Of a DNA stretch of 64,000 nucleotides, positions 1 to 64,000 are shown piece by piece (the stretch's first letter is position 1; every line of letters begins with the position of its first letter). The notes beneath the pieces were generated by a model. That model was not told the DNA's origin and did no database searches. It worked only from the letters and a program-made list of their open reading frames with translations. The translations under genes and the position numbers were made by a program. The DNA lies in the NCBI GenBank assembly GCA_041398345.1, contig JAWKUY010000004.1, positions 125,026 to 189,025 of the forward strand. Direction: 5' to 3'. This stretch comes from Hyphomonadaceae bacterium (lineage in GTDB: Bacteria; Pseudomonadota; Alphaproteobacteria; Caulobacterales; Aquidulcibacteraceae).

Positions 1-131
1 GCGGCGCCGGAGATCGCCACGGCCAGCATCGCCAAGGCGGGCATGCCGCAACAAAAGGCGTGCATCCCCATGACCGCGGCATGGGCGAGATGGGCCCCGC
101 GCCCCGATTGCGCACTGTTATGTTGTAACAT
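1..131 (-). CDS. Partial His/Cys-containing membrane protein (MerC-like metal transport family?); runs off the window edge
   Basis: Read manually: GGAGG RBS, then ATG at 131 giving MLQHNSAQSGRGAHLAHAAVMGMHAFCCGMPALAMLAVAISGA; hydrophobic with an HxxCC motif; not in the ORF track. Confidence 0.6.
   Translation of the reverse strand, partial: MLQHNSAQSGRGAHLAHAAVMGMHAFCCGMPALAMLAVAISGA
116..130. promoter_or_regulatory. Zur-box-like palindrome
   Basis: TGTTA-TGTTG-TAACA inverted repeat overlapping the start codon of the His/Cys membrane gene; resembles the proteobacterial Zur core TGTTATxxxATAACA. Confidence 0.55.
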
Positions 132-520
132 CACCTCCAAGTACGCATGTCCTCGCCCACCGTCAAGGCGCGGGAAGCGGTGTCAGAGATTTCACCATTA
201 TCACCCGCATTCATCTTGCTGCCGTCACAGGATGCGCGCAGAAAGAGAGGCAGAGGTCGAGGACGATGTTTGCGTTTTTGATAGCGGTTCGCGACGTTCT
301 GGTGGCCATGGCGCTCGCCTGGGTGGGCGTCTCGCTTCAGGCGGCGGGCGAACGGCAGTCCGCTTGCGCCGGCGAGGCCTGCCAACAGGATGCCGATCGC
401 TAATTTTTGAATCCGCCTAACCATATGGGCGCTTGCGCTTGCCTGCGCCCGCCCTTCAATGGCCTTACTTCTTTCGTTTCCGTTTCAGCCTGACGCGCGC
501 GTGCGCGTGATGGGATCGAT

Positions 521-2152
521 ATGACGAGCGAGACGCCTGAAGCCGCAGCGGCGCGCGATCCTGGCGCCATGATCGGCTGGCTTGGCGCAGCCGTCGGCGT
601 GCTTTGGATCGTGGGCAGCCTCGCCGCGGCCGTCGTTCTGATCGGCCCCGGCCGTGTGGGCGCGCTGACCATCCCGGAAGCCGGCGCGGTGGCGGCGGTG
701 GCGGTGCTGCCGGCGATGATGGCTTGGTTCTCCGGCATGGCCGCGCGCGACAGCGCCCGCGCCCGCGCCGAAGCACGCCGCTTGGCCGACGCCGCGGACC
801 GCCTCCTCAACCCCGAACGAAGCGCCGAAAGCGCCGCGCGCCAGCTGGCGCTGACGGTGCGCGGAGAAATCTCGACACTCGATCGCGCGCTTGAAGCTAC
901 GCTGGCCCGGCTGCAGGACGTTGAAGGCCAGATTTCGAAACAAGCGCAAGCCGTCGATGCGATGACGGGCCAAGCCAAGGCCGGCGCCAATCAAATGATC
1001 GCCGGCATGGAGCGCGAGCGCGAAGAACTCATGCGCATATCGCGCGAACTCACCAGTCAGGCCCAAACCATCGGCAACAGCATCTCCAAGCACACCCAAT
1101 CAATCTCAGAAGCCGCGCGGCAAGCCGAAGCCGAGGTTCGCGCCGCCGATCAGGCGCTCGATCATCGCCTGACTTCATTCGGCGCGGCCGCCGCTTTGAT
1201 CAGCGACCGCACCAGCGGGCTTTCGTCGGCGGCGCAAGCCAGCGCCGATTCAGCCTTGCGCCTGGAACAAGCGCTCACCAACGCGCTCGACATCCTGGCG
1301 AAGGCGACGAACCTCACCGACGCCGCGCGCCAATCGGCGGAGGCCGCTTCGCTCGCGGCCAATTCGACCGCGGGGGCCGTACGCGAAACGACCCATCGCG
1401 CCATTGACGACGCCAAACGGGCCGCCGAGCTGATCCGCGGCGAAGCCGTTACAGTCGAGCGTGAGGCCGCCACCGCGCTCGAGCGTCTGCGCGACGCTGC
1501 GGAAGCGGCGCGCAGCGCCGCAATTGGCGCGCGCAGTGCTGTCGAGGACTCCGCGCAGCGTCCGCGCGTGCGCAAGCGCGGCGTCGAGGCCGCGCCCGAC
1601 ACGCCCGGCTACGACCGCTCCTGGCGAGACGAGCCCGATCCGCTCGAAGGACCACGCCCGCCGCGCGAGCCCACAAGCGCGCCGCCGCCGCCGGGGAATT
1701 GGACGTGGCGTGATCTCCTCTCCAATGTCGATGAACCGGCCCAGCGCCCCGCAACGGGGCGCCGCGAAGCGGCGGAAGATCCTGTTGGGCACATGCGCAA
1801 GCAGGTTCCCATGCCGCGCTCGGCGACGGAATCTGCCCTCCCCGTGATCGCCGCCATCGAACGGGCCGGGCTCAACATCGACGAAGCCTTCTCGCCCTCC
1901 GCCCTGGAGCGCATCGCACAACGCGCCCGCGCGGGCACGCAATCGCGCAGGCGCGCCGTCCTTGACGCAGCGCCTGACGCCGTGCGGCGGCTCTCGGAGC
2001 ATTTGAACCAGGACGAGCGCGCCAATCAGGAATCGATGCTGTTCCTGCGCAATGAAGGCGCGCGCATCGCCGAACTGATCGCACGCGGCCGCGCAACCAT
2101 GAGCGCTGAGGCGACGCGCGCTTTTCTGCTACTCGACGCAGCGTCCGGCTGA
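521..2152 (+). CDS. tipN: TipN-like polar landmark protein
   Basis: Two N-terminal TM segments, long Ala-rich coiled coil, WTWRDLL and C-terminal RAFLLLDAA motifs as in Caulobacterales TipN. Confidence 0.65.
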   Translation: MTSETPEAAAARDPGAMIGWLGAAVGVLWIVGSLAAAVVLIGPGRVGALTIPEAGAVAAVAVLPAMMAWFSGMAARDSARARAEARRLADAADRLLNPERSAESAARQLALTVRGEISTLDRALEATLARLQDVEGQISKQAQAVDAMTGQAKAGANQMIAGMEREREELMRISRELTSQAQTIGNSISKHTQSISEAARQAEAEVRAADQALDHRLTSFGAAAALISDRTSGLSSAAQASADSALRLEQALTNALDILAKATNLTDAARQSAEAASLAANSTAGAVRETTHRAIDDAKRAAELIRGEAVTVEREAATALERLRDAAEAARSAAIGARSAVEDSAQRPRVRKRGVEAAPDTPGYDRSWRDEPDPLEGPRPPREPTSAPPPPGNWTWRDLLSNVDEPAQRPATGRREAAEDPVGHMRKQVPMPRSATESALPVIAAIERAGLNIDEAFSPSALERIAQRARAGTQSRRRAVLDAAPDAVRRLSEHLNQDERANQESMLFLRNEGARIAELIARGRATMSAEATRAFLLLDAASG

Positions 2153-2163
2153 TCGGCCAAAGC

Positions 2164-2940
2164 CTAGCGAAGGCCTAGGCGCTTCATTTCCGCTTTTGAA
2201 AGCTGGCGTTTTTCGCAGGCATAAACGCCGGTCCGGCCATAGAGCTCTTCGCCCGCCATCCGCGAAAGTTTGGCGCGGCGGACGACATCAGTGTAGCGCT
2301 CCTCCACCAGGCGGACGCGGCCATCGGGATCTTTGCGGCGGTGACGCTTGATCTTTGCAAGCTTCACTTCCCACCAGGCGCCATCGAAGAGATGAAACTG
2401 GGTCGTCTCATCGACCACACGCATGCGCTCAGCCAGAGCCGCGGCCGCGGCGGCGCGGCGCTCCCGCGAGCGTTTGGCGTAGGAGACGCGCTTGGAATTC
2501 TTGCGCAGCAGCCCCGTACGCGGGTGGACGTAATAGAGACTGTAGTCTTCCGCGAGCGGACGTTCGCCGCCGAACCGCCCAGTGACAAACACAGCGCCGT
2601 CCTTCATGCGCGTCTTGGTCGCGACAAAATCCTGGAGGTGGTCGCGCACGTGCTGCTGAACCGTGGAAGACGGCTTCAGATGGGCGCTGATCTCCGAGTA
2701 GACCTTATTCCATGGGCGGCCGACATTGGCGGCCAGATAGCGCTTGAGCGGATTGAGGGTCTCGTTGAGCGATTTGGTCTTTTGCAGTTTGTCGTGCGCC
2801 GGGGCGCGCGCGCCGCGCACAGCGCGCACCGGTTCGCCGTCGTCATCGCTGACGGCGCGCGTACGGCCTGGGCGGAGGCCCGCCGCCGAGCGGCCCAGGC
2901 GCGGCCGCTCCACAATTACCTTTGACATGTCCTTGCGCAT
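2164..2940 (-). CDS. Conserved basic hypothetical protein
   Basis: 258 aa, N-terminus MRKDMSKVIVERPR, motifs VGRPWNKVYSEI and YYVHPRTGLL; host-like codon usage. Confidence 0.75.
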   Translation of the reverse strand: MRKDMSKVIVERPRLGRSAAGLRPGRTRAVSDDDGEPVRAVRGARAPAHDKLQKTKSLNETLNPLKRYLAANVGRPWNKVYSEISAHLKPSSTVQQHVRDHLQDFVATKTRMKDGAVFVTGRFGGERPLAEDYSLYYVHPRTGLLRKNSKRVSYAKRSRERRAAAAAALAERMRVVDETTQFHLFDGAWWEVKLAKIKRHRRKDPDGRVRLVEERYTDVVRRAKLSRMAGEELYGRTGVYACEKRQLSKAEMKRLGLR

Positions 2941-2995
2941 GGGGCGCGCGGTTTAGGCGCGCGCCCGCATGGCCGCAAGTGAAAAATGCGCAGCT

Positions 2996-4378
2996 TCAGG
3001 CGCGGTCAGGCTTACGCTGCTTGCGGTATTTCGCGGGCGCGCCGCTGTTGGACCACACAGAATTGCCTTTGCGATCGCGGCGATCGCCGTCATCGCGCGC
3101 CCGTGACGGTGCGTGGCCCTGCTTGGCATGGGCGTGGCCGTGCGCCTCTGAAGCGTGATGCTTCTTGGGCGCGTGTTTGCGTGCAGGGTGCGCGCGTTGG
3201 CTGGGCCCCTTAGGGCGCGGAGCGCGTTCATCGGGCTTTGGCGCCCGCAGAGACAAATCCGTTTCCAGCACCGGCACCGCCTGCCGCGTGAGGCGCTCGA
3301 TATCGCGCAGGTAGGCGCGTTCGTCTGGGGCGCAGAAGGAGATCGCCATGCCGCCCTGCCCCGCGCGCGCGGTGCGTCCGATGCGATGCACGTACTGCTC
3401 GGGCACGTTGGGAAGATCGTAATTGATGACGTGGCTGACATCATCGACGTCGATGCCGCGCGCGGCGATCTCGGTGGCGACCAGCAGCCGCGCTTTGCCC
3501 TTCTTGAAAGCGTCGAGCGCACGGGTGCGCTGTCCCTGGCTCTTGTTGCCGTGAATAGCCTCGGCCTCGAATCCGGCGCTCTCCAGCTTTTTCACAACAC
3601 GATCGGCGCCATGTTTGGTGCGGGTGAAGACCAGCGCGCGCTTGATCGATTTGTCGGCCAGGAGCGCGTGCAGCAGGTCCTGCTTCTTGGATTGATCGAT
3701 GTGCACGACCGCCTGCTCGACCCTTTCAGCAGTGGTCGAGGGCGGCGTCACAGCCACGCGCTCTGGATTGTCCAGGAATTGCGCGGCCAACTCGGCGATC
3801 GGCGCCGGCATGGTCGCAGAGAAGAACAAGGTTTGGCGGTGGCGCGGCAGAATGGTCGCGATGCGGCGCAGATCGTGGATGAAGCCCATGTCGAGCATGT
3901 GGTCGGCTTCGTCGAGCACAAGGATCTCGACCTTGTCGAGCCGCACAGAGCGCTGGCTGACATGGTCGAGAAGCCGCCCAGGCGTCGCAACCAGGATATC
4001 GACGCCGCGATAAAGCGCCTGCTTCTGCTTGAACATCGAGGCGCCGCCAAAGACGACCGCGGTCGAGAGGCCAAGGAAGCGGCCATAAGCGCGGAAGCTA
4101 TCGCCGATCTGAGCAGCCAGTTCGCGCGTCGGCGCCAGCACCAAAGTCCGGCATGATTTTTCGCCCGCGTGTTTGCGGTTCTCCATCAGGCGATCGAGGA
4201 TCGGCAATGCGAAGGCTGCGGTCTTGCCGGTGCCGGTTTGGGCGAGGCCGATCAGATCGCGGCCCTTGAGAACGATCGGGATCGCCTGCATCTGAATGGG
4301 GGTCGGCTGGGCATAGCCCTCGGCGTCAAGCGCCTTCAGGATCGGCGCGGAAACGCCGAGGTCTTTGAATTGAGTCAC
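2996..4378 (-). CDS. rhlE: DEAD-box RNA helicase (RhlE-like)
   Basis: Q motif PTPIQ, AQTGTGKT, PTRELA, DEAD, SAT, HRIGRTAR, basic C-terminal tail; GTG start inferred at 4378. Confidence 0.9.
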   Translation of the reverse strand: MTQFKDLGVSAPILKALDAEGYAQPTPIQMQAIPIVLKGRDLIGLAQTGTGKTAAFALPILDRLMENRKHAGEKSCRTLVLAPTRELAAQIGDSFRAYGRFLGLSTAVVFGGASMFKQKQALYRGVDILVATPGRLLDHVSQRSVRLDKVEILVLDEADHMLDMGFIHDLRRIATILPRHRQTLFFSATMPAPIAELAAQFLDNPERVAVTPPSTTAERVEQAVVHIDQSKKQDLLHALLADKSIKRALVFTRTKHGADRVVKKLESAGFEAEAIHGNKSQGQRTRALDAFKKGKARLLVATEIAARGIDVDDVSHVINYDLPNVPEQYVHRIGRTARAGQGGMAISFCAPDERAYLRDIERLTRQAVPVLETDLSLRAPKPDERAPRPKGPSQRAHPARKHAPKKHHASEAHGHAHAKQGHAPSRARDDGDRRDRKGNSVWSNSGAPAKYRKQRKPDRA

Positions 4379-4600
4379 GTAAAGTCTTTCAGCCGGCACG
4401 CGCGCTCGCGTGGGCTCAACAGTTCAGGAACGATGCGACGGCGAAGAAAGGCGGCGAGCTGCTTGATCTTGCGCTCAAAGCCGAACGTCGATGGTGGCGT
4501 TCCGGGGGACCGCGTTCGTGCGTTAGAGCCGCGAACGGTCGCTGGGCGGGCATATGACCGCTAAGGGTTGAGAAGTCAATAACACAAAGGGGCTAGCCGC

Positions 4601-5674
4601 TCAGCCTGCATCGTCGGCCACAAACCCCTTCCACGTCCGCATGTAATTGATGAAAGGCTCGCCCAACCCTTCAGCCCGCAGGTGAGCAGCGCTGACCGGC
4701 AGCGCGATTGAGGCGAAATTGGGATCGGCCTCGACGCGCTTGGGGAAGTCGTGATGCAAAATGGCGCCGCGGCCAATGAGAGCGAAATCAAAACCGGCGG
4801 CCAGAACATCGCGTACATCTTGTGCGCTCGTGATCTTGCCCGCCGCGCCGAGGCGCACAGCGCCCCGCTCAAGCCCGGTAAAGTAAGAAGCGAGCGTGCG
4901 GCCTTGCAACGCTTCGTCGTTCGGCTCCTTGCGCGCGTCCCAAAGCGACATGTCGAGGTAGTCGATTTTCGCCTCGTGCATCAGGCGCTGTGAGACCTCC
5001 ACGATTTCAGGAAGCGCAATGCCCCAGCGCTCGGGAGAAAGCCGCACACCGAGAGAAAAGCTCGCCCCCGTGACGGCGCGCACGCCATCGACAAGTTCAA
5101 ACAGAAGGCGCGCGCGATTTTCCGGCGAGCCGCCGTAAGCGTCCTCGCGGCGGTTGAGTTCGGCGCTCAGGAATGCGCAGATCAGATAACCATGGGCGCC
5201 GTGCAGCTCCACGCCGTCGAACCCAGCGCGTTCAGCGCGCCGCGCGGCGGCGATGAAGCAATCGCGGGCGCGGGCGATGTCATCGAGGGTCATGGCGGCG
5301 GCGCCCAGCTTCTCATCGGCGGATGGGCCCTTCGGCGCCTTCAGCGCGCGCAGGCCCCCGTGATGAAGTTGCGCCACGGCATGGCTTCCTTGCGCCTTGA
5401 TGCCGCTGGCGAGACGCGTCAGCCCAGGCAAATGCTCCTCATCGTGAAAGCCAAGCTGGCCGGGAAAGCCTACGCCCTCCTCCTGCACCGAAGCCGCGCA
5501 CGTCATGGTCAGCGCAAAGCCTCCCTCCGCCCGCATGGTCAGCCACTTGTACTCATCGTCGGACAAAACGCCGTCCGGCGCGCTTTGCAGATTGGTGAGC
5601 GGCGCCAGAGCGAAGCGGTTCTTCAGCGTGGCGCCGGAGCGAAGCGATAGGGGCTCAAACAAATGCATCACCAT
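4601..5674 (-). CDS. NADH:flavin oxidoreductase (Old Yellow Enzyme family)
   Basis: NRFALAPLT, AGFDGVELHGAHGYL, NRREDAYGGS motifs. Confidence 0.9.
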   Translation of the reverse strand: MVMHLFEPLSLRSGATLKNRFALAPLTNLQSAPDGVLSDDEYKWLTMRAEGGFALTMTCAASVQEEGVGFPGQLGFHDEEHLPGLTRLASGIKAQGSHAVAQLHHGGLRALKAPKGPSADEKLGAAAMTLDDIARARDCFIAAARRAERAGFDGVELHGAHGYLICAFLSAELNRREDAYGGSPENRARLLFELVDGVRAVTGASFSLGVRLSPERWGIALPEIVEVSQRLMHEAKIDYLDMSLWDARKEPNDEALQGRTLASYFTGLERGAVRLGAAGKITSAQDVRDVLAAGFDFALIGRGAILHHDFPKRVEADPNFASIALPVSAAHLRAEGLGEPFINYMRTWKGFVADDAG

Positions 5675-5677
5675 CCT

Positions 5678-6526
5678 TCAGGCGCGGGCGCTGACGATCC
5701 AACACGCCGCCGGCAGCGCAACGCCGTCCGGCAATTGGCGCTCCGCCAAAAATTCGGCCAGCGTTCGGCGAGCCGCCGGCACGTCCAGTTTCTGATCGGC
5801 TATGGCGCGCGCGCACGGCCCGATCCTGAGCAGGAACTCGGCGGCTTCATGCGCGTCACCACCGCCGCCGACCAGCACATCGCCATTCCACGGCGCGATG
5901 GCGATATCGCGCCAGCCAGCCGCGCCGAGGATGCGGTTGACCCTGCTGTTGTCCGCGAACGCAAACGGCCCGGGCGCGTCCGGGTCGGGCGGCGACACGG
6001 GCGTCTTGAGCAGCGGCGTCAAAGCCGTCAGCGGCGCATGCGACCACACATTTTCTTCGAAAGACCGCCAGCAAATGAAAACCAGCCGCCCGTCCGGCGC
6101 CATCGCTTCGCGGATCTGCGCAAATGCCGCGGCCGGTTCGTTGAAGAACATGACGCCAAAGCGCGAGAACGCGCCGTCGAACGGCGCCCCTGCTATGGGC
6201 GTCAACCCGACCTCGGCTTCGAGAAATTCGACGTTTGCAGCGCTCGCCTCCGCGCGTTCGCGGGCGCGCGCCAGCAATTGGCGCGAAAGATCAACGCCAA
6301 CGACGCGGCCACCGGGGCCCACTTGACGCGCAGCCGCCAAAGAAGTGGCGCCCGCCCCGCACCCTATGTCCAGCACGCTCTCGCCCGGCTGAAGCGCGAG
6401 GAGTTCGAACGTGGGCGCCGTCATAGGCTGCAGCATCCGATCCATGCGGTCGGCGTGGCTGGCCCATTCCTCGCCAACCTTGGAATTCCAATATTCCTGC
6501 TGCGAAGGCCGTGCGGGCTCAGGCAT
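5678..6526 (-). CDS. Class I SAM-dependent methyltransferase
   Basis: VLDIGCGAG motif I, SRFGVMFF, PGPFAFAD. Confidence 0.9.
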   Translation of the reverse strand: MPEPARPSQQEYWNSKVGEEWASHADRMDRMLQPMTAPTFELLALQPGESVLDIGCGAGATSLAAARQVGPGGRVVGVDLSRQLLARARERAEASAANVEFLEAEVGLTPIAGAPFDGAFSRFGVMFFNEPAAAFAQIREAMAPDGRLVFICWRSFEENVWSHAPLTALTPLLKTPVSPPDPDAPGPFAFADNSRVNRILGAAGWRDIAIAPWNGDVLVGGGGDAHEAAEFLLRIGPCARAIADQKLDVPAARRTLAEFLAERQLPDGVALPAACWIVSARA

Positions 6527-6540
6527 GTCTGACGCCCGCC

Positions 6541-8748
6541 TCAAGCCGCCTTTTTCTCCTTTGCGCCGAAGCGCTCGTAGAAGCTCTCGTTCTTGGCGGC
6601 CATGTCGCGCAGGAGTTTGGGCGGTTCGAAGCGGGGGCCGTATTGCTTGGCCAGACGATCGGCCTCCTCAACGAATTTCTTCGTTCCCCAGAACAGATCC
6701 ATGTAGGAGATGCAGCCGCCCGAATACGGCGCAAAGCCCCAGGCCAAGATCGATCCGACATCGGCATCACGCGGATCGGTGATCACGCCCTCTTCGAAGC
6801 AGCGCGCCACTTCGATGCATTGGCGGAACAGGAAGCGCTTGGTGAGCTCCTCCTTCATCGCCGGCGGGCACTCCTTTACCTTCACTTCGATCTTCTCGGA
6901 AAGCCCAGGCCAGATGCGCGCCGGCTTGCCATCCTCGCCGTACTCATAATAGCCCTTGCCGCCCTTGCGGCCGACGCGGCCCTTATCCTCAACAATCCAG
7001 GACAGCAGATTGGCGCGCGGATCCTTCTTGTAGTCCTGCTGCGAAAGCTCGGCGTTGGTCTTGCCGATCTTCAACGCGGTATCGAGGCCAACGCTGTCGG
7101 AGACTTCGAGCGGCCCCATCGGCATGCCGCATTGGCGCCCGACATTCTCGATGATCGCCGGGGCTATGCCTTCCATCAGCATCTCGACGCCCTCGGCGGG
7201 ATAGGTGCCGAAGCAGCGCGAGGTGTAGAAGCCGCGATGATCGTTGACGACAATCGGCGTCTTGCGAATTTTCAGAACGTAGTCGATGGCCTTGGCCAAG
7301 GTCTCGTCGGTGGTATCTTTGCCGCGAATGAGTTCGACCAGGCCCATGCGCTCGACCGGCGAGAAGAAGTGGATGCCGATGAAATTCTTCGGGCGAACGC
7401 TCGCCTCCGCCAAGCCCGTAATCGGCAGCGTTGAAGTGTTGGAGCCGAACACGGCGGTCTCTGCGAGATATGCCTCAGCCTTCTTGGTCACGTCGGCCTT
7501 GAGCTGCACGTTCTCGAACACCGCCTCGACGACAAGATCGGCGCCCTTGATCAAACTGTAATCCGTCGAGGGCGTGATGCGCGCGAGCAATTCCTCGCCC
7601 TTCTCCTTTGTGATTTTGCCGCGTGAGACATCCTTATCCACGATGCGCTGCGAATAGGCTTTGCCCTTCTCGGCGCTCTCCTGGCTGACATCGAGCAACA
7701 CGGTCTCGACACCGGCTTTGGCCTGCACGTAGGCGATGCCCGCGCCCATGAGCCCCGCGCCCAGCACCGCCACCTTCTTGATCTCATAGGTCGGGAAGCC
7801 CTCGGGCCGGTTGCCGCCCTTGCCGAGCGCCTGCATCGAGACAAACAGCGAGCGGATCATCCCCTTGGCTTGCGGCGTGTTGGCGGTCTTGATGAAATAA
7901 CGGCTCTCGATCCGGAGCGCTGCGTCGATCGGCACCTGCATGCCTTCATAGATGCAGGACAGAATGTTGCGCTGTGCGGGATAGTTCAGATTGGTCTGCT
8001 TGGAGACCATGGCGTTGCCGCCGACAGCAGCCATGGCGCCGCCAGGGGTGAACGGGCCGTCCTTGACGCGGTAACCTTTCACATCCCACGGCGCGATCGC
8101 TTTCGGATTAGCCTTCACCCAAGCTTTCGCGGCTTCGATGGTTTTGCCCGGCGCCACGACCTCATTGATGAAGCCGAGCGATTTCGCTTCCTGCGGCGGC
8201 TTGTCCTGGCCTTGCAGGATCATCATCGCCGCGTTCTGCACGCCGATCAGGCGCGGCAGACGCTGCGTGCCGCCCGCGCCGGGAAGCAGGCCCACCTTGG
8301 CTTCCGGCAAGCCAAGCTTGATCTTCGGATTGTCGGCAGCGACGCGATAATGGCAGGCGAGCACCATTTCCAGGCCCCCGCCCAGCGCCAGGCCTTCGAT
8401 TGCAGCCGCGACCGGCTTGCCGCAGGTTTCAAGATCGCGATAGGCGCGATTGAGCGAGAAGCTCTGCTCAAACTGCTTCTTCAGCTTCTCGTCTTCCGAG
8501 GCGGGCGCCGCAGCCTGGGCCGCGCCGCGTTGGTTCATCTCTCCAAGATCGGCGCCGGCGCAAAACCCGCTCTCCTTGCCCGAAGCGATCACAGCGCCCT
8601 TGATGTTGGCGTCGGTCTTGATCGTCTTCACCAGTTCGGCGAGATCGCGCATCACCGAAGCCGTGATCGTGTTCATGGAGCGGCCCGGCACGTCAAATGT
8701 GATGAGCGCTATGCCGTCTGCATCGACGTCGATCTTGAAGTTTTCCAT
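6541..8748 (-). CDS. fadJ: Multifunctional 3-hydroxyacyl-CoA dehydrogenase / enoyl-CoA hydratase (FadJ/FadB-type)
   Basis: FCAGADL, ALGGGLE, PGAGGTQRLPR crotonase domain; GAGLMGAGIA, SNTSTL, HFFSPV dehydrogenase domain; start set to MENFKIDV. Confidence 0.9.
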   Translation of the reverse strand: MENFKIDVDADGIALITFDVPGRSMNTITASVMRDLAELVKTIKTDANIKGAVIASGKESGFCAGADLGEMNQRGAAQAAAPASEDEKLKKQFEQSFSLNRAYRDLETCGKPVAAAIEGLALGGGLEMVLACHYRVAADNPKIKLGLPEAKVGLLPGAGGTQRLPRLIGVQNAAMMILQGQDKPPQEAKSLGFINEVVAPGKTIEAAKAWVKANPKAIAPWDVKGYRVKDGPFTPGGAMAAVGGNAMVSKQTNLNYPAQRNILSCIYEGMQVPIDAALRIESRYFIKTANTPQAKGMIRSLFVSMQALGKGGNRPEGFPTYEIKKVAVLGAGLMGAGIAYVQAKAGVETVLLDVSQESAEKGKAYSQRIVDKDVSRGKITKEKGEELLARITPSTDYSLIKGADLVVEAVFENVQLKADVTKKAEAYLAETAVFGSNTSTLPITGLAEASVRPKNFIGIHFFSPVERMGLVELIRGKDTTDETLAKAIDYVLKIRKTPIVVNDHRGFYTSRCFGTYPAEGVEMLMEGIAPAIIENVGRQCGMPMGPLEVSDSVGLDTALKIGKTNAELSQQDYKKDPRANLLSWIVEDKGRVGRKGGKGYYEYGEDGKPARIWPGLSEKIEVKVKECPPAMKEELTKRFLFRQCIEVARCFEEGVITDPRDADVGSILAWGFAPYSGGCISYMDLFWGTKKFVEEADRLAKQYGPRFEPPKLLRDMAAKNESFYERFGAKEKKAA

Positions 8749-8810
8749 CGGACCTACCCTCTTGTTTGTGATTGAACGCGGGCGGCGCAGGCCGCCCGCG
8801 CTCACGTTTG

Positions 8811-10025
8811 CTAGTTGACCCGCTCGATCACGGTCGCGGTGCCCATGCCGGCGCCGACGCACAGCGTGATCAGCGCGCGTTCCTTATCGGCGCGCTCAAG
8901 TTCATCGACCATGGTGCCGAGGATCATCGCCCCGGTTGCGCCAAGCGGATGGCCCATGGCGATAGCGCCGCCATTGACGTTGACCTTCTCCATGTCGAGA
9001 TCGAACGCCTGCACCCAGCGCAGCACCACCGCAGCGAAGGCCTCATTCAACTCCCAAAGGTCGATGTCCTTCTTGCCCATGCCGAGCTTGTCCAACAGCT
9101 TCTTGGTGACGAACTCCGGGCCCGTCAGCATGATTGCCGGTTCCGAACCGATGGAGGCGCCGCCCAGGATGCGCGCGCGCGGCTTGAGGCCAAGCGCTTC
9201 GCCCATCTCCTTGGTCCCAATCAACACCGCGGCTGCGCCGTCGACGATGCCGGAGGAATTGCCGGCATGGTGCACGTGATTGACGCGCTCCACTTCCGGA
9301 TAACGCTGCTGAATGACGGCGTCGAAGCCTGGCATCATCTCGCCTTGCATCTTGAAGCTGGGCTCCAGCGAGGCCAGCGACTGCATCGTGGTGTCTGGGC
9401 GCATGTGCTCGTCATGATCGAGCAACACCGCACCCATCTGATCCTTCACCGCCACGATCGATTTCTTGAACCGGCCTTCCTTCCACGACTTGGCCGCGCG
9501 CTGCTGGCTCTGCACGGCGTAGGCGTCCACGTCATCACGCGAGAAACCGTACTTGGTGGCGATGGTGTCGGCGCCGATGCCCTGCGGCGAGAAATAGGTC
9601 TTCATCGCGATGGAGGGATCGGTCGCCCACGAGCCGCCGCTCGAACCCATCGGCACGCGGCTCATGGCTTCAACCCCGCCGCCGATGGCCATTTCCGCTT
9701 CGCCGGACTTCACCTTGGCGGCGGCGATGTTGCAGGCCTCCAGACCGCTGGCGCAGAAGCGATCCACCTGCACGCCCGCAACCGTTTCAGCGTAATTGGC
9801 GTTCAGCACAGCGATACGGGCGATGTCGGAGCCCTGCTCGCCCACCGGCGAAACGCAGCCGAGATAAACGTCATCGATCTTCGAGGTGTCGAGGCTGTTG
9901 CGGTCCCTGATCGCCGAGAGAGCCTGCGTCGCCAGCGAAAGCGCCGTCACCTCGTGCAGCGAACCGGTGTTCTTGCCCTTGCCGCGCGGGGTGCGCACCG
10001 CGTCATAGATATAAGCTTCACGCAT
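8811..10025 (-). CDS. Acetyl-CoA C-acyltransferase (thiolase)
   Basis: [26 protein letters not shown] motifs. Confidence 0.95.
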
Positions 10026-10157
10026 CGTACTTTACTCCAACTCGCGGCGCGTTCGCGCCGCCGTCGCCCTGGGCGGAACCGGAGTCGTCCCTGGCGCCGA
10101 AGTCTTCGCGCCTACTCCGCTGACCGCTGCTGCCGGGCAGGCAGCAGCGCGGCAAAA

Positions 10158-10859
10158 TCACACCGCCGGCCCTCCAAGGTCCGACGCCTTCTGTTCCAGC
10201 GCCGCGATTTCGACATCGAGCGCATTGATCTCGTGGCGGAGCACATCGAGGTCGCGCTCCATGTCTTGCAGCGCGATTGGATCCTCGGCGGCTTCGATCT
10301 CGGCGTTGCTCAGCGCACGCAGACGCTCATCTGCGCGCGCGCGCCGCTCAACCGCGTGATTGAGCGCAGCCAGCACCGTCTCGCGGTCCTCGCGCACCTC
10401 CATGCCCTCGACCACCACTTCACCGTTGAACGAATTGGCGATGAAACAGACATCGTGGCTCTTGTGGTGCAGATCGCTGATCTCGGCGGGGCTGGGACGT
10501 TTGTCCCCCGACCACGCGACGACCGGCTTCAGCGTCACTTTTGTGATGGCGATCTTGCCGCCCGGGCGCTTCGACATCACCCCTTCCGCGGCATCGACGT
10601 AAGAATCGACGATGAAGCCCGCCTTGCGCGCAAAATCGAGAAAGAAGAGCGCATGGCACGATGAAAGCGCCGCCACGAACAATTCCTCCGGATCGGCGGC
10701 GTCTTCGCGGCTCAAAGGCGGGCGCACGACGTGCGGAGAAGAAGACGCCGGGATCGAAAATCCGCCGTCAAAAGCGATCTCGTGCCCGCGCGAATATTTG
10801 CCGTCGCTGAACGGCTGGTCGCCACGCTTCCAGGTGAGAGTTGCGGTATAGACGCTCAT
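10158..10859 (-). CDS. OsmC/Ohr family protein with a C-terminal coiled-coil extension
   Basis: DPEELFVAALSSCH and CFIANS (two catalytic Cys), followed by about 80 extra helical residues. Confidence 0.85.
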   Translation of the reverse strand: MSVYTATLTWKRGDQPFSDGKYSRGHEIAFDGGFSIPASSSPHVVRPPLSREDAADPEELFVAALSSCHALFFLDFARKAGFIVDSYVDAAEGVMSKRPGGKIAITKVTLKPVVAWSGDKRPSPAEISDLHHKSHDVCFIANSFNGEVVVEGMEVREDRETVLAALNHAVERRARADERLRALSNAEIEAAEDPIALQDMERDLDVLRHEINALDVEIAALEQKASDLGGPAV

Positions 10860-12652
10860 CAAAATGCGTCCGCCGCCAGCGCCATCACAGGATCGGCGCC
10901 TGATTTGAGCTTGGCCAGATGTGCGCCCGCGTCAGGCAGCATGCGCGCCAGGAAATAACGCCCCGTGGCCAGCTTGCCGTCATAATAGGGATCGCCGGCG
11001 CCGCCATTTTTCTTCGCGGCCAGCGCCGCCTTTGCCTGCAGCGCCCACATATAGGCAAGCGCCGTCAATCCGAACAGATTGAGATAATCATGACTGGCGG
11101 CGCCGGCATTGTCGAAATTGGCCATGCCGTTCTGCATCAGCCACATCGTGCCGTCCTGCAGTTGCGCTCTCGCCGCTTTCAGCGCCTCGATGAATTCGTT
11201 CAAGCCCGCCTCGCCTTCGTGCGCATGCACGAAGTCGTCGATCTCATTGAAGAACGCGAAGATGGCGCGCCCGCCATTGGCGCCGAGCTTGCGTCCGACA
11301 AGGTCGAGCGCCTGTATGCCGTTGGCGCCTTCATAGATCATGGCGATGCGCGCATCGCGCACAAATTGGCTCATGCCATGTTCTTCGATGTAGCCATGGC
11401 CGCCGAAGATCTGCTGGCAATTGGTAGCGTTGGCGTAGCCCATATCGGTGAGGTAACTTTTGATCACCGGGGTCATCAGGCCCATGTAGTCTTCGGCTTT
11501 TTCGCGCACCTTCTCATCCGGCGATGCGTGCAGAAGATCGCCGTTCAGCGCCGTCCAGAACGCGAATGCGCGTGCGCCCTCGTTGAACGCCTTCGCGTCC
11601 ATCAGCATGCGGCGGATGTCGGGATGCACGATGATCGGGTCGGCGGGACCGTCCGGATTCTTGGCGCCGGTGATGGAGCGCCCCTGCAGGCGATCCTTGG
11701 CGTAGGCGAGGCCATTCTGGTAGGCGACTTCCGATTGCGAAAGCCCCTGCAGGCCAACGCCAAGGCGCGCCACGTTCATCATTGTGAACATGGCGGCGAG
11801 GCCCTTGTTCTCCACGCCGATCAGATGGCCGATGGCGTCATCGTAATTGAGCACGCACGTCGAGTTGCCGTGAATGCCCATCTTCTCTTCGATCTTGCCG
11901 CAAACGACGCCATTGCGCGCACCCAGCGAAGCGTCTTCGTTCACCAGGAATTTGGGCACGATGAACAGCGAAATGCCCTTCGTGCCCATCGGCGCGCCCT
12001 CGATGCGCGCAAGCACCAGGTGGATGATGTTCTCAGCCAGATCGTGCTCGCCGGCGGAGATGAATATCTTCTGCCCTGTGATGCGATAGGTTCCGTCGGC
12101 CTGAGGAATGGCCTTGGTGCGCAACATGCCCAGGTCGGTGCCGCAATGCGGCTCGGTCAGGTTCATGGTGCCGGTCCACTCGCCGCTCACCAGCCTGGGC
12201 AGGTAAAGATCCTTCTGCGCATCGCTGCCATGTTGGTGGATGGCTTCGTAGGCGCCGTGGCTCAGCCCCGGATACATGGTGAAGGCCATGTTGGCGCTTG
12301 AGCACATCTCGCTCCACGCCATCGCAACCACGTGCGGCAAACCCTGGCCGCCATAGTTCGGATCGCTGGACAGCGCCGGCCAGCCAGCCTCCACGAATTG
12401 CCGGTAGGCTTCCTTGAACCCGGGCGGCGTCACGACCGAGCCGTCCTCATTGCGCGTGCAGCCGTGCTCGTCGCCCACCTTGTTCAGCGGCGCAAGCACG
12501 CCTTCGCAGAATTTGGCGCCTTCTTCGAGCACCTGATCGACCAGATCCATCGGCGCCTCGGCAAAGCCGGGCAAGTTCGAATAGCGCTCGATGTCGAGAA
12601 CATCCTTCAGGAGAAACCGGTATTCACGCAGCGGGGCGCTGTAGCTCGGCAT
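10859..12652 (-). CDS. Acyl-CoA dehydrogenase
   Basis: TMNLTEPHCGTDL, GQKIFIS, KMGIHG, FGGHGYI, IYEGANGIQ. Confidence 0.95.
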   Translation of the reverse strand: MPSYSAPLREYRFLLKDVLDIERYSNLPGFAEAPMDLVDQVLEEGAKFCEGVLAPLNKVGDEHGCTRNEDGSVVTPPGFKEAYRQFVEAGWPALSSDPNYGGQGLPHVVAMAWSEMCSSANMAFTMYPGLSHGAYEAIHQHGSDAQKDLYLPRLVSGEWTGTMNLTEPHCGTDLGMLRTKAIPQADGTYRITGQKIFISAGEHDLAENIIHLVLARIEGAPMGTKGISLFIVPKFLVNEDASLGARNGVVCGKIEEKMGIHGNSTCVLNYDDAIGHLIGVENKGLAAMFTMMNVARLGVGLQGLSQSEVAYQNGLAYAKDRLQGRSITGAKNPDGPADPIIVHPDIRRMLMDAKAFNEGARAFAFWTALNGDLLHASPDEKVREKAEDYMGLMTPVIKSYLTDMGYANATNCQQIFGGHGYIEEHGMSQFVRDARIAMIYEGANGIQALDLVGRKLGANGGRAIFAFFNEIDDFVHAHEGEAGLNEFIEALKAARAQLQDGTMWLMQNGMANFDNAGAASHDYLNLFGLTALAYMWALQAKAALAAKKNGGAGDPYYDGKLATGRYFLARMLPDAGAHLAKLKSGADPVMALAADAF

Positions 12653-12689
12653 GACCTGCTCCTCCTATTTTTGTTCTTCTATAGGCGCA

Positions 12690-13139
12690 TCAATGTGCGT
12701 CTTCGAGCCGCTTCTTGGCCTCAGCCTCGAACGCGCGCGCAGCGCCGAGAGCCGCCGCCGGCGCGGGCTTCGAAAGAAATTTCTCGGTCAGTGTGATGCT
12801 TTGCTGGAGCGTCGCGATCGCAGCGTCGATATCCTCACGTTGAGCTTCTAACGCGACAATACGATCCCGGTATTTCTTGAGCGCCGTCTGCGCCTGCGCC
12901 CGCTGATCGACCTTGTAGAGGTCGAGGATTTCCTTGATTTCGATGAGCGACAGCCCAACGCGCTTGCCTCTCAGAATGAGTTGCAAACGAGCGCGGTCCC
13001 GATGGGAATAGACCCGGTTCATCCCCTCCCGGCGCGGATTGAGTAGCCCCTTGTCCTCGTAGAACCGCAGTGCGCGCGGCGTCACGGCGAACTCGCGGGC
13101 CAACTGCGAAATTGTGTAGGTGCGCTCGCTCTTGGTCAT
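12690..13139 (-). CDS. MerR-family regulator (LiuR-like)
   Basis: YTISQLAREFAVTPRALRFYEDKGLL HTH; first gene of the acyl-CoA degradation operon. Confidence 0.9.
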   Translation of the reverse strand: MTKSERTYTISQLAREFAVTPRALRFYEDKGLLNPRREGMNRVYSHRDRARLQLILRGKRVGLSLIEIKEILDLYKVDQRAQAQTALKKYRDRIVALEAQREDIDAAIATLQQSITLTEKFLSKPAPAAALGAARAFEAEAKKRLEDAH

Positions 13140-13177
13140 GGCTCATTGATCCCGACAAAAGTGCCCGAGGGAGCGCG

Positions 13178-13229
13178 ACGCTAGCTTCCGTTTACGGAAG
13201 GGTCAATCAAAGATGACGCACACGTCAAC
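13178..13229 (-). promoter_or_regulatory. Promoter of the MerR/beta-oxidation operon with two palindromic operators
   Basis: Minus strand TTGACC-17 nt-TAGCGT; the spacer holds the palindrome CTTCCG-TAAA-CGGAAG; a second palindrome TGACG-N4-CGTCA lies at 13214-13227. Confidence 0.6.
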
Positions 13230-13341
13230 AATCGGCGCCCCGAAGCACGGGGCGGCATGGGGTTGCCGCGACCCGAGGTCCTCTCGAAGGCGGGACGATC
13301 CGGCATCGAAACCAAAACGATTTCAAAGCGTTCGGCTGTGG

Positions 13342-13375
13342 CTAACGCGCGTTTACCATTTTACCCGCCATTAAC
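13342..13375 (+). promoter_or_regulatory. CtrA-like boxes upstream of podJ
   Basis: TTTA-N7-TTAAC at 13360-13375 and CTAA-N7-TTAC at 13342-13356, compared with consensus TTAA-N7-TTAA. Confidence 0.5.
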
Positions 13376-13490
13376 ACCGGGCCGACTTTGATCGACACTG
13401 CAGTTTCATGGGCGATTCTCAGTTTTGGGGAATTTGCCCTGGGGTTGGGCGTGAGCCGCGGACGCGCGGCGACAACGCGGCGAGGGCAAA

Positions 13491-16400
13491 ATGAGCGGTG
13501 CGCAAAGCTGGAGCGTCAAGGGCATAGACCCCAAAGTGCGGGAAGCTGCGCGCGAAGCCGCCGCCCGACAGGGTATGAGCCTCGGCGAATATTTGAACCA
13601 GGCGCTGGCCGGCCAGCACCGCAATGGCGAGACGCCACAGCAGCACAATCCCCTGGCGCCGGCCCGCGCCCGGCTCGGGCGTTACGCGCTGACGCATGAC
13701 GACCTGGACGGTGAGGACGATTGGCACGTTGGCGGCCCGCACAGGACAGCAGATCCCGTGCGGTTGGCGCAGCGTATTGAATCCATAGAGCGTCGCACGC
13801 AACTCGCCGTCACGGGCCTGGATCGCGCCGTTTCCACCATCGACCGTTCGGTCTTGGGCTTGGCCGCACGCATCGAAGATGCCGAAGCGGTATCGACGGA
13901 AGCTGTTGACCGCCTCGCGGAGGCGCTCGAGCAATTCCGCGCTGCAGGCGAAACGCTCAGCGGCAAGCTGCAGCGCGCTGAGCAGGAAACCGTTGAGAGC
14001 CGGCGCGCTTTTGAAGGTGCAGCTGCTGACATCAATGATGTGAAAGAACGCCTCCAACACCAGGTGGCGGTGGCTGAAGAAGTGGCGCGCCGCGCCGAAG
14101 CGGCGGCTTCATTCCTCACCTCCGAGATGGAGAACCGCGAGAGCGCCATCGCCAACACCCTGGCTGAAGCGCGCGCGGTGGCCGAAGAGGCCGCGCGGCA
14201 GGCAAGCGAGGCATCCGCCGACGCGGTCAACGAATTGCGCCGCCTGCAGGAAGAACTGAGCGAGCGGCTCATCGAGTCCGAGACGTCGACACGCCGCGCA
14301 GTCGAAACCGCGATCGCGGAAGTGCGCTCCGAGACCGCCAACGAAACGCGCGGCGCACGCGAGGCGCTGCTTGAAGAGGTCGTCCGGCTCGAAAGCGAAA
14401 TCGCCAAGCGCGTCGGCGCCGTCGATCAGCTGAAATCGGAACAAGCGGCGCTGATCGCGCGCATTGAGCGCGCCGAAGCGGCGTCCCGGGAATCCACCGC
14501 GGGCCTGCGCCAAGCGGCCGGCGCGGCGATCGCCGATCTACGCAACGCCCAGCTGACGCTGACCGCGCGGCTGAAGCAGGTCGAGGACGCCGCGAGCGCA
14601 TCGGGCGCGACCGATCTCAGCGAGCTTCGGCAATCACAACAGGATATCGCCGAACGCCTCGCCAACCTGGAGCAAAGGACTGGTGAAAATCCGGTCGCCG
14701 ACGCCCTTGCGGCGTTTGAGGCGCGCATCGCCGGCATCGAGGCCGCGGGCGACGGCGCAGCCAAAATAGAAGAGATCGGCGAAAGCGTGCAATCGCTCGA
14801 TCAGGCGATGCAACGTCTGGCGGAGCGTATCGCGGAGACGGAATCGACCGCCAATACGGCGATCCGCACGCTGGAGGAGACAGTCTCTTCGCTGGGCGCG
14901 CGCGTGGAGCAAGGCGGCGCCGCTCAGGAAACCGAAGCCGTGCGCGCGATGCTCGAGCAGCGCCTCGACACGATGGCGCAATCGGTGCGCGAAGATCTCA
15001 GCAACCAGATCCAGCAGGCGCTCGCGGGCGGAGAAGGCGTCGAAGACGCGCTTGCCGATGTGAACCGGCGTCTGGCCGCAGCCGAACGGCGCCAGGCGCA
15101 GACGATCGAAGCGATTTCCATCGAAATCCGCCGCATGTCTGAAAGCGTCGATCAACGCCTGCGCAGCGTCGAGGCGCGCAATGACGACGCGGCTGCTTCC
15201 GCGGTCCGCGAAGAGCTTTCGCGCATGGCCGCGACGCTGGAACAACGCTTCGACGAGATTGAGCGGCGCGAAGCCGCGGCCTTCGACCGGATGGGGCTCG
15301 AGGTCGGCCGGCTGTCGGAACGGCTGGAAGAGCGCGTCGGCGCGGTGGAACAACGCAGCGCCCAGGCGATTGAGCACGTCGGCGAACAAGTCGCACGCAT
15401 GGCTGAGCGCTTCAATCAGCGCCAGGACATGATGGCGCGCGAGCTGGGCGAGCGCATGCTCGACAGCGAAGAGCGCGCAGGCCAGCGCGTCACTGAAGCG
15501 ATCAGCTCGATCATGCAAAGGTTGGCGGAAGTCGAGGAGCATTCGCAGGAAGCCATCGCGCCGGTTCAGAAAGCGGTGTCGAGCGTCGCCTCAAAGCTTG
15601 AGCGCATAGAGAGCGGCGAACAGGCGGCGGAGCCCCTGCCCTCGATCCCGACGCCGTCGCGGCGCGTTGAAGATTATTCCGCCTTCTCCAGCGATGAGGA
15701 CCGCTTCGATCTGAGCGATCCAGAACCGCAGCCCTACGTATCGCCGCTGGACGCCGCCCAACCGGTGCGCGCAGGTCCATTGCCGCCTCTGCACACGCTG
15801 CACGGGCCGCAGGCGCCGATCGACGACGATATCTATTTCGCCGAAGACGATGTCGAGATCGACGACCTGCTCGAGGACGCTGAAGAATACACGCCGCCGC
15901 AGCCTGCGGAGTTCGATGTTTCCCCGGACGATGATCTGCTGATCGAGGAGCCGGAGGTCGAACTGAGCGCCGTTGAGCCGGAGGCTTTTGCTGCGGAGGT
16001 CGGCAACGATCCGTTCTGGACCCCCGATGAGGATGCGTTGGCCAGCGAAGAGAGCCCGCAGCCCCCGGCAGAGGACGCCGTCGCCTTGAGCGACAGCTAT
16101 GACGACGTGCCGCTCGCCCATACAGAGGCGCCGGCTTTGGAGCTCTTGGACGAGCCCGCGCCGCCGCCGGCGAAGAATGATTATCTCGCCAATGCACGTA
16201 AGGCCGCGCAGGCGCAGTCCTTGCCCAAAACGCGCCCTGACAAGGGTGCGCAGGCGCCCAAGCTCAGCTTGCGCGGATCGAGCCGCGTCGTGCTGTGGGG
16301 CGCGGCCACAGCCGTTGCGGCGCTGCTGATTGGCGGCGCTTACTACATGAACCGGGCAGCCGATAATGTCGCGCCCGAGCCCGCGCCAACGCCGCCGCCA

Positions 16401-17198
16401 TCGGCGCCCGCCACCGCGCAGGATGGGCTTGCATCACCATCGGCCGATCCGTTCGCGGAGGCGCCGGTGGAAGGGGTCGCGCCGGATGTTCCGGGCTCGG
16501 CCGCCTCGGAAACGCCGGTGGCTGCGAACGCCCAAGGCGCCAGCACTCAGCCCGTCGTCGCGGGGCCGCTTCCCGCGCGAAACGTGTCGCTTGAACAGGC
16601 GGCCCAGAGCGGGGACCTCACGGCGCAATACGAACTGGCGCTCCAGCGTATCGCGGCAGGCCGCACCGAGGAGGGCGTGACCATGCTTCGCCGCGCTGCT
16701 GACCGGGGCTTCCCGATGGCGCAGTACCGCATGGCCAAGCTCTATGAGCGCGGCGAAGGCGTCGCGGCAGACCTCACGGTGGCCCGCCAATGGACCGAGC
16801 GCGCGGCGGCGGCGGGCAATCGCCGCGCCATGCACGATCTCGGCGTCTATTTCGCCCGTGGCGAGGGCGCGCCACTGGACGAAGCGGCCGCGTTCCGGTG
16901 GTTCCGCCAGGCCGCTGAGCTTGGCGTCGCCGACAGCCAGTACAATCTGGGCGTCCTCTATCAACAAGGCCGTGGCGTGAACGCCTCGCCATCGGAGGCG
17001 CTGTTCTGGTTCATGGTGGCGGCGCGCCAGGGTGATCAGGACGCCGCAGCGCGCGCAACGGCGCTGGAGGCGCAGCTCACGCAAATGCAGACGGAGCAGG
17101 CCCAGGCGCGCGCGCAGGCCTTCCGCCCGCGTGCGGCGAGCGCTGTCGCCAATGGCGAGTTTGGGCAACGGCCTTGGGCTGCCCGCCCCGGCGCCTGA
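13491..17198 (+). CDS. podJ: Polar organelle development protein PodJ
   Basis: N-terminal WSVKGIDPKVREAA..GMSLGEYLN, long coiled coil, acidic Pro-rich region, one TM helix, three Sel1 repeats. Confidence 0.9.
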   Translation: MSGAQSWSVKGIDPKVREAAREAAARQGMSLGEYLNQALAGQHRNGETPQQHNPLAPARARLGRYALTHDDLDGEDDWHVGGPHRTADPVRLAQRIESIERRTQLAVTGLDRAVSTIDRSVLGLAARIEDAEAVSTEAVDRLAEALEQFRAAGETLSGKLQRAEQETVESRRAFEGAAADINDVKERLQHQVAVAEEVARRAEAAASFLTSEMENRESAIANTLAEARAVAEEAARQASEASADAVNELRRLQEELSERLIESETSTRRAVETAIAEVRSETANETRGAREALLEEVVRLESEIAKRVGAVDQLKSEQAALIARIERAEAASRESTAGLRQAAGAAIADLRNAQLTLTARLKQVEDAASASGATDLSELRQSQQDIAERLANLEQRTGENPVADALAAFEARIAGIEAAGDGAAKIEEIGESVQSLDQAMQRLAERIAETESTANTAIRTLEETVSSLGARVEQGGAAQETEAVRAMLEQRLDTMAQSVREDLSNQIQQALAGGEGVEDALADVNRRLAAAERRQAQTIEAISIEIRRMSESVDQRLRSVEARNDDAAASAVREELSRMAATLEQRFDEIERREAAAFDRMGLEVGRLSERLEERVGAVEQRSAQAIEHVGEQVARMAERFNQRQDMMARELGERMLDSEERAGQRVTEAISSIMQRLAEVEEHSQEAIAPVQKAVSSVASKLERIESGEQAAEPLPSIPTPSRRVEDYSAFSSDEDRFDLSDPEPQPYVSPLDAAQPVRAGPLPPLHTLHGPQAPIDDDIYFAEDDVEIDDLLEDAEEYTPPQPAEFDVSPDDDLLIEEPEVELSAVEPEAFAAEVGNDPFWTPDEDALASEESPQPPAEDAVALSDSYDDVPLAHTEAPALELLDEPAPPPAKNDYLANARKAAQAQSLPKTRPDKGAQAPKLSLRGSSRVVLWGAATAVAALLIGGAYYMNRAADNVAPEPAPTPPPSAPATAQDGLASPSADPFAEAPVEGVAPDVPGSAASETPVAANAQGASTQPVVAGPLPARNVSLEQAAQSGDLTAQYELALQRIAAGRTEEGVTMLRRAADRGFPMAQYRMAKLYERGEGVAADLTVARQWTERAAAAGNRRAMHDLGVYFARGEGAPLDEAAAFRWFRQAAELGVADSQYNLGVLYQQGRGVNASPSEALFWFMVAARQGDQDAAARATALEAQLTQMQTEQAQARAQAFRPRAASAVANGEFGQRPWAARPGA

Positions 17199-17318
17199 GC
17201 CTGGAGCTGGAACTCACTCGGGAAATCGCCGCGCTGCGGCGTTGCCACGGCGCGCGAGCGTGCGCATAAGAGCCTTGGGCGCGGGGGCGTGCCGCCTCCC
17301 AAGTTCAGAGCTGGACAT

Positions 17319-18233
17319 TTGATCTACCTGCCGATCGCCGAAATGCCGGTGAACGTGCTGCTTGTCCTTTTGGTGAGCGGCTGCGTCGGATTCGTGTCGG
17401 GCTTGGTGGGCGTCGGCGGCGGCTTCATCATGACGCCGGCCTTGATCTTTCTTGGCGTGCCCGCTCCCGTGGCGGTGGCGACAGGCGCCAGCCAAATTGC
17501 AGCGACTTCGTTTTCCGGTATCATGACTCAGACGCGGCGCAAGTCCGTCGATTGGCGGATGGGATTGCTGCTTTCCATCGGCGGCGTGATTGGCAGCGTT
17601 GGCGGCGTGGCGCTGTTCGAGCGGCTGCTGCGCATCGGCCAGTTGGATCTCATCATCTCCCTGCTCTACCTCGTCTTGCTGGCGGGCGTCGGCGTGCTGA
17701 TGCTGCGCGAGAGCTACCACGTGTGGCGCGGACGCACCGCAAAGAGCGTCTCGATCCTGCGCCGGCCGCTGCGCACGGTGGCGCACTCATTGCCATTCCG
17801 GCTGCGGTTTCCGCGCTCAGGGCTTTACGTTTCGGTCGTGCCGCCGCTGGCGCTTGGGTTCGGCATTGGCGCCCTGGCCGCCATCATGGGCGTGGGCGGA
17901 GGATTCATCCTGGTGCCGGCCATGATCTATCTGCTGCGCATGCCCACCAACGTCGTCATCGGCACCTCCTTGTTCCAGGTGCTGATCGTCACCTCGCTCA
18001 TCGTCATCCTGCAATCGGCCGCGACCCAGACCGTGGACCTGGTGCTTGCTGCGCTCTTGATGCTCGGCGGCGTTGTGGGCGCGCAAATTGGCGCGCGCCT
18101 GGGCGCAGGCATGAAGAGTGAGCACATACGCGGGATGCTCGGCGCGCTGCTTGTCGGGGCGGCGGCGAAATTTCTGTTCGACCTCGTGATCACGCCGGCG
18201 GAGACTTACGTGCTGGGCGGAGGCCTTGGATGA
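17319..18233 (+). CDS. Sulfite exporter TauE/SafE family membrane protein
   Basis: IYLPIAE N-terminus, two GVGGGFI repeats; TTG start inferred. Confidence 0.9.
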   Translation: MIYLPIAEMPVNVLLVLLVSGCVGFVSGLVGVGGGFIMTPALIFLGVPAPVAVATGASQIAATSFSGIMTQTRRKSVDWRMGLLLSIGGVIGSVGGVALFERLLRIGQLDLIISLLYLVLLAGVGVLMLRESYHVWRGRTAKSVSILRRPLRTVAHSLPFRLRFPRSGLYVSVVPPLALGFGIGALAAIMGVGGGFILVPAMIYLLRMPTNVVIGTSLFQVLIVTSLIVILQSAATQTVDLVLAALLMLGGVVGAQIGARLGAGMKSEHIRGMLGALLVGAAAKFLFDLVITPAETYVLGGGLG

Positions 18234-19015
18234 GGGCCGCGCTTATCGCCCTCGCCCTCACGCTGCTGGCCAGCCCCGCGCGCGCGCAACAGCCGGGCGA
18301 TGTCGCCAATGACCTCCCCGCCGCTGTGGCCGAAGAGCAGATTTCGGTCAGTTCGGACTATCGCGGATCCTACATCACCGTCTTCGGGCTCAACCCTGAC
18401 CGGCGGGGGCGCGGCGATATCGTCGTCGTCCTGCGCGGCCCCAACGAAGCGGCCACGGTGATGCGTAAGCGGCGCGTGTTCGGCCTTTGGATCAACGGCG
18501 ATCCGGTGCGCTTCAGCCAGGCGCCGGAATTCTTCGCGGTGCTGAGCAACAGGCCGCTGCGCCAAATCGCCAACGCCGATTCCATCTGGCGCTATCAGCT
18601 CGATCCCGCCGCTTCCGCTCAGCTCGCCAGCGCCGTGCCCGCGGGCGGCGACCCATCTGCGTATCGCGCAGCGTTGGTGCGTTTGCGGCGCGAACAAGGC
18701 CTCTACCAATGGTATTCCGGGCGCGCGCGCGAAAACGAACGCGGCGGGCTGACGCTCTATCAGGGCGGCTTGTTCCGCGCTGTCGTGCGCCTGCCCGCCA
18801 ATGCGCCGATCGCGCAATATCACGCCGATACTTACCTCTTCCGCGATGGCCGGCTGATTTCATCGCAGCGCATCCCGGTGACGGTTTCACGCGTCGGCTT
18901 TGAACGCACCATCCACGATCTCGCCACCAACGTCTCGTGGTTCTACGGCATTGTGACTGTTCTGCTGGCGCTGCTCGCGGGCTGGGGCGCTTCGGTGCTA
19001 TTCCGCCGCTCGTGA
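18230..19015 (+). CDS. TIGR02186-family transmembrane protein
   Basis: Signal peptide, RKRRVFGLWIN, LFRAVVRLPAN, C-terminal TM helix; usual partner of the upstream TauE gene. Confidence 0.85.
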   Translation: MRAALIALALTLLASPARAQQPGDVANDLPAAVAEEQISVSSDYRGSYITVFGLNPDRRGRGDIVVVLRGPNEAATVMRKRRVFGLWINGDPVRFSQAPEFFAVLSNRPLRQIANADSIWRYQLDPAASAQLASAVPAGGDPSAYRAALVRLRREQGLYQWYSGRARENERGGLTLYQGGLFRAVVRLPANAPIAQYHADTYLFRDGRLISSQRIPVTVSRVGFERTIHDLATNVSWFYGIVTVLLALLAGWGASVLFRRS

Positions 19016-19488
19016 ACGCCACACCGCCTTTCCCGCCGCGAACAGCACTGCGCCTGAGTTTTCTTGCTCTGGCGCCGCTGGCGATCAGCGCGCTGGTTTC
19101 GCTTTCGCGTCACTTCGAGACGGCCCACATCGCCGTGCTGAGTTTCTCCATTTATGCCGCTGCGCTGCTTTCCTTTCTGGGCGGCGTGCGCTGTGGCTTC
19201 GAACTTATGCGCGCGCCATCCGCGCCCAGCCCGCCCCGGCTTGTGTTCAGCGCCGTTCCAGCGTTGGCAGGCTGGATGCTTGCACTGTTCGTCGTGCTGG
19301 TTCCAACCGCTGGCGGCGCGGCTTCAGCATTCGCTGGATTGTTCGCTGCGCAATACGCCTGGGATCACCGCAGCGCCGCCGACGCCGGAGCGCCGGCCTG
19401 GTACCCTGTCTTGCGGCAAGTCATGACAGGCGGCGCGATGCTGGTGTGCCTGATTGTGCCGCTTGCGAACGCGCTCCACCGCTTCTAG
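19012..19488 (+). CDS. DUF3429-like membrane protein
   Basis: YAAALLSFLGG and PAWYPVLR motifs; GTG start overlapping the upstream stop. Confidence 0.75.
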   Translation: MNATPPFPPRTALRLSFLALAPLAISALVSLSRHFETAHIAVLSFSIYAAALLSFLGGVRCGFELMRAPSAPSPPRLVFSAVPALAGWMLALFVVLVPTAGGAASAFAGLFAAQYAWDHRSAADAGAPAWYPVLRQVMTGGAMLVCLIVPLANALHRF

Positions 19489-20243
19489 TCGCCGAGCAGG
19501 CGCTCCTGCGCAACGGGCAGCACGCAATCCTTGGCGAGCACGAGCGCCGTAAAGCCGCCTGAAAAAATTCCAGCAAATGCCTCGCCGCACACGTTCAAAC
19601 CGCCGGTGAAAGCGCCGAACGCCGGCATGATCAAGCGCGCGCCATCGGTCGCAAAGCAGCGGCGGCGCACGCTGCGCCCTCTCCCCGCAACCCGTGCGCA
19701 TGGATGGAGATGGCCTGCGACTTCGTTGGCCGCACCGCCCGGCTCGTGACGCAGAACCAGCGCACCGATCTGAAGCGTTTCGCGCAGGGCGCCGCCGAGA
19801 GTCTCCGGCGCGCGGCCATCGTGATTGCCTTCGATCCAAATCCAATCGGCGCGCGCGATCAGCCCATGCAGTCGCGCGCGATCCTCGGCATCCATGCGCG
19901 CCGGGCCGCCGCCATCGTGAAAGCTGTCCCCGAGAGAGACCACGATGTCGGGCGCAAGCGTATCCATGAGCGCGGCAAGCTTGGAGAGTGTTGCATGTGT
20001 ATCGTAGGGCGGCAGCATCTGGCCGCCCAATGCAAACGCGGAGCCCTTCTCCAGGTGCAGGTCGGACACCACCAGCGTCTTGGCGTCGGCAATCCAGAGT
20101 GCGCCATCAGGCAGCGCAGTCACTGGCGCATCTGCGATGATCACCTCCACCCCTGCACCCAGCATCGCCATCGGCGGCGGCGCAAACGCAGGCTTGCGGT
20201 GCGGGCGCGGGGGCCTGGACGTTGGGCGGGCGAGCAGCGGCAT
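19485..20243 (-). CDS. pdeM: Ligase-associated DNA damage response metallophosphoesterase/endonuclease PdeM
   Basis: SDLHLEKG, PPYDT, LGDSFHD, GNHD, GHLHP, PAFGAFTGGLN. Confidence 0.85.
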   Translation of the reverse strand: MPLLARPTSRPPRPHRKPAFAPPPMAMLGAGVEVIIADAPVTALPDGALWIADAKTLVVSDLHLEKGSAFALGGQMLPPYDTHATLSKLAALMDTLAPDIVVSLGDSFHDGGGPARMDAEDRARLHGLIARADWIWIEGNHDGRAPETLGGALRETLQIGALVLRHEPGGAANEVAGHLHPCARVAGRGRSVRRRCFATDGARLIMPAFGAFTGGLNVCGEAFAGIFSGGFTALVLAKDCVLPVAQERLLGD

Positions 20244-20264
20244 TTCGCGATCAGAACGGATTCG

Positions 20265-22193
20265 TCACGGCGTCACAATCGCGAAGTTTGGATCGGGCGT
20301 GTCGAACACATCACCCAGTCCCTGCAATGAGCGGCGATTGCCGGAAATGCGAACCCGTCCCGCCAGCACGGCGCGCGTCATTGTCTGCGTCGCCATCGCC
20401 TGCAGAAACGCCGGACGGGCCGCGGTGATGGTTGGCGCATCGTCAAGCGTCACATCGCGCTCGTGCACAAGCACGCCATTCTCGATCGTGACCGCGAAAC
20501 GTTCATTGCGCTCCGGAAAAACCAGATTGAACGCGAAGCGGCGTGCGCCCAACCGTTCGGGATTGAGGCGCACAGCCAGCAGATCGAGGATGTAGCTGGT
20601 CGGCGTCGCCGCGACCAGGTCATTGCTCTGAATGGGCAAACCGCGCGCAGGCGGGCCGTTCTCGAGTTCACGCGCCGCAACCAGATACATGTTGCGCCAG
20701 ATGCCGCTTTCGGCCTGCCACGCCATTTCGCGATGGGTGCGCGCCAACAGCAAGCGCGCGTCCCGGTTTTCCGGCTCGGCGAACACCAGATTGTTGAGCA
20801 CACGCGCCGCCCAGCGGAAATCGCCTTCATCGAACGCGCGCTGGCCCTCCGCCAGCACGCGCGCCCCGCCACCCATCGCGCGCACAAAGCGGACTGCTTC
20901 TTCTTCCGGCGGCAGTGGATTCAAATCCGCGGGATTGCCGTCATACCAGCCCATATAGCGCTGATACACAGCGCGCGAATTGTGCATCATGGTGCCGTAA
21001 TAGCCGCGATTGAACCAGCGGCTGGCGAGCGGCTCCGGCAGACGCACCTGCTCGGCAATCTCGCGATCTGTGTAGCCCGCGTTCATCAGGCGCACGGTCT
21101 GATCGTGGAGATATTTGTACGCATCGCGGTGGCTGGCGAGAAAATCGCGCACGCGATCGCCGCCAAAACGCGGCCACGCATGGCTCGTGATCATGATCTC
21201 CGCGCGCGGGCCGAACAGGCGCAGGCTTTCGGTGAGATAATCGGCCCAGGCCTTGGCGTCACGCACAAGCGCCCCTCGCGGGGTCAGGATATTGTGCATA
21301 GTGGCGTTGGCGTTCTCGGCCATGCACACGACGGCAAAATCAGGGAAGAAGAAATTCATTTCAGCAGGCGCTTCGGCGCCTGGCGTCACCTGGAATTCGA
21401 TGCGGACGCCATCGATGGTGAGTGTTTCACCTGTGCGCCCGATAGTGCGCGTCGGCGGGATGAGCGTGTACGTGCCAGCCGACACCGCCAGACCGATACC
21501 CGAACTCATCTGCCCTTCGGGGCCCGGCGCCAGACCCGAACCGAACTGATAAAGCGCGCGCCGGCCCATGGCGTTGCCGGCGATGACGTTCTCAGTGACG
21601 GCGTACTCCATGAACCCTTCCGGCGCGATGATCTCGACGCGCCCGGCGGCGACATCGGCAGGGTCAACAACGCCGCGCACGCCGCCAAAATGGTCGGCGT
21701 GTGAATGGGTATAGATCACCGCCCGCACCGGGCGATCCCCCACAGTTCCGCGGGCAAGCGAAAGCGCTGCTTGCGCGGTTTCCATACTGGTCAGCGGATC
21801 GATGAGGATGAGCCCGGTGTCGCCGACCACGATCGTCATGTTCGAGACGTCGAAACCCCGCACCTGATAGATGCGCTCGCTCACCTGGAAGAGGCCCGCA
21901 CGCGCCAGCAGGCGCGTATGGCGCCACAAGCTCGGATTGACCGTCTCAGGCGCCTCGCCCTGCAGAAAATTGTAAGCGTTGAAATCCCAGATCAAGCGGC
22001 CGTCGGCGCCGCGAATGTCAGTCTGGGTCGGCCCGGCAATGAAGCCGCGCGCGGCAAAATCTTCATCCTCGCGGTCGCTCGATGGCAATGCCTGCGACAT
22101 CGCAGCATTTGCCGCGCGCGTCGCTGCGCTGACCTGCGCGTGCGCCAAGCCGGGAATTACTGCAAGCAACGCCGCGACAAAAAATGCGCGCAT
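20265..22193 (-). CDS. Alkyl/aryl sulfatase (SdsA1/BDS1 family metallo-beta-lactamase) with SCP2-like C-terminus
   Basis: Signal peptide, IYQVRGFD, THSHADHFGG, EAPAEM, RGYYG, WYDGNP; GGAGG RBS before 22193. Confidence 0.9.
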   Translation of the reverse strand: MRAFFVAALLAVIPGLAHAQVSAATRAANAAMSQALPSSDREDEDFAARGFIAGPTQTDIRGADGRLIWDFNAYNFLQGEAPETVNPSLWRHTRLLARAGLFQVSERIYQVRGFDVSNMTIVVGDTGLILIDPLTSMETAQAALSLARGTVGDRPVRAVIYTHSHADHFGGVRGVVDPADVAAGRVEIIAPEGFMEYAVTENVIAGNAMGRRALYQFGSGLAPGPEGQMSSGIGLAVSAGTYTLIPPTRTIGRTGETLTIDGVRIEFQVTPGAEAPAEMNFFFPDFAVVCMAENANATMHNILTPRGALVRDAKAWADYLTESLRLFGPRAEIMITSHAWPRFGGDRVRDFLASHRDAYKYLHDQTVRLMNAGYTDREIAEQVRLPEPLASRWFNRGYYGTMMHNSRAVYQRYMGWYDGNPADLNPLPPEEEAVRFVRAMGGGARVLAEGQRAFDEGDFRWAARVLNNLVFAEPENRDARLLLARTHREMAWQAESGIWRNMYLVAARELENGPPARGLPIQSNDLVAATPTSYILDLLAVRLNPERLGARRFAFNLVFPERNERFAVTIENGVLVHERDVTLDDAPTITAARPAFLQAMATQTMTRAVLAGRVRISGNRRSLQGLGDVFDTPDPNFAIVTP

Positions 22194-22296
22194 AATCCCC
22201 TCCATGGCCGGATGCGTGCGCCAACATGCGCCGCCTTGGCGTGCGCGGCAACATCGCAGCCGCACCGTGCCGTAAGGTGAACGTGCCCGCCTGGTT

Positions 22297-24789
22297 TCAG
22301 CTCATCGCTTCCGCGATCAAACTTGCCGCCTCCGCGAGAATAGCCTCTTCAGCCTGCCCTTGGATGGGCACACGGCCCATTTCGAGCATGACCGGCGCGC
22401 CAAAGGGCGACACATGCGCCAGATCGCGATGGACGATGTTGCCGCGGGCGCGCTGCAGCAAGGCGCCCACGCGCTTGATGTCAAGATAACCCTCCCCCGC
22501 GTCGGCAAAGGCGGCCTGCAGGAGAATATGATCGGGCTCGTATTGCTTCAGCACATCGAAAATGAGGTCCGACGAGAACGAGATTTGCCTGCCGGACTTG
22601 CGCGCCTGCCCCGGCGTCTTGCGCTCGATCATGCCGGCGATTTGCGCGCATTTGCCGAACGTCGCTTTCATCAGCGTGCTTTCAGCGAGCCACGCCTCCA
22701 AATCGTCGCCCAGCATATCCTCGTCAAACAATGCGGCGAGACCGACATCGCCCATGGGCTCTAGCCCCCACACGCACATCGCGTACTCGCTTGCCAGGAA
22801 GCCGAGCGGATGCTTGCCTGCGCGCTCAAGCCGGCGCGTGATCAGCATGCCCAGTGTCTGGTGGGCGAGACGGCCCTCAAACGGGTAACACACGAGATAG
22901 TGCTTGAGCGCGCGCGGGAAGGTTTCGACCAGCATTTCGTGCGGTGCAGGCACGACGCTGCTGCGCTTCTGCATTCTGATCCATTCGCGCACCTGCGGCG
23001 GAAGCGCCTTTTGCCGCTTCGGATCGTGCAGCATTTGGCGCACGCGCTCAGCCAGGAACGTCGAGAGCGGAAATTTACCGCCCGCGTACGAAGGAATGGA
23101 TGGGTTCTCCTGGCCCGCCGCACGAACGACCAGCGCGTCGGTGTCGCGTACGCCGACAAGCCGCAGAACCTCGCCCGCAAACAGGAAGCTGTCGCCCGGC
23201 GTGAGCCCCTCGATGAAATATTCCTCGATCTGCCCGAGGCGCCGGCCTGCGACGAGCGGCGCCGGGGCGCCGGCGAGCCCGGTTCCGCGCGCACGGTGCG
23301 CAAGACGCACGTCCAGCATCTCGCTCTCAATAATAGCGCCGATATTCATCCGATGTTGTTGCGCGACGGCCGCGTTGCGCGTGCGCCAGCGGCCCGTCGC
23401 CGGATCGTTCACGATGCGCCTGTAGCGATCGTAGGCCCGCAGCGCATAACCGCCCGTGGCGACGAGATCGAGCACACGATCGAACTGCGCGCGCGCCAGG
23501 CCCGCGTAAGGAGCCGTCGCGGTGATTTCGGCGTAGAGTTCATCGGCCTTGAACGGCTCGCCACAGGCGCAGCCCATAATGTGTTGCGCCAGGCAATCGA
23601 GGCCGCCCATGCGCGGCCCGCCCCCATCGAGCGCCCCCTCCGCGACGGCGTCCTGCGCGGCTCTGCACTCAAGAACCTCGAACCGGTTGGACGGCGCAAG
23701 CAGGGCCCGCGAAGGCTCGTCGAGCCTGTGATTGGCGCGTCCAATCCGCTGCACCAGCCGGGCGCAGCCCTTCGGCGCGCCAATCTGTATGACCAGATCC
23801 ACATCGCCCCAATCGATGCCCAGATCGAGCGTAGATGTGCACACAACGGCCCTGAGCTCGCCGCGCGCCATTGCGGCCTCCACCTTCCGGCGCTGCGCAA
23901 CGTCAAGCGAGCCGTGATGCAGCGCTATGGGCAAAGCATCATCGTTGGCGCGCCACAATTCCTGAAACGTCATTTCCGCCTGCGCCCGCGTATTGACGAA
24001 CACCAGCGCAAGCTTGGCGCGCTTGATCGCCTCATAGACCTCAGGGATCGCGTGGCGGGCGGTGTGGCCGGCCCAGGGGATGCGCGCGTCAGAGTCCAGC
24101 ACATCGATGATCGGCGCCGCGCCGCGCGCCGCGCGCACAATGATGTCGGCCTGCGCATCTCCGGTGAGCCAGTGCGCCAAGGCCGGTTCATCGGCCACCG
24201 TGGCGCTCAGGCCAATGCGTTTGTGCTTGGGCGCCCAGGCACGCAGCCGCGCAAGCGCCAACGCCAGCAAATCTCCGCGCTTCGTCGGCGCCAGCGCATG
24301 TATTTCGTCGATTATCACCGTCTCGACATCTTCAAAGAACACGCGCGCATGTTCCGAGGCGATAAGCAGGCACAGCTGCTCCGGCGTCGTCAGCAGGATG
24401 TCAGGCGGGTGCGCGCGTTGGCGTTGGCGCTTGTGGGGCGGCGTGTCGCCCGTGCGGCTCTCTATGCGCAGCTGCAACTGCATCTCGCACACCGGCGCTT
24501 CAAGGTTGCGGGCAATGTCGGTGGTCAGCGCCTTCAGCGGCGAAATGTAAAGCGTGTGCAGGCGGTGAGGCCTGCGCGCGCCCCCTTCATCGGCGCGCCC
24601 GGCCAACGCCATGAGGCTGGGAAGAAAGCCCGCCAGCGTCTTGCCCGCGCCCGTAGGCGCAATCAGCAGCGTCGAGCGGCCTTCGCGAGCTCGCCGGGCA
24701 AGTTCAAGCTGGTGTGGGCGCGGCGACCAGCCGCGCGCGCCGAACCAGGCGGCGAACGCTGGCGGAAGCAGAGGCGTGGGCGCGTCCAT
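22297..24789 (-). CDS. Ligase-associated DNA damage response Lhr-family DEXH helicase
   Basis: APTGAGKT, YISPLKAL, DEIH, LSAT, LDLGIDWG, QRIGRANH. Confidence 0.9.
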   Translation of the reverse strand: MDAPTPLLPPAFAAWFGARGWSPRPHQLELARRAREGRSTLLIAPTGAGKTLAGFLPSLMALAGRADEGGARRPHRLHTLYISPLKALTTDIARNLEAPVCEMQLQLRIESRTGDTPPHKRQRQRAHPPDILLTTPEQLCLLIASEHARVFFEDVETVIIDEIHALAPTKRGDLLALALARLRAWAPKHKRIGLSATVADEPALAHWLTGDAQADIIVRAARGAAPIIDVLDSDARIPWAGHTARHAIPEVYEAIKRAKLALVFVNTRAQAEMTFQELWRANDDALPIALHHGSLDVAQRRKVEAAMARGELRAVVCTSTLDLGIDWGDVDLVIQIGAPKGCARLVQRIGRANHRLDEPSRALLAPSNRFEVLECRAAQDAVAEGALDGGGPRMGGLDCLAQHIMGCACGEPFKADELYAEITATAPYAGLARAQFDRVLDLVATGGYALRAYDRYRRIVNDPATGRWRTRNAAVAQQHRMNIGAIIESEMLDVRLAHRARGTGLAGAPAPLVAGRRLGQIEEYFIEGLTPGDSFLFAGEVLRLVGVRDTDALVVRAAGQENPSIPSYAGGKFPLSTFLAERVRQMLHDPKRQKALPPQVREWIRMQKRSSVVPAPHEMLVETFPRALKHYLVCYPFEGRLAHQTLGMLITRRLERAGKHPLGFLASEYAMCVWGLEPMGDVGLAALFDEDMLGDDLEAWLAESTLMKATFGKCAQIAGMIERKTPGQARKSGRQISFSSDLIFDVLKQYEPDHILLQAAFADAGEGYLDIKRVGALLQRARGNIVHRDLAHVSPFGAPVMLEMGRVPIQGQAEEAILAEAASLIAEAMS

Positions 24790-24867
24790 GATCTCTTGTT
24801 TAGCTGAAATTCCCGCCCGCCGAAGCCCGCCGTTGAGCCGCCACATTCGCAATGCCAGAATTGCGGC

Positions 24868-25545
24868 ATGCTTCGCTTCGTTCGCATCTCGGCGCTTGCC
24901 GCCCTCGCCACCCTGCTGGCCGCCTCCGCTTCTGCGCAGAATGCGGCAATTCCTGCCATGCTGATGCAGGCCATCGCGGCGACACAGGCGGCGAAGGCCG
25001 ATTACGCCTTCGACTTTGAGCTCACCAGCGCTGACGCCAGCTGGCGTGCGCGGTTCGAACCTGGCGCCACGCCGCGCTTGCGGCTAGTGGCGCCAAACCG
25101 CGACGAATTGGCAAACGATCAACGCCGCGCGTTCGACCGCATGGCGGAAGAATTCGAGGGCGTCTCCTGGTGTGCAGGAGAAGGCATGGGCCAGGTCCGT
25201 GACGTGCGCCTCCTGCGCGAGGACGACGCCACCGTGACCTATTCATTCCAACCCACACGCGAAAGCGTGCGCGGCGCCCAGGCGCGCAACTTCGCCGACC
25301 GCATGCGCGGCGAAGTCACGCTCACCAAGGACAATCCGGACATTACGCGCCTGCGCATCTACACGCCATCGCCGGTGAGCCCTATGCCCCTGGTGCGCAT
25401 CGATCGCTTCAACCTCACCATCTCTTGCCAGACAGCGCCGAACGGGCGGCGCTATGCGGCCGACACCGTGGCCGAAATCCATGGATCCGCCTTCGGCCAG
25501 GCCCTTGACGAGCGCACCACACAGCGCGCACGCAACCTGCAATGA
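24868..25545 (+). CDS. Exported hypothetical protein
   Basis: Signal peptide ending ASA-Q; host-like codon usage. Confidence 0.7.
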   Translation: MLRFVRISALAALATLLAASASAQNAAIPAMLMQAIAATQAAKADYAFDFELTSADASWRARFEPGATPRLRLVAPNRDELANDQRRAFDRMAEEFEGVSWCAGEGMGQVRDVRLLREDDATVTYSFQPTRESVRGAQARNFADRMRGEVTLTKDNPDITRLRIYTPSPVSPMPLVRIDRFNLTISCQTAPNGRRYAADTVAEIHGSAFGQALDERTTQRARNLQ

Positions 25546-25557
25546 AGCCACTCACGG

Positions 25558-26280
25558 ATGGGGGCCATGAGTACGAAACATTACACGCGCCTGAGCGCTC
25601 AACGCATCATCGAGACGCTTGAAAAGCTTAATCTGCGCATTGTCGAGCGCTTCTCCAACGCGGGCCTCGCGCACGTTTGCACAAGCCTCATCGAAACCGC
25701 CCGTTTCTGCGCCCGTGACGCAGCCAAGCTATCGCGGCCAGACTATGTCTGGCGCGCCGCGGCGCTCGCCCTTGCGCTCGGCGGCGTCGCCGCGCAGGTG
25801 ATGGCGTTCCGGTTCCTGCACCTGGAAGATCAGCACTGGAGCGCTCCCGATCTTGTGCAGGGCCTGGAAGCGGCGGTGAATCTGCTCATCCTGTTCGGCG
25901 GCGCGATCTGGTTCTTGTTGACGCTTGAAGAACGCGCCAAGCGTGAGCGCGTGCTGGGCGCCCTGCACCGACTGCGCTCGCTTGCGCACGTCATTGACAT
26001 GCACCAGCTCACGAAGGACCCCACGGTGCTCCTGGCCGGCGCCAACCGCACTGGCGCCTCCCCGGAGCGGACCATGACGCGGTTCGAGCTCACGCGGTAC
26101 CTGGATTATTGCGCCGAGATGCTGGCGCTGATCGGCAAGCTGGGCGCGCTCTACGCCGAGCGCACGCGCGACAGCGTCGTGATCGAAGCAGTCAACGACA
26201 TCGAGAATCTGACCACCGGCCTGGGCCGCAAGATCTGGCAAAAGATCACGATTATCGGTGCGCTTGAGGAGCACCGTTAG
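25558..26280 (+). CDS. Conserved two-TM hypothetical protein
   Basis: Two TM helices, then HVIDMHQLTKDP and RYLDYCAEML. Confidence 0.75.
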   Translation: MGAMSTKHYTRLSAQRIIETLEKLNLRIVERFSNAGLAHVCTSLIETARFCARDAAKLSRPDYVWRAAALALALGGVAAQVMAFRFLHLEDQHWSAPDLVQGLEAAVNLLILFGGAIWFLLTLEERAKRERVLGALHRLRSLAHVIDMHQLTKDPTVLLAGANRTGASPERTMTRFELTRYLDYCAEMLALIGKLGALYAERTRDSVVIEAVNDIENLTTGLGRKIWQKITIIGALEEHR

Positions 26281-27652
26281 CCGGGGGCGGCCGCACAAAC
26301 AGAAGCAGGGCAAGGCCGGCCACAAGCAGGATGGCCACCGAGGCGAAGCCAGCGCGCTGGCTATGATAGGCGGAGGTGAATATCTCAACCAGAAGCGGGC
26401 CCAACCACGCCGTCGCGGAGCCGGACAGAGCGTAGAGCCCGAACAGCTCCCCTTCCATGCCCTTGGGCGCGAGCCGCGCCATCAGCGTGCGGCTCGATGC
26501 ATAGGCGGCGGTGATCGAAATCGCCGCAAAAATCGCGACGCCGACATAAGCCAGCTCTGGCGCGGTTTGAAACACCGGGCCGTTCCACACGTGCGCATCC
26601 GCATCCACAGGAAGCACGAAGAACATCCGCCCCGGCGCCATTGACACCATGGCGATCAGGCTCGTGAGCGCCATGACGAGCTCAACAATCACCGCACGTT
26701 TTGGTCCGACATGGTGATCGAGCCAGCCGCCGGCGAAACCGCCCAGCACGGCAAAGAGCGTCAAGGTCGCGCCGAGGGCGAGCATCTCGATCAATCCCCA
26801 GCTCATCACGCCCGCAGCGTAGACGCCGCTGAAGATCAGGATCGCCGTCTTGCCGTCGGCATAAAGCATGCGCGCAAACAGAAACAGCGCCACATTGCGA
26901 TAGTGGCTGAGTTTGCGGAGCGTGCGTAGAACATTGCCTGCCCCATGCCGCAAGGCGTTGCCGAACTTCTCCCCCGTCGTGTCCAGGTCCGGCGTGTACA
27001 GGAAGAGCGGAACAGAAAAGACCAGCAACCACCCTGCCGAGATCAGCGCAACAACGCGGCTTGGTTCGTGCTTGGCGGGATCAAGCCCGAACAGCGGCGC
27101 GTCGAGCACAAACGGCCAATGCACCTGGCCCGGCAGTGCGACGCCAACGAGCACAAAAACCAGGAGAAGCACCGAAGAGAGATTGCCGAGCGACAGCCCA
27201 AGGCCGGAGACATGGTGCAACACCTCGGGGTGGGCGGCGCGCACCAGCATCGAATTGTGAAACACCTCGGTATAGACGAACATCACGCCCGCGAACGTCA
27301 CGGCAGCGCCGATCAGCCAGAGCGGCAGGCCGCCCTCGCCTGCCGGCAAGGCCCAATATTGCGCGAGGGTGGCGCCAGCGAGCATCAGCACCGCCGCGCC
27401 CAACAGCGGTTTGCGCCGGCCCATGCGATCGCTGGCCGCGCCCAGGAACGGCGCGGTCAAAGCGATAATGATGCCCGACGTCTTGTGCCAGCCGGATATG
27501 ATCGCCTGACCGCGCACCGGATCGCCGATCACCACTGTCGAGATGTAAGGCGCCATCACGTAAATCGTGCACAGGAGCACGTACGGATTGCGGGCCCATT
27601 CAAACAGCGCCCAGCTCCAAGCGCCGCGATCGATGATCGGTTTGCTTTCCAG
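26252..27652 (-). CDS. MFS transporter (UMF1/Atg22-like)
   Basis: WALFEWARNPY, SDRMGRRK, EGELFGLYAL; the conserved N-terminus lies upstream of the track start, implying a CTG start at 27652. Confidence 0.85.
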   Translation of the reverse strand: MESKPIIDRGAWSWALFEWARNPYVLLCTIYVMAPYISTVVIGDPVRGQAIISGWHKTSGIIIALTAPFLGAASDRMGRRKPLLGAAVLMLAGATLAQYWALPAGEGGLPLWLIGAAVTFAGVMFVYTEVFHNSMLVRAAHPEVLHHVSGLGLSLGNLSSVLLLVFVLVGVALPGQVHWPFVLDAPLFGLDPAKHEPSRVVALISAGWLLVFSVPLFLYTPDLDTTGEKFGNALRHGAGNVLRTLRKLSHYRNVALFLFARMLYADGKTAILIFSGVYAAGVMSWGLIEMLALGATLTLFAVLGGFAGGWLDHHVGPKRAVIVELVMALTSLIAMVSMAPGRMFFVLPVDADAHVWNGPVFQTAPELAYVGVAIFAAISITAAYASSRTLMARLAPKGMEGELFGLYALSGSATAWLGPLLVEIFTSAYHSQRAGFASVAILLVAGLALLLFVRPPPANGAPQAHR

Positions 27653-28687
27653 CTAGCGCCCGCCTTTCAGCGCTTCCGCGGTCTCGGACGCGATGCGGCG
27701 GATTGCGGCTTCCGCGGCCGGCGCAGCCGAAGGGAACGCCACAAAGCCGTGCGGCAGCGATTCAAAGCAGGTGTAGGTTACGGGCACGCCAGCTTCGCGC
27801 AGACGTTCCGCGTAGGCGCTGCCCTGGTCGAGCAGAATGTCAAAGCCCGCTGTGTAGATCAGAGCCGGCGCCACGCCGCGCAAATCCTGCGTGCGCCCCG
27901 GCGACATGCGCGGCTCGCTCGGATCGAGGCCCGCCGGCATGTATTGTTTCATGAAGAAAGACAGCGTCTCCGCCGTCAGCGGCCAAGCGTCGGCAAAATC
28001 ATGCATCGATGGCGTCTCGCTGACGAGATCGACGCCGGGATAGATCAGGAGCTGCAGCACAGGCCCGCGCGCTCCGCGCTGCTCCTGCGCGATAATGGCG
28101 GAGAAGTGCCCGCCCATGCTGTCGCCGCCTACGGCCGCCTTGCCCGCCGGCGCGCCGTAGCGGGCTGCATTGTCGAGCGCCCACAGATAAGCGGCGATGC
28201 AATCATCAAGCCCCGTTGGGTACTTGAACTCCGGCGCCAGACGGTAATCGACCGAAAGCACCGGCGCGCCCGCTTCCTTGGCGATCAGGCCGCAAAGCCG
28301 GTGACAGCTCTCCAGCGTGCCGACCACGCCGCCGCCAAAGTGGTAGTACACCATCATCGCGGCGGTGTTGTCGCGCACTGTCGGCAAATAGAGCCGCGCG
28401 GGCACTGAGTGGCTTCTGCCGGTGATGTAGATCTTTTCGGTGCGCACCCCAGAGACGCGTCCGCCGCCGAACAGCGCCGCGCCCGCATCGGTTTGCGCGC
28501 GCAGGGTGGAGACGGTCATCTGTTCCCAGGGAATGGCGCGCTTGCGCGCCTGCGCTTCCAGAAATTGCATTCGCGCATCGAGCGTCATGCCTCGCACGGT
28601 GCGCGGGGCGCCGCCGGAGGCCCTGATCAAGGCAGCGTCTGACCGCGCCAAGGCAAGATGGACAAGCGCTTTGCGCAGCCAGGACAA
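27653..28687 (-). CDS. HSL-family esterase/lipase
   Basis: HFGGG oxyanion region, VDYRLAPE, GDSMGG, FDIL..HGF; AAGGAG RBS then TTG at 28687. Confidence 0.9.
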   Translation of the reverse strand: MSWLRKALVHLALARSDAALIRASGGAPRTVRGMTLDARMQFLEAQARKRAIPWEQMTVSTLRAQTDAGAALFGGGRVSGVRTEKIYITGRSHSVPARLYLPTVRDNTAAMMVYYHFGGGVVGTLESCHRLCGLIAKEAGAPVLSVDYRLAPEFKYPTGLDDCIAAYLWALDNAARYGAPAGKAAVGGDSMGGHFSAIIAQEQRGARGPVLQLLIYPGVDLVSETPSMHDFADAWPLTAETLSFFMKQYMPAGLDPSEPRMSPGRTQDLRGVAPALIYTAGFDILLDQGSAYAERLREAGVPVTYTCFESLPHGFVAFPSAAPAAEAAIRRIASETAEALKGGR

Positions 28688-28703
28688 TCGCCGTCTCCTT
28701 ACG

Positions 28704-29321
28704 TCATGACTGGCGCGGGGCGCCGCCAAGACCCTTCAGTATCAGACCGGTGGCGAAATCCGCCGCGGCGTCGATATCGGGCGGCACGCGCCGCAACATC
28801 GCCGTGCCTACCTCTTGCGCGATGCCGATGCAGGCGCAAGCCAGATAGTCGGCGTCAACGCGCGGGGCGTCCCCATGCGCGATCGCCTCCTCAAGGCCCT
28901 GCCGCACTTCCAGGTAGACGGCCATCATCTCTGGCGTGTCGAGCCGCAGGTGCGGGCGGCGTTCGTCGATAGGCCTGCCTTCAAGCTGGTTGTCCTCGAC
29001 GATGAACCGGAAGTACGCGACGAACGCGCTGTGCAAATAATCCTCGAACGAGCGCGCATTCTCGCGCGCGCGGCGCAGTATCGGCTTGAACCGACGGGCG
29101 CCGTCGTCAGCCAGCGCCTCGAAGACTTCTTCTTTCGACTTGAAATAGTTGTAGAACGTGCCCGAGGCGAGTTCAGTGCCGCGAATGATGTCGCGAACCG
29201 TCGCCGCCTCGTAGCCCAGCTGCGCGAAGACGCGCCGCGCCGCCGCGAGGATGGCCTGACGGTTGGCCGCCTTCGTGCGTTCGCGCTTGCCGATCGGCTC
29301 GACGGCGGCTGGCTGGCTCAT
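28704..29321 (-). CDS. TetR/AcrR family regulator
   Basis: ILAAARRVFAQLGYEAATVRDI..GTFYNYFKSKEE. Confidence 0.9.
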   Translation of the reverse strand: MSQPAAVEPIGKRERTKAANRQAILAAARRVFAQLGYEAATVRDIIRGTELASGTFYNYFKSKEEVFEALADDGARRFKPILRRARENARSFEDYLHSAFVAYFRFIVEDNQLEGRPIDERRPHLRLDTPEMMAVYLEVRQGLEEAIAHGDAPRVDADYLACACIGIAQEVGTAMLRRVPPDIDAAADFATGLILKGLGGAPRQS

Positions 29322-29426
29322 GCATGCTTCCAAGGTGACTTCGGTTTCATGTCATAGCGTCACAAAAATGACGACACGTCAACTTCCGGCATTGTCCGCG
29401 CGCGTGGCGCGCTGCTAGCTAGGGCG

Positions 29427-29927
29427 ATGAGCGCCCAAGACCCCCCAAAGCCAGGATATGACGCAGGCGACGATCCGCTGCAGCGGGTCCGCATGATGTT
29501 TCAGTTCACGCCGCACGCCCGCGCGCTGGGGATCGAGGTCACGAAGGTCGAGCCCGCACGGATATGGGGCCGGGCGCCCTATCGCGACGATTTGGTCGGC
29601 GACCCCGAAACGGGCGTGATCGCGGGCGGCGTAATCACTACCTTTCTCGATCAGCTTTGCGGCGCGGCCGCGGTCGCGGCCATGGAAACCCCGACGACAG
29701 TCGCCACCATTGACCTGCGCATCGACTACATGCGCCCAGCCGCGCCGGGCAAGGACGTCCTGGCCGAAGCCCATTGCTATAAGCTCGGCCGCAGCATCGC
29801 CTTCGTGCGCGCAGTCGCGTACGACGAAACACCGGACAATCCCGTCGCGCATGTAGCGGCCGCCTTCATGGTCAACTCGAGCGCGGGCCGGAAGATGGGC
29901 GCCAATTTACGGGCGAAGAAGTCGTGA
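29427..29927 (+). CDS. PaaI family thioesterase
   Basis: GVIAGGVITTFLD, ATIDLRIDYMRPA. Confidence 0.9.
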   Translation: MSAQDPPKPGYDAGDDPLQRVRMMFQFTPHARALGIEVTKVEPARIWGRAPYRDDLVGDPETGVIAGGVITTFLDQLCGAAAVAAMETPTTVATIDLRIDYMRPAAPGKDVLAEAHCYKLGRSIAFVRAVAYDETPDNPVAHVAAAFMVNSSAGRKMGANLRAKKS

Positions 29928-30349
29928 GCGCTCAGCAAGAACGCGTCGCCGCTGCACTGGCGCGCATTCCATATGCCAAGTTTCTTGGCCTTCACGCCGA
30001 ACTTAAGGGCGATGAGCTAACGCTGGTGCTGCCGTTCAACCCCGAACTGGTCGGCAATCCGTTACTGCCGGCGCTGCACGGCGGCGTCGTGGGCGCGCTG
30101 ATGGAAATGACGGCGCTGACGCAGCTTGCCATCTCCTCCAAGAGCGAGGTTTTTCCCAAGACCATCGATATTGGCATCGACTATCTGCGCTCGGGGCGCC
30201 CTATCGACACGTACGCGCGTGCGCGCGTCGCCAAGATCGGCCGCCGCATCGCCAACGTGCAGGCGGAGGCCTGGCAGAACGAGCGCAGCGCGCCCATTGC
30301 GTCCATGCACGGGCACTTTCTGCTGCCGCAAGAGGCCGGCGAGAGCTGA
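29924..30349 (+). CDS. PaaI family thioesterase
   Basis: GNPLLPALHGG, TIDIGIDYLRSG. Confidence 0.9.
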   Translation: MSAQQERVAAALARIPYAKFLGLHAELKGDELTLVLPFNPELVGNPLLPALHGGVVGALMEMTALTQLAISSKSEVFPKTIDIGIDYLRSGRPIDTYARARVAKIGRRIANVQAEAWQNERSAPIASMHGHFLLPQEAGES

Positions 30350-30369
30350 CCGCCGCCCGGCTTGAGCAG

Positions 30370-31248
30370 TTAGGCGGCGTTCTTGCGGCGCGTCAGCGCG
30401 GCATAATCGTGGACCATCTGTTCGCAAATCGCCGCCGGTTTGAATGGAAGGCCTGCGATTTCTCGGATCGGCGTAACTTCTGCCGCCGAGCCGGTCAGGA
30501 ACGCTTCCTCGAACGTCGCCAATTCATTGGGAAAGATCGCGCGCTCGATGACCTCGATCCCGCGGCTGCGTGCAAGTCCAATGATTGTCTGACGCGTGAT
30601 GCCGTTCAGGAAACAATCCGGCGTCGGGGTATGCAACACACCATCGCGCGCAAAGAAGATGTTGGCGCCGGTGGCCTCCGCAATCTGGCCCCGCCAGTCG
30701 AACATCAGCGCGTCATCAAAGCCGCTGTCGGTGGCGGCGTGGCGCGAGAGCGTGCAGATCATGTAAAGGCCGGCCGCTTTCGCGTTCGCGGGCGCTGTAT
30801 CGGGCGCAGGACGCCGCCACGGCGCGATCATCAGGCGGATGCCCTTCATGCGATCGGCGAAATAGTCGCCCCAGAGCCAGGATGCGACAGCGACGTGGAC
30901 ATCGTCACGCTTGGCGGAGACGCCCATCTGCTCGGAGCCGCGCCATGCCACCGCACGGACATAGCAATCGGGCATGTCCTGTTTGAGGATCAGCTCAGCT
31001 TTGACGCGATCAAGTTCCTCTACGCTGTACGGCAGCGAGAAGCCGAGAATGCGCGCAGACTGACGTAACCGCTCGCTGTGCTCGCGGCTCTTGAAGACTG
31101 TGCCGCCATAAGCGCGCTCGCCTTCGAACACAGCAGAAGCATAGTGCATGGCGTGGGTGAGCACATGCATCTTGGCGTCGCGATGGGAGACGAATTCTCC
31201 GTCCAGCCAAATCCAGCCGTCGCGATCGTCAAAGGCCTGCGCCGCCAT
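30370..31248 (-). CDS. ilvE: Branched-chain amino acid aminotransferase
   Basis: HYASAVFEG, KAAGLY, EATGANIF, LNGITR, GSAAEVTP. Confidence 0.9.
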   Translation of the reverse strand: MAAQAFDDRDGWIWLDGEFVSHRDAKMHVLTHAMHYASAVFEGERAYGGTVFKSREHSERLRQSARILGFSLPYSVEELDRVKAELILKQDMPDCYVRAVAWRGSEQMGVSAKRDDVHVAVASWLWGDYFADRMKGIRLMIAPWRRPAPDTAPANAKAAGLYMICTLSRHAATDSGFDDALMFDWRGQIAEATGANIFFARDGVLHTPTPDCFLNGITRQTIIGLARSRGIEVIERAIFPNELATFEEAFLTGSAAEVTPIREIAGLPFKPAAICEQMVHDYAALTRRKNAA

Positions 31249-31454
31249 GGGCTCCTCCTGCTATATTGGTCTTGCGGCGCGGCCCGCTCTGATGGAATGG
31301 TCCGCGCCGATTGAGGCTTATTTTCTAGGTTGTTGGTTTCACGCGGCATGTCTGTCAATCGATTGCCAGGAACTCCGGTAATATTTACCCTCAATTGCCG
31401 TCTTCCATGGATATTTTGTTCTCACCACCGTCTGTGCCGGACGGATTGGCGCAT

Positions 31455-32154
31455 ATGAACACCGCGCCCGCCTTCGACGCGCTCGGCCGGCCGCCGCACC
31501 TGCTGCTGGTGGATGACGACGACCGCATTCGCGAACTGCTTAAGCGCTACCTTGCGGGCGCCGGCGCCAGGGTGTCAGCCGCGGCCGACGCCGCCTCAGC
31601 GCGCCGGCTCCTCGATGGAATGGATTTCGACCTGCTCATTCTCGACGTCACGATGCCGGTGGAAGACGGTTTCTCGCTCGCCGAAAGCGTGCGCAGGACA
31701 TCCAAGGTGCCGATTGTGCTGCTCACGGCGCGCGGCATGCCGGAGGACCGCATCCGCGGGCTCTCGATCGGCGCCGACGACTACGTCGCCAAGCCGTTCG
31801 AACCCGCCGAACTCGCGCTTCGCATCAACGCCATTCTGCGCCGGACGGTGAGCACGCGGGGCGAGCCTGCCGAAATCATCACATTTGGCCCGTTCGCCTT
31901 CAACGGCGCGCGCGGGGAACTCACCCGCGAAGGCGCGCCCGTGCGGCTGACAGAAGCGGAAGTCGCGATGTTGCGCATCTTGGCCGCGCCCAGGCGACGT
32001 GATCGGCCAGCCGGGAGGAGCTGGCCAGCGCACCAGCCGTGCTCGAACGCTCAGTGGACAGTCACGCGGTTGCGCCGCAAGACGAGCTGATCCGCGCGCG
32101 CCCATCTATCTGCAGACGGTGCGCGGCGTCGGCTATAAGCTGGCGGCCGATTGA
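31455..32154 (+). pseudogene. OmpR-family response regulator, frameshifted in the winged helix (probably sequencing error)
   Basis: LLVDDD, LILDV, GADDYVAKPF; the C-terminal YLQTVRGVGYKL appears in another frame ending at TGA 32154. Confidence 0.8.
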
Positions 32155-33482
32155 TGCCCAAACGCTTCCGGTTTCGCGACTTTCTCCCCAAGGGGCTGTA
32201 CTGGCGCACGCTGCTGATCATCGTGGCCCCTGCCGCGATGTTACTGCAGCTCATTATCACGCTGGTGTTCTTGGACGACCAGTGGCAAGCGACTTCCCGA
32301 AGCGCATGAGCCAAGGCGTCGCCGCCGATGTCGCGCTCGTTCTTCAACTTTATGAGCGCGATCCAACGCCGGAAAACCTCGCAGCGCTGCGCGATTATGC
32401 GATGCGGCCGCTGCGGCTTGAAATAGAGCTGCAACGCGGGCGCGCCGCTGGCGATTGCGCGCTGCAGCGCAGTGAAACTCGACGCTCGATCGATACCTGC
32501 TGCGCTCGCTGCAGGGACGTCAATCGCGACGTCTGGTACGATTCCACCTGCCCCGGCTCGCAAGTGATTGTTATCGCGTGCCGACCCAGGACGGCGTGCC
32601 AGCTCAAAGCCTACCACCGGGACCGGGTGCAGGCGCTCGCGGGCCCGCTGTTCGTAGCCTGGATCATGGGCGCGACGATGTTCCTGATCGTCACGTCGAT
32701 CATCTTCATTCGCAATCAGGTGCGCCCCATCGAAGCTGGCTGACGCCATGGAGCGCTTTGGGCGCGGCGGATTCCGGCTGGTTTCGCGTCGCGGCGCGCG
32801 AACAGCCGCGCGCTTGCGTTTCACGACATGCGTGACCGCATCAAGCGTCACATCGAGCAGCGCTCGCAATTGCTGGCGGGGGTCAGTCACGATTTGCGCA
32901 CGCCGCTGACGCGGCTGAAGCTCCAGCTGGCGATGATGCCGCAATCTCCGGAAATCGAGGACGCCAAGCGCGATCTCGCCGAGATGGAGCAGACGCTTGA
33001 GGAATATCTCGCGTTCGCCAAGGGGCTGACGGAGGAAGCGCCAGAGCAAGTCGATATCGGGGCGCTGGTCCGCGAAATCGTCGCCGACAACGTGCGCAGC
33101 GGCGCCGACGATGGCGGTGGAGACTTCCGCCCAGGTGACGACGCCGGGGCGCGCGCGCGCCGCTCTTCAAGCGCTGCCTCGCCAATCTCATCGACAATGC
33201 CGCGGCCCATGGCGACAAGGTGCGGGTCTCCATCGCCAGCACGCCGGAGGTTGTCACGGTCGCCGTCGACGACAATGGCCCGGGCATGCCCGAAGAACTC
33301 TACGAAGAGGCGTTCCGCCCCTTCTCGCCTCGATCCAAACCCGCTCCCGCAATCAGAAAGGCGTAGGGCTCGGCCTGGCCATCGCGCGCGACGTGGCGCG
33401 CAGCCATGGCGGCGACATTCCTCCAGCCGCAGCGCGCTTGGCGAATGCGTGCAGCCATACTCGCATCCCACGGCCAGCCTAA
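32154..33482 (+). pseudogene. EnvZ-like sensor histidine kinase, multiply frameshifted (probably sequencing error)
   Basis: MPKRFRFRDFLPKGLYWRTLLII start, VSHDLRTPLTRL H-box, NLIDNA, DDNGPG and GVGLGLAIARD in different frames. Confidence 0.8.
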
Positions 33483-33569
33483 GGTTTGTGAGTAAGGCTG
33501 GCATTGCCGGGCCGCGGCGGGCTGCGGCGAGGTTGGCGCTGCGCCTCAGGGCGGCGTATAGGACATCCG

Positions 33570-34899
33570 ATGGACGATATCGGCGAGCGCGACTGGTCCC
33601 GGGCGAGGATTTGCATCGACTTTGGCTGCGCGCTGTCAAAGGCGAGCATTGCCTTGACCCCACCCTGCCGGCTCGAGGTCGGCGTCGAAGCCGCTTCCAA
33701 TCGGGGCGATATCGAGCGCCGAGCAGCATCGCTGCTGACGCCTTCGGTGCTCTATGTCGATGCGGGCGCCTCTATTTGGCCCGGCTGCGCCCGGAAACGC
33801 GCCCGCCGCGGCATCGAGGACGCACGCGATCCGTGCCATACTGTCCATTCAAGACGGTGCTGGGATCGCCACGAATGTTGAAGCGCTGGTCGCAAGCCCG
33901 TCCTTCCATGGATCCGACCGGCACGTTCCGTCAGCGTGACGCGTTGGTGCTCTATCTCGCCTATCTCGCGACCAGCTGATCCGCGAGGCTGTTGAACTGG
34001 CGCCTAACATGCCGCGCGGGGTCGCCAATGCGCGGCGCCGCTATACGAGCGGTATGGCGGCGCGGCGGCAATGTGGATTTGGCGTTCGAAGCCATCTTCA
34101 ACAAGGGCGCTGCGATTTCTTCGCCGCAAAGCTGTTCCTTGAACAGCAGGAAGGCATTTCTATCGCCCAGTGCGCCGGATGCGCTCAATCGTGCAGCCGC
34201 TTCGCCCGGTAGCGGCAATTCTCCTCGAGACGGGCGATGTTTGAACTCCGCGGCTGTTGCATCGTTGTCACCGCCGCGTGGCGGTCAGTGTCGACATCGG
34301 CGCCGGCACCACCGACATCGCCGCGTTCGATTTTGACGAGCCTCAGCCTTGAGCGAAATCGAAAGCGAAGCGCGCCAATGCAGTGCGCTGGCGGGCGATG
34401 AGGTTGATCGCATTCTCATCCAGGCTCATGCTGCGCAAGATCGGCGGCGGTAACGTGCAGGGAAGACGCCAAGACCTTGCGCGCCGCGCGCCCTCACCGC
34501 GCGCGACCTCAAGAAAGACATTTTCAGGCACGGGAAGTGCACGCTCAAAATGGGCTGGCGCACGATCAACCTCATCGGCGCGAAGAGCTACAGACGACCC
34601 CAATTTCACACACGCACGTACCACCAGGCCGCTCTGGGCCAGACTATCGCCATGACACCGCACGCGCCGTCGCAGCGCGTGCGCGCGGCGCCGACACCAT
34701 CGACATCGTGCTGGCCGGGCGGCGCGCATCTTCCACCTTGGCGCAGCTCGCAGCTTGCCGGCAACCCGGCGTGGCCCGGGGCCTGAAGCTGCGCATAAGC
34801 GCGCTGTACCAACCCCTCTACACCAGCGTTGATGTCTCGCTCCGCGATGTCTTCCCGCAGATTTCGATGTCCGTCAGCGGCATGCCCTTGTCGAGATGA
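33570..34899 (+). pseudogene. Hsp70/actin-fold ATPase-like protein, multiply frameshifted
   Basis: Fragments RICIDFG.ALSKAS (phosphate-1), VDIGAGTTD (phosphate-2), AGDEVDR and IVLAG scattered over three frames. Confidence 0.55.
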
Positions 34900-34950
34900 T
34901 GCCCGCGCGCCTGCACAGCGCCCGCGCGCCGCCAGCCGCTCTGTGGTTTC

Positions 34951-36375
34951 TCAAGGCGCCCCGTGCTCGGTTGGCGTAGGCATGCGGTTGTAGGCGTCCA
35001 GAGCCGCGATCTTGTAGGCTTCAGCGAGCGTTGGATAGTTGAAGGTGTTCTCGACGAAATAGTCGAGCCCGCCGCCAAGATTGAGCACCGCCTGGCCGAT
35101 ATGAATGAGTTCGGTCGCGCCCTCGCCCACGATGTGCACGCCCAGGAGGCGGCGCGTCTCCAGCGCAAAGATCATTTCATGAAGCCGGAATTGAGGCCCA
35201 TGATGGCCGCGCGACGTTTCGCGGAAACGGGCGATGCCGGTCTCGTAGGGGATCGCCTTCTCCGCGCACCTGCTCTTCGGTCGCCTTACGGTCGAGATTT
35301 CAGGCACCGAATATATGCCATAGGGGAAGATTCCGGCGGCGTGCGCGGCCTCTCAGCGTGGCAAGCCGCGATGCGCCCTGCTCCATTATGAGGTGGACGC
35401 AAGGCTCGGAAAGCCCACGACATCTCCACCGTAGATGTGATCGACCTTCGTCCGGAATGTCGCCTTGTCCGCTGATGCGGCCGCGCGCTCATCGGCGTGC
35501 AGCCCGCCGCTGCGAGGTTGAGCGATGCGGTCGAACCCGTGCGTCCGGCCGCGAACAAAACCATGTCAGCGGCGATCTGGCGGTGATCTTCAAGCTGCAG
35601 CACGCGAGCGCCGATCTTTTCAACGCTCTTGGCCTTGCTTTGGAACCTGAGGCTCACGCCGCGATCGCGCAGATGGTGGATGGTCAGCATCCACCAATTC
35701 CCGGTCGACAAAGCCCAGCAGGCTCTCGCCCGGCTCCACCACGTCACCTTCACATCCCGGGGCCGAGAAGATGGTGGCGTACTCAATGCCGATCACGCTC
35801 GCGCGCCGATAACGGCGGCAAGCGAACGCGGCAGCCGGCAGAGATCGAGGATTTCGTCAGCATCGACGACGCTCTCGCCGTCAAACGGAATATGGGCGGG
35901 CCGATAGGGCTGGGTCAAACCGCCAAAATGACGCGCTCGCCGTGATGAGCCAGGTGGCGCACGTCCCCGTTCTCGCTGGTGACTTCGATGGCATGCGGCC
36001 CAGAAAGCGCGCGCGCGCCGCGCCATACCAGACCACCTGGTTGCGCGCACCAACTGATGCTCCAACACCTCCACCTCGCGCCGGTCGAGCGTGATCTGCA
36101 AGCGCCAGCGCAAATCCTCGGCGGCCAATGTCACTCCTTGGTGTTGCGATGCACGCGCGCCCATAGAAGCCCCGCTCGCGACCAGCCGACAGGTTGAGCC
36201 TGGTTTCGCGCGCAGGGTTTTCGACAGGGTTGTTCCGGTGTGGACACAAACGCCGCCGACTTGGCATGGCCGCGCTCGATGACGAGCACGCTCTTCTTGA
36301 ACTTGGCTGCCCTGCACGGCCGCGCCGCCCGGCGGGGCCGGAGCCAATGACGATGAGATCGAAATGCTGCGCCAT
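34951..36375 (-). pseudogene. sthA: Soluble pyridine nucleotide transhydrogenase, multiply frameshifted (probably sequencing error)
   Basis: MAQHFDLIVIGSGPAG, GGVCVHTGT, GEGATELIHIGQ, TFNYPTLAEAYKIAALDA. Confidence 0.85.
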
Positions 36376-36399
36376 GGCGGGATGCTTGGGCCACACCGC

Positions 36400-36645
36400 T
36401 CGCCAGAAGCCGTTGCTGCTTGGCGCCGGCGCAAACGTGAAGCTGGCCAGCTTGCGGCCGAGATCGGTGGCGGCGTGGGACCAGCCGGTGTTCAAGCGTG
36501 CGAGTTCGGGCAGCCACCAGTTCGTCGTATTGGATCGCCGCCATCGCCAGCACCATAAGGCCGCCCCCGCCAGCGCGCGCCGTTGCGCGTCAAGCACCGC
36601 GCACGCGTGTCCTTTGCTCAGTCGATTGAGAGCAGCAGTGAGCAT
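36400..36645 (-). CDS. Small hypothetical protein, probably frameshifted; 3' end uncertain
   Basis: AGAGG RBS before ATG 36645; fragments MLTAALNRLSK / MVLAMAAIQYDELVAAR / DLGRKLASF in alternating frames. Confidence 0.35.
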
Positions 36646-36742
36646 GGACGCCTCTGGCTAATGCGCGTCACTTTGCGCGCGAAGCGTAAACAAGTGCTCA
36701 CCAAAAGGTTTACGCAAGCGCGCAGCGCACTCCAAGTGCAGT

Positions 36743-37075
36743 TCAGGGTGCGCGGATGACGAAGCGCTTCTTCATTGGCGCAATCACGCGCCATACCCCC
36801 GAAAAGCCCGGCTCAATGATGAAGCTGTCGCCTGCCGCAAAGCGGCGGACATCGCCATCGTCGCCCGCGAGTTCGCACTCGCCTTCGAGCATGTGGCAAA
36901 ACTCCCACTCGTCGTAGCGCACGCGCCACGCGCCGGCTGACCATTCGCCGGCGAACATGCCGTCCTTCTCGTAATCAAGCCGCGTTTCCGTAACCGGCGC
37001 GCCCTCGACGAGGCGATCGGCCGCGATCGCTTCAACCTCCGCCGGGCCGCCGCCGAGAGCGCGGATTTTGCTCAT
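36743..37075 (-). CDS. Cupin (DUF861-like)
   Basis: GEW..GAWRV.YDEWEFCHMLEG, GDSFIIEPGFSGVW. Confidence 0.85.
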   Translation of the reverse strand: MSKIRALGGGPAEVEAIAADRLVEGAPVTETRLDYEKDGMFAGEWSAGAWRVRYDEWEFCHMLEGECELAGDDGDVRRFAAGDSFIIEPGFSGVWRVIAPMKKRFVIRAP

Positions 37076-37683
37076 GCCGAAGCAGCGTCGTCCGGCTTCG
37101 CCTTGGCCTCAAATCCGGCCCAGCGGCCAAACATTTCCTCCGCGCGGCGCAGGTTCTTGTCGAGCGAGGCCATGGTCTTGGCGAAATCGCCCGCATCGTC
37201 GCCGCGCCATGCCGCGCGCGCCTGCCCGACGATGACGCCCAATCCTTGCGCGCGCGCTTGGCCGGTCATGCCGTCCGCTTCAAGCCCGGCCAGCGCCAGC
37301 ACCCAGCGCGCGCAGCGCACGTGGCGCTGATGGGCAGCCGCCATCAGCGTCGGGTCGCGGTCCTGGCCGTGCTCCATCGCCATCACCGCAGCGCGATGGG
37401 GCTCCATCGCCTCGAAGCGGCGCATGATCAGTTCAAACAGCCGGTCACGCACGCTCTGCGTGGGATCGAGCTGGTCGAGATTGTCGCCGATGGCGCGATC
37501 GAACGCTTCCTCCACGCAATCCACGGCCTCGCCGGGACTGGCGCCATAATAATCGGTGACCGGGCGGCTGGCGGCGTCGGCGAGCTTGACCAAAGTCACC
37601 TCGCGCCAAGGCGTGGACGAAGCCAGGGAAAGCGCGGCGCGCGCCAGGTCGCGGCGCATGGCGGGATCAGTGAGTGCTGACAT
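37072..37683 (-). CDS. TetR-like HTH protein
   Basis: Degenerate N-terminal HTH, RDRLFELIMRRFEA, TMASLD; sits downstream of proC. Confidence 0.7.
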   Translation of the reverse strand: MSALTDPAMRRDLARAALSLASSTPWREVTLVKLADAASRPVTDYYGASPGEAVDCVEEAFDRAIGDNLDQLDPTQSVRDRLFELIMRRFEAMEPHRAAVMAMEHGQDRDPTLMAAAHQRHVRCARWVLALAGLEADGMTGQARAQGLGVIVGQARAAWRGDDAGDFAKTMASLDKNLRRAEEMFGRWAGFEAKAKPDDAASA

Positions 37684-37741
37684 AAATCCTTCGCGGGGCG
37701 AGCCTCAGACGCGCCGATCAAGGCCCGGCGCCGCGCGCGCG

Positions 37742-38563
37742 TCAAGCCTTGCCCAGATCGCGCGAGCGCTGCGCGGCAGCCGCGACGGCGCGGCGCAGCA
37801 GCGGGCCCAGGCCATCGGCGCTGGCGAGAATATCGAGCGCGGCCTCTGTGGTGCCGCCGGGCGACATCACCTGCTTGCGCAAGACGCTGGCGCTCTCACC
37901 GGTCTCCAGCATCAGCGCGCCAGCGCCCGCCACCGTCGCGTTGGCCAGGCGCACGGCGGTTTCCTTGTCGAGCCCTTCTTGCTCGGCCGCGGCGGCGAGC
38001 ACCTCTGCGAGCAGGAACACATAGGCAGGGCCCGAGCCAGACACCGCCGTTACGGCATCCAGCAGCCGTTCCGCCGTCAGCGGTTCGACAGCGCCCAACG
38101 GCGCCAGCAATTGCTCCACCAGGCGCTTGTCTTGCTCCGTACATGCAGGAGACGCCACATAGGCGGTCACGCCGCGCCCGATGCGCGCAGGCGTGTTCGG
38201 CACGCAGCGCACCACGCGCTGAGCGCCCAGTTCGCGCGAAAGCGTTTCGATGGGAATGCCGGCCATCACAGAAAGGATGCGCGTATCGGGACCAACGAAG
38301 CGGCGCGCGCCGGCGGCGGCGGCGGCGAACATTTGCGGCTTCACCGCCAGCACCACGACGTCCGCGGGCCCCGGATCGGGGGGATTAAGCACCGCCCCGG
38401 CTGCATCAAGTTCGCGCTCAAGTTCGGGATCGAAGTTTGGCTCGACGACTGTGAGCGTCAGCCCCCCGCCCTTGCGTACAGCTTCAAGCCAGCCGCGCAC
38501 GAGCGCCCCGCCCATGGCGCCGGCGCCGACCAGTGCAATGGACGGGGCTTCAAGATCGCTCAC
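37742..38563 (-). CDS. proC: Pyrroline-5-carboxylate reductase
   Basis: GAGAMG, LAVKPQ, PNTPA, SGSGPAY, SPGGTT. Confidence 0.95.
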   Translation of the reverse strand: MSDLEAPSIALVGAGAMGGALVRGWLEAVRKGGGLTLTVVEPNFDPELERELDAAGAVLNPPDPGPADVVVLAVKPQMFAAAAAGARRFVGPDTRILSVMAGIPIETLSRELGAQRVVRCVPNTPARIGRGVTAYVASPACTEQDKRLVEQLLAPLGAVEPLTAERLLDAVTAVSGSGPAYVFLLAEVLAAAAEQEGLDKETAVRLANATVAGAGALMLETGESASVLRKQVMSPGGTTEAALDILASADGLGPLLRRAVAAAAQRSRDLGKA

Positions 38564-39066
38564 GCTTCTCCGCAGGTCTCGAACAGAGCGGCCTGCGATG
38601 CGCTCTCGGCCGACATGCCGCCGAGAATAAGGAAATGAAACGCCGGCTGGAAGCGCTCTGCTGCATCAAGTGCGGCCGCCAGCATGGCCTGAATTTCACC
38701 GATCGAGATTTCATCGCGCCCGATCATCGGCATGGCGTGACGGAAAATGATCGTGCCGTCATCGGACCACACGTCGAAATGCCCAAGCCACAGATTTTCG
38801 TTGATCAGCCCCGCCAGGCGCACGGCCTCGACGCGCCGTGACACCGGCGCCTGAATGTCGAAGCCCAGCGTAAACAGCAGCGCGGGCAGTTCGTGCCGGT
38901 ACGAGAAATAGCCGACCGTCTCGCCCCACGAGCATTTGAACGAGAAATGAACATCGCCGTCCTCGGCGCGTTCACACTGGAAGCGGTCGTCGGAGCCGAT
39001 CACGGCCTCCACCGTCTCCATTGGGTCGGACGGCGCCTCAGCCTCGTCGTCGAGCCACAGATCCAT
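38560..39066 (-). CDS. YbjN domain protein
   Basis: INENLWLGHFDVW motif; conserved neighbour of proC in alphaproteobacteria. Confidence 0.85.
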   Translation of the reverse strand: MDLWLDDEAEAPSDPMETVEAVIGSDDRFQCERAEDGDVHFSFKCSWGETVGYFSYRHELPALLFTLGFDIQAPVSRRVEAVRLAGLINENLWLGHFDVWSDDGTIIFRHAMPMIGRDEISIGEIQAMLAAALDAAERFQPAFHFLILGGMSAESASQAALFETCGEA

Positions 39067-39224
39067 GAGCATCCCCTTCACGCTCAGGGGCCGCCGCGCG
39101 GCCGGAAGATCGTCACGTTCGCCCTTGGGATGCGCGCTTTGCGTCAACGCGTTCGAATCAGACCCCTGCGACTAGGGAACGCGGGAAAAGTTACCGGGGC
39201 ATTTACGCGGGCGCCGCAACACTT

Positions 39225-39845
39225 TCATGGCGTGCAACGCACCACCGCCTTGGCCCATTCAGCACCGCCGAGCGGGCGCCCGGTCGAGGAGGCGCGGCGC
39301 AACTTCTTCAGTGCTTCAGCGCCGACGTCCGTCTCAAAGAACCCGCCGAACCCACGTGGAAATCGCCGCAAAAGCGGCGGTGTACGCACAAGTGCGTCGT
39401 CACGCCCTGACAAATGCGCGCGCACACTGGACCAAGGCCACTCCTCTGCACGCGTGACGAGCCCAGCACGCACCGGATTGAGCCCGACATAGCGGCTGGC
39501 CTGCACGAAATAATCCTCGTCCATCGGATAAGAAGCAAAGCGCCCCTGCCAAAGATAGCCGCGCCAGCCCTCGCGCTTGTTCACCTCGAACGTATAGCGC
39601 CAGTGCAGCGGGGCGATTGCTGCGCGCAGGCCGGCCTCGCCTTTTGGTGTGAGAATGAGGTGAACGTGATTGGGCATGAGGCAATAGCCCCAGCACTCAA
39701 CCTCAGCCTTCGCGCACCATTCCGACGCAAGTTGCAAGTAGCGCAGATAATCGGCCTCACTGAAGAACGTGCGCTGGCGGCGATTGCCGCGTTGCGTGAC
39801 ATGATGAGGCGTGTTGGGCGCCACGATCCTGGCCAATCGCGCCAT
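39225..39845 (-). mobile_element. Y1 HUH transposase (REP-associated tyrosine transposase / IS200-superfamily)
   Basis: MARLAR..HHVTQRGNRRQ, CLMPNHVH (HUH), LWQGRF, RYVGLNPVRAGL (catalytic Tyr), WPWSS; own GGAG RBS. Confidence 0.9.
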
Positions 39846-39867
39846 TTCGCTTTCTCCCGCGCACAAT

Positions 39868-39882
39868 GTACACGTTTTGTTC
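39868..39882 (-). promoter_or_regulatory. Alphaproteobacterial LexA (SOS) box candidate
   Basis: GAAC-AAAACGT-GTAC on the minus strand (GAAC-N7-GTAC), 22 nt upstream of the transposase ATG. Confidence 0.55.
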
Positions 39883-39924
39883 CTCGGCGCAACAGCGTTC
39901 AAAAAGTGTGTGTCACCCTTTCCC

Positions 39925-40487
39925 TCGTCGATGTTGTTAATCCCCCGCAGATAGTTCGCATCAATACCCGCAATGCTCGTTACATTAGGGTTGGCGAGCG
40001 CTGCCTGCAATTCGACCGCACCGAATATCCTTCCTGGGTCCGCGCTTCCAACGAGAGTAGCTATCGGACCACTGAGAGAACCCACGAAACGCTGAGACGC
40101 TTGCCCCCAAAATGACGACGGTGTGTGCCCGGCGAATGACGCACCCCCCAAAAGTTCCCGCTGCAGCGCAGAATTGCCGTCGACGGCATCCAACAGAGCA
40201 TCCTTAAATGCTTGACTCGAAAGCAGCCGTCCCAGCGGCGTATCGTCAATTATCGCAACCTGCGGATTGTTGGTCGCGATGAGTCTTGCAATTTCGTCCG
40301 ACCCAAAAGGGCGGCCACTCGCCGACGTTCGAAATTCACCGCTGTACAGCACCCCCACCCTTCCCGTTGGAGCTCTTGCATCTGTCTGTTGGACCAGCGA
40401 TTCCAACTCCGCCAAACGCTGCTCCGACGGCAGACCATTAATTCGATCAAGCTCATCCAGCGCCTGCTGAAACGTCAAATTTGGCAT
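39925..40487 (-). CDS. ADP-ribosyl cyclase/NAD glycohydrolase-like (CD38-like) toxin domain, C-terminally truncated and in frame with the transposase
   Basis: VLYSG, IIDDTPLG, FWGQASQRF and FGAVE occur in the same order as CD38 LLWS, TLEDTLLG, FWKTVSRRF and FGSVE; lower GC than flanks. Confidence 0.6.
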
Positions 40488-40507
40488 CGTTTATCCCAAG
40501 CAATCGG

Positions 40508-40966
40508 TCAGTCGGAAAAAATGACTTCAACAGGACCAAGAGGCCCGTTGTTTGCGCTGCCGTACGCGCCCAAAGCGCCTTCAATCAGATCGCGCTCTCG
40601 CTCTACAGCCGCCGCACCCACACAACCATTCACGGCGTGGACCTTGAAAACTTGGCGACACTCAAGGTGACCGTTCGAAGTGCGCCCACCGGTGTTCTCT
40701 ATCGACAGAGTCTCACCCCAAAACTGTATGGGGGCCTGCGTAGCATGCCTGAGAATAAAGCGCGAATAGCCGGGCCCGGTTGTTTCGTCGAACAACTCCC
40801 ATCCGCTATCAGGATCCCAAGTTCGCTTCATCTTATAGTCGGATTGGAATGCCACGATATCCTCGCTCGACACTGTTCTTGCAGGCATCTGCACAATCAA
40901 CTGCTGCACGCTTTCGCCACTGTAATCGCGACTCATGATGGCGCAACCATCACCTGCAACAAACAA
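40508..40966 (-). CDS. Hypothetical protein, candidate immunity protein
   Basis: 152-aa lower-GC ORF between hlyD' and the toxin-like ORF, same strand, 20 bp gap to the toxin-like ORF. Confidence 0.55.
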   Translation of the reverse strand: MFVAGDGCAIMSRDYSGESVQQLIVQMPARTVSSEDIVAFQSDYKMKRTWDPDSGWELFDETTGPGYSRFILRHATQAPIQFWGETLSIENTGGRTSNGHLECRQVFKVHAVNGCVGAAAVERERDLIEGALGAYGSANNGPLGPVEVIFSD

Positions 40967-41005
40967 TCAAATGCGCATTCTTCGCCGCCGCGCCACAGTT
41001 TCCCA

Positions 41006-41560
41006 TCACCTTTCCCTCCCCGCTTCTTCCACGCGCCTTTGCAAGGGCGAGAGCAGAAACTCGATGATGCGGCGGCGCCCGGTTTTGATTTCCGCCGTCA
41101 CCGCCAATCCCGCCGTCAGGGCTTGCGCGCGCCCATCGACGTTAATCGAGACGTCGGCCAACTCAATACGCGCGGGGAACACCAGGCCGGTATTTTCATC
41201 TTGCACGGCGTCATGGCTTAGAAACGCCAGCCTTCCGGCGACGACGCCGTAACGCGTGAACGGAAACGCCTCCAGTTTCACCCGCACGTCCTGGCCTTCG
41301 TGAACAAAGCCGGCGTCGCGGTTCAAGACATTGGCCTCCACCACCAAAGTCGAGCCGTCGGGCACGATCACCAGGATCGGATCGGCCGGGCGCAGCACAG
41401 CGCCAACCGTGTGCACCTGCAATTGCTGCACAGTGCCGGTCGCGGGCGCGGTCAACACGGTGCGGGCGTTGCGGTCCTGCGCAATGGTGAGCTCTTCGCG
41501 GCGCAGGCGCGCGGCCGCATCGGCCTCGTTGAAGGCGTCAAGCTCAGGCCGCTTTGGAGT
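41006..41560 (-). pseudogene. hlyD: 5'-truncated HlyD type I secretion periplasmic adaptor
   Basis: LTAPATGTVQQLQVHTVGAV, KLEAFPFTRYG, EIKTGRRRIIEFLLSP; only about 185 C-terminal codons, frame closed by TGA at 41570-41572, no TM anchor. Confidence 0.85.
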
Positions 41561-41562
41561 GC

Positions 41563-41823
41563 TCAGGCCTCAGTCAAAGTCTTCAGCGCGGCCTCCAAAG
41601 CCTCGACGCGCTCACGCAGCGCATCGGCCTCAGCGCGCGCGGCGGCGGCCAATTCCTTCGCCGCCTCGAACTCATCACGGCCGACCAGGTCCATTTCCGC
41701 GACAAAACGATCAGCCTGAGCGCGCATGAAGCTCTTGGCCTCGGCGGAGGCGCCCTGCGCCATCCCCATCGCCCCCGTCATCAAACGGGCCAGATCATCG
41801 AACACCGAGCTTGTCGTTTGCAT
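41563..41823 (-). CDS. ubiK: Accessory factor UbiK family protein
   Basis: MQTTSSVFDDLARL..MDLVGRDEFEA..LRERVEALE; divergent from lgt. Confidence 0.85.
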   Translation of the reverse strand: MQTTSSVFDDLARLMTGAMGMAQGASAEAKSFMRAQADRFVAEMDLVGRDEFEAAKELAAAARAEADALRERVEALEAALKTLTEA

Positions 41824-41916
41824 GTGGACCGATCCTTTGCGCCTACTTAGAAAGCGCCGCGGGGCCGGGCAATGCGGCCAATCAGCTGAAGGTGGGCAAG
41901 CGTGATCGAAGCAGCC

Positions 41917-42951
41917 ATGCAATTCCCCAATCTCGATCCCTCGGCGCTGACGCTGCCCGGCTTTGAGCTCTTTGGCGCGCATCTGGGCCCGTTTCACCTG
42001 CGCTGGTACGCGCTCGCTTACATTGCGGGCCTGGTGTTGGGCTGGCGCTGGATGGTGTGGCTGATCCGGCGCGACAGCTTGTGGGCGCCCGGACGCCCTG
42101 CGATGAGCGTGCCCCAGGCTGACGACTTCCTGTTCTGGGCGACGCTGGGCGTCATCCTGGGCGGGCGCGTCGGTTACGTGCTCTTCTACAAGCCCGACAT
42201 GATCTGGAAGCATCCCGCCGAGCTCATCCAGATCTGGCAGGGCGGCATGAGCTTCCATGGCGGGCTCATCGGGGTGGCGCTCGCGGCGCTCTGGTTCACG
42301 CGCCAAAAGCACGTCAACGAAGAGCAATACGCCAAGCTGGCCGCCAAACACGCTGTTGAAAAAGCCCCTGCTGGAGAAGGCGGCAAGTACGAACGCTTCG
42401 GCGAGGGCAAATGGATTTTGAAAACCGAAGCCGAAGCCGCGCGCGAAAAATCGCGCAGCGACAGCGTTGACCTTTTGCGCCTGGGCGATCTCGCCGCGGC
42501 GGCGGCGCCGCTCGGGCTCTTCTTCGGACGCATCGCCAATTTCATCAACGGCGAGCTGTGGGGCCGCGTCACCGGCGGCCCGTTCGGCATGATCTTCTGC
42601 AATGACCGCATCATCGCGCAGAACGGCTTTTGCCCGGCGGGCGATGAACCGCGCTACCCCAGCCAATTGTTCGAAGCGGCGCTCGAAGGGATTGCGCTGT
42701 TCACCATCATCAACATCGCCACGCTCAAGTTCGATACGCTGCGCCGGCCCGGCATGAATGTTGGCATTTTCCTGGTGTGCTACGGGCTCTTCCGCGCCAT
42801 CTTGGAAACCGTGCGCGAGCCCGATGCGCACATGCCCGAAGCGCTGCGCGGAATTATCACCATGGGCATGCTGCTCTCCATCCCGATGATCATCGCCGGC
42901 GCCTGGCTCATCTACCGCGCGCTGAAGCGCCCGAAACTGGCCGCGGCGTGA
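41917..42951 (+). CDS. lgt: Prolipoprotein diacylglyceryl transferase
   Basis: RWYALAY, GGRVGYVLFY, GGMSFHGG, GRIANFINGELWGR, PSQLFEA. Confidence 0.95.
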   Translation: MQFPNLDPSALTLPGFELFGAHLGPFHLRWYALAYIAGLVLGWRWMVWLIRRDSLWAPGRPAMSVPQADDFLFWATLGVILGGRVGYVLFYKPDMIWKHPAELIQIWQGGMSFHGGLIGVALAALWFTRQKHVNEEQYAKLAAKHAVEKAPAGEGGKYERFGEGKWILKTEAEAAREKSRSDSVDLLRLGDLAAAAAPLGLFFGRIANFINGELWGRVTGGPFGMIFCNDRIIAQNGFCPAGDEPRYPSQLFEAALEGIALFTIINIATLKFDTLRRPGMNVGIFLVCYGLFRAILETVREPDAHMPEALRGIITMGMLLSIPMIIAGAWLIYRALKRPKLAAA

Positions 42952-43991
42952 GCCTCACCCAGAAGCTGATCGAGCACATCCGCGACAACGGCCCGATGAC
43001 GGTCGCGGAATTCATGGCCGCATGCCTCTACGATCCCGAGGATGGCTATTACGCCACGCGCCCCGGCATCGGCGGCGAGAGCGCCGATTTTCTCACTGCG
43101 CCCGAAGCCAGCCAGATGTTCGGCGAACTGCTCGGGCTTTGGTGCGCGCACGAATGGGAAGCGCTGGGCAGGCCCGCCTTCAATCTGATCGAACTTGGCC
43201 CCGGGCGCGGCGTGCTGATGCAGGACGCATTGCGCGCGACGCGCTCGATCGAGGGCTTTCACGAGGCCGCGAGCGTTACGCTGGTCGAAACCAGCGACCC
43301 CTTGCGCGGAGAGCAGTCCGAGCGCGTACCCGGCGCCGAGTGGGCGCCGCGCATCGAAGACGCCCCGCCGGGACCATCGCTAATCATCGGCAACGAATTT
43401 CTCGATTGCCTGCCGATACGCCAGTTCTTCAAGAGCGAAGATGGCTGGCGCGAGAAACTCGTCGGCCTCGATGAGAGCGAACGCTTGACCTTCGGCCTCA
43501 GCGCCGCCCTGCCCGCTCCCGACAGCGAAGATGAGCCCGGCGCCGTGCGCGAAATCGCGCCGGGCCTCGAAAGCATCATCTACGAAATTGAGCGCCGCCT
43601 GCACGAAGCGCCAGGGCGGGCGCTGTTCATCGACTATGGCTATGCGCATCCCGAGGGCGCCGACACGCTGCAGGCGCTGCAGCGGCACAAGAAAGTCGAT
43701 CCGCTGACCGCGCCAGGCGAAGCTGACCTCACCGCCCACGTCGATTTCGCCCGCATCGCCCAGCTGGCGGGCGAGGCCGGTCTCGCGGTGCACGGGCCGA
43801 TCACCCAGGCGGCGTTCCTGCGCGGGCTTGGCATCGAGGTGCGCGCGGAATCGCTGGCGCGCGCCAACCCCGCGCACGCTGAACAGCTTAAGCGGCAGCT
43901 CCACCGCTTGACGCATGAGGACGCGATGGGCGCATTGTTCAAAGTGATATGTCTGTCCAGCCCCAACCTGCCGCCGCCAGCCGGATTTTGA
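42948..43991 (+). CDS. SAM-dependent methyltransferase, MidA/NDUFAF7 family
   Basis: GYY..DFLTAPEASQMFGE, ELGPGRG, NEFLDCLP, IDYG, DLTAHVDF. Confidence 0.9.
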   Translation: MSLTQKLIEHIRDNGPMTVAEFMAACLYDPEDGYYATRPGIGGESADFLTAPEASQMFGELLGLWCAHEWEALGRPAFNLIELGPGRGVLMQDALRATRSIEGFHEAASVTLVETSDPLRGEQSERVPGAEWAPRIEDAPPGPSLIIGNEFLDCLPIRQFFKSEDGWREKLVGLDESERLTFGLSAALPAPDSEDEPGAVREIAPGLESIIYEIERRLHEAPGRALFIDYGYAHPEGADTLQALQRHKKVDPLTAPGEADLTAHVDFARIAQLAGEAGLAVHGPITQAAFLRGLGIEVRAESLARANPAHAEQLKRQLHRLTHEDAMGALFKVICLSSPNLPPPAGF

Positions 43992-44743
43992 ACACGCCGC
44001 CATCGTGGAGCGCCGCCGCGCTTGCAGGCGTAGCGCACGGCTTCTTCGGCCGCGAAGGCGGCGTGTCGCAAGGCATTTATGCGAGCCTCAACGCCGGAAC
44101 CGGCTCGCGCGATGACGCCGACGCCGTCCAAGAAAATCGCCGGCGCATCGCTGCCGCGTTCGGCGCAAATCCGGACCACCTCATCGGCGTGCATCAGGTG
44201 CATTCGGCGAACGCCGTTTTCGTTGATGCGCCGTGGAGCGGCGAACGCCCTCACGCCGACGCATTGGTGACGGCGACGCCCGGACTAATTCTCTCGGTGC
44301 TCACCGCCGATTGCGCACCGGCTCTGCTCGCCGATGCGCGCGCTGGCGTGATCGGCGCCGCGCACGCGGGCTGGAAAGGCGCGCTGGGCGGCGTGCTCGA
44401 AGCGACGGTATCGCTGATGCGCACGCATGGGGCTGCGCGCATCGCCGCGGCCATCGGCCCGTGCATCCATCAAACTTCATACGAAGTCGGCCCCGAATTT
44501 GAGGCCGCGTTCCTCGCGCGCGAAGCCGCCTATGCACGCTTCTTCACCGCTGGCGCAGGCGACCGCCGCCAATTCGATTTGCCCGGTTTCTGCGCCGCGC
44601 GCCTGGACGCCCTCGGGGTGGATGCAATCGAGACGCTGCGCCTCGACACCTATGCGGACGCAAAACTGCATTCGCACCGCCGCTCCGTGCACGAACGATG
44701 GGGCGATTATGGCCGCAATTGCAGCGCCATCATGCTGACATGA
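43988..44743 (+). CDS. pgeF: Peptidoglycan editing factor PgeF (YfiH)
   Basis: HGFFGREGGVS, QVHS, TADCAP, HAGWKG, GPCI, SHRR. Confidence 0.9.
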   Translation: MNTPPSWSAAALAGVAHGFFGREGGVSQGIYASLNAGTGSRDDADAVQENRRRIAAAFGANPDHLIGVHQVHSANAVFVDAPWSGERPHADALVTATPGLILSVLTADCAPALLADARAGVIGAAHAGWKGALGGVLEATVSLMRTHGAARIAAAIGPCIHQTSYEVGPEFEAAFLAREAAYARFFTAGAGDRRQFDLPGFCAARLDALGVDAIETLRLDTYADAKLHSHRRSVHERWGDYGRNCSAIMLT

Positions 44744-45510
44744 GCATTTTCGGCAAACTCGCCGCGCTGCGCGCCAAGCCTATTCCCGCGCCCGGCGACG
44801 CACATGGCTATCATGCAATTCCGATCGCCTTCGACGCCGCCGCAAACGCAGAGCCGCTCGTCGATCTCGCCCAATGCGGCATCGCGGGCCAGAATTTCTA
44901 CGCGCAAGCGCGCAATCCGCCCTACTACCAGATCATCCCCGGTTCGATTGAGGCACTGCTGGTGCGCGAAGGCGTCGCCGCACGGCTGCTGGAGGTGAAC
45001 GCACGCCTGGCCGAACACAATCTCGAGCTCTTCGTGTACGATGGCTGGCGCCCGCAGGCTGTGCAGGCCTTCTTCTACGAGCATTGGCTCCCGGACCAGC
45101 TCCGCGTGCGCAGACCCGATCTGGACGAGGAAGGCGTGCGCGCCGAGACCGGCAAGTACTGGGCTGCGCCCAGCACAAGGCGTGAGGCCCCTTCCCCGCA
45201 CGCCACTGGCGGCGCAGTCGATCTCACCATCCGCTGGCGCGGCGGCGATCCGCTCTGGATGGGTTCGCTGCTTGACGACGCCTCCGCCGTCGCCAACACC
45301 GCTCAGCTGGAAACAAACGCCGCGCCGGATGCGTTCAGCTTTTCCGATGAGGAGGCGCGCGCCAACCGGCGGTTGCTCTACTGGCTGATGACCGATGCTG
45401 GCTTCGCCTCCAACCCCACCGAGTGGTGGCATTATTCCTTCGGCGATCAGATGTGGGCCAAGCTCTCGGGCCGCCCGCAGGCGCTCTATGCCGGAACGGA
45501 AATGCGCTGA
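44740..45510 (+). CDS. M15 family D-Ala-D-Ala dipeptidase (VanX/DdpX-like)
   Basis: DGWRP, SPHATGGAVDLT (SxHxxGxAxD), EWWHY. Confidence 0.85.
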   Translation: MSIFGKLAALRAKPIPAPGDAHGYHAIPIAFDAAANAEPLVDLAQCGIAGQNFYAQARNPPYYQIIPGSIEALLVREGVAARLLEVNARLAEHNLELFVYDGWRPQAVQAFFYEHWLPDQLRVRRPDLDEEGVRAETGKYWAAPSTRREAPSPHATGGAVDLTIRWRGGDPLWMGSLLDDASAVANTAQLETNAAPDAFSFSDEEARANRRLLYWLMTDAGFASNPTEWWHYSFGDQMWAKLSGRPQALYAGTEMR

Positions 45511-45630
45511 CGCGGCGTTGCGTCGGCGCAACGGCGGCGGCGGCTGTCACGAAAATGCAGCAAAAGCTTTCGCCTTTGCCGACTCGGAGGCTAAAGGGGG
45601 GCCTCCAGGAACGCGTGGGGCCGCATTCCC

Positions 45631-46566
45631 ATGAAACTACTCGCCGCAAACTCAAACCGCGCGCTGGCTCAGGCCATCGCCGACCATCTCGACACGCCCT
45701 TGGCGCAGTCCGAGTTCAAGCGCTTCAAGGACAACGAGATCTTCGTTGAGATCCAGGAGAACGTGCGCGGCGAGGATGTCTTCATCATCCAGTCCACGTC
45801 CTATCCGGCCAACGATCATCTGATGGAGTTGCTGATCGGCATTGACGCGCTGCGGCGCGCCTCGGCGCGGCGCATCACGGCTGTGATCCCTTATTATGGC
45901 TATGGCCGCCAGGATCGCAAAGTCGGCGGGCGCACGCCGATATCGGCCAAACTGGTGGCAAACCTGATCGTCACCGCGGGCGCCAATCGCGTGCTGACGC
46001 TGGAATTGCACGCTGGCCAGATCCAAGGCTTCTTCGACATTCCCACCGACAACCTGTTCTCAACGCCGGTGCTGGAGCGCGACATCCGCGAAGCCCATAA
46101 GGATGTGAACAAGCTGATGATCGTGTCGCCCGATGTCGGCGGCGTGGTTCGTGCGCGCGCGCTCGCCAACCGGCTGGGCGCCGATCTCGCCATCGTCGAC
46201 AAGCGCCGCGAAAAGGCGGGGGTCAGCGAGGTGATGCACATCATCGGCGATGTCGAAGGCCGCGATTGCATCCTGATTGACGATATCGTCGATAGCGGCG
46301 GCACGCTCTGCAATGCAGCCGATGCGCTGTTGAAGGAAAAGGCGAAATCGGTTTCGGCCTATATCACCCACGGCGTGCTCTCCAACGGCGCCTCCAAGCG
46401 CGTGGACGAAAGCAGGCTGAAGGAGCTTGTCGTCACCAATTCGATCGATCCCGAAGGCCGCAAGTCCAAATGCCAGAAATTGCGCGTCATTTCCGTCGCG
46501 CCTTTGATGGGCGACGCGATCTGGCGCATCGCCAATGAGCAAAGCGTCAGCTCTCTGTTCGAGTAA
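45631..46566 (+). CDS. prs: Ribose-phosphate pyrophosphokinase
   Basis: [29 protein letters not shown]. Confidence 0.97.
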
Positions 46567-46570
46567 TGCA

Positions 46571-47107
46571 ATGCGCGTACGTGCTGCGTCTCCTGCAGAC
46601 ATTCCGGCCGCGCACGCCCTGATCGAAAGCGGCTATCGCGGCGAAAGCGCCAAGCGCGGCTGGACCCATGAGGCTGACCTGCTGGGCGGCCAGCGCACGG
46701 ACGCAGAGGCGCTTGCCGCGATCATTGCCGCGCCGGATCAGAGCTTGCTGTTGGCGGAAGATGAAGGCGCGCTCGTCGGCTGCGTGCTTGTCGCCGACAA
46801 GGGCATGCGCGACGCTGTCCGCGTCGGCTATCTCGGCATGCTGACCGTCGCCCCGGACCTGCAAGACGGCGGGCTCGGCCGGCGCCTGATCGAAGCGGCG
46901 GAGAATCACGCGCGCGGCTTTGGCGCCGATGTCATGGAAATGACAGTCATCAAAAGCCGCCGTGAGCTCATCGACTGGTATGTGCGCCGCGGCTACGCCG
47001 ATACTGGCCGTGAAGAGCCGTTCCCTGTGGGGGATCCGCGCTTCGGGGTTCCCAAAACCACCGATCTCGCATTTGTTGTGCTCTCGAAGTCATTGCACGG
47101 TTCATAG
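46571..47107 (+). CDS. GNAT N-acetyltransferase
   Basis: GWTHEADL, VAPDLQDGGLGRRL, WYVRRGY. Confidence 0.9.
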   Translation: MRVRAASPADIPAAHALIESGYRGESAKRGWTHEADLLGGQRTDAEALAAIIAAPDQSLLLAEDEGALVGCVLVADKGMRDAVRVGYLGMLTVAPDLQDGGLGRRLIEAAENHARGFGADVMEMTVIKSRRELIDWYVRRGYADTGREEPFPVGDPRFGVPKTTDLAFVVLSKSLHGS

Positions 47108-47167
47108 CCGGCGAATATTTTTGGGCGTACGCGAGTGGCGGCGGCGATCCGCGCGTCCGGTTGAGGA

Positions 47168-49486
47168 ATGGTCATGACCACAGCCACGTTCGCCCGCGCC
47201 TGGTTGCACGTTCTCATCGCGCTGACGCTGGGCGCTTGCGCATCAGGCGGCGGGGGCGGCGCAGGATCGGGCGCTGTGTCACCGCCGCCAGCGCCCGCGC
47301 CGCTGCCTCCGCCTCCTCCACCGCCGCCTCCAGTGGCCGTGCCGCCATTGCCGCCGCCAGCGGCGGTGGGAACTTTTCCGGGCAGTTCGTCGGCGGAATA
47401 CACCAACAATTGGGGTGTTGAAGGCGTCAACGCTGACGCAGCCTGGCAGTACGAGAATGCGCACGGCGAAGGCGTCCTCATCGGCATCATCGATGATGGC
47501 ATCATCTTCGATCACCCGGAGCTGCAAGGGCGGATTTCGGCGGAATCCACCGACATCGTGCCGGGCCGCAACGCGCTGGTCTCCACCAACACGCATGGCG
47601 CCGAGGTTTCCTCTATCGTCGCCGCTAATTTCAATGGCGGCCAAACGGTCGGCGTTGCTTTCGGATCCACAATCCTGGCCGTGCGCGCCGACAACGGCAG
47701 CGAAGGTTTCAACGGCGGCGATCTCGCGGCGGCGTTGGATTACGCCGTCGCGCATGGCGTGCGGGTAGTCAATTTCTCGCTTGGAAGCAGCAACCCGACG
47801 CCCGGCGTGCTGCAGGATGCCATCCAGCGCGCGACGAATGCCGGCGTCATCATCGTGGTTTCAGCGGGCAATGACGGGCCTTCGGCCACGGAGCCCAATT
47901 ATCCTGGTTTTCTTGCGACCGATCCAACTGTTGCGCATGGCCTTGTGCTGGTCGCGGGCGGCACAAATCCCGATGGCAGTTTCAACACCCGCTCCAATCC
48001 AGCCGGCAGCACGCTTCAGTATTATCTGACCGCGCCGGGCTGGGGCATCGTTGTGCCCGACTATGGTCCGCCAGGACCTCTTCCCGGGTTTCAGCGCTGC
48101 TGGCCCGATCCAAACAACTGCACCGGGCTCGTCGAAATTCAGGGCACGTCCTATGCGTCCCCGCACGTCGCCGGCGCCATCGCGATACTGATGAGCGCGT
48201 TCCCTGGTCTCACGTCGCAGCAAGTTGTGCAGATACTCCTGCAGTCGACAGACGACACAGGCGCGGCCGGCGTTGATTCAGTCACCGGGCGCGGGCGGCT
48301 CAATCTCGGTCGCGCCTTCCAGCCCATAGGCACGGTTGCAGCGCCGCTCGTCGCCGGATTGCCCCACGTAATCGCCAGCACTCCCCTCGGGGTTGTTGGC
48401 GCGGCCTTTGGCGATGGCATGAGCGATGATCCCGGCGAATGGGCCGTTGCCGGCTTTGACGCCTTTGGTCGCACTTACGCGCTAGACCTCTCCAGCAACT
48501 GGCGCCGCCCTGCGCCTGGCCCCAGCCTCATCGCCCAGGCGCCCGCGCTCTGGAGCCAAGCGCACGCCAGCATCGCCTCCATGCAGATTGCGCCGGCGGA
48601 CGACGCCATGCCGGCCTCGCTGCGCCTGCAAATATCGCGAGAGGATATCGAACGCCCCGCGGTGCGCATCCAAGCACAGCTCGCGCCTGATTTGACGCTT
48701 TCGTTCGCAGCGGACGGCGCAGACGCCGCCGCCGTCGAAACGCCCGCCTCCGGCGGTCATCTCGCCTATCTCAACGCCGATCAAACCGTGCGCCTGACGC
48801 GGGCGTTTGGCGAACGCCTGACTGTTTCGGCAGCGCTTGAAACCCGCTCGAACGACCTGCTTGCGAGTGAGCAAGCCGGGCGCTCCGCCCAGTTGATCGA
48901 CGCAACGCTCACGCTGGGGAGCAACGCGTTCACGCTTAGCTATGGCCAGATGAGGGAAGAGCGCGGCCTGCTTGGCTTAACGTGGGACGATGCGCTCGGC
49001 GGCGCATCCGCAGGCGAAGTGCGTTTCGGGGCGCTATCGGGGCAGTTCGCCCTTCCGGCGGGCTGGCGCCTGGCCCTCAGCGGCGAATTCGGCGCCGGTG
49101 CGCTGGCGCCCCGCGGCTGGTTGAGCGGCGACGTCGCGACGACCGCATTCTCGCTCGAAGCGCGCCGGCGTGCGCCGTGGCTGGGCCTGAGCGGCGATAA
49201 TTTCTTGTCGCTCTCGGTGCGGCAGCCCTTGCGGATTGAATACGGCCTTCTGAGCGCACTGCTTCCAACCGCGACCCGCTACGGGCGCGAAAGCCTGACG
49301 TACGAGCCGCGCTTGATCGACGTCACCCCGTCTGGGCGCGAACTCCAATTCGGCGTGAGCTACACGCACGCGCAATCCAATTCAGCCTCGGCATTCCTCG
49401 ACGCCACGCTCATTCACGATCCAGGGCATGTCGCCGGGGCGGACGATCAAGCGCTGGTGCGCGGCGGCTTACGGATGCGGTTCTAA
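47168..49486 (+). CDS. S8 subtilisin-like serine peptidase lipoprotein with C-terminal beta-barrel-like domain
   Basis: Lipobox LGAC, Pro-rich linker, IIDDG / THG / SAGN / GTSYASPHVAG, terminal Phe. Confidence 0.85.
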   Translation: MVMTTATFARAWLHVLIALTLGACASGGGGGAGSGAVSPPPAPAPLPPPPPPPPPVAVPPLPPPAAVGTFPGSSSAEYTNNWGVEGVNADAAWQYENAHGEGVLIGIIDDGIIFDHPELQGRISAESTDIVPGRNALVSTNTHGAEVSSIVAANFNGGQTVGVAFGSTILAVRADNGSEGFNGGDLAAALDYAVAHGVRVVNFSLGSSNPTPGVLQDAIQRATNAGVIIVVSAGNDGPSATEPNYPGFLATDPTVAHGLVLVAGGTNPDGSFNTRSNPAGSTLQYYLTAPGWGIVVPDYGPPGPLPGFQRCWPDPNNCTGLVEIQGTSYASPHVAGAIAILMSAFPGLTSQQVVQILLQSTDDTGAAGVDSVTGRGRLNLGRAFQPIGTVAAPLVAGLPHVIASTPLGVVGAAFGDGMSDDPGEWAVAGFDAFGRTYALDLSSNWRRPAPGPSLIAQAPALWSQAHASIASMQIAPADDAMPASLRLQISREDIERPAVRIQAQLAPDLTLSFAADGADAAAVETPASGGHLAYLNADQTVRLTRAFGERLTVSAALETRSNDLLASEQAGRSAQLIDATLTLGSNAFTLSYGQMREERGLLGLTWDDALGGASAGEVRFGALSGQFALPAGWRLALSGEFGAGALAPRGWLSGDVATTAFSLEARRRAPWLGLSGDNFLSLSVRQPLRIEYGLLSALLPTATRYGRESLTYEPRLIDVTPSGRELQFGVSYTHAQSNSASAFLDATLIHDPGHVAGADDQALVRGGLRMRF

Positions 49487-49492
49487 GAAAGC

Positions 49493-50131
49493 TCAGCGCG
49501 TTCCTGCCCGGCGGCGGTAGGTCAGATCCCACGTGACAGTCCACGTGTTGGTTGCGGGGTCCAACGTCTCACCCCATTGCCGGACCGTATTTGCGTCAAG
49601 CGCTTGATAATTCATGCGCGCGCGCTGACCCGGCGTCGCCCCTGGGCCTGTCCCGGCGACATCGTCGAGATACATGACGCCATTCTCAAACGTGCCTGCG
49701 TATTCGGTGCGCCGGCCCGTGGAATCCACCCAGGTCTGATGCCATCTCTGCGCATCGGCATCGTAATTGTTGATCGAGTGACCGTGGCCGCCGCCGAACG
49801 GACGCCACTCCTCCATGATGACGCATCCCTGGTCGCGCGACGTTATGGAGCTCTCAGCGACGGTTGCGCCGGTCGTTGACCCGCTCGGCGACACATCCCA
49901 TTCGCCGATCCAGAAATCGAATTGGCGGCTCTCGGGACTGACGCACCCAGCCGGGCGCTGCGGCAGAACAGCTCTTCCCTGAACCAGGCCGCGCAGGCGC
50001 GTGACCTCCTCGCGCAATTGCTGACGGCTCATTGTGCTGGGCTCTGGCGGCTGCTGGGCCTGCTGCTGGGCGGCGGCCAGCGCGGGCAGCGCGCTGAGAA
50101 CAAGGGCGGCGGCGAGCGGGCGAAGCGTCAT
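49493..50131 (-). CDS. Exported hypothetical protein (FDFWxGxW family)
   Basis: Signal peptide, QFDFWIGEWDV, WHQTWVD, TYRR. Confidence 0.75.
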   Translation of the reverse strand: MTLRPLAAALVLSALPALAAAQQQAQQPPEPSTMSRQQLREEVTRLRGLVQGRAVLPQRPAGCVSPESRQFDFWIGEWDVSPSGSTTGATVAESSITSRDQGCVIMEEWRPFGGGHGHSINNYDADAQRWHQTWVDSTGRRTEYAGTFENGVMYLDDVAGTGPGATPGQRARMNYQALDANTVRQWGETLDPATNTWTVTWDLTYRRRAGTR

Positions 50132-50276
50132 GGGCGGGCGTCCTCCAGTGACCTGTATGATCACAGATTTGACGCCCTGCGCCGACCCCAATGCGAGGAA
50201 ACGCCCCTCCCGTGCGACAAAAAATGGGACGGCAACGCGGGTGCGCGCTGCCGCCCTCAGGGGGAGAGTTCTGGAC

Positions 50277-51395
50277 TTATTCTGCGGCGATCTTGGCCGC
50301 CGCCAGATTTTCCTTGGTCGGCAGCGGCTTTTCGAGCTGCCCCCAATCGATCAGCACGTCGCCGGCGAGATCCTCATATTTGAGCGCCCCGAGGACCTCG
50401 TATTTCGGACGCACGCGATCGGTCAGCAGCCCGACACGCTTCAAGTTCGGCATGATGCGCTCGAACAGAAGCTCCCGGAACATGTTGATCACCACGCTGT
50501 CGAGAATGTGCTTGCGCGCAGCTTCGAGATCGAAGCCGTACTCGCGCATGACATCCATGCCGAACAGGCGGTCGCGCATGATCACGCAGGCCTGATAGGC
50601 AAACTCGGCGCGATCTTCGATCTCTTCCTGCGGCAGCACCTTGATCCAGTCTTCAAGGTAGTTGACGCCGAAGGCGACGTGGCGGCCTTCGTCGCGCATC
50701 ACAAGCTCGACGACCTGCTTCAGCAGCGGATCGCGCGTCGTGCGCACCTGAGTGCCGAACGCCGCGAGCGCGAGGCCTTCAATGATCAGCTGCATGCCGA
50801 TGAATTTGAGGTCCCAGCGCTCGTCAGCGAGCACTTTGTCGATCAGCGCTTTCAGGTTCTTGTTGACCGGATAGACCATTTTGCAGCGCCGGCGCAGGTA
50901 TTCGTTGAACACCTCGACGTGGCGCGCTTCATCAAACGTTTGCGAGGCCGCGTAGAGTTTGGCGTCCATGGTCGGCGCGCACGACACCAGTTGTGACGCC
51001 ACCAACATCGCCCCCTGCTCGCCGTGCAGGAACTGGCTCATCGTCTGCGCATGGCCCTTCCAGGCGAAGCGCACTTTCTCTTCGTGGCTGAGCGCTTCGT
51101 ATTCGGGATAGCCGTTGAGCGCCCCGATGGCGCTGTCCATTGGGAAATCGTTCATGTCGCAGGGCGCATCCCAATCGACATCAAGCGTCGAGTTCCAATT
51201 GTGGACCTTGCCCAATTCATAGAGACGCCGAATCTTGGCGTTGGCGCTGTCGTAATCCCAGTTGAACGAACCAGTCAGCGGCGTCTTGAAGATTTCGCGG
51301 ATGGTCTCGACATCTTCCGGCGTCAGCTTGTCGGCCAGATCGTCGTCAAAGGTGCGAACCTCTTGCGGGGGTTGCTCAACGATGGTGACGCGCAT
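50277..51395 (-). CDS. Ferritin-like diiron protein (AurF/desaturase-like fold)
   Basis: E..DEARH / E..DEGRH diiron carboxylate motifs. Confidence 0.85.
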   Translation of the reverse strand: MRVTIVEQPPQEVRTFDDDLADKLTPEDVETIREIFKTPLTGSFNWDYDSANAKIRRLYELGKVHNWNSTLDVDWDAPCDMNDFPMDSAIGALNGYPEYEALSHEEKVRFAWKGHAQTMSQFLHGEQGAMLVASQLVSCAPTMDAKLYAASQTFDEARHVEVFNEYLRRRCKMVYPVNKNLKALIDKVLADERWDLKFIGMQLIIEGLALAAFGTQVRTTRDPLLKQVVELVMRDEGRHVAFGVNYLEDWIKVLPQEEIEDRAEFAYQACVIMRDRLFGMDVMREYGFDLEAARKHILDSVVINMFRELLFERIMPNLKRVGLLTDRVRPKYEVLGALKYEDLAGDVLIDWGQLEKPLPTKENLAAAKIAAE

Positions 51396-51524
51396 TTTGG
51401 CCTCCCTGTTCTAAAAATGACGCATGCGTCAAGTTTTAATGGGAAGCGCCAAGCGCCCTTGTGCGCATTGATCTCGATCAATCGCCCTGTGCAGACGGGG
51501 CGGGCTTGGATTAGATGGCGGCCC

Positions 51525-52394
51525 ATGCGCGCCCTTGCCGCCCTTCTCGCCCTTTTAGTGAGCGCCTGCGCCGTCAGCGCCGAGACAGCCGCCGCGCCGG
51601 AGGATCAGCGCTTCCCGACTTCCTCGTCCTATCCGCCGGGGACCATGGAGCGCACAGAGTTCACTGCTGGGGTTCCGGAGGGCTGGCGGATTTCGGCGCT
51701 GCGCACGCCCGAGCGGGCGGACGCGACGTGGAAGGTCGTCATTATCACCGGCACGCCGTCCTGGAGCGAGTACTGGGCGCCCACGATCGCGGCCTTGCCG
51801 CCGACGCGTGAAATGATCGTCGCCGATCGTCCCGGCTTCCGCACCTCCGAGCCCGAGGGCGCCGTGCGCGATCTCTCCAAACAGGCCGACGCCCTCGCCC
51901 CCATGCTGGAGGCGCACGACGGCGAGCGGGTGCTCGTCATTGGCCAGAGCTTCGGCGCCCCGGTCGCGACCTTGATGGCGTCTCGCTATCCCGACCGCGT
52001 CGACGCGGTCGTGCTGGTGTCCGCCTATTTCGGCGATCGCGGGCCGACGGCCCGGCGGATGATCGGCGCGGGCCGGATTTTCCACGGCTTGCTCCCGCGC
52101 GATCTGCGCAATTCAATCACCGAGGTGACCGCGCAGACCGAGCAATTGCCATCGGTGTGGGAGGCGCTGCGCGGACTGCGCCAGCCCATCGTGTTCATAC
52201 ACGGCGACGCCGACACGTTCGTGCCGCTCGAGGCCGACCAGCGCATCGCCGAACAGTACGGACATACCCTGATCACCGTGCCCGGCGGCGATCACTTCCT
52301 CAACGCGTGTTGCGTCACTGCGCTGCTTGGCGCGGTGGAGCTGGCCATCTCTCAGGCGGAAGCGCAGGAGAGCGCCGCCGTCGCCGCGCAATAG
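51525..52394 (+). CDS. Alpha/beta hydrolase, probable lipoprotein
   Basis: VSAC lipobox, GQSFG nucleophile, HGDAD, GDH. Confidence 0.85.
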   Translation: MRALAALLALLVSACAVSAETAAAPEDQRFPTSSSYPPGTMERTEFTAGVPEGWRISALRTPERADATWKVVIITGTPSWSEYWAPTIAALPPTREMIVADRPGFRTSEPEGAVRDLSKQADALAPMLEAHDGERVLVIGQSFGAPVATLMASRYPDRVDAVVLVSAYFGDRGPTARRMIGAGRIFHGLLPRDLRNSITEVTAQTEQLPSVWEALRGLRQPIVFIHGDADTFVPLEADQRIAEQYGHTLITVPGGDHFLNACCVTALLGAVELAISQAEAQESAAVAAQ

Positions 52395-53135
52395 ATGCAG
52401 AGGGCGCCGGCGACAGCCGCACCGCGCGTGTTCGTCGATATCGGCGCGCACGACGGCAGCTCTATCGCCATGGCCGTTGAGGGCGGCTACGCCTTCGACA
52501 GGCTGATTTCGGTCGAGCCCGATCCGGACATGGTCGCCCATCTTGAAAAGCGGTTCGAGGCGGAGGTGGCGAGCGGGCGCTATCGCGTGGCGCCGGTGGG
52601 CCTTTCCGATCGCATCGGAACCGCGCGCCTGTTTGGCGACAATTCCGGCGGGGGCGCCTCCATCGTGGCGGGGAAATTTGCGCCTGAGGACCGCACGAGC
52701 CGCGAGATCGCTCTCATCGATTGGCCCGCCCTGCTTGACCAATACGGCCTGCGCGGCGCCCGACTGTGGGTGAAGATCAACGCCGAGGGCGCCGAAGTCC
52801 CGATCGTTGAAAGCATTTTGGCCGAGGGCGGTTCGGGGATCGAGAGCCTGGTCGTGGATTTCGACATCGTGAAATCTCCGTTCGGCGCCTGGGCCAAGTG
52901 GCGGACCCTGCGGGCCCTGCGCGCCAGCGGCATTCCGTTCCGGCTCGCCGAAGAGGTGTTCGTGAAGCACGGTCCCCGGCCCCGGCTGCACAATTGGTTT
53001 TCGAGCTTCGCCGACCTCCGCGATCCCCCGATCCCGCCCCGGCCGGCGCCCCTCTCCAAGCTCATCCGCATGCATTACCTGGACGCATGCTCGGCAATCG
53101 GCATCCGGCTCGACATGTTTAAGCGCCGCAAATGA
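52395..53135 (+). CDS. FkbM family methyltransferase
   Basis: FVDIGAHDG, VEPDP, KINAEGAE. Confidence 0.8.
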   Translation: MQRAPATAAPRVFVDIGAHDGSSIAMAVEGGYAFDRLISVEPDPDMVAHLEKRFEAEVASGRYRVAPVGLSDRIGTARLFGDNSGGGASIVAGKFAPEDRTSREIALIDWPALLDQYGLRGARLWVKINAEGAEVPIVESILAEGGSGIESLVVDFDIVKSPFGAWAKWRTLRALRASGIPFRLAEEVFVKHGPRPRLHNWFSSFADLRDPPIPPRPAPLSKLIRMHYLDACSAIGIRLDMFKRRK

Positions 53136-53234
53136 CCGAACGGCGCGGGCCCCCGCCTTGCCCTGTCCAGCGCGTTCGGCTAGAAGCCCCGCTTCCTTTT
53201 TCCCGACCGACCCGGATTTGAAGGCTCAGGCCCC

Positions 53235-53891
53235 ATGGCTGGCATTGTTCTGAACGTTGAAAAGCGAGAAAAAACTGGCACCGGCGGCGCCCGCGCGACC
53301 CGCAATTCGGGCCTCATTCCCGGCGTGCTTTATGGCGGCCCCCGCGGCGCCATTCCCATTGAGCTCAAGGCCGCCGACGTGAAGATGGCGCTGCGCTCGG
53401 GCAAGTTCGTCTCCCACATGGTGGAGTTGAACCACCAAGGCGAAAAGCAACCGGTGATCCCGCGCGCGATCCAGTTCCATCCGGTGACGGATGAGCCGAT
53501 CCATATCGACCTCTATCGCGTCGAAGAAAATGCTGAGATCGCGATCGACGTTGTGGTCCACTTCAAGAACCACGAGGCTTCGCCGGGCCTGAAGCGCGGC
53601 GGCGCGCTCAACATCGTGCGCCACACCGTCAAGCTGAAGTGCAAGGCCAACAAGATCCCCGAGGAGATCGTGGTCGATCTGACGGGTCTCGAAATCGGCG
53701 ACTCGATCCACATTTCTTCGGTGGCGCTGCCCGAGGGCGCCCGCCCCGTGATCCGCGATCGCGACTTCACCATCGCCACTGTCGTCGGACGCAAGGCCGA
53801 GGCCGAAGCCACGACCGAAGCCGCTCCGGCCGAAGGCGCAGCGCCGGCTGAAGCCGCCGCCGCTCCAGCCGCGGACAAAGACAAGAAGTAA
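53235..53891 (+). CDS. rplY: 50S ribosomal protein L25/Ctc
   Basis: IPGVLYG, QFHPVTD, HIDL, GDSIHIS. Confidence 0.95.
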   Translation: MAGIVLNVEKREKTGTGGARATRNSGLIPGVLYGGPRGAIPIELKAADVKMALRSGKFVSHMVELNHQGEKQPVIPRAIQFHPVTDEPIHIDLYRVEENAEIAIDVVVHFKNHEASPGLKRGGALNIVRHTVKLKCKANKIPEEIVVDLTGLEIGDSIHISSVALPEGARPVIRDRDFTIATVVGRKAEAEATTEAAPAEGAAPAEAAAAPAADKDKK

Positions 53892-53939
53892 GCGGCGGGC
53901 GCTTTCGCTTTCCGCGTCTGGAAAGAGTAAAAAGCGCCC

Positions 53940-54551
53940 ATGCTGCTTCTGGTCGGCCTCGGCAATCCCGGCGCGAAATACGCGGGCAACCGGCACAATA
54001 TCGGCTTCATGGCCGTCGATGCGATTGCGCGCACGCATGGCTTCGGGCCGTGGAAGAAGAAATTCCGCAGCGAAGTCGCCGAAGGCGCCATTGCCGGGGT
54101 TCGCGCGCTGCTGATGAAGCCGCAGACCTTTTACAACGACAGTGGCCACGCCGCGGCGGAAGCTGCGCGCTTTTACAAAATCCCGACCCGCGACATCGTC
54201 GTATTCTATGACGAAATCGATCTTGCGCCGGGACGCTTCCGGATGAAGACCGGCGGCGGCGCGGCAGGCAATAACGGCGTGCGCTCGCTTGCGGCGTGGC
54301 TGGACGACGATGGCTTTCGCCGCGCGCGCCTTGGGACAGGCCATCCCGGCCACGCCGACCAGGTGCATGGCTACGTGCTGAGCGATTTTCCAAAGGCCGA
54401 CGCGGCCTGGGTCTCGGACCTGCTCGCCGCTGTAGCGGCGGCCGCGCCGATGCTGGCCAAAGGCGAGGACGACAAGTTCCAGGCCGAGGTCATGCGCCTG
54501 GCGCCGGCGGAAAAGTCGAATGTGCGCGGCCGGCCCGCGCAGCAGGACTAA
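53940..54551 (+). CDS. pth: Peptidyl-tRNA hydrolase
   Basis: VGLGNPG..RHNIGF, KPQTFYN, GNNG. Confidence 0.95.
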   Translation: MLLLVGLGNPGAKYAGNRHNIGFMAVDAIARTHGFGPWKKKFRSEVAEGAIAGVRALLMKPQTFYNDSGHAAAEAARFYKIPTRDIVVFYDEIDLAPGRFRMKTGGGAAGNNGVRSLAAWLDDDGFRRARLGTGHPGHADQVHGYVLSDFPKADAAWVSDLLAAVAAAAPMLAKGEDDKFQAEVMRLAPAEKSNVRGRPAQQD

Positions 54552-54955
54552 TTCTGCGCCCCGCTGAGCACGGCTTCGATTTCCGCCAGTGCGCGCCGCC
54601 AGGCTGCATCCGCCTCAGGCGTCCATTCGCGAGCCAGCAGATCGCGCACGCTTTCGAACATGATCTCGAAGAAGTGCGCATAGGCTGCGCCGGACACGCC
54701 GATGCCCTCGTGATTGATGCGCTCGGCGAGCATGAAACTTGCGGCGAACCGGCGTGGCCCGGCGATGTCGAGCAATACCTCGAATGCGTAAGCCAACATG
54801 TTTCCACGGGCGGCGCCTTGGGCATCCAGGATGAAAAGCCGCTCAAATTCGGGATGACGCTCAAACAAGCGGGCGTAAATCACATCCGCCGGATCGCCAT
54901 GCGCCTGGGCGAGCCGCTCAAGCGTTGCGAAAATGGTGTCGTGATCGCTTGCCAT
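54548..54955 (-). CDS. Single-domain globin
   Basis: IYARLFERHPEFERLF (B10 Tyr/CD1 Phe), proximal His in NHEGIGV, AWRR. Confidence 0.8.
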   Translation of the reverse strand: MASDHDTIFATLERLAQAHGDPADVIYARLFERHPEFERLFILDAQGAARGNMLAYAFEVLLDIAGPRRFAASFMLAERINHEGIGVSGAAYAHFFEIMFESVRDLLAREWTPEADAAWRRALAEIEAVLSGAQN

Positions 54956-54990
54956 GCTTGCGCGTTCTTCGCGCGCCCTGGCCGCCGCGC

Positions 54991-55329
54991 CTAGCGCACC
55001 CTACCCTTGATGCGCTTGCGCTGCGAGCCGCACAGATTGCTGACCGCCCCGCGCACGCCCGCGCGGCGCATGGCGATCTCAGCCTTGGCCATATCCCATT
55101 GCGGCACGTACAGGACGCGATCGACGGCCTTGACGTGTTTGAGGCGCTTGGCGGCGCGCTCCAGGTGCCGGTCCGAGCCCGTTCGATCGATTTCGAGCGC
55201 CTTTTTGCCATCCTTGGCCTGTTGCGCCAGCCTTCTGCGGCGCGCCAGGGCAGGCTCGAAATCATAGAGATTGTCCGGCGGCGCATCGAACCAATCGGGT
55301 GCGCGCCTCTTCCAGCCTGACTGCGCCAT
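54991..55329 (-). CDS. Small basic hypothetical protein
   Basis: GGAGG RBS before ATG 55329; 112 aa; fills the gap between the globin and TPR genes. Confidence 0.6.
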   Translation of the reverse strand: MAQSGWKRRAPDWFDAPPDNLYDFEPALARRRRLAQQAKDGKKALEIDRTGSDRHLERAAKRLKHVKAVDRVLYVPQWDMAKAEIAMRRAGVRGAVSNLCGSQRKRIKGRVR

Positions 55330-55438
55330 AACGCCTCCGTCCGATGGAAATGCCGTCCGATTCGGGTACAGGTGTTCGCGCTTGTCGCCAAGATATGCGA
55401 CTACAACGCTCCGGTTTCGCAACAATCTTGATCCCCGC

Positions 55439-56179
55439 ATGCTTCTGCTTATCGCTTCTTATCTCCCAGCCCTGCTGTGCGGCATTCACGTGGTTCGTAC
55501 TGGACGCGAGCTCTACTGGCTTTGGATTCTCGTGATCGCAGGTCCGCTCGGCGCAGCGATCTATTTCATAGCCATCATCGTGCCGGAGCTGCTCGGCGGG
55601 CGCACGGCGCGTGGCGTTGGCAAGGCCGCGCGCCAAGCGCTCGATCCCGAGCGCGACTATCGCAACGCCCTGCGCGCGCTCGACGACACGCCCACTGTCG
55701 GCAATCGCATGAAGCTCGCGCAGGCCGCTTCGGCGCTGGGCCGCTGGCAGGATGCCGAGGCGCAGTGGGCGCTTTGCGCTGAGGGCCAATGGGCCGAAGA
55801 CCCCGCCATCCTGCTCGGCCACGCCCACGCGCTCCTTGAGCTGGAGCGCTGGAACGAAGCGCTCCAGCGGCTGGAGCAACTGAAAGCCCTCGGACGCGAA
55901 GGCGAAACGCCGGTCGCCGTGCTCGCGTTCGCGCGCGCATATGAGGGCCTTGGCCGCAACGACGAGGCCGACAACGCGTATCGCTTTGCCGCCGATCGCG
56001 TACCCGGACTTGAAGCGGGGGGACGCTATGTCGCGTTCATGGCCAGGGCCGGGCGCAGACAAGACGCAGAGATTGGGCTGGCGGAACTCGACCGGCGCCT
56101 GCAGAAGATCGCCCCGCCCTTGCGCGCGGAAGCGCGCATCTGGCGCGACCTGGCCGCCAGGGCGCTGGGACGGAACTGA
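55439..56179 (+). CDS. Membrane-anchored TPR protein
   Basis: HVVRTGR..YWLWI N-terminal membrane hairpin followed by TPR-like helices. Confidence 0.8.
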
Positions 56180-56195
56180 GACAGGGAACGCGATC

Positions 56196-57293
56196 ATGGG
56201 TTTCAAATGCGGCATTGTCGGCTTGCCGAACGTCGGCAAGTCCACGCTCTTCAATGCGCTGACCAAGACGGCGGCGGCGCAGGCGGCGAACTATCCGTTC
56301 TGCACCATCGAGCCGAACGTTGGCGAAGTGGCGATGCCTGAACCGCGCCTGGGCGAACTCGCCAAGATCGCGGGCTCGAAGGAAATCATCCCGACACGAA
56401 TGAACTTCGTCGATATCGCGGGGCTCGTCCGCGGCGCTTCAAAGGGCGAAGGCCTTGGCAATCAGTTCCTCGCCAATATCCGCGAATGCGACGCCATCGC
56501 ATACGTCCTGCGCTGCTTCGAGAACGACGACATCACGCACGTTGAAGGCCGCATCGATCCCATTGCGGATTTGGAAACGGTCGAGACTGAATTGATGCTC
56601 GCCGATCTTGAGTCGCTTGAAAAGCGCATCACCAATCTCGAAAAGAAGGCCAAGGGCGGCGACAAGGAAGCCAAGCTGACGCTCGATCTGGTGCTGCGCG
56701 CCAAAGCGTTGCTGGAGGACGGCAAGCCCGCGCGCCACACCAAGCGCGCGGCGGAGGAAGAAAAGGCCTTCGCCATGCTGCAGCTGCTGACGGCGCTGCC
56801 GGTCCTCTATGTCTGCAATGTCAACGAGAACGACGCCGCCAGCGGCAATGAGCAATCCAAGCGCGTCGAGGCGCGCGCCAAGCAGGAGAACGCGGCCTGC
56901 GTCGTCATCTGCGCGCAAATGGAAGCTGAATTCGCCGCACTCAGCGACGAAGAGCAAGACGAATTCCTTGCGGCGGCCGGCCTTGAAGAATCTGGACTCA
57001 CCCGCCTCATTCACGCCGGCTATGATCTGCTAGGCCTGCAAACCTATTTCACGGTCGGCCCCAAGGAAGCGCGGGCCTGGACCATCCACAAGGGCTGGAC
57101 GGCGCCGCAGGCCGCGGGCGTGATTCATACGGACTTCGAAAAAGGCTTCATCCGCGCCGAGACGATTTCGTATGACGATTACATCCGCTGCAATGGCGAG
57201 CAAGGCGCCAAGGAGGCCGGCAAGATGCGGCTCGAAGGCAAGGATTACGTGGTGCGCGAAGGCGACGTCATGCACTTCCGGTTCAACGCGTAA
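56196..57293 (+). CDS. ychF: Redox-regulated ATPase YchF
   Basis: [28 protein letters not shown] domain. Confidence 0.97.
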
Positions 57294-58281
57294 CCGCCGC
57301 CCCGGCCGAGGTCTGCCCACGCAAGCGCGAGCCGGTCCGCACTTCGCGCAGATCGAACTGTACGGTCGCGCGGCCATAATCGATCGCCACGCCATGCGTT
57401 CTTGAAAGCACGTCCATCCCGACCAGGAGCGCCGGTTCGTTGTCCAGGTCCCAGATGTGGAAAATGTGAAAATCGCCCACGAAGGCCAGCACATTCCTCA
57501 CGTCAACCTGTCCAAGTGAAACGCGCGGCAGAGCGATGGCGGTATCGAGCACAACTGGTTCGCCGGCGGTGTAAGCGTGCACGCGATCGACATGCACTGT
57601 GCGCGCCGCCCGCGTTCGCAGTGCGTCACGCAGCGCGATGTTGGCGAGCGTCGAGTTCGACCCGGTGTCGAGAAACATGCTCACCGGAATCCCGTTTACC
57701 GCCCCGCGCATGACGACAAGGTGGCCAAAGCGCAATTCGCCGCGAACCGTTGTCCAGCCGCCGAGCCGCCTGACCCCGCGCGAGGGCGCGATCTCGATGC
57801 AGCGGCGGTCAAAATCGATGCGCAAGCGCCGGTCACTCATGCCGTCAACGCCCAGGAGCCCATGCTCGCCGGCCAAGACCGCGCCACTCAGCACAGGCAG
57901 CGCCGCCGCATTCACCGAGATGTCGCCGTAGCGCAATGAGTCGACCTGAATCATCGGCGCCTGGGTGACGCCGTACACCGTATGCACCTCGCCTTCTCCG
58001 GTCGGCGCGAGTTCGAGGCTTTCGGCGAGTGCGTCCGACACCGCCGAGCGGTTCGCCCCCGTATCGACAATGAACCGGAACGGCCCCTGCCCATTCACGT
58101 TGACCGACGCCACAACGCGGCCAATGCGATCCATCACCGTTGGCCCCGCCGCGATGTCGCTTGCGTTGAGCGTCGCGTAATCGGCCAGATCGGGGGCTCT
58201 CTCGCACCTCGCATGGGCCGGTCCTGCAAGCATCAAAAAACCCGCAAACAAGGCGGCGGCGAAATCTCTGCGACGACCCAT
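57283..58281 (-). CDS. Exported aspartyl protease with two retropepsin-like domains
   Basis: Signal peptide; FIVDTGA..GLLG and FLDTGS..LVGMD. Confidence 0.85.
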
Positions 58282-58380
58282 CGCCTCAGCATGCGTTGCT
58301 TGCCTGGCCCGCGCTAGTGGCATCGCGCTCAACTTCCCGGGAGCGCTCGACGAATGCGCACCGGCATGCGACGGAAAGCC

Positions 58381-59043
58381 ATGATCGAAAAGCTGACCCT
58401 CACAAGCGCCCATGACGGCTTCGCCCTGCAGGCGATCCGCGCCCGCCCCAAGGGCGCTGTTCGGGGAGGCGTGCTCGTCCTGCAGGAAATCTTCGGTTTG
58501 ACCAGCCACATCGCCGCCATGTGCGCGCATTTCGCAGATGCAGGATATGAGGCTATCGCGCCCAGCTTGTTTGACCGTGTCGAGAGCGGCTTTCAAGCAA
58601 ACCACGATCCCGAGGGCGTGCAGAAAGGGATCGCCGCCGTCATGGCGAGCCCCTGGCCGCAGGCGGCGGGCGACATGCAGGCGGCGATCAATGCGCTGCC
58701 GCAGCCGGCCTATGTCACGGGCTTTTGCTATGGCGGCGCCGCGGCCTGGGTGGCGGCCGCACAATGCACCGGCCTCAAGGCGGCCTCTTGCTTCTACGGG
58801 CGCCTGATCGCCAACCTCCTCGACCGCAAGCCCGCCGTCCCGGTCATGCTTCACTATGGCGCCCATGACGCGTCGATCCCGCCTGAGAACGTCGAAAGCG
58901 TGCGCGCGGCGGCGCCCGAATCCCCGATCTATCTCTATGATGCGGGCCATGGCTTTTGCCGCGAAGGCAGCAACGACTTCAACGCGGGCGCCCGTGATTT
59001 GTCCTTAACCCGCACGCTCGACTGGTTCGCGCGCTGGAGATGA
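58381..59043 (+). CDS. Dienelactone hydrolase family protein
   Basis: QEIFG, GFCYGG, AGHGF. Confidence 0.9.
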   Translation: MIEKLTLTSAHDGFALQAIRARPKGAVRGGVLVLQEIFGLTSHIAAMCAHFADAGYEAIAPSLFDRVESGFQANHDPEGVQKGIAAVMASPWPQAAGDMQAAINALPQPAYVTGFCYGGAAAWVAAAQCTGLKAASCFYGRLIANLLDRKPAVPVMLHYGAHDASIPPENVESVRAAAPESPIYLYDAGHGFCREGSNDFNAGARDLSLTRTLDWFARWR

Positions 59044-59095
59044 TCCATGCCTTGCCTTGCGGGCCGCCGGCGCCCCTGCTAGCACCGCGCCTCCC

Positions 59096-59884
59096 ATGCC
59101 CCAGGCCTCCGCCCTCCTCAATGTGATGATCGCCGCCGCGCGCAAGGCTGCGCGTTCGCTGGCGCGCGATTTCGGCGAGGTCGAAAACCTCCAGGTCTCT
59201 CGCAAGGGCCCGAGCGATTTCGTCTCCTCCGCCGATCTCAAGGCCGAGAAGACGCTGTTCGAAGAGCTCTCCAAGGCGCGCCCCGGCTATGGCTTCGTCA
59301 TGGAGGAGCGCGGGGTTGTCGAAGGCACGGACAAAACCAATCGCTGGCTGGTCGATCCGCTCGACGGCACCACCAACTTCCTCCACGGCATTCCTCATTT
59401 CGCCATCTCCATCGGCCTTGAGCGCGAAGGCATTCTCGTGGCCGGCGTGATCTACAATGTGGTCCGCGATGAGTTGTTCTGGGCCGAGAAGGGCCAGGGC
59501 GCTTATCTCAACGATCGCCGCCTGCGCGTCGCAGGCCGCACCGACATGCGCGAAGCGCTGTTCGCCACCGGCACGCCGTTCCACGGCAAGCCGGGACACG
59601 AGGTGTTTCTCGCTGAGGTCGAACGCGTCATCGCGCGGACAGCCGGCGTGCGCCGCTTCGGCTCGGCGGCGCTTGATCTCGCCTACGTCGCCGCCGGCCG
59701 CTTCGACGGCTTCTGGGAGCGCGGCCTCAACATTTGGGATGTCGCTGCAGGCGCGATCCTGGTGCGCGAAGCCGGGGGCGTGGTCAACGACATCGACGGC
59801 GGCGATTTCCTCAAGACCGGCGCTATCGTTGCGTCAAACACGGCGCTCACGCCGCAGATCACGCAAACGCTGCGCGGCGGTTGA
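59096..59884 (+). CDS. suhB: Inositol monophosphatase
   Basis: DPLDGTTNF, RRFGSAALDL, WDVAAG. Confidence 0.9.
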   Translation: MPQASALLNVMIAAARKAARSLARDFGEVENLQVSRKGPSDFVSSADLKAEKTLFEELSKARPGYGFVMEERGVVEGTDKTNRWLVDPLDGTTNFLHGIPHFAISIGLEREGILVAGVIYNVVRDELFWAEKGQGAYLNDRRLRVAGRTDMREALFATGTPFHGKPGHEVFLAEVERVIARTAGVRRFGSAALDLAYVAAGRFDGFWERGLNIWDVAAGAILVREAGGVVNDIDGGDFLKTGAIVASNTALTPQITQTLRGG

Positions 59885-59934
59885 TCGCAGCGCGCACCTC
59901 GTAGACACTCGGGAGCAAGGCGCGGGGAGGTTGC

Positions 59935-61311
59935 GTGTCGCAGGCAGACGCCAAAGGGCGCAAAGTCTCCGCATGGGAAATTGCCGCCTTCGCGGCGCCG
60001 GCCGCGCCCCTGCTGGCGCTTGGCCTGCCCACCATCCTTTTTCTCCCGCATTATTATCTGACCGATCTCGGACTCGCGGGCGGCGCCGCCATCTTCGTGC
60101 TGGCGCGCGTGCTCGATATCTTCATCGATCCCATGATCGGCGGCTGGCAGGATCGCACGCAGACGCGCTGGGGCCGGCGGCGTTTCTGGCTGGTGCTGGC
60201 CTGCCCGCTGTTGATGGGTTTCATCTACTGGGCGTTCATCGGGCTCACGCCGCAATCGGGCATCGTCGCTGCGACGTTCGCGGTGGTGACGATGTTCCTC
60301 ACCTTCTCGACGATGATGATCGCGCACCTGAGCTGGGCGGGCGAACTCATTCCCACCTATCACGGCCGCACCCGTGTCATCGGCGCCATCCAAATCCTCA
60401 GCCTGCTGGGACAAGTCGCGATCCTGGCGCTGGCGACGTTTGTGCGGCTGCAACCGGGGGGCTCCGACGCCGCCGCCATCAAGGTGATGGGATGGAGCAT
60501 GATCATCATGCTGCCGCTCACCATCGCCATCGCCGTCATTCTGGCGCCAGAGCGCCGTCTGCCCCCGCAGCCGCACCTCACGCTCAGCCAATCCTTCCGC
60601 GCCGTGCTCGGCAACGGCTTCGCGCGCAAGGTGCTCGGCGTCGACCTGCTGCTCGGCGTCACGCAGGGCGTCGCGGGCTCGCTCTTCCTTTTCTATTTCC
60701 AGTTCATCCTTGGCTTCGAGAGCCAATCGCAATCGCTGTCGCTGATCTATTTCGTCTCCGGCCTTTTGGGCGTCCCGTTCTGGATCTGGGCGGGCCGCCG
60801 CTACGGCAAGCACGCCGCCTTGCAGGGCGCGCTGATCTACACCGCCGCAACAACCGCGCTCATCCCGATTGCGCCCGCAGGCAATTTTCCCGTCGTCGCC
60901 GCGCTGATGGGTTTTGCCGGGCTTTCTCAGGGCGGGGGCATTCTGCTCACGCGCGCGCTCATGGCCGATGTCGTCGATGACGATGAGTTGCGCACCGGTT
61001 CGCGCCGCTCCGGGCTCTATTTTGGCCTGCTGCTCACCACCTCAAAGGCGGGCATCACGGCCGGACCGCTCACCGTCGTCGTCTTGCAGCTGATTGGGTT
61101 CGACGCGACTTTGCGCGATCACAACGCGCCCTTTGTGCTGATGGCCCTGGGCGCAGCCTTCGTCGTGGTCCCCATCGCGCTGTCGCTGCTCGCGGCGCTG
61201 GCTCTGCGCAACTACCCGCTCGACGAGAAAGCGCAGGCTGCGCTTCACGCCGCCATCGAAGCGCGCCACGCAGCAAACAACGACGAAGCTTTGGGTCCAT
61301 CGACAAAGTAA
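59935..61311 (+). CDS. MFS transporter, GPH/MelB-like
   Basis: DPMIGGWQDRT..WGRRR, ADVVD.DE..G.RRSGLYFG, YPLD. Confidence 0.85.
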   Translation: MSQADAKGRKVSAWEIAAFAAPAAPLLALGLPTILFLPHYYLTDLGLAGGAAIFVLARVLDIFIDPMIGGWQDRTQTRWGRRRFWLVLACPLLMGFIYWAFIGLTPQSGIVAATFAVVTMFLTFSTMMIAHLSWAGELIPTYHGRTRVIGAIQILSLLGQVAILALATFVRLQPGGSDAAAIKVMGWSMIIMLPLTIAIAVILAPERRLPPQPHLTLSQSFRAVLGNGFARKVLGVDLLLGVTQGVAGSLFLFYFQFILGFESQSQSLSLIYFVSGLLGVPFWIWAGRRYGKHAALQGALIYTAATTALIPIAPAGNFPVVAALMGFAGLSQGGGILLTRALMADVVDDDELRTGSRRSGLYFGLLLTTSKAGITAGPLTVVVLQLIGFDATLRDHNAPFVLMALGAAFVVVPIALSLLAALALRNYPLDEKAQAALHAAIEARHAANNDEALGPSTK

Positions 61312-61985
61312 CGCCGCCACAGTCGCGCCGGGCTGACGAAGCGCAGCTTTGAGCGCTTGCGCGCGGCGGCGAACACGCTTTCAAGGCCGCCGTCTAGACA
61401 AATGCCGGCGCCGCTTGCGCCCGCATGCTGGGCGATCGCGTAGGCGATCATTTCCTGCACGGGCGCGCCGGTGCAGATGAAGGTGAAGCGAGCGCCCTGC
61501 CCGGCTGCGAAAGCAGCCGCGCGCACGATGGCGCCGGGATCCTGCAGGAGGCCCTGCGGCGTCTGGCGCCAGCGCACATCAAGGAGCCCGTACACGCGCT
61601 CAAGCCGTTCGACGCTCTCTGCGCTGGCTCCAATGATCGTCACGGGCTCCTCAGGATCAATCACCGTAGCCAACAAGCGCGCCGCCAAATTGCCCGCGCC
61701 CGCCACAGGCAATTGAAAGCCCACGCGCGCCGCAAGCTTGCGCAACACGCTGCTCTCGTTCAGCAATATCCAGGCGGCGTCGTAGAGGGCCCGCCCGGCC
61801 GGATCGCGCGCCGCGGCCGCCGCCTGGTCGATGTCCGCCGCAGTCACGTATGCGAACGGCAAGTCGAGGCTGGCATGCGCAGTGACCGCGTCGAGCGCGG
61901 TCTCGATGTCCGCGCCGCTGAATTGAAGATCGAGAAAATTTGTTTTGTCCGCACCGCGGACGCCGCCATCGAACGCCATATCCAT
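61245..61985 (-). CDS. WecB/TagA/CpsF-family glycosyltransferase-like protein (divergent)
   Basis: PFAYVT, FICTGAPVQE, PARLWRRY recognisable but degenerate family motifs. Confidence 0.7.
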   Translation of the reverse strand: MDMAFDGGVRGADKTNFLDLQFSGADIETALDAVTAHASLDLPFAYVTAADIDQAAAAARDPAGRALYDAAWILLNESSVLRKLAARVGFQLPVAGAGNLAARLLATVIDPEEPVTIIGASAESVERLERVYGLLDVRWRQTPQGLLQDPGAIVRAAAFAAGQGARFTFICTGAPVQEMIAYAIAQHAGASGAGICLDGGLESVFAAARKRSKLRFVSPARLWRRYFVDGPKASSLFAAWRASMAA

Positions 61986-62001
61986 TAACCCGAATGCTGC
62001 A

Positions 62002-63885
62002 TTAACGCCGTTTCAGCGCTCTATGCAGAAATCGGGCCGGGTGGATCGCGTCACGCGCGATTTGCGACAGCATGGATGGTTCGCCGCACATCTCGCCGGC
62101 GACAATCTCGCCAAGCAGCGGCGCCAGAGTGAGGCCGCGGGCGCCCAGCCCGCCAATAACGTAAACGCCGTCGTGCGCAGGCGGCGCAGCGCCTTCATCG
62201 GCCTTCCCGCCATGAGCCAGCGCCGCATAGCGCGCAAGCCATGCTTCCGCGTCCGGCAAGAGGCCCGCCACCGGCGCGCGGTCAGGCGTGGTCATGCGAT
62301 AGGATGCCCGCGAGCGCAGGCTCGCCTGATCGAGCTGCGCGGCGATCTCGGGCGCGAGCGCATGCAGCGCGACGATGTTGCGCGCCCGCGCCTCCGCAGC
62401 GATCGCCTCCGGTTCGTCATCGATAACAGCCTCGGCGTGATCGAATGTGGCCCCGAACAAGACGCCGTCTTCGAACGGCGCCACGTAGGCGCCACGCGTC
62501 AGCGCGCGCTCGGGCGCGGGAGCGCGTCCCCACTCAATTTGCCCGCGCGAGAGAGCCAGCGGCAGAAACGACGCTGGAGCGAATTGCTTCAACGCCGCGC
62601 CGCACGCGATCACGACGGCGTCCGCCTTAAGCAGAGCGCGCCCGTCAGGCGCCCGCACAATCCACCCCTCGCCCGATGGCTCCAACGTCCGCACGGGCGT
62701 CTCGCACACGAGGGTTGCGCCTTCCAGCATGCGCTCAATCGCTTCGACGGGCCGCACCAAGCCGGCTTTCGGATGAAGCGCCGCGCCGTCCGCCCCAGGG
62801 GCGAACCAGTCTTCCGGTAGGGGCGGATCGGCCAGCAAGTCCGCGAGCGCCGTTTCGCCGCTCTCGAGCGCCCGTTGCTCTACGCCGCAGCTCTCAATCA
62901 CGCCAAGCGCCGCATACGCAGCCACGGCGTAAAGGTAGGCCGCGAGATAGAACTCGCTGAGCACGCCTCCACGGTCGAGCCGCGGCATCACCAGCCCCGC
63001 GGGATTGCCGCTGGCGCCGGCGCCGAGGCCACGCGCAGCCTCCAGAACGACAGTCTCCACGCCGCGCCTGAGCAGCCCTTGCGCCGCGGCGGCCCCGGCA
63101 ATGCCCGCCCCCAGCACGGCCACGCGTTTGGGGTTGCTGGCCCCATACGGATAGAGCGACCGCGGCGCAGACGGCGGCTCGCCTCTCCAATGCGCCTCAA
63201 GCCGCTCGCGTTTGCGGCCAAAGCCGGCCTGCTTGCGCACCTCGAACCCCGCCGCCTCCAATCCCCGGCGCACCTCGCCAGCCACAGTGAACGTCGCCAG
63301 GCGCGCCCCGGGCGCGCTCAGGCGGGCGATGTGACTGAGCACGGCGGGCGACCACATTTCGGGGTTACGCGCGGGCGCGAAGCCATCGAGAAACCAGGCG
63401 TCGAAGGCGCCGCTCATCCCCCCAAGCGCCGCCTCGGCATCGCCTGTGAACAGGGTGAGCGAGAAACCGTCCTCCGGGAACCACAGACGTTGCGACGCCC
63501 CAGCGCGCACCGGCCAGCGCTCCAGAAGCTGCGCGGCCAGATCGCCCACCTCCGGGAAATGAGCGAGCGCACGCGCCGCGTCGGCCCTTGCCAGAGGGAA
63601 TGCCTCGATGGTGGAGATATGCAATTGCGCATGGGGTGGACGGGTCGATTTCCAGGCCCGCCAGACCGCCAAAACGTTAAGACCCGTCCCGAAACCGAGT
63701 TCGCAGAGGGCGAAACGATCCTTGTTTTTCCAGGCGTCGGGCAAGCCTGCCCCCGCCAGGAAGACCGCGTCCGCCTCGGCCAGGCCGCCATCGCTGGAAA
63801 AGTAAACGTCGCCGAAGCCGGCCGCCCTCAGCGCGGTCCCGTCAGGGCTCCACTCCAAATCCGGCGCCGGCGGCAGACGCGTCAT
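62002..63885 (-). CDS. mnmC: tRNA mnm5s2U biosynthesis bifunctional protein MnmC
   Basis: FGDVYFS, ELGFGTGLN, WFLDGFAPARNPEMW, GAGIAG, ASGN, GARGL. Confidence 0.95.
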   Translation of the reverse strand: MTRLPPAPDLEWSPDGTALRAAGFGDVYFSSDGGLAEADAVFLAGAGLPDAWKNKDRFALCELGFGTGLNVLAVWRAWKSTRPPHAQLHISTIEAFPLARADAARALAHFPEVGDLAAQLLERWPVRAGASQRLWFPEDGFSLTLFTGDAEAALGGMSGAFDAWFLDGFAPARNPEMWSPAVLSHIARLSAPGARLATFTVAGEVRRGLEAAGFEVRKQAGFGRKRERLEAHWRGEPPSAPRSLYPYGASNPKRVAVLGAGIAGAAAAQGLLRRGVETVVLEAARGLGAGASGNPAGLVMPRLDRGGVLSEFYLAAYLYAVAAYAALGVIESCGVEQRALESGETALADLLADPPLPEDWFAPGADGAALHPKAGLVRPVEAIERMLEGATLVCETPVRTLEPSGEGWIVRAPDGRALLKADAVVIACGAALKQFAPASFLPLALSRGQIEWGRAPAPERALTRGAYVAPFEDGVLFGATFDHAEAVIDDEPEAIAAEARARNIVALHALAPEIAAQLDQASLRSRASYRMTTPDRAPVAGLLPDAEAWLARYAALAHGGKADEGAAPPAHDGVYVIGGLGARGLTLAPLLGEIVAGEMCGEPSMLSQIARDAIHPARFLHRALKRR

Positions 63886-63896
63886 CAGACACCCCA

Positions 63897-63929
63897 AAAG
63901 CAAACGAGCCGCCCTTTCGGGCGGCTCGT
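63897..63929 (-). terminator. Rho-independent terminator
   Basis: ACGAGCCGCCC-GAAA-GGGCGGCTCGT followed by TTGCTTTT on the minus strand. Confidence 0.8.
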
Positions 63930-63953
63930 CGCAAAACTACACTTGCGTGCAGA

Positions 63954-64000
63954 TTACGGCGTGGTGGTCGCCGCGGCGTCAGCCGGAGCTTCCGTGGTCG
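63954..64000 (-). CDS. C-terminal end of an Ala/Thr/Pro-rich protein (partial)
   Basis: TTEAPADAAATTTP-stop followed by a terminator. Confidence 0.5.
   Translation of the reverse strand, partial: TTEAPADAAATTTP

Follow-up and report, generated by a model that had tools for sequence, protein, structure and literature searches.

The 64 000-nt window analysed here (contig JAWKUY010000004.1 of the Hyphomonadaceae bacterium assembly GCA_041398345.1) holds a 420-codon frame in which an ARC (ADP-ribosyl cyclase/NADase) toxin domain runs without a stop into a REP-associated Y1/HUH transposase (RAYT). We read this frame, with a probability of roughly 0.75, as an incidental read-through ORF at the border of two unrelated units. 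The first unit is an orphan T1SS cassette, consisting of a 3′ fragment of hlyD (hlyD′), an immunity-like gene and codons 1–188 of a toxin gene; in intact relatives the toxin has an N-terminal ARC NADase, with RTX repeats behind it and a secretion signal at the C-terminus. The second is the single RAYT of the genome, with a 78-nt leader (REP hairpin, promoter/operator-like block and SD) and its own ATG. The cut in the toxin gene lies right behind the enzyme domain and coincides exactly with the 5′ edge of the REP. Stops in the RAYT frame are absent from the leader and the cut is in phase, so the two frames join. RAYT would then be produced chiefly from its own start. A fusion protein, if made at all, would be a minor by-product of read-through from ubiK and hlyD′, and its ARC domain would presumably be neutralised by the immunity protein encoded on the same transcript. 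The cassette may persist for its immunity gene, like orphan toxin/immunity modules.

The frame occupies 39225..40487 on the minus strand and is uninterrupted in the ORF listing. Residues 1–188 are the ARC toxin domain and residues 215–420 are RAYT. An earlier note on this DNA had described a stop-free chimera; its length of 420 aa was confirmed and its linker peptide is exactly as quoted there. The note had placed the junction near 39925, and it falls at 39924±2, because similarities from both sides end there. On the toxin side, similarity to an intact relative of 323 aa (P0004) ends at about residue 187–188. On the other side, nucleotide similarity of the RAYT region to its orthologues (in G028, G021, G029, G026, G015 and fragments) extends from the CDS end and stops at 39922–39924 in every case. 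This position is the 5′ edge of the REP element of RAYT (GGTGACACACAC).

The toxin gene is truncated at its 3′ end and keeps a complete N-terminal ARC domain of 188 codons (39924..40487, minus strand), recognised by profile comparison with the PDB and by an AF2 model with Foldseek; the N-terminal half of the 420-aa ORF had no Pfam match. An exhaustive HMMER search gave 312 ARC-domain relatives, with protein lengths of about 140–4650 aa, and in almost all of them the domain forms the first ~180 residues. A family profile built from 35 members matched ARCtox (9RO8) at 6.9e-12, 9OUF at 1.1e-11 and the Aplysia cyclase (1LBE) at 5e-4 in the PDB. The single domain sequence matched 9OUF, a Streptococcus parasanguinis enzyme that we take to be Tac1, at 1e-5. 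The AF2 model of the domain has a pLDDT of 92.4. Among the best 50 PDB matches listed by Foldseek nearly all are ARC/CD38 structures and the remainder are the Vibrio MARTX NADase domain, with probabilities of 0.92–1.00 and low TM-scores (0.35–0.5). The model and these matches point to a two-lobed CD38-like fold.

Among the 35 ARC relatives residue E159 does not vary and W127 hardly varies. They align with positions 118 and 85 of the 9RO8 chain, and their spacing of 33 is the same as that of E356 and W323 in ARCtox. The former is the catalytic glutamate, equivalent to E226 in CD38 and E573 in Tac1, and the latter the cleft tryptophan (PMC12605009 for the ARCtox residues). The first tryptophan of ARCtox, W273, aligns with Y48 of the window protein, which is nearly invariant in the relatives. 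The second active-site glutamate (CD38 E146, Tac1 E516, ARCtox E299) lies in an unaligned stretch, and Q76 of the window protein is near that position. Since the matches of the 150 best relatives end at query residues ~171–188 and E159 is invariant, the domain is complete, and the description of it as a whole ARC-like enzyme domain in the earlier note is borne out by these ends, by the glutamate and by the profile and fold matches. It would probably act by depleting NAD(P)+.

What the window copy lacks is a delivery part. Longer relatives with the domain at the N-terminus (ARC-N) carry either C-terminal RTX repeats (HemolysinCabind; T1SS) or an XVIPCD, as in T4SS effectors (P0019 and P0025), and one ARC-N locus (L003) adjoins a VirD4-like gene. 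Both the RTX and the XVIPCD secretion signals are C-terminal, which fits an N-terminal toxin head. The closest ARC relative, P0004, is 61–64% identical up to residue 187–188, beyond which it has a tail of 130 residues of its own, so the window copy has lost everything behind the enzyme domain. Its toxin part stops at residue 188, with neither the C-terminal RTX repeats nor the secretion signal of a T1SS (RTX) substrate, and a search of the assembled genome (85% complete) gave no remnant of such a tail. The suggestion that only a presumed secretion tail had been lost is thus correct.

RAYT itself is a 206-aa protein encoded from an ATG at 39845 (39225..39845, minus strand). It matches Pfam Y1_Tnp at 3e-10 and NCBIfam REP_Tyr_transpos (NF047646) at 65.6 bits, below the cut-off of 80. 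The PDB yields a single match, E. coli TnpA-REP (4ER8), whose HMH aligns with HVH in the window protein; the Tyr-x3-NPV motif is present and conserved. The gene is present in a single copy in the source genome (G000), and its orthologues in the genus are 77–89% identical at the protein level.

The 78-nt leader (39846..39923, minus strand) supplies the 26 linker codons of the fusion frame. Alignment of the upstream flanks gives the order of its parts: a conserved motif GAAAGGGTGACACACACTTTT, a variable spacer, a conserved promoter/operator-like GAAC-N7-GTAC block (39868–39882), the SD GGGAGA (39853–39858) and the ATG, all on the minus strand. The REP singlet occupies 39906–39917 on the same strand, inside a GAAAG...CTTTT hairpin. 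Eight orthologue leaders that were aligned become similar exactly from the REP onwards, and the DNA upstream of it is unrelated and different in each genome; conservation of the leader and the SD extends to 12 orthologues. The alignment and the identity of the REP show that the 26 linker codons are the non-coding leader of RAYT. The reading frame therefore does pass through the non-coding end of the element, and the transposase does keep its own RBS and ATG at 39845, as had been noticed from the letters.

The sequence GGTGACACACAC is the REP of this RAYT. It adjoins the gene in all orthologues, and in relatives it occurs on either side. There are 51 copies in G028, 12 in G021, 4 in G026 and 3 in G000, and none in the controls. 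In relatives the copies are mostly inverted doublets about 55 nt apart, and the source genome has three singlets only. The gene thus shows the single copy and the REPIN-type dispersal of flanking REPs that are expected of a RAYT. No flanking inverted repeats were found around RAYT in the source genome, where the REP was recognised only after the flanks of the orthologues had been aligned.

Upstream of the toxin fragment, on the same strand and in the direction of ubiK, lie the two other parts of the cassette. The small gene next to the toxin is a candidate cognate immunity gene of 115 aa (40508..40855, minus strand). The earlier note had listed it as ORF 40508..40966; the gene is indeed present, but 40966 is only the end of the longest ORF and the start is probably the GTG at 40855, as in the homologues. 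It had no Pfam match (E <= 1) and no NCBIfam or PADLOC match, and a comparison with the ESM Atlas gave low-value leads only. One homologue is a protein of 266 aa (P0159). Members of the family of the small gene lie directly upstream of ARC-N genes in three independent loci: the window, metagenome contig L002 (42% identity), where the order is hlyD end, small gene and ARC gene as in the window, and L070 (HMM E 6e-22), where the member directly precedes an ARC-RTX protein. The small gene is thus conserved beside the toxin, and the synteny in L002 and L070 makes it likely that it is the cognate immunity gene. A different, unrelated family of small genes takes the same upstream place in L071 and L003.

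The hlyD′ fragment (41006..41543, minus strand; Pfam HlyD_3) consists of the last 179 codons and the stop of a T1SS membrane-fusion gene, with no 5′ part. It shares 97.8% identity with the final 545 nt of a full hlyD (466 aa) on contig C13. This contig carries a complete T1SS, which besides hlyB and hlyD comprises a lipoprotein and an RTX protein whose length is 2817 aa or more. The N-terminal head of that RTX protein differs from ARC. The two hlyD copies were compared over 538 nt: they are identical for the first 474 nt, and the last 64 nt hold 11 differences, all silent, a pattern that we read as a recombination breakpoint 64 nt before the stop. From this breakpoint to the REP the cassette has a GC content of 53–56% (56% in the ARC fragment), against 64% for the genome and 63% for RAYT; it is foreign in composition. 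Together hlyD′, the immunity-like gene and the ARC fragment are an orphan T1SS toxin/immunity cassette.

Cassette, REP and RAYT form an island of about 2.3 kb (39208..41545) in the spacer between ybjN and ubiK. In G015 and G021 these two genes are about 140 bp apart, an empty site, and in G026 the site holds an unrelated insert. Judged by this synteny the whole block, RAYT included, is an insertion between ybjN and ubiK. We considered hlyD′ as the remains of a decayed local T1SS and rejected this, as ybjN and ubiK are adjacent in relatives. The chromosomal place of RAYT differs between species of the genus. Blocks running from hlyD′ to REP and RAYT occur in G000, G026, G029, G014 and metagenome contig L036 and are spread over at least three chromosomal contexts; in L036 the block consists of an hlyD fragment, a lipoprotein gene, REP and RAYT, and the frames are not joined. 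The downstream end of a cassette is a REP singlet, followed by RAYT or directly by housekeeping DNA, and in G006:C13 and G021:C313 the cassettes end at a REP singlet without RAYT. The 5′ truncation points of hlyD′ lie at most 25 nt from a REP doublet in G026, G029, G014 and G006.

All genes from ubiK to proC share one strand, and no terminator is predicted between them. The terminator scan found one terminator-like site, on the plus strand only, and none on the minus strand from ubiK to RAYT, so read-through transcripts are plausible. A sigma-70 scan found no promoter-like site; the conserved TTGCGC-16 nt-TACATT of the leader is too far from the E. coli consensus. An Rfam scan of 38900–41900 gave no match. 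An element similar to GAACAAAACGTGTAC lies upstream of recA, and this similarity is the sole basis for the idea that GAACAAAACGTGTAC is an SOS box through which RAYT would be under SOS control; LexA (TIGR00498) was not found in the incomplete genome.

The earlier note had proposed looking for the same fusion in independent genomes, and we found it in none, whether among relatives, among ARC representatives or in a whole-length search. A search of 60 relatives did not turn up the ARC domain, and the Y1 domain was absent from the best 150 of the 312 ARC-domain relatives. With the 420-aa protein as query more than 2000 RAYT relatives were returned; none covers both halves, and none does so among proteins of 231–735 aa. 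The best whole-length match (P0163, on L036) reaches 59% coverage and is only a gene call extended upstream through the leader of another RAYT. The same pair of domains is thus seen in no second, independent genome among those searched. Upstream of RAYT the frame is open for 8–75 codons in the 12 orthologues; eight of them have a stop within the first 26 codons and four are open that far, so that an open leader is not conserved.

The frequency with which two such frames would join by chance can be estimated. One junction in three is in frame, and about one leader in three (4/12) is free of stops over 26 codons, which gives about 0.1 per junction. At this rate a joined frame is expected about once in ten junctions, and at least seven cassette–REP junctions are present in the loci examined. 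Chance insertion was one of the two readings offered in the earlier note. Its in-frame accident is supported; the view that the transposase was inserted into the toxin gene needs revision, as the cassette ends exactly at the REP and the whole block was inserted between ybjN and ubiK. Several observations weigh against an incidental frame. The frame is intact and its ARC part has neither stop nor frameshift, so that expression of a chimera is possible; the read-through transcripts mentioned above could carry it. The immunity-like gene is retained, as a functional cytoplasmic toxin would need. The cut also lies neatly at the domain boundary, where a random break usually would not.

The other reading in the earlier note was that a secreted NADase has become a cytoplasmic one, tethered to an ssDNA-binding HUH enzyme and acting with the immunity gene as an addiction or abortive-infection module that stabilises RAYT or the island. 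The open frame, the complete enzyme domain with its catalytic glutamate, the retained immunity-like gene and the position of all genes from ubiK to proC on one strand without a predicted terminator would all suit such a chimera. We nevertheless regard it as unsupported and very unlikely. The joined protein is unique to assembly GCA_041398345.1 in the three kinds of search, its linker is a leader that contains stops in orthologues, and RAYT keeps its own SD and ATG. PADLOC (E <= 0.1) matched neither the fusion nor the ARC part nor the small ORF to a known defence family, and an orphan cassette beside RAYT explains the arrangement fully. An assembly artefact, in the form of a chimeric MAG join at a repeat, seems to us hardly credible, even though the source genome is a MAG of 30 contigs with 85% completeness in which a 545-bp hlyD repeat is present. 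At the junction the REP measures only about 20 nt, and the genome contains three copies of it; we rejected it as the repeat in question because it is too short and too rare to mislead an assembler. A wastewater metagenome Logan contig (run X1) covers 39781–40075 with zero differences and so bridges the junction, and a second (run X4) bridges the border between the hlyD′ stop and the cassette (40811–41099). The Logan contigs derive from four wastewater runs of one study, which may include the source sample of the MAG itself; they therefore exclude a gross misjoin but do not amount to independent replication. Some runs left several parts of the window uncovered, which says nothing either way. 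With the same reservation about a shared source, the contig over the junction shows neither a stop codon nor a misjoin there, two of the faults that the earlier note had named.

Somewhat less improbable, but still an unlikely account, is that the junction and the block were made by RAYT and its REPs. RAYT would cut at a REP and capture or mobilise the adjacent ssDNA; the fusion ORF would still be a by-product, and the break would be enzymatic. T1SS toxin/immunity cassettes would gather in a slot between REPs beside RAYT and move with it. The REP boundary is identical in all orthologues and the upstream DNA differs in each, which such a process would produce, and the recurrence of the blocks in several contexts, the hlyD′ truncations close to REP doublets and the cassettes that end at a REP singlet without RAYT all point the same way. 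REPs are rare (3–51 copies), so that their proximity to cassettes by chance is unlikely. However, the genomes are related and several blocks may share one origin, and REPINs normally cluster around their RAYT and insert into dispensable DNA, so that the same pattern could also arise by a passive route. The island in G000 has no REP at its outer ends, and neither a target duplication nor a second defined end was seen. We accordingly offer only as a tentative proposal, drawn from comparison of loci, that the RAYT of this genus and its REPs delimit a cargo slot for orphan T1SS cassettes, reaching from an hlyD 3′ piece to the REP hairpin, and that RAYT creates the junctions and co-mobilises the cassettes. 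If this were true, a ‘domesticated’ RAYT would capture and move genes of interbacterial warfare, and the ARC–RAYT read-through would be one footprint of it.

Our preferred reading of the frame as an incidental one makes the fusion one more example of two ordinary things, a RAYT and an orphan fragment of a toxin. Being most likely a by-product, it should not be annotated as a bifunctional enzyme. Each of its parts can be compared with known systems. ARC toxins are known as C-terminal domains on T2SS, T5SS/CDI, T6SS, T7SS and other carriers, with Imm74 or other downstream proteins as immunity; examples are Tac1 (T7SS; in our assignment 9OUF of Streptococcus parasanguinis) and ARCtox of Pantoea ananatis (9RO8, T6SS PAAR), and Tox-ARC was described by Zhang et al. 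2012 (PMC12356396, PMC12605009, PMC3482391). Like Tac1 and ARCtox, the window domain conserves the catalytic glutamate (E159) and the cleft tryptophan (W127), probably depletes NAD(P)+, and has a small adjacent gene as its likely immunity gene. Unlike them, it is N-terminal, with relatives that carry C-terminal RTX (T1SS) or XVIPCD (X-T4SS) parts, its immunity-like gene is upstream, and the copy is without any delivery part; unlike ARCtox it has Y48 in place of the first cleft tryptophan. The immunity-like gene is not Imm74, since it matches no Pfam family at E <= 1. An N-terminal ARC branch borne by T1SS or XVIPCD proteins, with upstream immunity, is not described in the three papers (PMC12356396, PMC12605009, PMC3482391), and RTX, T1SS and XVIPCD receive no mention in PMC12605009. 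NADase toxins of ARC/CD38 fold also form the N-terminal heads of T1SS RTX proteins and of XVIPCD T4SS effectors, with upstream immunity genes from unassigned families.

Some of the ARC-N relatives resemble X-Tfe/X-Tfi pairs of the bacteria-killing T4SS of Xanthomonadales, having an N-terminal toxin, a C-terminal XVIPCD and immunity upstream. The window copy and its closest relatives instead belong to the T1SS/RTX branch, as shown by hlyD synteny, and have no XVIPCD.

In bacterial CDI and Rhs systems, orphan cdiA-CT/cdiI and Rhs-CT modules are toxin fragments that lie with an immunity gene away from a complete system and keep a piece of a conserved neighbour as a recombination arm. The cassette of the window has the same traits, including foreign composition and a recombination breakpoint inside the conserved arm. 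It differs in being a T1SS cassette whose toxin is truncated at the 3′ end, and by analogy it is best seen as a mirror image of the CDI and Rhs orphans: here the toxin domain, which is the variable part, stands at the N-terminus, and the arm that has been kept is therefore the 3′ end of hlyD, the gene upstream.

Compared with known RAYT/REPIN systems (E. coli TnpA-REP, 4ER8, and the Pseudomonas RAYTs; Bertels et al. 2017, PMC5581495), the window RAYT is likewise a single-copy Y1 HUH protein flanked by REPs that form inverted doublets in relatives. It differs in falling below the NCBIfam cut-off, in a chromosomal place that varies within the genus, in having three REP singlets in its own genome, and in the variable region of toxin/immunity cargo between REPs beside the gene. 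The benefit of RAYTs to their hosts is an open question (PMC5581495). We find the setting more interesting than the fusion, for the REPs of a single-copy RAYT repeatedly border orphan T1SS cassettes across the genus.

The hlyD 3′ fragment provides a simple signature by which mirror-image orphan cassettes can be looked for in other genomes. Orphan hlyD 3′ fragments are common in this genus; all of them run to the stop codon of hlyD, and their 5′ ends are variable.

Across the genus, the REP sequence of the RAYT lies on both sides of orphan hlyD 3′ fragments. The 5′ truncation point of these fragments is marked by a REP doublet (L019 7969-8025, L021 13544-13598, L023 4946-5003 and L073 4843-4897, locus numbers referring to the contigs compared), and at their downstream end lies a REP singlet hairpin (L074 6041 and L076 6207), with the RAYT in some cases absent nearby. 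Two more copies of the singlet motif, GAAAAGGTGACACACACTT, were found in the own genome, at C18:35427-35445 and C5:85318-85336; neither a RAYT nor an hlyD fragment is near these two.

The orphan hlyD fragment of the window (41006-41543) was compared with the resident hlyD gene on contig C13 of the same genome (C13:10193-10730). The two share 474 nt at 100% identity, followed by 11 differing sites in the final 64 nt, which leave the protein unaltered and include the stop codon; this pattern looks like a clean breakpoint of recombination or gene conversion. Homology between the window fragment and the C13 locus stops 4 nt past the hlyD stop. The complete T1SS on C13 (L029 7092-20000+) comprises hlyB, hlyD, a gene for a 231-aa lipoprotein, and one for an RTX protein, 2817 aa or longer, whose N-terminal head is unrelated to ARC.

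Other cargo was found between an hlyD fragment and the RAYT in a relative (G029), where L021 10694-11773 encodes a 359-aa protein. RTX-like GGxGxD repeats come after an HExxH-type motif in this protein, and small lipoprotein-like ORFs flank its gene. This interval is the same slot as that of the window cassette, with a different toxin/immunity cargo. The ybjN-ubiK spacer itself seems to take up insertions repeatedly; in another relative (G026, L035 1466-4200, compared with window 39148-41562) it too contains an insert, of ~2.7 kb and unrelated, that carries an acyl-CoA synthetase-like gene.

Immediately upstream of other N-terminal ARC toxin genes is a second family of small proteins (L071 828-1256 and L003 9549-10001), unrelated to the small ORF of the window and probably an alternative immunity family. 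The toxins beside it have more distant ARC domains; one is an RTX protein, and the other is a partial product, named peptidoglycan-binding, whose gene is near a VirD4-like gene. On a metagenome contig (L070 3246-20389), three large RTX genes form an array, each with small ORFs ahead of it; one of the three encodes an ARC-RTX protein of 1462 aa. A BrnT/BrnA toxin-antitoxin pair is found upstream.

The RAYT leader contains a GAAC-N7-GTAC element (GAACAAAACGTGTAC, window 39868-39882, minus strand) that is kept in 12/12 orthologues and is flanked by a −35-like hexamer on one side and a −10-like hexamer on the other. Closely resembling it is GAACAAATACGGTAC upstream of recA in the own genome (C14:70337), which adjoins a perfect GTTC-N7-GTTC box. 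Control of the RAYT by LexA/SOS is a possibility.

Follow-up and report, generated by a model that had tools for sequence, protein, structure and literature searches.

Why should a toxin-like enzyme domain and a transposase share one open reading frame, and how did a piece of a toxin locus come to lie beside a transposase at all? The question is raised by a 420-aa read-through frame (39225..40487, minus strand) in the window, i.e. the whole 64,000-nucleotide stretch of DNA analysed here. The source genome is a 2.9-Mb metagenome-assembled genome (MAG) of 85% completeness.

The read-through frame and its parts

The frame has no internal stop on the minus strand (40487..39225), and stops are present on the plus strand. 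The preliminary description, which gave no strand, had reported such a stop-free chimera of an ADP-ribosyl cyclase (ARC) domain and a transposase, with a linker peptide read from the element's non-coding end, a ribosome site and ATG (39845) of the transposase's own, and a junction near 39925. All of this was borne out: the translation matches the quoted linker, a GGGAG ribosome site lies at 39858-39854, and the junction falls at 39923-39925. DNA similarity to stand-alone elements begins at 39922-39925, and the similarity of the closest full toxin locus to the stub runs out at about codon 185.

A stop codon or a misassembly at the junction had been raised as a concern. No stop is there, and a Logan contig from the public wastewater run X1, which may be the source sample of the assembly, spans 39781-40075 with 0 differences and 0 gaps, covering more than 140 nt on each side of the junction. 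Another contig, from run X4 of the same study (all runs belong to one study), crosses the left junction between a ubiK-like host gene and an hlyD fragment. Misassembly is unlikely since contigs from X1 and X4 bridge both junctions. A loose contig end was seen at 40444 in three runs. The RNA run X4 gave no contig over the ARC or transposase genes, where contigs cannot show absence, and its contig across the ubiK/hlyD junction may derive from DNA. A generic promoter and terminator scan, which found no promoter and no minus-strand terminator, is uninformative on expression. Neither the fusion nor the transposase by itself had an exact match in the searched collection.

The 5' stub of an RTX toxin gene, with a native ribosome site, makes up residues 1-188 of the frame (39924..40487, minus strand). 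It is a complete CD38-like ARC domain with Y48-S49-G50, W127, S131 and E159. Residues 1-190 gave sequence and profile matches to Tac1 (9OUF) and Pantoea ARCtox (9RO8), and a Pfam scan of the 420-aa frame found Y1_Tnp in the second half and no match in the ARC half. With 80 homologs as input, the ARC model reached pLDDT 93.8, and its fold aligns to 9OUF (Z 10.6, rmsd 3.1, 130 aligned), 9RO8 (Z 10.4) and CD38 (Z 8.9). The predicted catalytic E159 is invariant (79/79 homologs). Together with W127 it aligns with the essential Tac1 E573, the counterpart of CD38 E226, and the tryptophan preceding it, the Tac1 numbering being taken from the W540-E573 spacing. A second glutamate, Tac1 E516 or CD38 E146, promotes hydrolysis; its likely counterpart here is D81, placed by motif and not by superposition, in a column with D in 37 and N in 28 of the 79 homologs. 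ARC conservation stops near residue 180 and the predicted fold is complete, which agrees with the earlier view that the enzyme domain is whole at the junction. The companion claim that only a secretion tail was lost is wrong, as thousands of residues of RTX protein are gone and homologs are up to 4651 aa long.

The ARC family has 312 members at E 0.001. In the best 150 of these an N-terminal position is almost universal, and RTX motifs occur in 31 of the 38 proteins with at least 1000 residues. One full ARC locus has the order hlyD end, small gene, 4651-aa ARC-RTX gene, hlyC and a tolC-type gene. Given the N-terminal position of the domain, the RTX motifs and the full locus in homologs, residues 1-188 are, judged from sequence, the head of an RTX toxin secreted by the type I route, with the cut after codon 188. 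Of wider interest is that ARC NADase domains occur N-terminally on type I RTX proteins, with an upstream candidate antidote family that has no Pfam model. A single-query search of 148 family genomes found ARC in this genome only, and a profile search of 301 order genomes found it here and in one complete genome (G071). In the latter (L262) a full hlyD is followed by a distant ARC-headed frame of 3271 aa, with an unrelated small gene of 135 aa, which suggests that the upstream partner of ARC-RTX toxins is not always of the same family.

The gene upstream of the stub (40508..40855, minus strand) is intact, encodes 115 aa from a GTG start and is predicted to be the cognate immunity gene. It had been described as an ORF at 40508..40966; the start is most likely GTG 40855, at which a ribosome site is present and to which the first residue of its homologs corresponds. 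In three independent loci such homologs, with 32-42% identity, immediately precede an ARC gene. A homolog search with the small protein returned itself only, an Atlas search gave only leads below 0.9, and no Pfam family was found for it. A complex model of the ARC domain and the small protein scored 0.58 against 0.02 for the best control, with at least 61% of contacts shared between runs and partner pLDDT of at least 73. Among 80 solved complexes 58 reached the mark applied to this score, and among 110 mismatches 2 did; at scores of 0.60 or lower it was reached by 7 of the 80 and by both mismatches, and hence 0.58 is a weak value. The co-occurrence and this weak complex model point to the 115-aa protein as the predicted cognate immunity of the ARC toxin. 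A homolog of its gene stands as an orphan in an hlyD-type cassette of a 100% complete genome (G072), in which a profile search found no ARC match.

The remainder of the frame, residues 215-420, is a 206-aa Y1 HUH transposase of the TIRYT or RAYT-like kind (39225..39845, minus strand; Pfam Y1_Tnp, E 3e-10) with intact motifs H274-V-H276 and Y333-V-G-L-N-P (Y333xxxNP). It has 75-89% identity to stand-alone genes in about a dozen relatives and is single copy in the genome. No Pfam match to an HTH was found in the ~85 residues after the Pfam core. Its C-terminus is 6-22 residues shorter than in intact relatives, and the right-hand repeats, present as paired downstream copies in relatives, are missing; this element is a damaged member of a TIRYT-type group. 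The left terminal repeat (39902..39922, minus strand; core GAAAGGGTGACACACAC) forms an imperfect hairpin (z -2.5), is conserved upstream of unfused relatives, and has the cargo cut directly 5' of it. There are 3 single copies of the repeat in the 2.9-Mb genome and 33 in 148 family genomes, with 0 matches in a reversed-control search. One further copy (L143:1501, contig C18) lies between host genes with no evident cargo. Another (L138:508-1360, contig C5, after uvrB) has 1 kb of low-GC DNA upstream, holding a frameshifted SIR2/AbiH-like remnant (weak Pfam and PADLOC matches), and on that account anti-phage genes may be captured too.

The 78 nt between the toxin stub and the transposase ATG hold the repeat, a TTG box, GAAC-N7-GTAC and the ribosome site, all conserved. 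The promoter-like region (39854..39892, minus strand) consists of the conserved columns of the TTG -35 box, a putative LexA box at 39882-39868 and the ribosome site. The identical variant of this box is found upstream of recA in this genome, and it fits the alphaproteobacterial LexA motif GTTC-N7-GTTC (PMC8565304). The upstream repeat has a GGGGWSAS-like core with one mismatch here (GGTGACAC), and relatives and distant homologs have GGGGACAC or GGGGACAG. The canonical REPIN-RAYT model for Groups 2 and 3 (NF047646) gives 65.6 bits, below the cutoff of 80, and an abundant cognate REP/REPIN population is absent, with 3 single repeats in 2.9 Mb. Judged by its repeat core, its few copies and an NF047646 score under the cutoff, the transposase is probably a TIR-associated Y1 enzyme (TIRYT, Quentin subclass 2.1), or Group 1 RAYT, rather than a canonical REPIN-RAYT. 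A Group 2 REP identity of the repeat was set aside on the same three grounds.

The preliminary description had proposed looking for the same fusion elsewhere. The junction is real, and the fusion was found nowhere else: it occurs once, in this genome, across the relatives and homolog sets searched. A Y1 domain was found in 0 of 151 ARC homologs examined and an ARC domain in 0 of 17 long Y1 proteins, of which 4 have N-terminal and 13 C-terminal extensions with partners unrelated to each other (radical SAM, cupin, M48 peptidase, permease). In 7 of 21 close relatives the spacer likewise has no stop in the transposase frame, and two of these seven spell a near-identical linker with no in-frame toxin attached. 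Toxin stubs cross the repeat in six hlyD-type cassettes: two of the stubs stop within it, three continue in other frames or without a transposase, and only the present one is fused in frame. The in-frame state is thus not beyond chance expectation, and one fusion in such a set is a chance outcome. Since the DNA signals of the spacer are conserved in unfused relatives, we read the linker as the element's repeat, promoter, putative LexA box and ribosome site translated as codons. The fusion gene looks real but accidental, a by-product of cassette formation, and most of the transposase probably comes from translation at its own start. The fusion carries little weight in itself, and serves as a warning that long Y1 'fusion' proteins in databases are mostly read-throughs.

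The insertion and its counterparts in relatives

On the right the insertion is flanked by the host gene ybjN (38560..39066, minus strand; Pfam YbjN), present in 76 of 80 genomes of the genus. The gene on the left (41563..41823, minus strand) lies near ybjN in most relatives; it has no profile match, and from its sequence type we take it to be ubiK/BMFP-like. The two are about 150-330 nt apart in most of 29 relatives examined, so the whole 2.3 kb was inserted. Next to the ubiK-like gene is an hlyD 3' fragment (41006..41543, minus strand; Pfam HlyD_3, TIGR01843 below cutoff) that covers codons ~288-466 and has no 5' part. Of its 538 nt, 474 nt are identical to an intact hlyD on contig C13 of the same genome, and the last 67 nt diverge. 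On C13, hlyB-hlyD is followed by a different small gene and then by a 4387-aa RTX gene with a different head. At the left edge of the cassette, half a copy of an unrelated second REP family (its 5' part, 41539..41552, minus strand) meets the hlyD fragment at a 5-nt microhomology, GCTTG. This family has the core CCTGAGC-NN-GTCGAAGG and 16 full copies at 16 sites in the genome. No long repeat or target duplication bounding the insert was found. The GC content of the cargo is 0.56 versus 0.65 for the window. A chance insertion had been offered as one option for the fusion. Chance read-through stands; a simple transposon insertion into a resident toxin gene does not, because the whole 2.3 kb sits between host genes adjacent in relatives and because the hlyD piece duplicates the gene on C13.

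Several further observations concern this neighbourhood. In G089 the gap between ubiK and ybjN is occupied by an unrelated RAYT-like gene that has its own repeats (L106:2605-3448), and in G075 by a metallo-hydrolase-like gene (L107); these different inserts mark it as an insertion hot spot. The C13 island (L003:91-16001) consists of a tyrosine integrase-like gene, a LuxR/LuxI-like pair, hlyB, hlyD, a 231-aa lipoprotein-like gene and the 4387-aa RTX gene. The head of this RTX protein has no Pfam match, and it is probably another N-terminal polymorphic toxin with upstream immunity. Elsewhere in the window, a two-component pair, a transhydrogenase-like gene and others appear split into many frames at 31395-36650, where assembly indels are possible, and a 772-aa subtilase (47168-49486; Pfam Peptidase_S8) has a proline-rich N-terminus and a probable outer-membrane C-terminal domain.

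The layout recurs in relatives: an hlyD 3' fragment, an intact small gene and a toxin 5' stub cut at the repeat, followed by the transposase. We collected 19 loci by the transposase alone, i.e. close transposases from loci of the Hyphomonadaceae type with at least 1.5 kb of upstream sequence. Eight of them have a same-strand hlyD 3' fragment 0.5-3.1 kb upstream; the chance of such a fragment is about 1.4e-4 per site, though kin are not independent. Six more carry other toxin-locus pieces (LysM/Rhs fragments in 4, PT-HINT with ankyrin in 1, SMI1 in 1), and the remaining 5 have no recognisable toxin-locus cargo. In a survey that started from hlyD, with a relaxed repeat pattern and with 2 of its 24 fragments found via the transposase, a terminal repeat follows 18 of the 24 at a distance of 0.4-3 kb, and a transposase is present in 9. 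A match inside the RTX frame of G088 was discounted here, and the G088 repeat at 3.0 kb was used.

Cargo genes match Imm11 (4 cases), SMI1_KNR4 and ankyrin, and the stubs include AHH and RTX types. The small gene is intact wherever called, and hlyD and the toxin are cut at varying points. Toxin stubs in the hlyD cassettes range from none to ~360 codons, and the break falls at different codons in the homologous modules of G083 and G086. Repeats lie 14-19 nt from the cut hlyD in three genomes (G083, G125, G026), and in G057 a repeat pair stands directly before it. Upstream GC is lower than downstream GC in 18 of the 19 loci (mean 0.576 vs 0.648). The downstream genes are ordinary and differ between genomes, the commonest families being housekeeping ones, and the cassettes are spread over a dozen or more distinct host sites. 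Loci with different types of cargo are intermingled on the transposase tree, and the nearest relative of the present transposase carries an Rhs piece. An hlyD fragment is in most cases closest to another copy from its own genome, G107 and G090 being exceptions. The mixed cargo, varied sites and low upstream GC favour repeated acquisition over one inherited event.

Remnants of one integrase-core (rve) element were seen at the far cargo edge of six loci (L145, L153, L183, L201, L205 and L230) and may be a second type of anchor for recombination. In G135, a second module of hlyD fragment, Imm11-like gene and toxin stub lies inside an RTX locus (contig C3, L235:6900-8330), and its immunity gene is nearly identical to the one in the repeat-bound cassette of that genome (L100). 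Apart from its mirrored order, this module is similar to the orphan modules of CDI systems. Distant homologs of the transposase (50-62% identity) keep the repeat, mostly lack the LexA box and cargo, and mostly have ordinary neighbours; the capture claim is therefore limited to the close clade. A 53%-identical transposase with a different repeat has an hlyD fragment and a small gene upstream (L181:124-2404), and from this arrangement the pattern may extend beyond the family.

Proposed origin of the cassette

The association of toxin-locus fragments with the transposase repeat is robust, and a mechanism can be drawn from known HUH chemistry. The most likely reading, to which we give somewhat better than an even chance, is that an orphan-immunity cassette was captured by an SOS-regulated Y1 transposase and that its immunity gene was kept by selection. 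The evidence for capture is comparative and comes mostly from MAGs of one family. In outline, the entry of foreign single-stranded DNA or DNA damage would induce a LexA-repressed, normally idle transposase, which would cut beside its hairpin and join a donor strand there. For the far end, a second repeat, microhomology or recombination within a resident hlyD fragment might provide the resolution, and such a resident fragment may serve as an anchor in later replacements. Since the operon order is hlyB-hlyD-immunity-toxin, any fragment with a whole immunity gene has an hlyD tail and a toxin head. The immunity gene would be retained for its protection against the RTX toxin of a rival strain. Here the cut would have fallen after the ARC domain, in the one frame that reads through the spacer. 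If transcription from ubiK ran on, a stub or a fusion could be made, an antidote would then be needed as a local side effect, and any read-through product would be neutralised by the upstream 115-aa protein.

Points against the capture reading are that hlyD recurs more often than random capture would give, which calls for an extra step, and that the present copy has no cognate repeat at its left edge and has lost its right-hand repeats. Many cargo genes belong to no family, and there the putative 'immunity' label comes from position. We also consider that a clade of TIRYT/Group 1 RAYT transposases was domesticated as an SOS-inducible capture device giving heritable, replaceable immunity to rival bacteria, a tentative proposal that falls a little short of an even chance. 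If true, this would be the first concrete host benefit of a RAYT-family enzyme, and an acquired defence built on an HUH endonuclease. Single-copy RAYTs have been argued to benefit their host, with the benefit stated to be unclear (Bertels; 10.1101/119735; 10.1101/2021.07.10.451892). For one clade, this locus and its relatives would offer a specific answer on RAYT persistence in the form of a DNA site, a regulator and a selectable cargo.

Selfish mobilisation with no host function is rather unlikely but has real points in its favour. The repeats would insert in toxin islands, which are low in GC, dispensable or single-stranded during transfer, and would move composite units between two repeats; immunity genes would survive as antidotes to the stub or through their short length. 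Cassettes are indeed bounded by repeats at both ends in several genomes and sit at a dozen or more host sites, integrase-core remnants are found as cargo in 6 loci, and the Group 1 RAYTs count as one of the most IS-like groups (10.1101/119735). Yet the cargo is one-sided, upstream only, and the transposase is single copy here. Moreover, cassettes in G072, G057 and L154 have no toxin stub or only a few codons of one, so self-protection cannot explain the kept gene. Toxin switching is less probable still. It takes the cassettes as silent stores in which the hlyD fragment is a handle and the stored module replaces the one at the C13 RTX locus. The 474 nt of hlyD identity with C13, the different small gene and toxin head there on a related RTX body, and the second module within the RTX locus of G135 all fit this. 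Against it, our stub and the C13 RTX share no homology at which a second crossover could occur, a toxin domain would not fit into many of the stubs, and a full hlyD of the matching type was not found in several carriers.

The preliminary description had offered as an alternative a cytoplasmic NADase tethered to a single-stranded-DNA-binding HUH protein, i.e. a selected addiction or abortive-infection (Abi) fusion that acts by NAD depletion, the antitoxin being encoded upstream. In its favour, the stub has a whole ARC domain with the predicted catalytic glutamate and a native ribosome site, a candidate antidote gene lies upstream, the junction is real, and a de facto toxin-antitoxin effect is possible if the stub is expressed. 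We nevertheless regard such a fusion as very improbable. It is a single instance and shows no conserved architecture across independent genomes; its linker is accounted for by DNA signals; the spacer is open in 7/21 relatives and only 1/6 repeat-crossing stubs is in frame. A PADLOC search of the locus, with a library limited to described systems, found no match. Least credible of all is an assembly chimera of the C13 RTX locus, a foreign contig and contig C4. The MAG is incomplete and the 474-nt exact repeat between contigs could invite one, but separate contigs cross the toxin/transposase and ubiK/hlyD junctions without differences, and the same layout is present in many other assemblies.

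Comparison with known systems

The closest enzymes are those of the TIRYT elements or TIRtrons (PMC3733652), TnpA-Y1 subclass 2.1 (PMC6006769) and Group 1 RAYT (10.1101/119735). The shared features are the HUH and Y---NP motifs, low copy number, flanking inverted repeats, a GGGGWSAS-like core and small repeat families. The available parts of these papers describe no cargo, toxin-locus link or LexA box, whereas all three features are found here. TIRYT-type repeats stand on both sides; in the present copy the right-hand ones are absent, and they are present in relatives.

The ARC domain shares with Tac1 (PMC12356396, 9OUF) and Pantoea ARCtox (PMC12605009, 9RO8) the CD38-like fold, the glutamate and the tryptophan, and here too a candidate antidote gene is adjacent. 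Those were reported as C-terminal domains on LXG, PAAR, VgrG and CdiA proteins, whereas here the domain is N-terminal on type I RTX proteins; the word 'RTX' has 0 hits in the text of PMC12605009. In addition, the second glutamate appears to be Asp or Asn here, and the candidate antidote is upstream and has no Pfam family. Our literature search, with subscription journals largely outside its scope, found nothing on N-terminal RTX toxins with immunity and nothing linking RAYT or TIRYT to immunity genes or gene capture.

Gene capture and SOS control each have precedents. ISCR/IS91 elements use an HUH enzyme for one-ended DNA capture, and integron integrases are SOS-regulated. The cassette would share with them one-sided capture by an HUH enzyme and SOS control of a gene-acquiring enzyme, but it has a Y1 enzyme in place of a Y2 rolling-circle one, no attC sites, and immunity instead of resistance cargo. 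CDI and Rhs systems have orphan toxin-immunity modules that are able to replace the active one. These orphan modules (PMC3482391) share with our cassette a truncated toxin with an immunity gene after a conserved handle, while here the order is a mirror image, the site lies apart from the parent locus, and a transposase repeat forms the end.

The nearest functional parallels are rAID-1 of Bacteroidales (10.1101/471110) and the polyimmunity loci (PMC3482391), which likewise have low-GC orphan immunity genes beside a recombination enzyme and signs of repeated acquisition. The rAID-1 enzyme is a XerD-like tyrosine recombinase, in contrast to the Y1_Tnp HUH transposase found here. rAID-1 also has two or more co-directional immunity genes, in clean arrays of up to 31 genes, while our low-GC cassette has one; the cassettes usually hold one gene with ragged pieces of its neighbours, the cargo lying upstream, and only G088 has three candidate immunity genes. 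Unlike in rAID-1, the donors appear to be alphaproteobacterial type I RTX and Rhs loci. By analogy, then, the cassette may work like rAID-1 and the polyimmunity loci, yet in its enzyme, gene number and arrangement it falls outside what defines them.

Follow-up and report, generated by a model that had tools for sequence, protein, structure and literature searches.

Organization of the locus

The window analyzed here, a stretch of 64,000 nucleotides from a Hyphomonadaceae bacterium, carries on its minus strand a stop-free frame of 420 codons (39225..40487) in which a truncated toxin gene runs into a transposase gene. A preliminary description of this DNA had noted such an open frame from an ARC-like domain into a transposase, and translation bears it out. 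Residues 1-188 of the chimera are a complete ARC toxin domain and residues 215-420 an intact Y1 transposase; alignment of RAYT (REP-associated tyrosine transposase) loci identifies the 26-residue linker as a REP plus the conserved RAYT leader.

All features described below lie on the minus strand. The first 188 codons of a toxin gene for a CD38-like ADP-ribosyl cyclase/NADase (ARC', assigned by profile, AF2 model and motifs) occupy 39924..40487. They are followed by a REP hairpin, GGAAAGGGTGACACACACTTTTT, at 39900..39923 (core GGTGACACACAC at 39906-39917), by the RAYT leader (TTGCG..GAACAAAACGTGTACATT..GGAG..ATG; 39846..39899), which is conserved in 8 orthologues, and by a RAYT coding sequence of 206 aa (39225..39845). 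Upstream of ARC' lie a candidate immunity gene of 115 aa (40508..40855), recognized by its conserved position upstream of ARC genes, and a 5'-truncated T1SS membrane-fusion gene, hlyD, of which the last 179 codons and the stop remain (41006..41543; PF13437 HlyD_3, E 4.5e-17). These elements form a 2.3-kb foreign block between two native genes, the ubiK-like gene (BMFP; 41563..41823; PF04380, E 5e-22) on its left and ybjN (38560..39147; PF10722) on its right.

The ARC domain and its lost export region

The ARC half gave nothing above threshold with NCBIfam and no Pfam family above cutoff (Rib_hydrolayse, PF02267, reached E 0.24 and 11.2 bits versus a cutoff of 25). A profile of 41 ARC homologues searched against the PDB matched two bacterial ARC NADase toxins, Tac1 of Streptococcus parasanguinis (9ouf, E 1.3e-12; PMC12356396) and ARCtox of Pantoea ananatis (9ro8, E 1.6e-12; PMC12605009); the same profile matched Aplysia cyclase (1lbe) with E 3e-5. 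The AF2 model of ARC' (pLDDT 92) aligned with Tac1 in VIA with Z 10.3 (131 of 148 residues aligned, rmsd 3.2), with 9ro8 at Z 10.1 and with CD38 at Z 8.9, and its Foldseek top 50 comprise CD38, Aplysia cyclase, bacterial ARC toxins and the RDTND NADase domain of Vibrio vulnificus MARTX. ARC' is a divergent subfamily that is reached only via profile and fold, and both (E ~1e-12 for the profile) uphold the ARC-like NADase identity suggested earlier.

Among the 41 homologues S131, G140 and E159 are invariant and W127 is nearly so. In the HMM alignment E159 corresponds to Tac1 E573 and W127 to Tac1 W540, residues whose roles in ARC toxins have been described (PMC12356396). The catalytic Glu (CD38 E226/Tac1 E573) and the Trp and Ser of the W..(A)S.RF motif are therefore present in ARC'. 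D81/D82 (IIDDT) lie in the segment of the cADPR-hydrolysis acid (CD38 E146/Tac1 E516), where the register is ambiguous, with E516 aligned into an adjoining insertion. The junction follows codon 188 (39923/39924), beyond the last conserved ARC motif, NPNVTxIxGI (residues 166-175). The preliminary description had placed it there and had considered the catalytic domain complete, in agreement with the complete fold and the invariant residues found here.

What ARC' lacks is the C-terminal export part. ARC' is 61% identical to its closest homologue, P0003 (323 aa), and shorter than it by 134 aa, and is shorter by >1200 aa than the next homologue (1462 aa, RTX repeats); the earlier suggestion that only a secretion tail had been lost was thus correct as to export, but not as to the extent of the missing sequence. 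In all homologues the ARC domain is at the N-terminus, and several end in RTX repeats or XVIPCD. Export signals of this family would therefore be C-terminal and lost in ARC', which is most likely, judged from its sequence, a catalytically competent domain that is no longer exportable.

The family is rare in the class searched, where 400 genomes yielded only 6 partial matches to the ARC profile. A related-locus search of genome contigs returned no relative with a single ARC protein as query, and one distant locus, in a Campylobacter bin, with a 5-row alignment.

Like the described bacterial ARC toxins, including the Tox-ARC domain (PMC3482391), ARC' combines the ARC fold, the catalytic Glu and Trp and a small partner gene next to it. 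Unlike them, it has its domain at the N-terminus rather than the C-terminus, its relatives carry C-terminal RTX or XVIPCD and adjoin T1SS genes, and the copy found here is cut after the catalytic domain. Described ARC toxins are delivered by T5SS/CDI, T6SS or T7SS, with T2SS in addition in Zhang et al. 2012 (PMC3482391). The RTX/T1SS and XVIPCD/T4SS routes do not figure in the accounts of bacterial ARC toxins published in 2012 and 2025. The locus documents a subfamily of CD38-like NADase toxins with the enzyme at the N-terminus and export signals (RTX/T1SS, XVIPCD/T4SS) at the C-terminus.

A candidate immunity gene upstream of ARC genes

The preliminary description named an ORF at 40508..40966. 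Its most likely start is GTG 40855 (115 aa), and the 152-aa ORF from 40966 is probably an over-extension of the 115-aa gene. Small genes lie directly upstream of ARC genes at five loci, in the order immunity then toxin; in L029 (42% identical), L028 (32%), L060 and L061 they start with MAF and precede N-terminal ARC genes. The small gene has no family in Pfam, NCBIfam or PADLOC, and in Pfam it matches neither Imm74 nor Imm63, the immunity families of described ARC systems. It differs from these in its upstream position as well as in having no Pfam family. A search of the protein atlas returned only look-alikes of low value, which were eukaryotic hypothetical proteins and structural rows at TM ~0.5-0.6, with no common family.

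Prediction of a complex between ARC' and the small protein was weak: the runs scored 0.67, 0.02 and 0.47 (median 0.47; best control 0.00), with a partner pLDDT of at least 71 and a between-run agreement of 0%, and in calibration most passes at or below 0.60 prove wrong, except where there was prior reason to expect the pairing. We regard the small gene as a conserved upstream partner of the N-terminal ARC family with a putative immunity role. N-terminal ARC toxins would accordingly have an upstream partner protein that had no name before.

The RAYT and the REP boundary

The transposase half matches Pfam Y1_Tnp (PF01797, E 3e-10) and E. coli TnpA-REP (PDB 4ER8, E 1e-5), with the HUH motif (HVH) and the Tyr (RYVGLNP) aligned; its best NCBIfam match is REP_Tyr_transpos, at 65.6 bits under the cutoff of 80. 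The PF01797 match, the 4ER8 alignment and the REP context agree with the RAYT-like identity first proposed and make the Y1 protein a genuine, domesticated RAYT. The gene is single-copy, with one match in the 2.95-Mb assembly (85% complete), and its orthologues in 7 same-genus genomes are 74-88% identical. Its start, M215 of the chimera, is an ATG with its first base at 39845, preceded by GGGAGA; the RBS and ATG that had been assigned to the transposase at this position are thus its own. The leader probably holds RAYT's own RBS and a putative promoter. A consensus scan of 38900-42000 found no promoter-like (sigma-70-like) site, the RAYT leader included, and two terminator-like sites, below shuffled expectation.

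The REP hairpin is found upstream of 6 of 8 aligned orthologous RAYTs, namely here and in 5 of the 7 relatives. Folding of the REP/leader strand is unremarkable (z = -0.8), and the hairpin is defined by this comparative pattern, not by energy. In RAYT-bearing relatives the REP motif occurs as inverted pairs (REPINs) 55-57 bp apart. Four of five RAYT-bearing genomes contain it in 4-51 copies (G028, 51; G021, 12; G029, 5; G026, 4), and the fifth, G015, has none, with a variant REP; five genomes without this RAYT contain 0 copies. Inverted doublets flank the RAYT in G026, G028 and G021.

Comparison at the DNA level revealed that similarity to the 7 orthologous RAYT loci of relatives stops at 39923/39924. 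The ARC-RAYT junction therefore coincides exactly with the RAYT-flanking REP hairpin (39900-39923), and the sequence upstream of REP-RAYT is different in each genome compared. At the other end, homology to relatives extends only to 39239, still within the 3' part of the gene, and no right-end hairpin is recognizable. From the REP to the ATG only one of the three frames is open, which is the RAYT frame; an in-frame join is thus expected about 1 time in 3, and the join observed here is no excess over chance. The REP-RAYT boundary appears as a breakpoint at which neighbor genes get truncated.

The locus resembles REPIN-RAYT systems (PMC3116915, PMC5581495, 4ER8) in its single-copy Y1/HUH transposase flanked by REP, with inverted doublets genome-wide in RAYT carriers. 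It differs from them in that this genome has three single REPs and no doublets, and in that the RAYT occurs at two different loci within this one genus, with toxin/immunity-type cargo, whereas RAYTs are usually described as vertically inherited and cargo-free. With IS200/IS605 elements it shares the Y1/HUH superfamily (PF01797) and a hairpin at the left boundary; unlike these, it is single-copy, has neither a right-end hairpin nor tnpB, and its repeats are REPINs rather than IS ends. Insertion of an IS200/IS605 element was considered as an explanation and rejected on the single copy, the missing right end and the non-IS genes in the block.

Search for the fusion in other genomes

The preliminary description proposed that the fusion be sought in independent genomes. 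None of 60 relatives has an ARC match, and no protein among the best hits of 5.8 billion proteins spans the ARC and RAYT halves; within these sets the ARC-RAYT fusion is found in this genome only. Orthologous RAYTs adjoin other cargo, downstream of hlyD fragments, in G026 (only an immunity-like gene before REP-RAYT), G014 (an Imm11-family gene) and G029 (an RTX protein and putative lipoproteins, the latter judged by eye). Close RAYT orthologues abut unrelated truncated genes, and RAYT chimeras with unrelated partners have been called in the database (P0209, P0168 and P0158). Within the genus the RAYT occupies two different loci, with toxin/immunity-type cargo each time and an hlyD fragment at several.

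NAD-depleting effectors are common in defense systems. The chimera could be imagined, as the preliminary description had suggested, as a cytoplasmic ARC NADase tethered to an ssDNA-binding HUH protein and working as an addiction or abortive-infection module; the upstream immunity protein would keep it in check. The intact ARC fold and catalytic Glu, the intact immunity-like gene next to it and the frame that is open throughout would fit such a protein. Its linker, however, consists of the REP hairpin and the conserved leader of a RAYT that retains its own start, the fusion does not recur, and orthologues of the RAYT are fused to, or lie next to, truncated genes of unrelated kinds. The 1-in-3 expectation for an in-frame join and the PADLOC result (library of 2023; no match for the fusion, ARC' or the small gene) also speak against a functional chimera, which we consider very unlikely. 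The 420-aa ORF is instead probably a by-product of rearrangement at the REP-RAYT boundary and not a new two-part protein. Of the chance insertion considered earlier, the chance in-frame join is favored, but insertion in place is not, since the RAYT is part of the 2.3-kb foreign block. With the fusion probably an accident, it gives no pointer to a new NADase-transposase machine.

Origin of the foreign block

In 23 of 29 same-genus relatives lgt and ybjN are ~400-640 bp apart, with ubiK, where detected, between them, whereas the distance here is 2755 bp; in the other 6, lgt was not within the flank fetched around ybjN. Near ybjN, from ~39167-39181 on, the sequence again matches the empty sites of relatives, and GC is 0.55-0.58 across the cassette versus 0.65-0.70 in the flanks. 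As far as can be read from these comparisons, the ARC'-RAYT block is an insertion between ubiK and ybjN. The left edge (41543-41563) showed neither a REP nor microhomology with the hlyD breakpoint, and outer REPs around the inserted block are absent in this genome.

The full T1SS genes (C39-ABC exporter and hlyD) reside on contig C13, and the hlyD fragment on contig C4. The two hlyD copies are identical at 533 of 545 positions: the first ~475 bp of the fragment are 100% identical to the C13 copy, and the last ~65 bp differ at synonymous sites only. Because the genome comes from a metagenome bin of 30 contigs with 85% completeness, an exact repeat of 475 bp could in principle have caused a mis-join, and Logan contigs do break at the repeat edge, 41543. 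The repeat is, however, 1.1 kb from the fusion junction. In a public wastewater run, one Logan contig matches 39781-40075 throughout (0 differences), with no stop or break at the junction, where the preliminary description had thought that either a stop or a misassembly might surface. Another bridges 40811-41099, and an RNA-library contig (41442-41658) joins ubiK to the hlyD fragment, the sole RNA cover found and outside the fusion; all these contigs were generated in one study and may derive from the very sample that yielded the genome. Moreover, lgt-ubiK ... ybjN-proC synteny is kept at both edges only if the given assembly is accepted. An assembly artefact is therefore extremely improbable.

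An intact arrangement is preserved on a metagenomic contig (L029), where a 111-aa gene and then a complete ARC gene of 323 aa (61% identical) come after the end of hlyD. Most likely, the locus studied here is an orphan toxin-immunity cassette truncated at the REP-RAYT boundary. In the order of events that we infer, the ancestor would have been a T1SS cargo operon of hlyD, a small immunity gene and an ARC toxin gene, the toxin having its NAD(P)+ glycohydrolase/cyclase domain at the N-terminus and its export region at the C-terminus. A piece of this operon, from mid-hlyD to toxin codon 188, would then have been set against the RAYT-flanking REP hairpin. The frame of the cut toxin would have matched the sole open frame through the REP and leader, giving read-through into RAYT, while RAYT itself would be made separately from its own conserved leader, RBS and ATG. 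The immunity gene may have been kept as an orphan that guards against ARC toxins of neighbors and neutralizes any ARC' that is made.

The cassette could also be held in place in a toxin-antitoxin-like manner, with the fusion again having no role: cytoplasmic ARC' would be toxic, the immunity protein would neutralize it, and post-segregational killing would stabilize the block including RAYT. Neither gene is disrupted, ARC' has its catalytic residues and the immunity-then-toxin order is conserved; weak ARC activity is already toxic in E. coli (PMC12356396), and the RNA-library contig runs from ubiK into the block. This reading would require that ARC' be expressed and fold without its C-terminal part, and the putative immunity role derives from conserved position and a weak complex prediction. 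In addition, G026 carries only the immunity-like gene before REP-RAYT, so that the module can evidently be kept without the toxin piece. We consider retention of this kind unlikely, though less so than a functional chimera.

Relation to orphan toxin-immunity modules

The truncated orphan cassette has a parallel in the orphan toxin-immunity modules of CDI and Rhs systems, which are displaced cassettes that retain part of the conserved upstream sequence together with an intact immunity gene and an undeliverable toxin part. Here the corresponding parts are the hlyD 3' fragment, the intact 115-aa gene and ARC' without its C-terminal part, and traces of homologous exchange with the main locus can be seen (475 bp at 100%, then a breakpoint). 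Unlike in CDI/Rhs orphans, the handle is the 3' end of the neighbor gene hlyD and not of the toxin gene, the cassette does not adjoin the main T1SS locus (C4 versus C13), and the toxin retains its 5' end and loses its 3' end, which follows from its delivery signals being C-terminal.

Recurring hlyD 3' fragments beside variable toxin/immunity cargo suggest a route by which T1SS effector cassettes are exchanged. As a tentative extension, possible but less probable than not, the REP-bounded RAYT might delimit a movable module of T1SS cargo (toxins, immunity genes and RTX proteins), each tagged with an hlyD 3' end. Cassette swaps with an expressed T1SS locus would use the hlyD fragment as their upstream homology arm, making these modules a T1SS counterpart of CDI/Rhs orphan cassettes, with REP sites as the points of movement or rearrangement. 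The read-through from ARC into RAYT might then be a frozen intermediate, and N-terminal ARC with its MAF-starting partner a new toxin-immunity family delivered by T1SS or X-T4SS.

Against a mere by-product of rearrangement speaks that neither ARC' nor the immunity gene has acquired a stop or frameshift and that the catalytic residues of ARC' are preserved, whereas a remnant long out of use should have decayed. This preservation can also mean that the event is recent, given the exact match over 475 bp between the hlyD fragment and the resident gene.

Results and Discussion

The minus-strand ORF at 39225..40487 is open over all 420 codons, so the stop-free toxin–transposase frame of the preliminary description stands, and the internal methionine of the chimera (residue 215, first base of the ATG at 39845) is the start codon it had assigned to the transposase. 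The 26-residue linker is the translated REP and RAYT leader; only one of its three frames, that of the RAYT, is open, so a random upstream join would give a fusion in about one case in three. In a public sequencing run of a wastewater metagenome, possibly the genome's own source sample, a Logan contig covers 39781–40075 with 0 differences, indicating that the junction is not peculiar to a single assembly. It reads straight across the point where a stop codon or misassembly had been considered, and we regard mis-assembly as extremely improbable.

The same fusion was sought in other genomes, as had been proposed, and was not found: with the whole chimera as query there was no ARC match in 60 relatives, and the junction-spanning segment, compared with 5.8 billion proteins, gave RAYTs only among the matches listed. 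Longer-coverage matches (P0157, P0158) reflect read-through of their own leader or tandem RAYT pieces. RAYTs are also joined in frame to a translated leader (P0158) and, in P0168, to a C-terminal kinase/pyrophosphorylase portion, and the 413 aa protein P0209 (9 member sequences) combines a RAYT with a 200-aa N-terminal part of no known identity that has a signal-like start. Given such chimeras with unrelated partners, RAYT read-throughs are not rare. The ARC–RAYT fusion is most likely incidental; a function requiring the covalent link, for which the open frame would provide, is very unlikely.

The Y1 transposase proves to be a true RAYT, and the fusion junction coincides with its REP. Residues 215–420 match Pfam Y1_Tnp (PF01797, E 3e-10), and the best NCBIfam match of the C-terminal half is REP_Tyr_transpos (65.6 bits, under the curated 80). 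Alignment with E. coli TnpA-REP (4ER8, E 1e-5) brings the HUH motif (HVH) and the catalytic tyrosine (RYVGLNP) into register. DNA homology with seven orthologous same-genus loci, whose RAYTs are 74–88% identical as proteins, starts at 39239 and ends at 39923/39924, and the final 24 bases before this break form a hairpin with the core GGTGACACACAC (GTG/CAC stem, ACACA inside, variable outer pairs). In relatives the core lies in inverted pairs spaced by 55–57 bp, the REPIN form, and inverted REP pairs flank the RAYT in the genomes G026, G028 and G021. Core copies number 51 in G028, 12 in G021, 5 in G029, 4 in G026 and 0 in G015 (variant REP), all of which bear the RAYT; none was found genome-wide in five of five same-genus genomes without it. 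The source genome has the RAYT once and only three REPs, all single, the two outside the window (C5:85321 and C18:35430) both lying in a AAAGGTGACACACACTT context. A leader from REP to ATG, TTGCG/A..GAACAAAACGTGTACATT..GGAG, is common to all eight orthologues, and this conservation suggests that it holds the RAYT's own promoter and RBS; a consensus scan called no promoter in it.

In G028, G029 and G015 (L017, L018, L020) the RAYT adjoins a quinone oxidoreductase gene; this site is empty in the source genome (C21:12788–12910), so within the genus the module has two alternative locations. Upstream of REP–RAYT, a 3′ fragment of hlyD is followed in G029 (L018 7355–11600) by three genes for putative lipoproteins (assigned by eye, without Pfam match) and one for an RTX protein, and in G014 (L016 428–4976) by a gene of the Imm11 family (PF07791, E 1.4e-7); G028 has three ORFs without assignment, the last overlapping the REP in another frame. 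G026 (L015 6970–8648) has a REPIN-split hlyD fragment and, between it and REP–RAYT, only one frameshifted gene, which resembles the small gene of the window weakly (27% identity, E 0.08) with the same motifs and position. The hlyD fragments of G026, G014 and G029 have their truncated 5′ end at or near a REP, with differing truncation points, and no close full-length hlyD was found in these three genomes (best 31–44% identical). The cargo that accompanies the RAYT is thus variable and of T1SS type and comes with an hlyD remnant, neighbouring genes are cut off at the REP, and the ARC read-through represents one result of this process. In this it differs from known RAYT–REPIN systems: here a RAYT with cargo is found at different loci within one genus. 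The G026 gene (L015 7533–7862) contains GWEL and ..EA.SAYG.. motifs, and its frameshift, at a T homopolymer, may reflect either pseudogenization or a sequencing error; REPINs lie at L015 6970–7038, 7230–7297 and 8581–8648, one inserted within the hlyD fragment.

For the N-terminal half, Pfam offers a hint only (ADP-ribosyl cyclase, E 0.24). An exhaustive search returned 307 N-terminal ARC homologues; in nearly all of the best 150 the domain occupies residues ~2–190, and these proteins are 139 to 4651 aa long. A profile from 41 homologues recovers both bacterial ARC toxins of solved structure, Tac1 (9ouf, E 1.3e-12) and Pantoea ARCtox (9ro8, E 1.6e-12), as well as Aplysia cyclase (3e-5) and, weakly, CD38. 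The AF2 model is of very high confidence, and its best 50 Foldseek matches are nearly all CD38, cyclase or ARC structures, the rest being the Vibrio vulnificus MARTX RDTND NADase domain. VIA-align superimposes the model on Tac1 with Z 10.3 (131 of 148 residues, model 1–178), on 9ro8 with Z 10.1 and on CD38 with Z 8.9. Across the family S131, G140 and E159 do not vary; the profile alignment pairs E159 with Tac1 E573, the only residue whose loss leaves no activity, and W127 with Tac1 W540 (PMC12356396). Either D81 or D82, the register being ambiguous, is probably the counterpart of the second acidic residue (CD38 E146/Tac1 E516). Solved minimal toxin domains stop 12–14 residues past the NVT..I.D motif and 12 native residues are kept there, so the catalytic domain is whole, as had been claimed.

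Of the claimed loss of a secretion tail, the absence of a C-terminal part is upheld: the truncated toxin is shorter by at least 134 residues than its closest homologue, P0003 (61% identity, complete gene, 323 aa), and whatever directs export is therefore gone too. Some long homologues end in RTX repeats (P0009, P0011, P0015) and others in XVIPCD, the Xanthomonas-type T4SS effector signal (P0006, P0025); export would accordingly be by T1SS or a Xanthomonas-type T4SS. An N-terminal ARC with C-terminal T1SS/T4SS signals is absent from the descriptions of ARC toxins in Zhang et al. 2012 (PMC3482391) and in the 2025 papers PMC12356396 and PMC12605009. The N-terminal ARC family, with P0003–P0156 among its at least 307 proteins, is reached by no Pfam model.

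In five loci (window 40508–40855; L029:273–608; L028:5581–5943; L060:828–1256; L061:2537–2983) the gene directly upstream of an N-terminal ARC gene is small; these genes encode 111–148 aa, start with MAF and share a C-terminal ..EAL.AYG.. motif; at L060, T1SS genes come next. The homologous start in the window is GTG 40855, preceded by AGGA (115 aa), so the 152-aa ORF that begins at 40966 probably extends too far upstream. No known immunity family matches the small gene. Its conserved position makes it a likely immunity partner of the ARC toxin, in a partner family that is unnamed among known ARC toxins. Complex prediction gave weak support: one run was favourable, one close to nil and the third, which is the median, doubtful, the best control being nil.

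ARC toxins, RAYT–REPIN systems and orphan toxin–immunity cassettes are already known kinds. The explanation that we consider probable is that the RAYT would be produced from its own start codon, with the small gene retained as an orphan immunity gene and the ARC part a catalytically competent remnant that could not be exported. If made at all, the toxin would bear the RAYT as a tail acquired by accident and be neutralised by the small protein. A toxin–antitoxin-like role of the two, consistent with the intact domain and conserved pairing, would not need the fusion and is unlikely.

On the minus strand the order is a ubiK-like gene (41823..41563, PF04380), 5′-truncated hlyD (41543..41006, PF13437), the small gene (40855..40508), the truncated toxin gene (40487..39924) and, directly after it, REP, leader and RAYT (to 39225), with the native flank genes ybjN and proC beyond. 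In 23 of 29 same-genus relatives lgt lies ~400–640 bp from ybjN (in the other 6 it was not detected in the flank fetched), and a (mis-framed) ubiK query located ubiK between the two genes in seven genomes. The distance in the window is 2755 bp, homology to the relatives' empty sites resumes at ~41576 and ~39167–39181, and GC over the small gene and toxin is 0.55–0.58 (outside, 0.65–0.70), so a block of ~2.3 kb is foreign to the site. A metatranscriptome-library contig (41442–41658) links the stop codon of ubiK with the beginning of the hlyD fragment; single, of low depth and possibly DNA carry-over, it hints that transcription can enter the block by read-through.

Contig C13 of the source genome carries a full-length hlyD that follows a C39-peptidase ABC exporter gene as a T1SS pair; its 3′ end (L027:10193–10737) is matched by the hlyD fragment (41006–41543). 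The first ~475 bp are 100% identical; all differences are synonymous and confined to the last ~65 bp, and past the stop codon the loci are unrelated. This sharp change marks a breakpoint of recombination or gene conversion. The unbroken order of hlyD end, 111-aa gene and complete 323-aa ARC gene is seen on a metagenomic contig of 1.6 kb (L029). Compared with orphan toxin–immunity cassettes, the conserved tag here is the 3′ end of a neighbouring gene, hlyD. On C13, 3′ of the full-length hlyD (L027 10879–16000), a 231-aa lipoprotein-like ORF of no family is followed by a 3-kb stretch whose ORFs resemble out-of-frame translations of a gene rich in repeats, possibly of RTX type.

Follow-up and report, generated by a model that had tools for sequence, protein, structure and literature searches.

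A probable orphan toxin-immunity cassette with an ADP-ribosyl cyclase-like head joined to a transposase gene in a Hyphomonadaceae genome

The window, a stretch of 64,000 nucleotides from a Hyphomonadaceae bacterium (GCA_041398345.1, JAWKUY010000004.1:125026-189025), contains on its minus strand an ORF (39225..40487) that encodes 420 aa upon translation. This ORF is a chimera, in which aa 1-188 (39925..40487) form a complete head with a predicted CD38/Tac1-like ADP-ribosyl cyclase (ARC) fold, here termed ARC′, aa 189-214 (39846..39924) are the leader of a transposase gene read in frame, and aa 215-420 (39225..39845) are the transposase RAYT itself. Further upstream on the same strand we found a small gene of 115 codons, here termed imm (40508..40855), and hlyD′ (41006..41554), a 3′ fragment of a type I secretion adaptor gene. 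Together, RAYT, ARC′, imm and hlyD′ make up an insertion of 2.4 kb (39176..41562), delimited by synteny, its junctions and its GC content (0.60 versus 0.65 in the surroundings). The native left flank is a ybjN-family gene (38560..39147, minus strand; Pfam YbjN 2.7e-21) that is kept in all relatives of the genus, and the native right flank, assigned by synteny, is an ubiK-like gene (41563..41826, minus strand).

A previous sequence-only reading had recognised a CD38-like ADP-ribosyl cyclase/NADase domain in ARC′ from four motifs. Translation places VLYSG at aa 46-50, IIDDTPLG at 79-86, FWGQASQRF at 126-134 and FGAVE at 155-159 of the 420-aa ORF, with the codon for E159 at 40013..40011, exactly where they had been reported, and phmmer and profile matches are far beyond chance. 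The lower boundary given in that reading, 39925, is also the real end of the toxin-derived sequence; the conserved left end of RAYT runs from about 39924. When aa 1-215 were searched with phmmer against all PDB sequences, only two chains were retrieved. [quoted passage not shown] The match to 9OUF spans aa 121-177, covering FWGQAS and FGAVE, and 9RO8 was matched over the same motif-bearing segment.

Furthermore, an exhaustive HMMER search of 1.84 billion representatives yielded 318 relatives (cluster representatives), from which 36 were taken to build an alignment and profile (A1). Among the PDB sequences, this profile matched Tac1 (9OUF, 2.8e-12), the Pantoea toxin ARCtox (9RO8, 5.9e-12) and the Aplysia ADP-ribosyl cyclase (1LBE, 1.3e-4); CD157 (E 0.5) and CD38 (E ~2) were listed below significance. 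In the 36 sequences, S131, G140, E159 and N166 are invariant, and Y48, S49, G50 and F155 nearly so. W127 is kept in most members and S131 in all, matching the W..S motif of CD38 (W189/S193). E159 pairs with residue 130 of the 9OUF chain, corresponding to E573 of Tac1 (E226 of CD38), and W127 pairs with W540 (W189 of CD38). Mutation of the catalytic Glu in Tac1 (E573A) abolished both activity and toxicity (PMC12356396). From the family alignment, the candidate active-site residues of ARC′ are Y48/S49, D81/D82, W127, S131 and E159. The proposed ARC/CD38-type domain with its catalytic Glu in place is thereby borne out at the level of alignment. The Pfam model PF02267 (Rib_hydrolayse), built on larger eukaryotic enzymes, gave no match to the window protein even at E <= 1 and none in the whole genome, and it matched one distant homologue at 1.4e-5. 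Pfam and NCBIfam searches with the ARC head returned nothing.

The AF2 model of the ARC head was obtained with a pLDDT of 87.5 and a pTM of 0.85. The top 50 Foldseek matches of this model were exclusively ARC-family structures and RDTND, a domain of the MARTX toxin of Vibrio vulnificus; their E-values, starting at 2e-3, were modest. VIA-align Z-scores were 9.7 for Tac1, 9.5 for ARCtox, 8.7 for CD38 and 8.0 for the Aplysia cyclase; the superposition comprised 135 residues at 3.6 A for 9OUF and 115 residues at 3.0 A for 9RO8. Taken alone, Z-scores of 8-10 are middling, but the list of matches is homogeneous and is supported by the sequence comparisons. The fold comparison suggested in the sequence-only reading thus agrees, for the predicted model, with the domain proposed there. 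ARC′ is, as judged from sequence and model, a true member of the bacterial ARC (Tox-ARC) branch, and its predicted catalytic centre is intact.

By analogy with its characterised relatives, we infer that the chemistry of ARC′ would be NAD(P)+ hydrolysis. This assignment depends in part on the second acidic residue (E146 of CD38, E516 of Tac1), which favours full hydrolysis in CD38 and Tac1. In the family this column is variable (D, N, G, T or S) and not conserved as Glu, and ARC′ has an Asp. The counterpart is probably D81, in an ambiguous register: HMMER pairs IDDT of ARC′ with IDDT of Tac1, which lies downstream of E516, and a gap-free register puts D81 on E516. The domain might therefore have the ARC fold and yet not be an NAD(P)+-depleting toxin, acting instead as a cADPR-type cyclase or on another nucleotide. 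There is a precedent in Nac1, which carries Ala at the second acidic position, makes cADPR and is non-toxic (PMC12356396), and the identity of ARC′ to the solved toxins is only 21-27%. However, RDTND of MARTX has Asp at this position and is nevertheless an NAD(P)+ hydrolase (PMC11266601), and related heads are found on proteins with export signals of antibacterial effectors (XVIPCD, encoded next to virD4). In addition, a dedicated small gene directly upstream is what one would expect of a toxin-immunity pair; for Nac enzymes, by contrast, the absence of such a partner was remarked on (PMC12356396). We therefore regard a non-depleting activity as unlikely.

This small gene, imm, has a GTG start codon and an AGGA Shine-Dalgarno-like motif, lies between hlyD′ and ARC′ and ends 20 nt before the ATG of ARC′. 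Its product is cytoplasmic and lacks a signal peptide, in keeping with a toxin that would act on a substrate in the cytoplasm. Homologues, which share the signature MAFxSD..RTxDPExGWEL, were found directly upstream of ARC-headed genes at four more loci, which are spread over three other contigs (L013, L014 twice and the P0159 contig). In L013 the gene order is hlyD-imm-ARC, and in L014 the homologues precede ARC-RTX genes of 1462 and 4933 aa. Further homologues immediately follow hlyD in L030 and in L027-29; no toxin gene accompanies them in L027-29. At every locus where the upstream sequence was visible, a small gene without a Pfam family directly precedes the ARC-headed gene. In Xanthomonas campestris, Methylomagnum and Massilia this position is occupied by a second family of such Pfam-less genes, sometimes in tandem. 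As hhalign did not support a relationship between the two families (A4 versus A8, E 0.063, probability < 1%), we do not claim that they are one. A Pfam search with ten imm homologues gave no family at E <= 0.1 and no Imm74 match, an NCBIfam search with imm gave nothing, and a word-indexed search with imm alone retrieved only itself. The predicted structure of Imm is confident (pLDDT 85) and showed no clear match among PDB folds (best E 0.13). From the position of the gene, Imm is a probable cognate immunity protein of the ARC head.

The second half of the 420-aa ORF is a complete gene of a REP-associated tyrosine transposase (RAYT; Y1/HUH, IS200-like) of 206 codons that starts at M215 (MARLARIVAP...). 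It was assigned by Pfam (Y1_Tnp, PF01797; 3e-10, 40.7 bits with a cut-off of 23) and matched by NCBIfam NF047646 (4.3e-18; 65.6 bits, under the cut-off of 80). Both the HVH of the HUH motif, in PNHVHLIL, and the Tyr in SRYVGLNP are visible. RAYT is a single-copy gene in this genome, and copies with 75-89% identity occur in 5 relatives of the genus. We aligned the upstream region of the window copy with those of four of the copies from genus relatives. Conservation starts at about 39922-39929 with the left-end motif GGAAAGGGTGACACACACTTTT (39924..39901, minus strand), followed by an invariant GAACAAA..G.GTACA box and then the ATG; this leader holds a GAAC-N7-GTAC LexA-box-like site (39882..39868, minus strand). 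Between ARC′ and P0002, the closest relative, homology runs out at about aa 188-194, where the RAYT unit begins. The toxin gene was therefore cut after approximately codon 188, just past the complete domain, and the 26 linker codons are a transposase leader that is read in frame by accident. No amplified REP/REPIN family was seen to go with RAYT, as its flanking motif, GGTGACACACAC, was not amplified: there are 3 exact copies in the 2.9-Mb MAG, in which repeats may be under-assembled, and at <=1 mismatch 5 copies were found versus 3 for the reversed control.

We also considered that the fusion of ARC′ to RAYT might be a functional protein or a toxin-antitoxin-like addiction module that stabilises or regulates an element bearing the transposase. 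The frame is continuously open from the ATG of ARC′ to the stop codon of RAYT, an antidote-like gene lies just upstream, and in at least 3 relatives RAYT is located near hlyD′ fragments and toxin-like cargo. However, the linker corresponds to a conserved non-coding leader that includes a regulatory box and is followed by RAYT's own ATG. The four other RAYT copies of the genus that were compared are not preceded by this ARC head as tested by tblastn, their upstream sequences are unrelated, and a junction is in frame by chance in one of three cases. A functional fusion or addiction module is thus very improbable.

The hlyD′ fragment matches only positions 245-422 of the 422 positions of TIGR01843 and corresponds to aa 285-466 of a 466-aa adaptor, approximately the 3′ third of the gene. 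It is a stop-to-stop frame of 187 aa that lacks a start codon and the N-terminal half, and its homology starts about 20 nt from the ubiK stop codon. In both DNA and protein, it is 98% identical to a full hlyD on contig 13 (G000:C13:9330-10730), which is the only complete type I hlyD of the genome; past the stop codon the two loci diverge immediately. There is no hlyB at the window locus, and the complete hlyB-hlyD pair on contig 13 is associated with another substrate. There, the gene order is hlyB, hlyD, a gene for a 231-aa lipoprotein without PDB or Pfam match, and an RTX gene whose product has at least 2810 aa and another type of head. By eye alone, the N-terminus of this RTX protein resembles the Smlt3024 type.

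This bears on a further claim of the sequence-only reading, namely that the protein encoded downstream of hlyD would be a T1SS/RTX substrate with a C-terminal secretion signal. For relatives the claim stands, since ARC heads are found on RTX proteins encoded after hlyD, and the repeats looked for are present in intact full-length homologues. For the window copy it fails: no RTX repeats were found in the 420-aa ORF (no HemolysinCabind match in Pfam), its C-terminal half is a transposase and holds no C-terminal secretion signal, only a 3′ fragment of hlyD precedes it and there is no local hlyB. The ARC′ product of the window cannot be a T1SS substrate.

Next, the region 37700-43000 of the window was compared with 30 genomes of the genus. 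The blocks proC-ybjN and ubiK-lgt are present in nearly all of them and are adjacent wherever both lie on one contig, separated between ybjN and ubiK by a spacer of about 60-220 bp (64-213 bp in the five pairs computed). The 2.4-kb block was not found between ybjN and ubiK in these 30 relatives. RAYT is located elsewhere in 5 of them, and in 3 of these 5 further hlyD 3′ fragments, accompanied by different cargo, are found nearby. For instance, G045 has the order hlyD′, three lipoprotein-like genes, a gene for a 359-aa HExxH-plus-RTX protein, and RAYT. The complete genome G042 also contains an hlyD 3′ fragment; all full-length hlyD matches in that genome are distant, at 31% identity. Blocks of hlyD′, cargo and RAYT thus recur in the genus; RAYT may be the mover of these blocks or simply a frequent neighbour.

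The genome is a MAG of 30 contigs that is 85% complete, and both its origin and the 540-bp hlyD repeat raise the question whether a metagenome assembler joined different strains and so produced the insertion or the fusion. We therefore checked the junctions against separately built Logan contigs from wastewater metagenome runs of one study. Three regions were bridged without a mismatch, namely ARC′/RAYT (39781-40075), hlyD′/imm (40811-41099) and hlyD′/ubiK (41442-41658); the last bridge came from an RNA library, whose coverage was confined to 41442-41658. As the MAG itself was probably built from these runs, the bridges show consistency and are not independent proof. The left junction (39101-39295) lies outside the public contig coverage, and a loose end at 41013 together with five variant bases indicates that the sample contains the contig-13 version of hlyD as well as that of the window. 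Nevertheless, syntenic native genes flank the block on both sides within one contig and, with the three bridged regions, make an assembly artefact the least probable of the explanations considered.

Another possibility is that the block is a pure relic, in which ARC′ and imm are neither expressed nor selected and represent decaying DNA left by a rearrangement of a T1SS locus. Consistent with this, the toxin gene is truncated and hlyD′ lacks a start codon, a scan of 39000-41700 revealed no sigma-70-like promoter and a terminator scan was below expectation, and several hlyD 3′ fragments are scattered in relatives of the genus, one of them frameshifted. On the other hand, ARC′ and imm have kept every residue that is invariant or nearly so, there are no internal stops or frameshifts, and imm retains its Shine-Dalgarno-like motif and its 20-nt spacing to ARC′. 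As hlyD′ is still 98% identical to its twin, the event was recent and it is too early to judge decay. A pure relic is a possible explanation, although we do not favour it.

In other genomes, ARC heads form a wider family of putative toxins. Among the best 150 of the 318 relatives, the ARC domain begins within the first 60 residues in approximately 145, on proteins of up to 4651 aa. Of the relatives of at least 400 aa (87 in total), 33 contain at least 3 RTX nonapeptides and 4 more are RTX proteins by Pfam, 16 carry an XVIPCD, the C-terminal signal for the Xanthomonas-type T4SS (X-T4SS), two have a Tle1-like lipase and one is a VgrG. For several RTX relatives of the ARC head the SPM self-processing module is listed, which suggests that the head may be released by Ca2+ after export. 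In X. campestris, the ARC-headed gene directly follows virD4. The named ARC-headed relatives are annotated merely as 'calcium-binding protein' or 'peptidoglycan-binding protein', and the head has no precomputed Pfam domain. The ARC profile found nothing in 40 relatives of the genome. Out of 400 further genomes of the class just 6 gave a match, for the most part in short canonical ARC-like ORFs, and a single-protein search for related loci among the genome contigs found nothing.

The sequence-only reading did not recognise an ARC toxin exported by a T1SS in a Caulobacterales-like organism as described, and this claim of novelty has to be narrowed. Bacterial ARC toxins of T6SS, T7SS and CDI systems were characterised in 2025, and the T1SS-exported MARTX toxin contains an internal CD38-like NADase domain (PMC11266601). 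The chemistry of ARC toxins is therefore known. What we did not find in the literature searched is the N-terminal placement of ARC heads on RTX or XVIPCD proteins, that is, on T1SS and X-T4SS carriers, with immunity genes upstream. T1SS, RTX and XVIPCD are not mentioned for ARC in two ARC papers of 2025 (PMC12356396, PMC12605009) nor for Tox-ARC by Zhang et al. 2012 (PMC3482391), and no literature was found that combines XVIPCD with ARC.

The closest known system is Tac1 (Colautti, Kim & Whitney 2025, PMC12356396), which is the best match to ARC′ in both sequence (2.8e-12) and structure (Z 9.7). The two have in common a minimal two-lobed ARC core, the equivalent residues E573/E159 and W540/W127, and a dedicated immunity gene next to the toxin, a candidate in the case of imm. 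In Tac1, however, an LXG trafficking domain (T7SSb) precedes the ARC domain, which is C-terminal, and an Imm74-family immunity gene lies downstream, whereas ARC′ is an N-terminal domain whose carriers have C-terminal signals; its candidate immunity gene lies upstream and, as judged by Pfam, does not belong to Imm74. They also differ at E516 of Tac1, which is Asp or variable in the ARC′ subfamily. Similarly, the PAAR-ARCtox of P. ananatis (T6SS, 9RO8; Martinkus et al. 2025, PMC12605009) has the same fold and motifs as ARC′ (5.9e-12, Z 9.5), but is the C-terminal domain of a PAAR protein. ARCtox is an NAD(P)+ hydrolase, and a small partner protein neutralises it, by prediction through plugging of the cleft (PMC12605009). 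The partners surveyed in the same study are PAAR, Rhs, FIX, LXG, EsxA, TPS, pyocin, Flp and Fn3, without RTX or XVIPCD. With regard to export, the DUF1/RDTND domain of V. vulnificus MARTX (8KA1, PMC11266601) is comparable, being a CD38-like NAD(P)+ hydrolase with Asp at the position of CD38 E146 on a T1SS-exported RTX toxin. Unlike ARC′, it is an internal effector domain that is freed by the MARTX cysteine protease and activated by host calmodulin via the neighbouring RID. It is anti-eukaryotic, has no immunity gene and is a much weaker structural match to ARC′.

Other systems resemble the locus in their arrangement. The Smlt3024/FrpC heads (Bayer-Santos et al. 2019, PMC6759196) are common to XVIPCD effectors, many large RTX N-termini and one VgrG C-terminus, with an immunity gene adjacent. 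Unlike the candidate Imm, which is cytoplasmic, their immunity proteins are FrpD-like lipoproteins of the periplasm, as would suit a target in that compartment. Membership of ARC′ in this head family was rejected, as the Smlt3024 sequence in S4 Fig of PMC6759196 is unlike ARC′. In the RTX operons of Xylella fastidiosa with 'modular repeats' (Gambetta, Matthews & Syvanen 2018, PMC5935956), hlyB-hlyD is followed by modules of a small ORFan plus a truncated RTX N-terminus and then by a full RTX gene; homology is lost abruptly at the end of the fragments and N-termini are swapped between strains (PMC5935956). The pair of imm and ARC′ looks like one such module. The Xylella modules, however, have stayed within the operon, where they precede the full RTX gene, whereas the module of the window is located at an unrelated chromosomal site, with a 3′ stub of hlyD and a RAYT end. 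Neither a toxin-immunity nor an enzymatic reading of the modular repeats was offered in PMC5935956. Finally, the orphan toxin-immunity modules of CDI and Rhs systems (Zhang et al. 2012, PMC3482391) consist of truncated toxin pieces, immunity genes and a conserved upstream stub that form displaced or reserve cassettes. Compared to these, the polarity in the window is reversed: the 5′ head is the variable part and the immunity gene precedes it, and a piece of the neighbouring hlyD, not a conserved region of the toxin itself, serves as the stub.

We consider it likely that 39925..40487 (minus strand) encodes an intact ARC catalytic head of a system that is broken at this site, and that the block is an orphan or displaced toxin-immunity cassette. 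As in the solved bacterial relatives, NAD+ and NADP+ would bind in the cleft between two lobes, where E159 would be the essential catalytic residue and W127, S131 and the acidic D81/D82 would complete the site. The cofactor would thereby be hydrolysed to ADP-ribose and depleted. In intact relatives, the head at the N-terminus of large proteins would be exported by way of RTX repeats (T1SS, often with a self-processing module) or an XVIPCD (X-T4SS), and the small cytoplasmic protein encoded upstream is, judging by its gene position, probably the immunity factor that protects the producer. In the window genome, the left end of RAYT cuts the toxin gene after about codon 188, and the frame runs on into the transposase by chance. 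The block may be derived from the complete T1SS locus on contig 13 or may be able to recombine with it, and the immunity gene is most likely the part that is still useful to the cell.

A more far-reaching model is a mirror image of the known polymorphic toxin systems, with swappable N-terminal heads and upstream immunity genes, serving export routes that recognise C-terminal signals (T1SS, X-T4SS); the window would preserve one unit of it, with an ARC NADase as the head. A head would be swapped into the resident RTX gene by means of the 3′ end of hlyD as a homology arm, and reserve cassettes of hlyD′, imm and a head fragment would be carried along with the RAYT that bears the LexA box. We put this model forward tentatively, as an extension that is rather less than likely to hold in full.

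The copy in the window is a broken leftover and so carries little biological weight of its own; its value is that of a dated snapshot of how a cassette is cut, moved and retained. The family as a whole matters more. NADases of the ARC/CD38 fold were shown to be antibacterial only in 2025, and then only where they form the C-terminal tip of a T6SS, T7SS or CDI carrier. The relatives described here would place this fold and, by analogy, its chemistry at the N-terminus of hundreds of unannotated calcium- or peptidoglycan-binding proteins that are exported by T1SS or by the bacteria-killing X-T4SS. This would assign a function to many RTX proteins, X-T4SS effectors and small orphan genes upstream of them, and it would give the 'modular repeats' of RTX operons a meaning as toxin-immunity modules.

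The ARC toxin head, a CD38/Tac1-like ADP-ribosyl cyclase fold, was found elsewhere in longer genes accompanied by small neighbouring genes. On the metagenome contig L014, two ARC-headed RTX genes encoding proteins of 1462 aa and 4933 aa lie in tandem (9581-24389), and a separate copy of the immunity-like gene (115 aa) is found directly 5′ of each one. Many PIN/BrnT toxin-antitoxin pairs surround this locus. In Xanthomonas campestris (CP155953, locus L037, 3309-9690), an ARC-headed gene encoding a 1229-aa ‘peptidoglycan-binding protein’ comes directly after virD4, which encodes the T4SS coupling protein. Two small paralogous genes (152 and 153 aa, 59% identical) are found in tandem 5′ of the ARC-headed gene; they belong to a second family and are candidates for the immunity function.

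In the P0160 contexts (L027-L029), homologues of imm, the probable immunity gene upstream of the window's ARC head, were found adjoining an hlyD-like gene on its 3′ side. No ARC toxin gene follows the imm homologue in these three loci, and in L027 a SUKH-family immunity gene is located close to it. These homologues look like orphan immunity genes, kept once the toxin was lost.

A complete T1SS locus was found on contig 13 of the window's own genome (7092-20000), comprising hlyB (745 aa), hlyD (466 aa), a lipoprotein gene (231 aa) and an RTX gene (at least 2810 aa). Neither the lipoprotein nor the N-terminal head of the RTX protein (residues 1-600) has a Pfam match; judged by eye, this N-terminus looks like the Smlt3024/FrpC head type. 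A second orphan block is present in the genus relative G045 (L023, contig C8, 7445-11521), where an hlyD 3′ fragment (aa 354-466) is followed by three lipoprotein-like small genes, a gene whose 359-aa product carries an HExxH motif and then RTX repeats, and RAYT, the REP-associated tyrosine transposase gene. The hlyD′...RAYT frame is common to this block and that of the window, whereas the cargo is different.

Unrelated to the ARC finding, a 772-aa ORF of the window (47168-49486, plus strand) is rich in Pro and Ala in its N-terminal region and, read by eye, also contains sequence similar to a subtilisin-like serine protease that has a long C-terminal extension.

Upstream of RAYT, the window harbours a site of the form GAAC-N7-GTAC (39868-39882, minus strand), which is similar to the LexA box of Alphaproteobacteria. 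This site is located approximately 20-25 nt 5′ of the RAYT start, as it is in the genus copies L022, L023, L025 and L026. The five genus copies that were aligned all share an unchanged core, GAACAAA..G.GTACA, suggesting that this Y1 transposase is under DNA-damage control.
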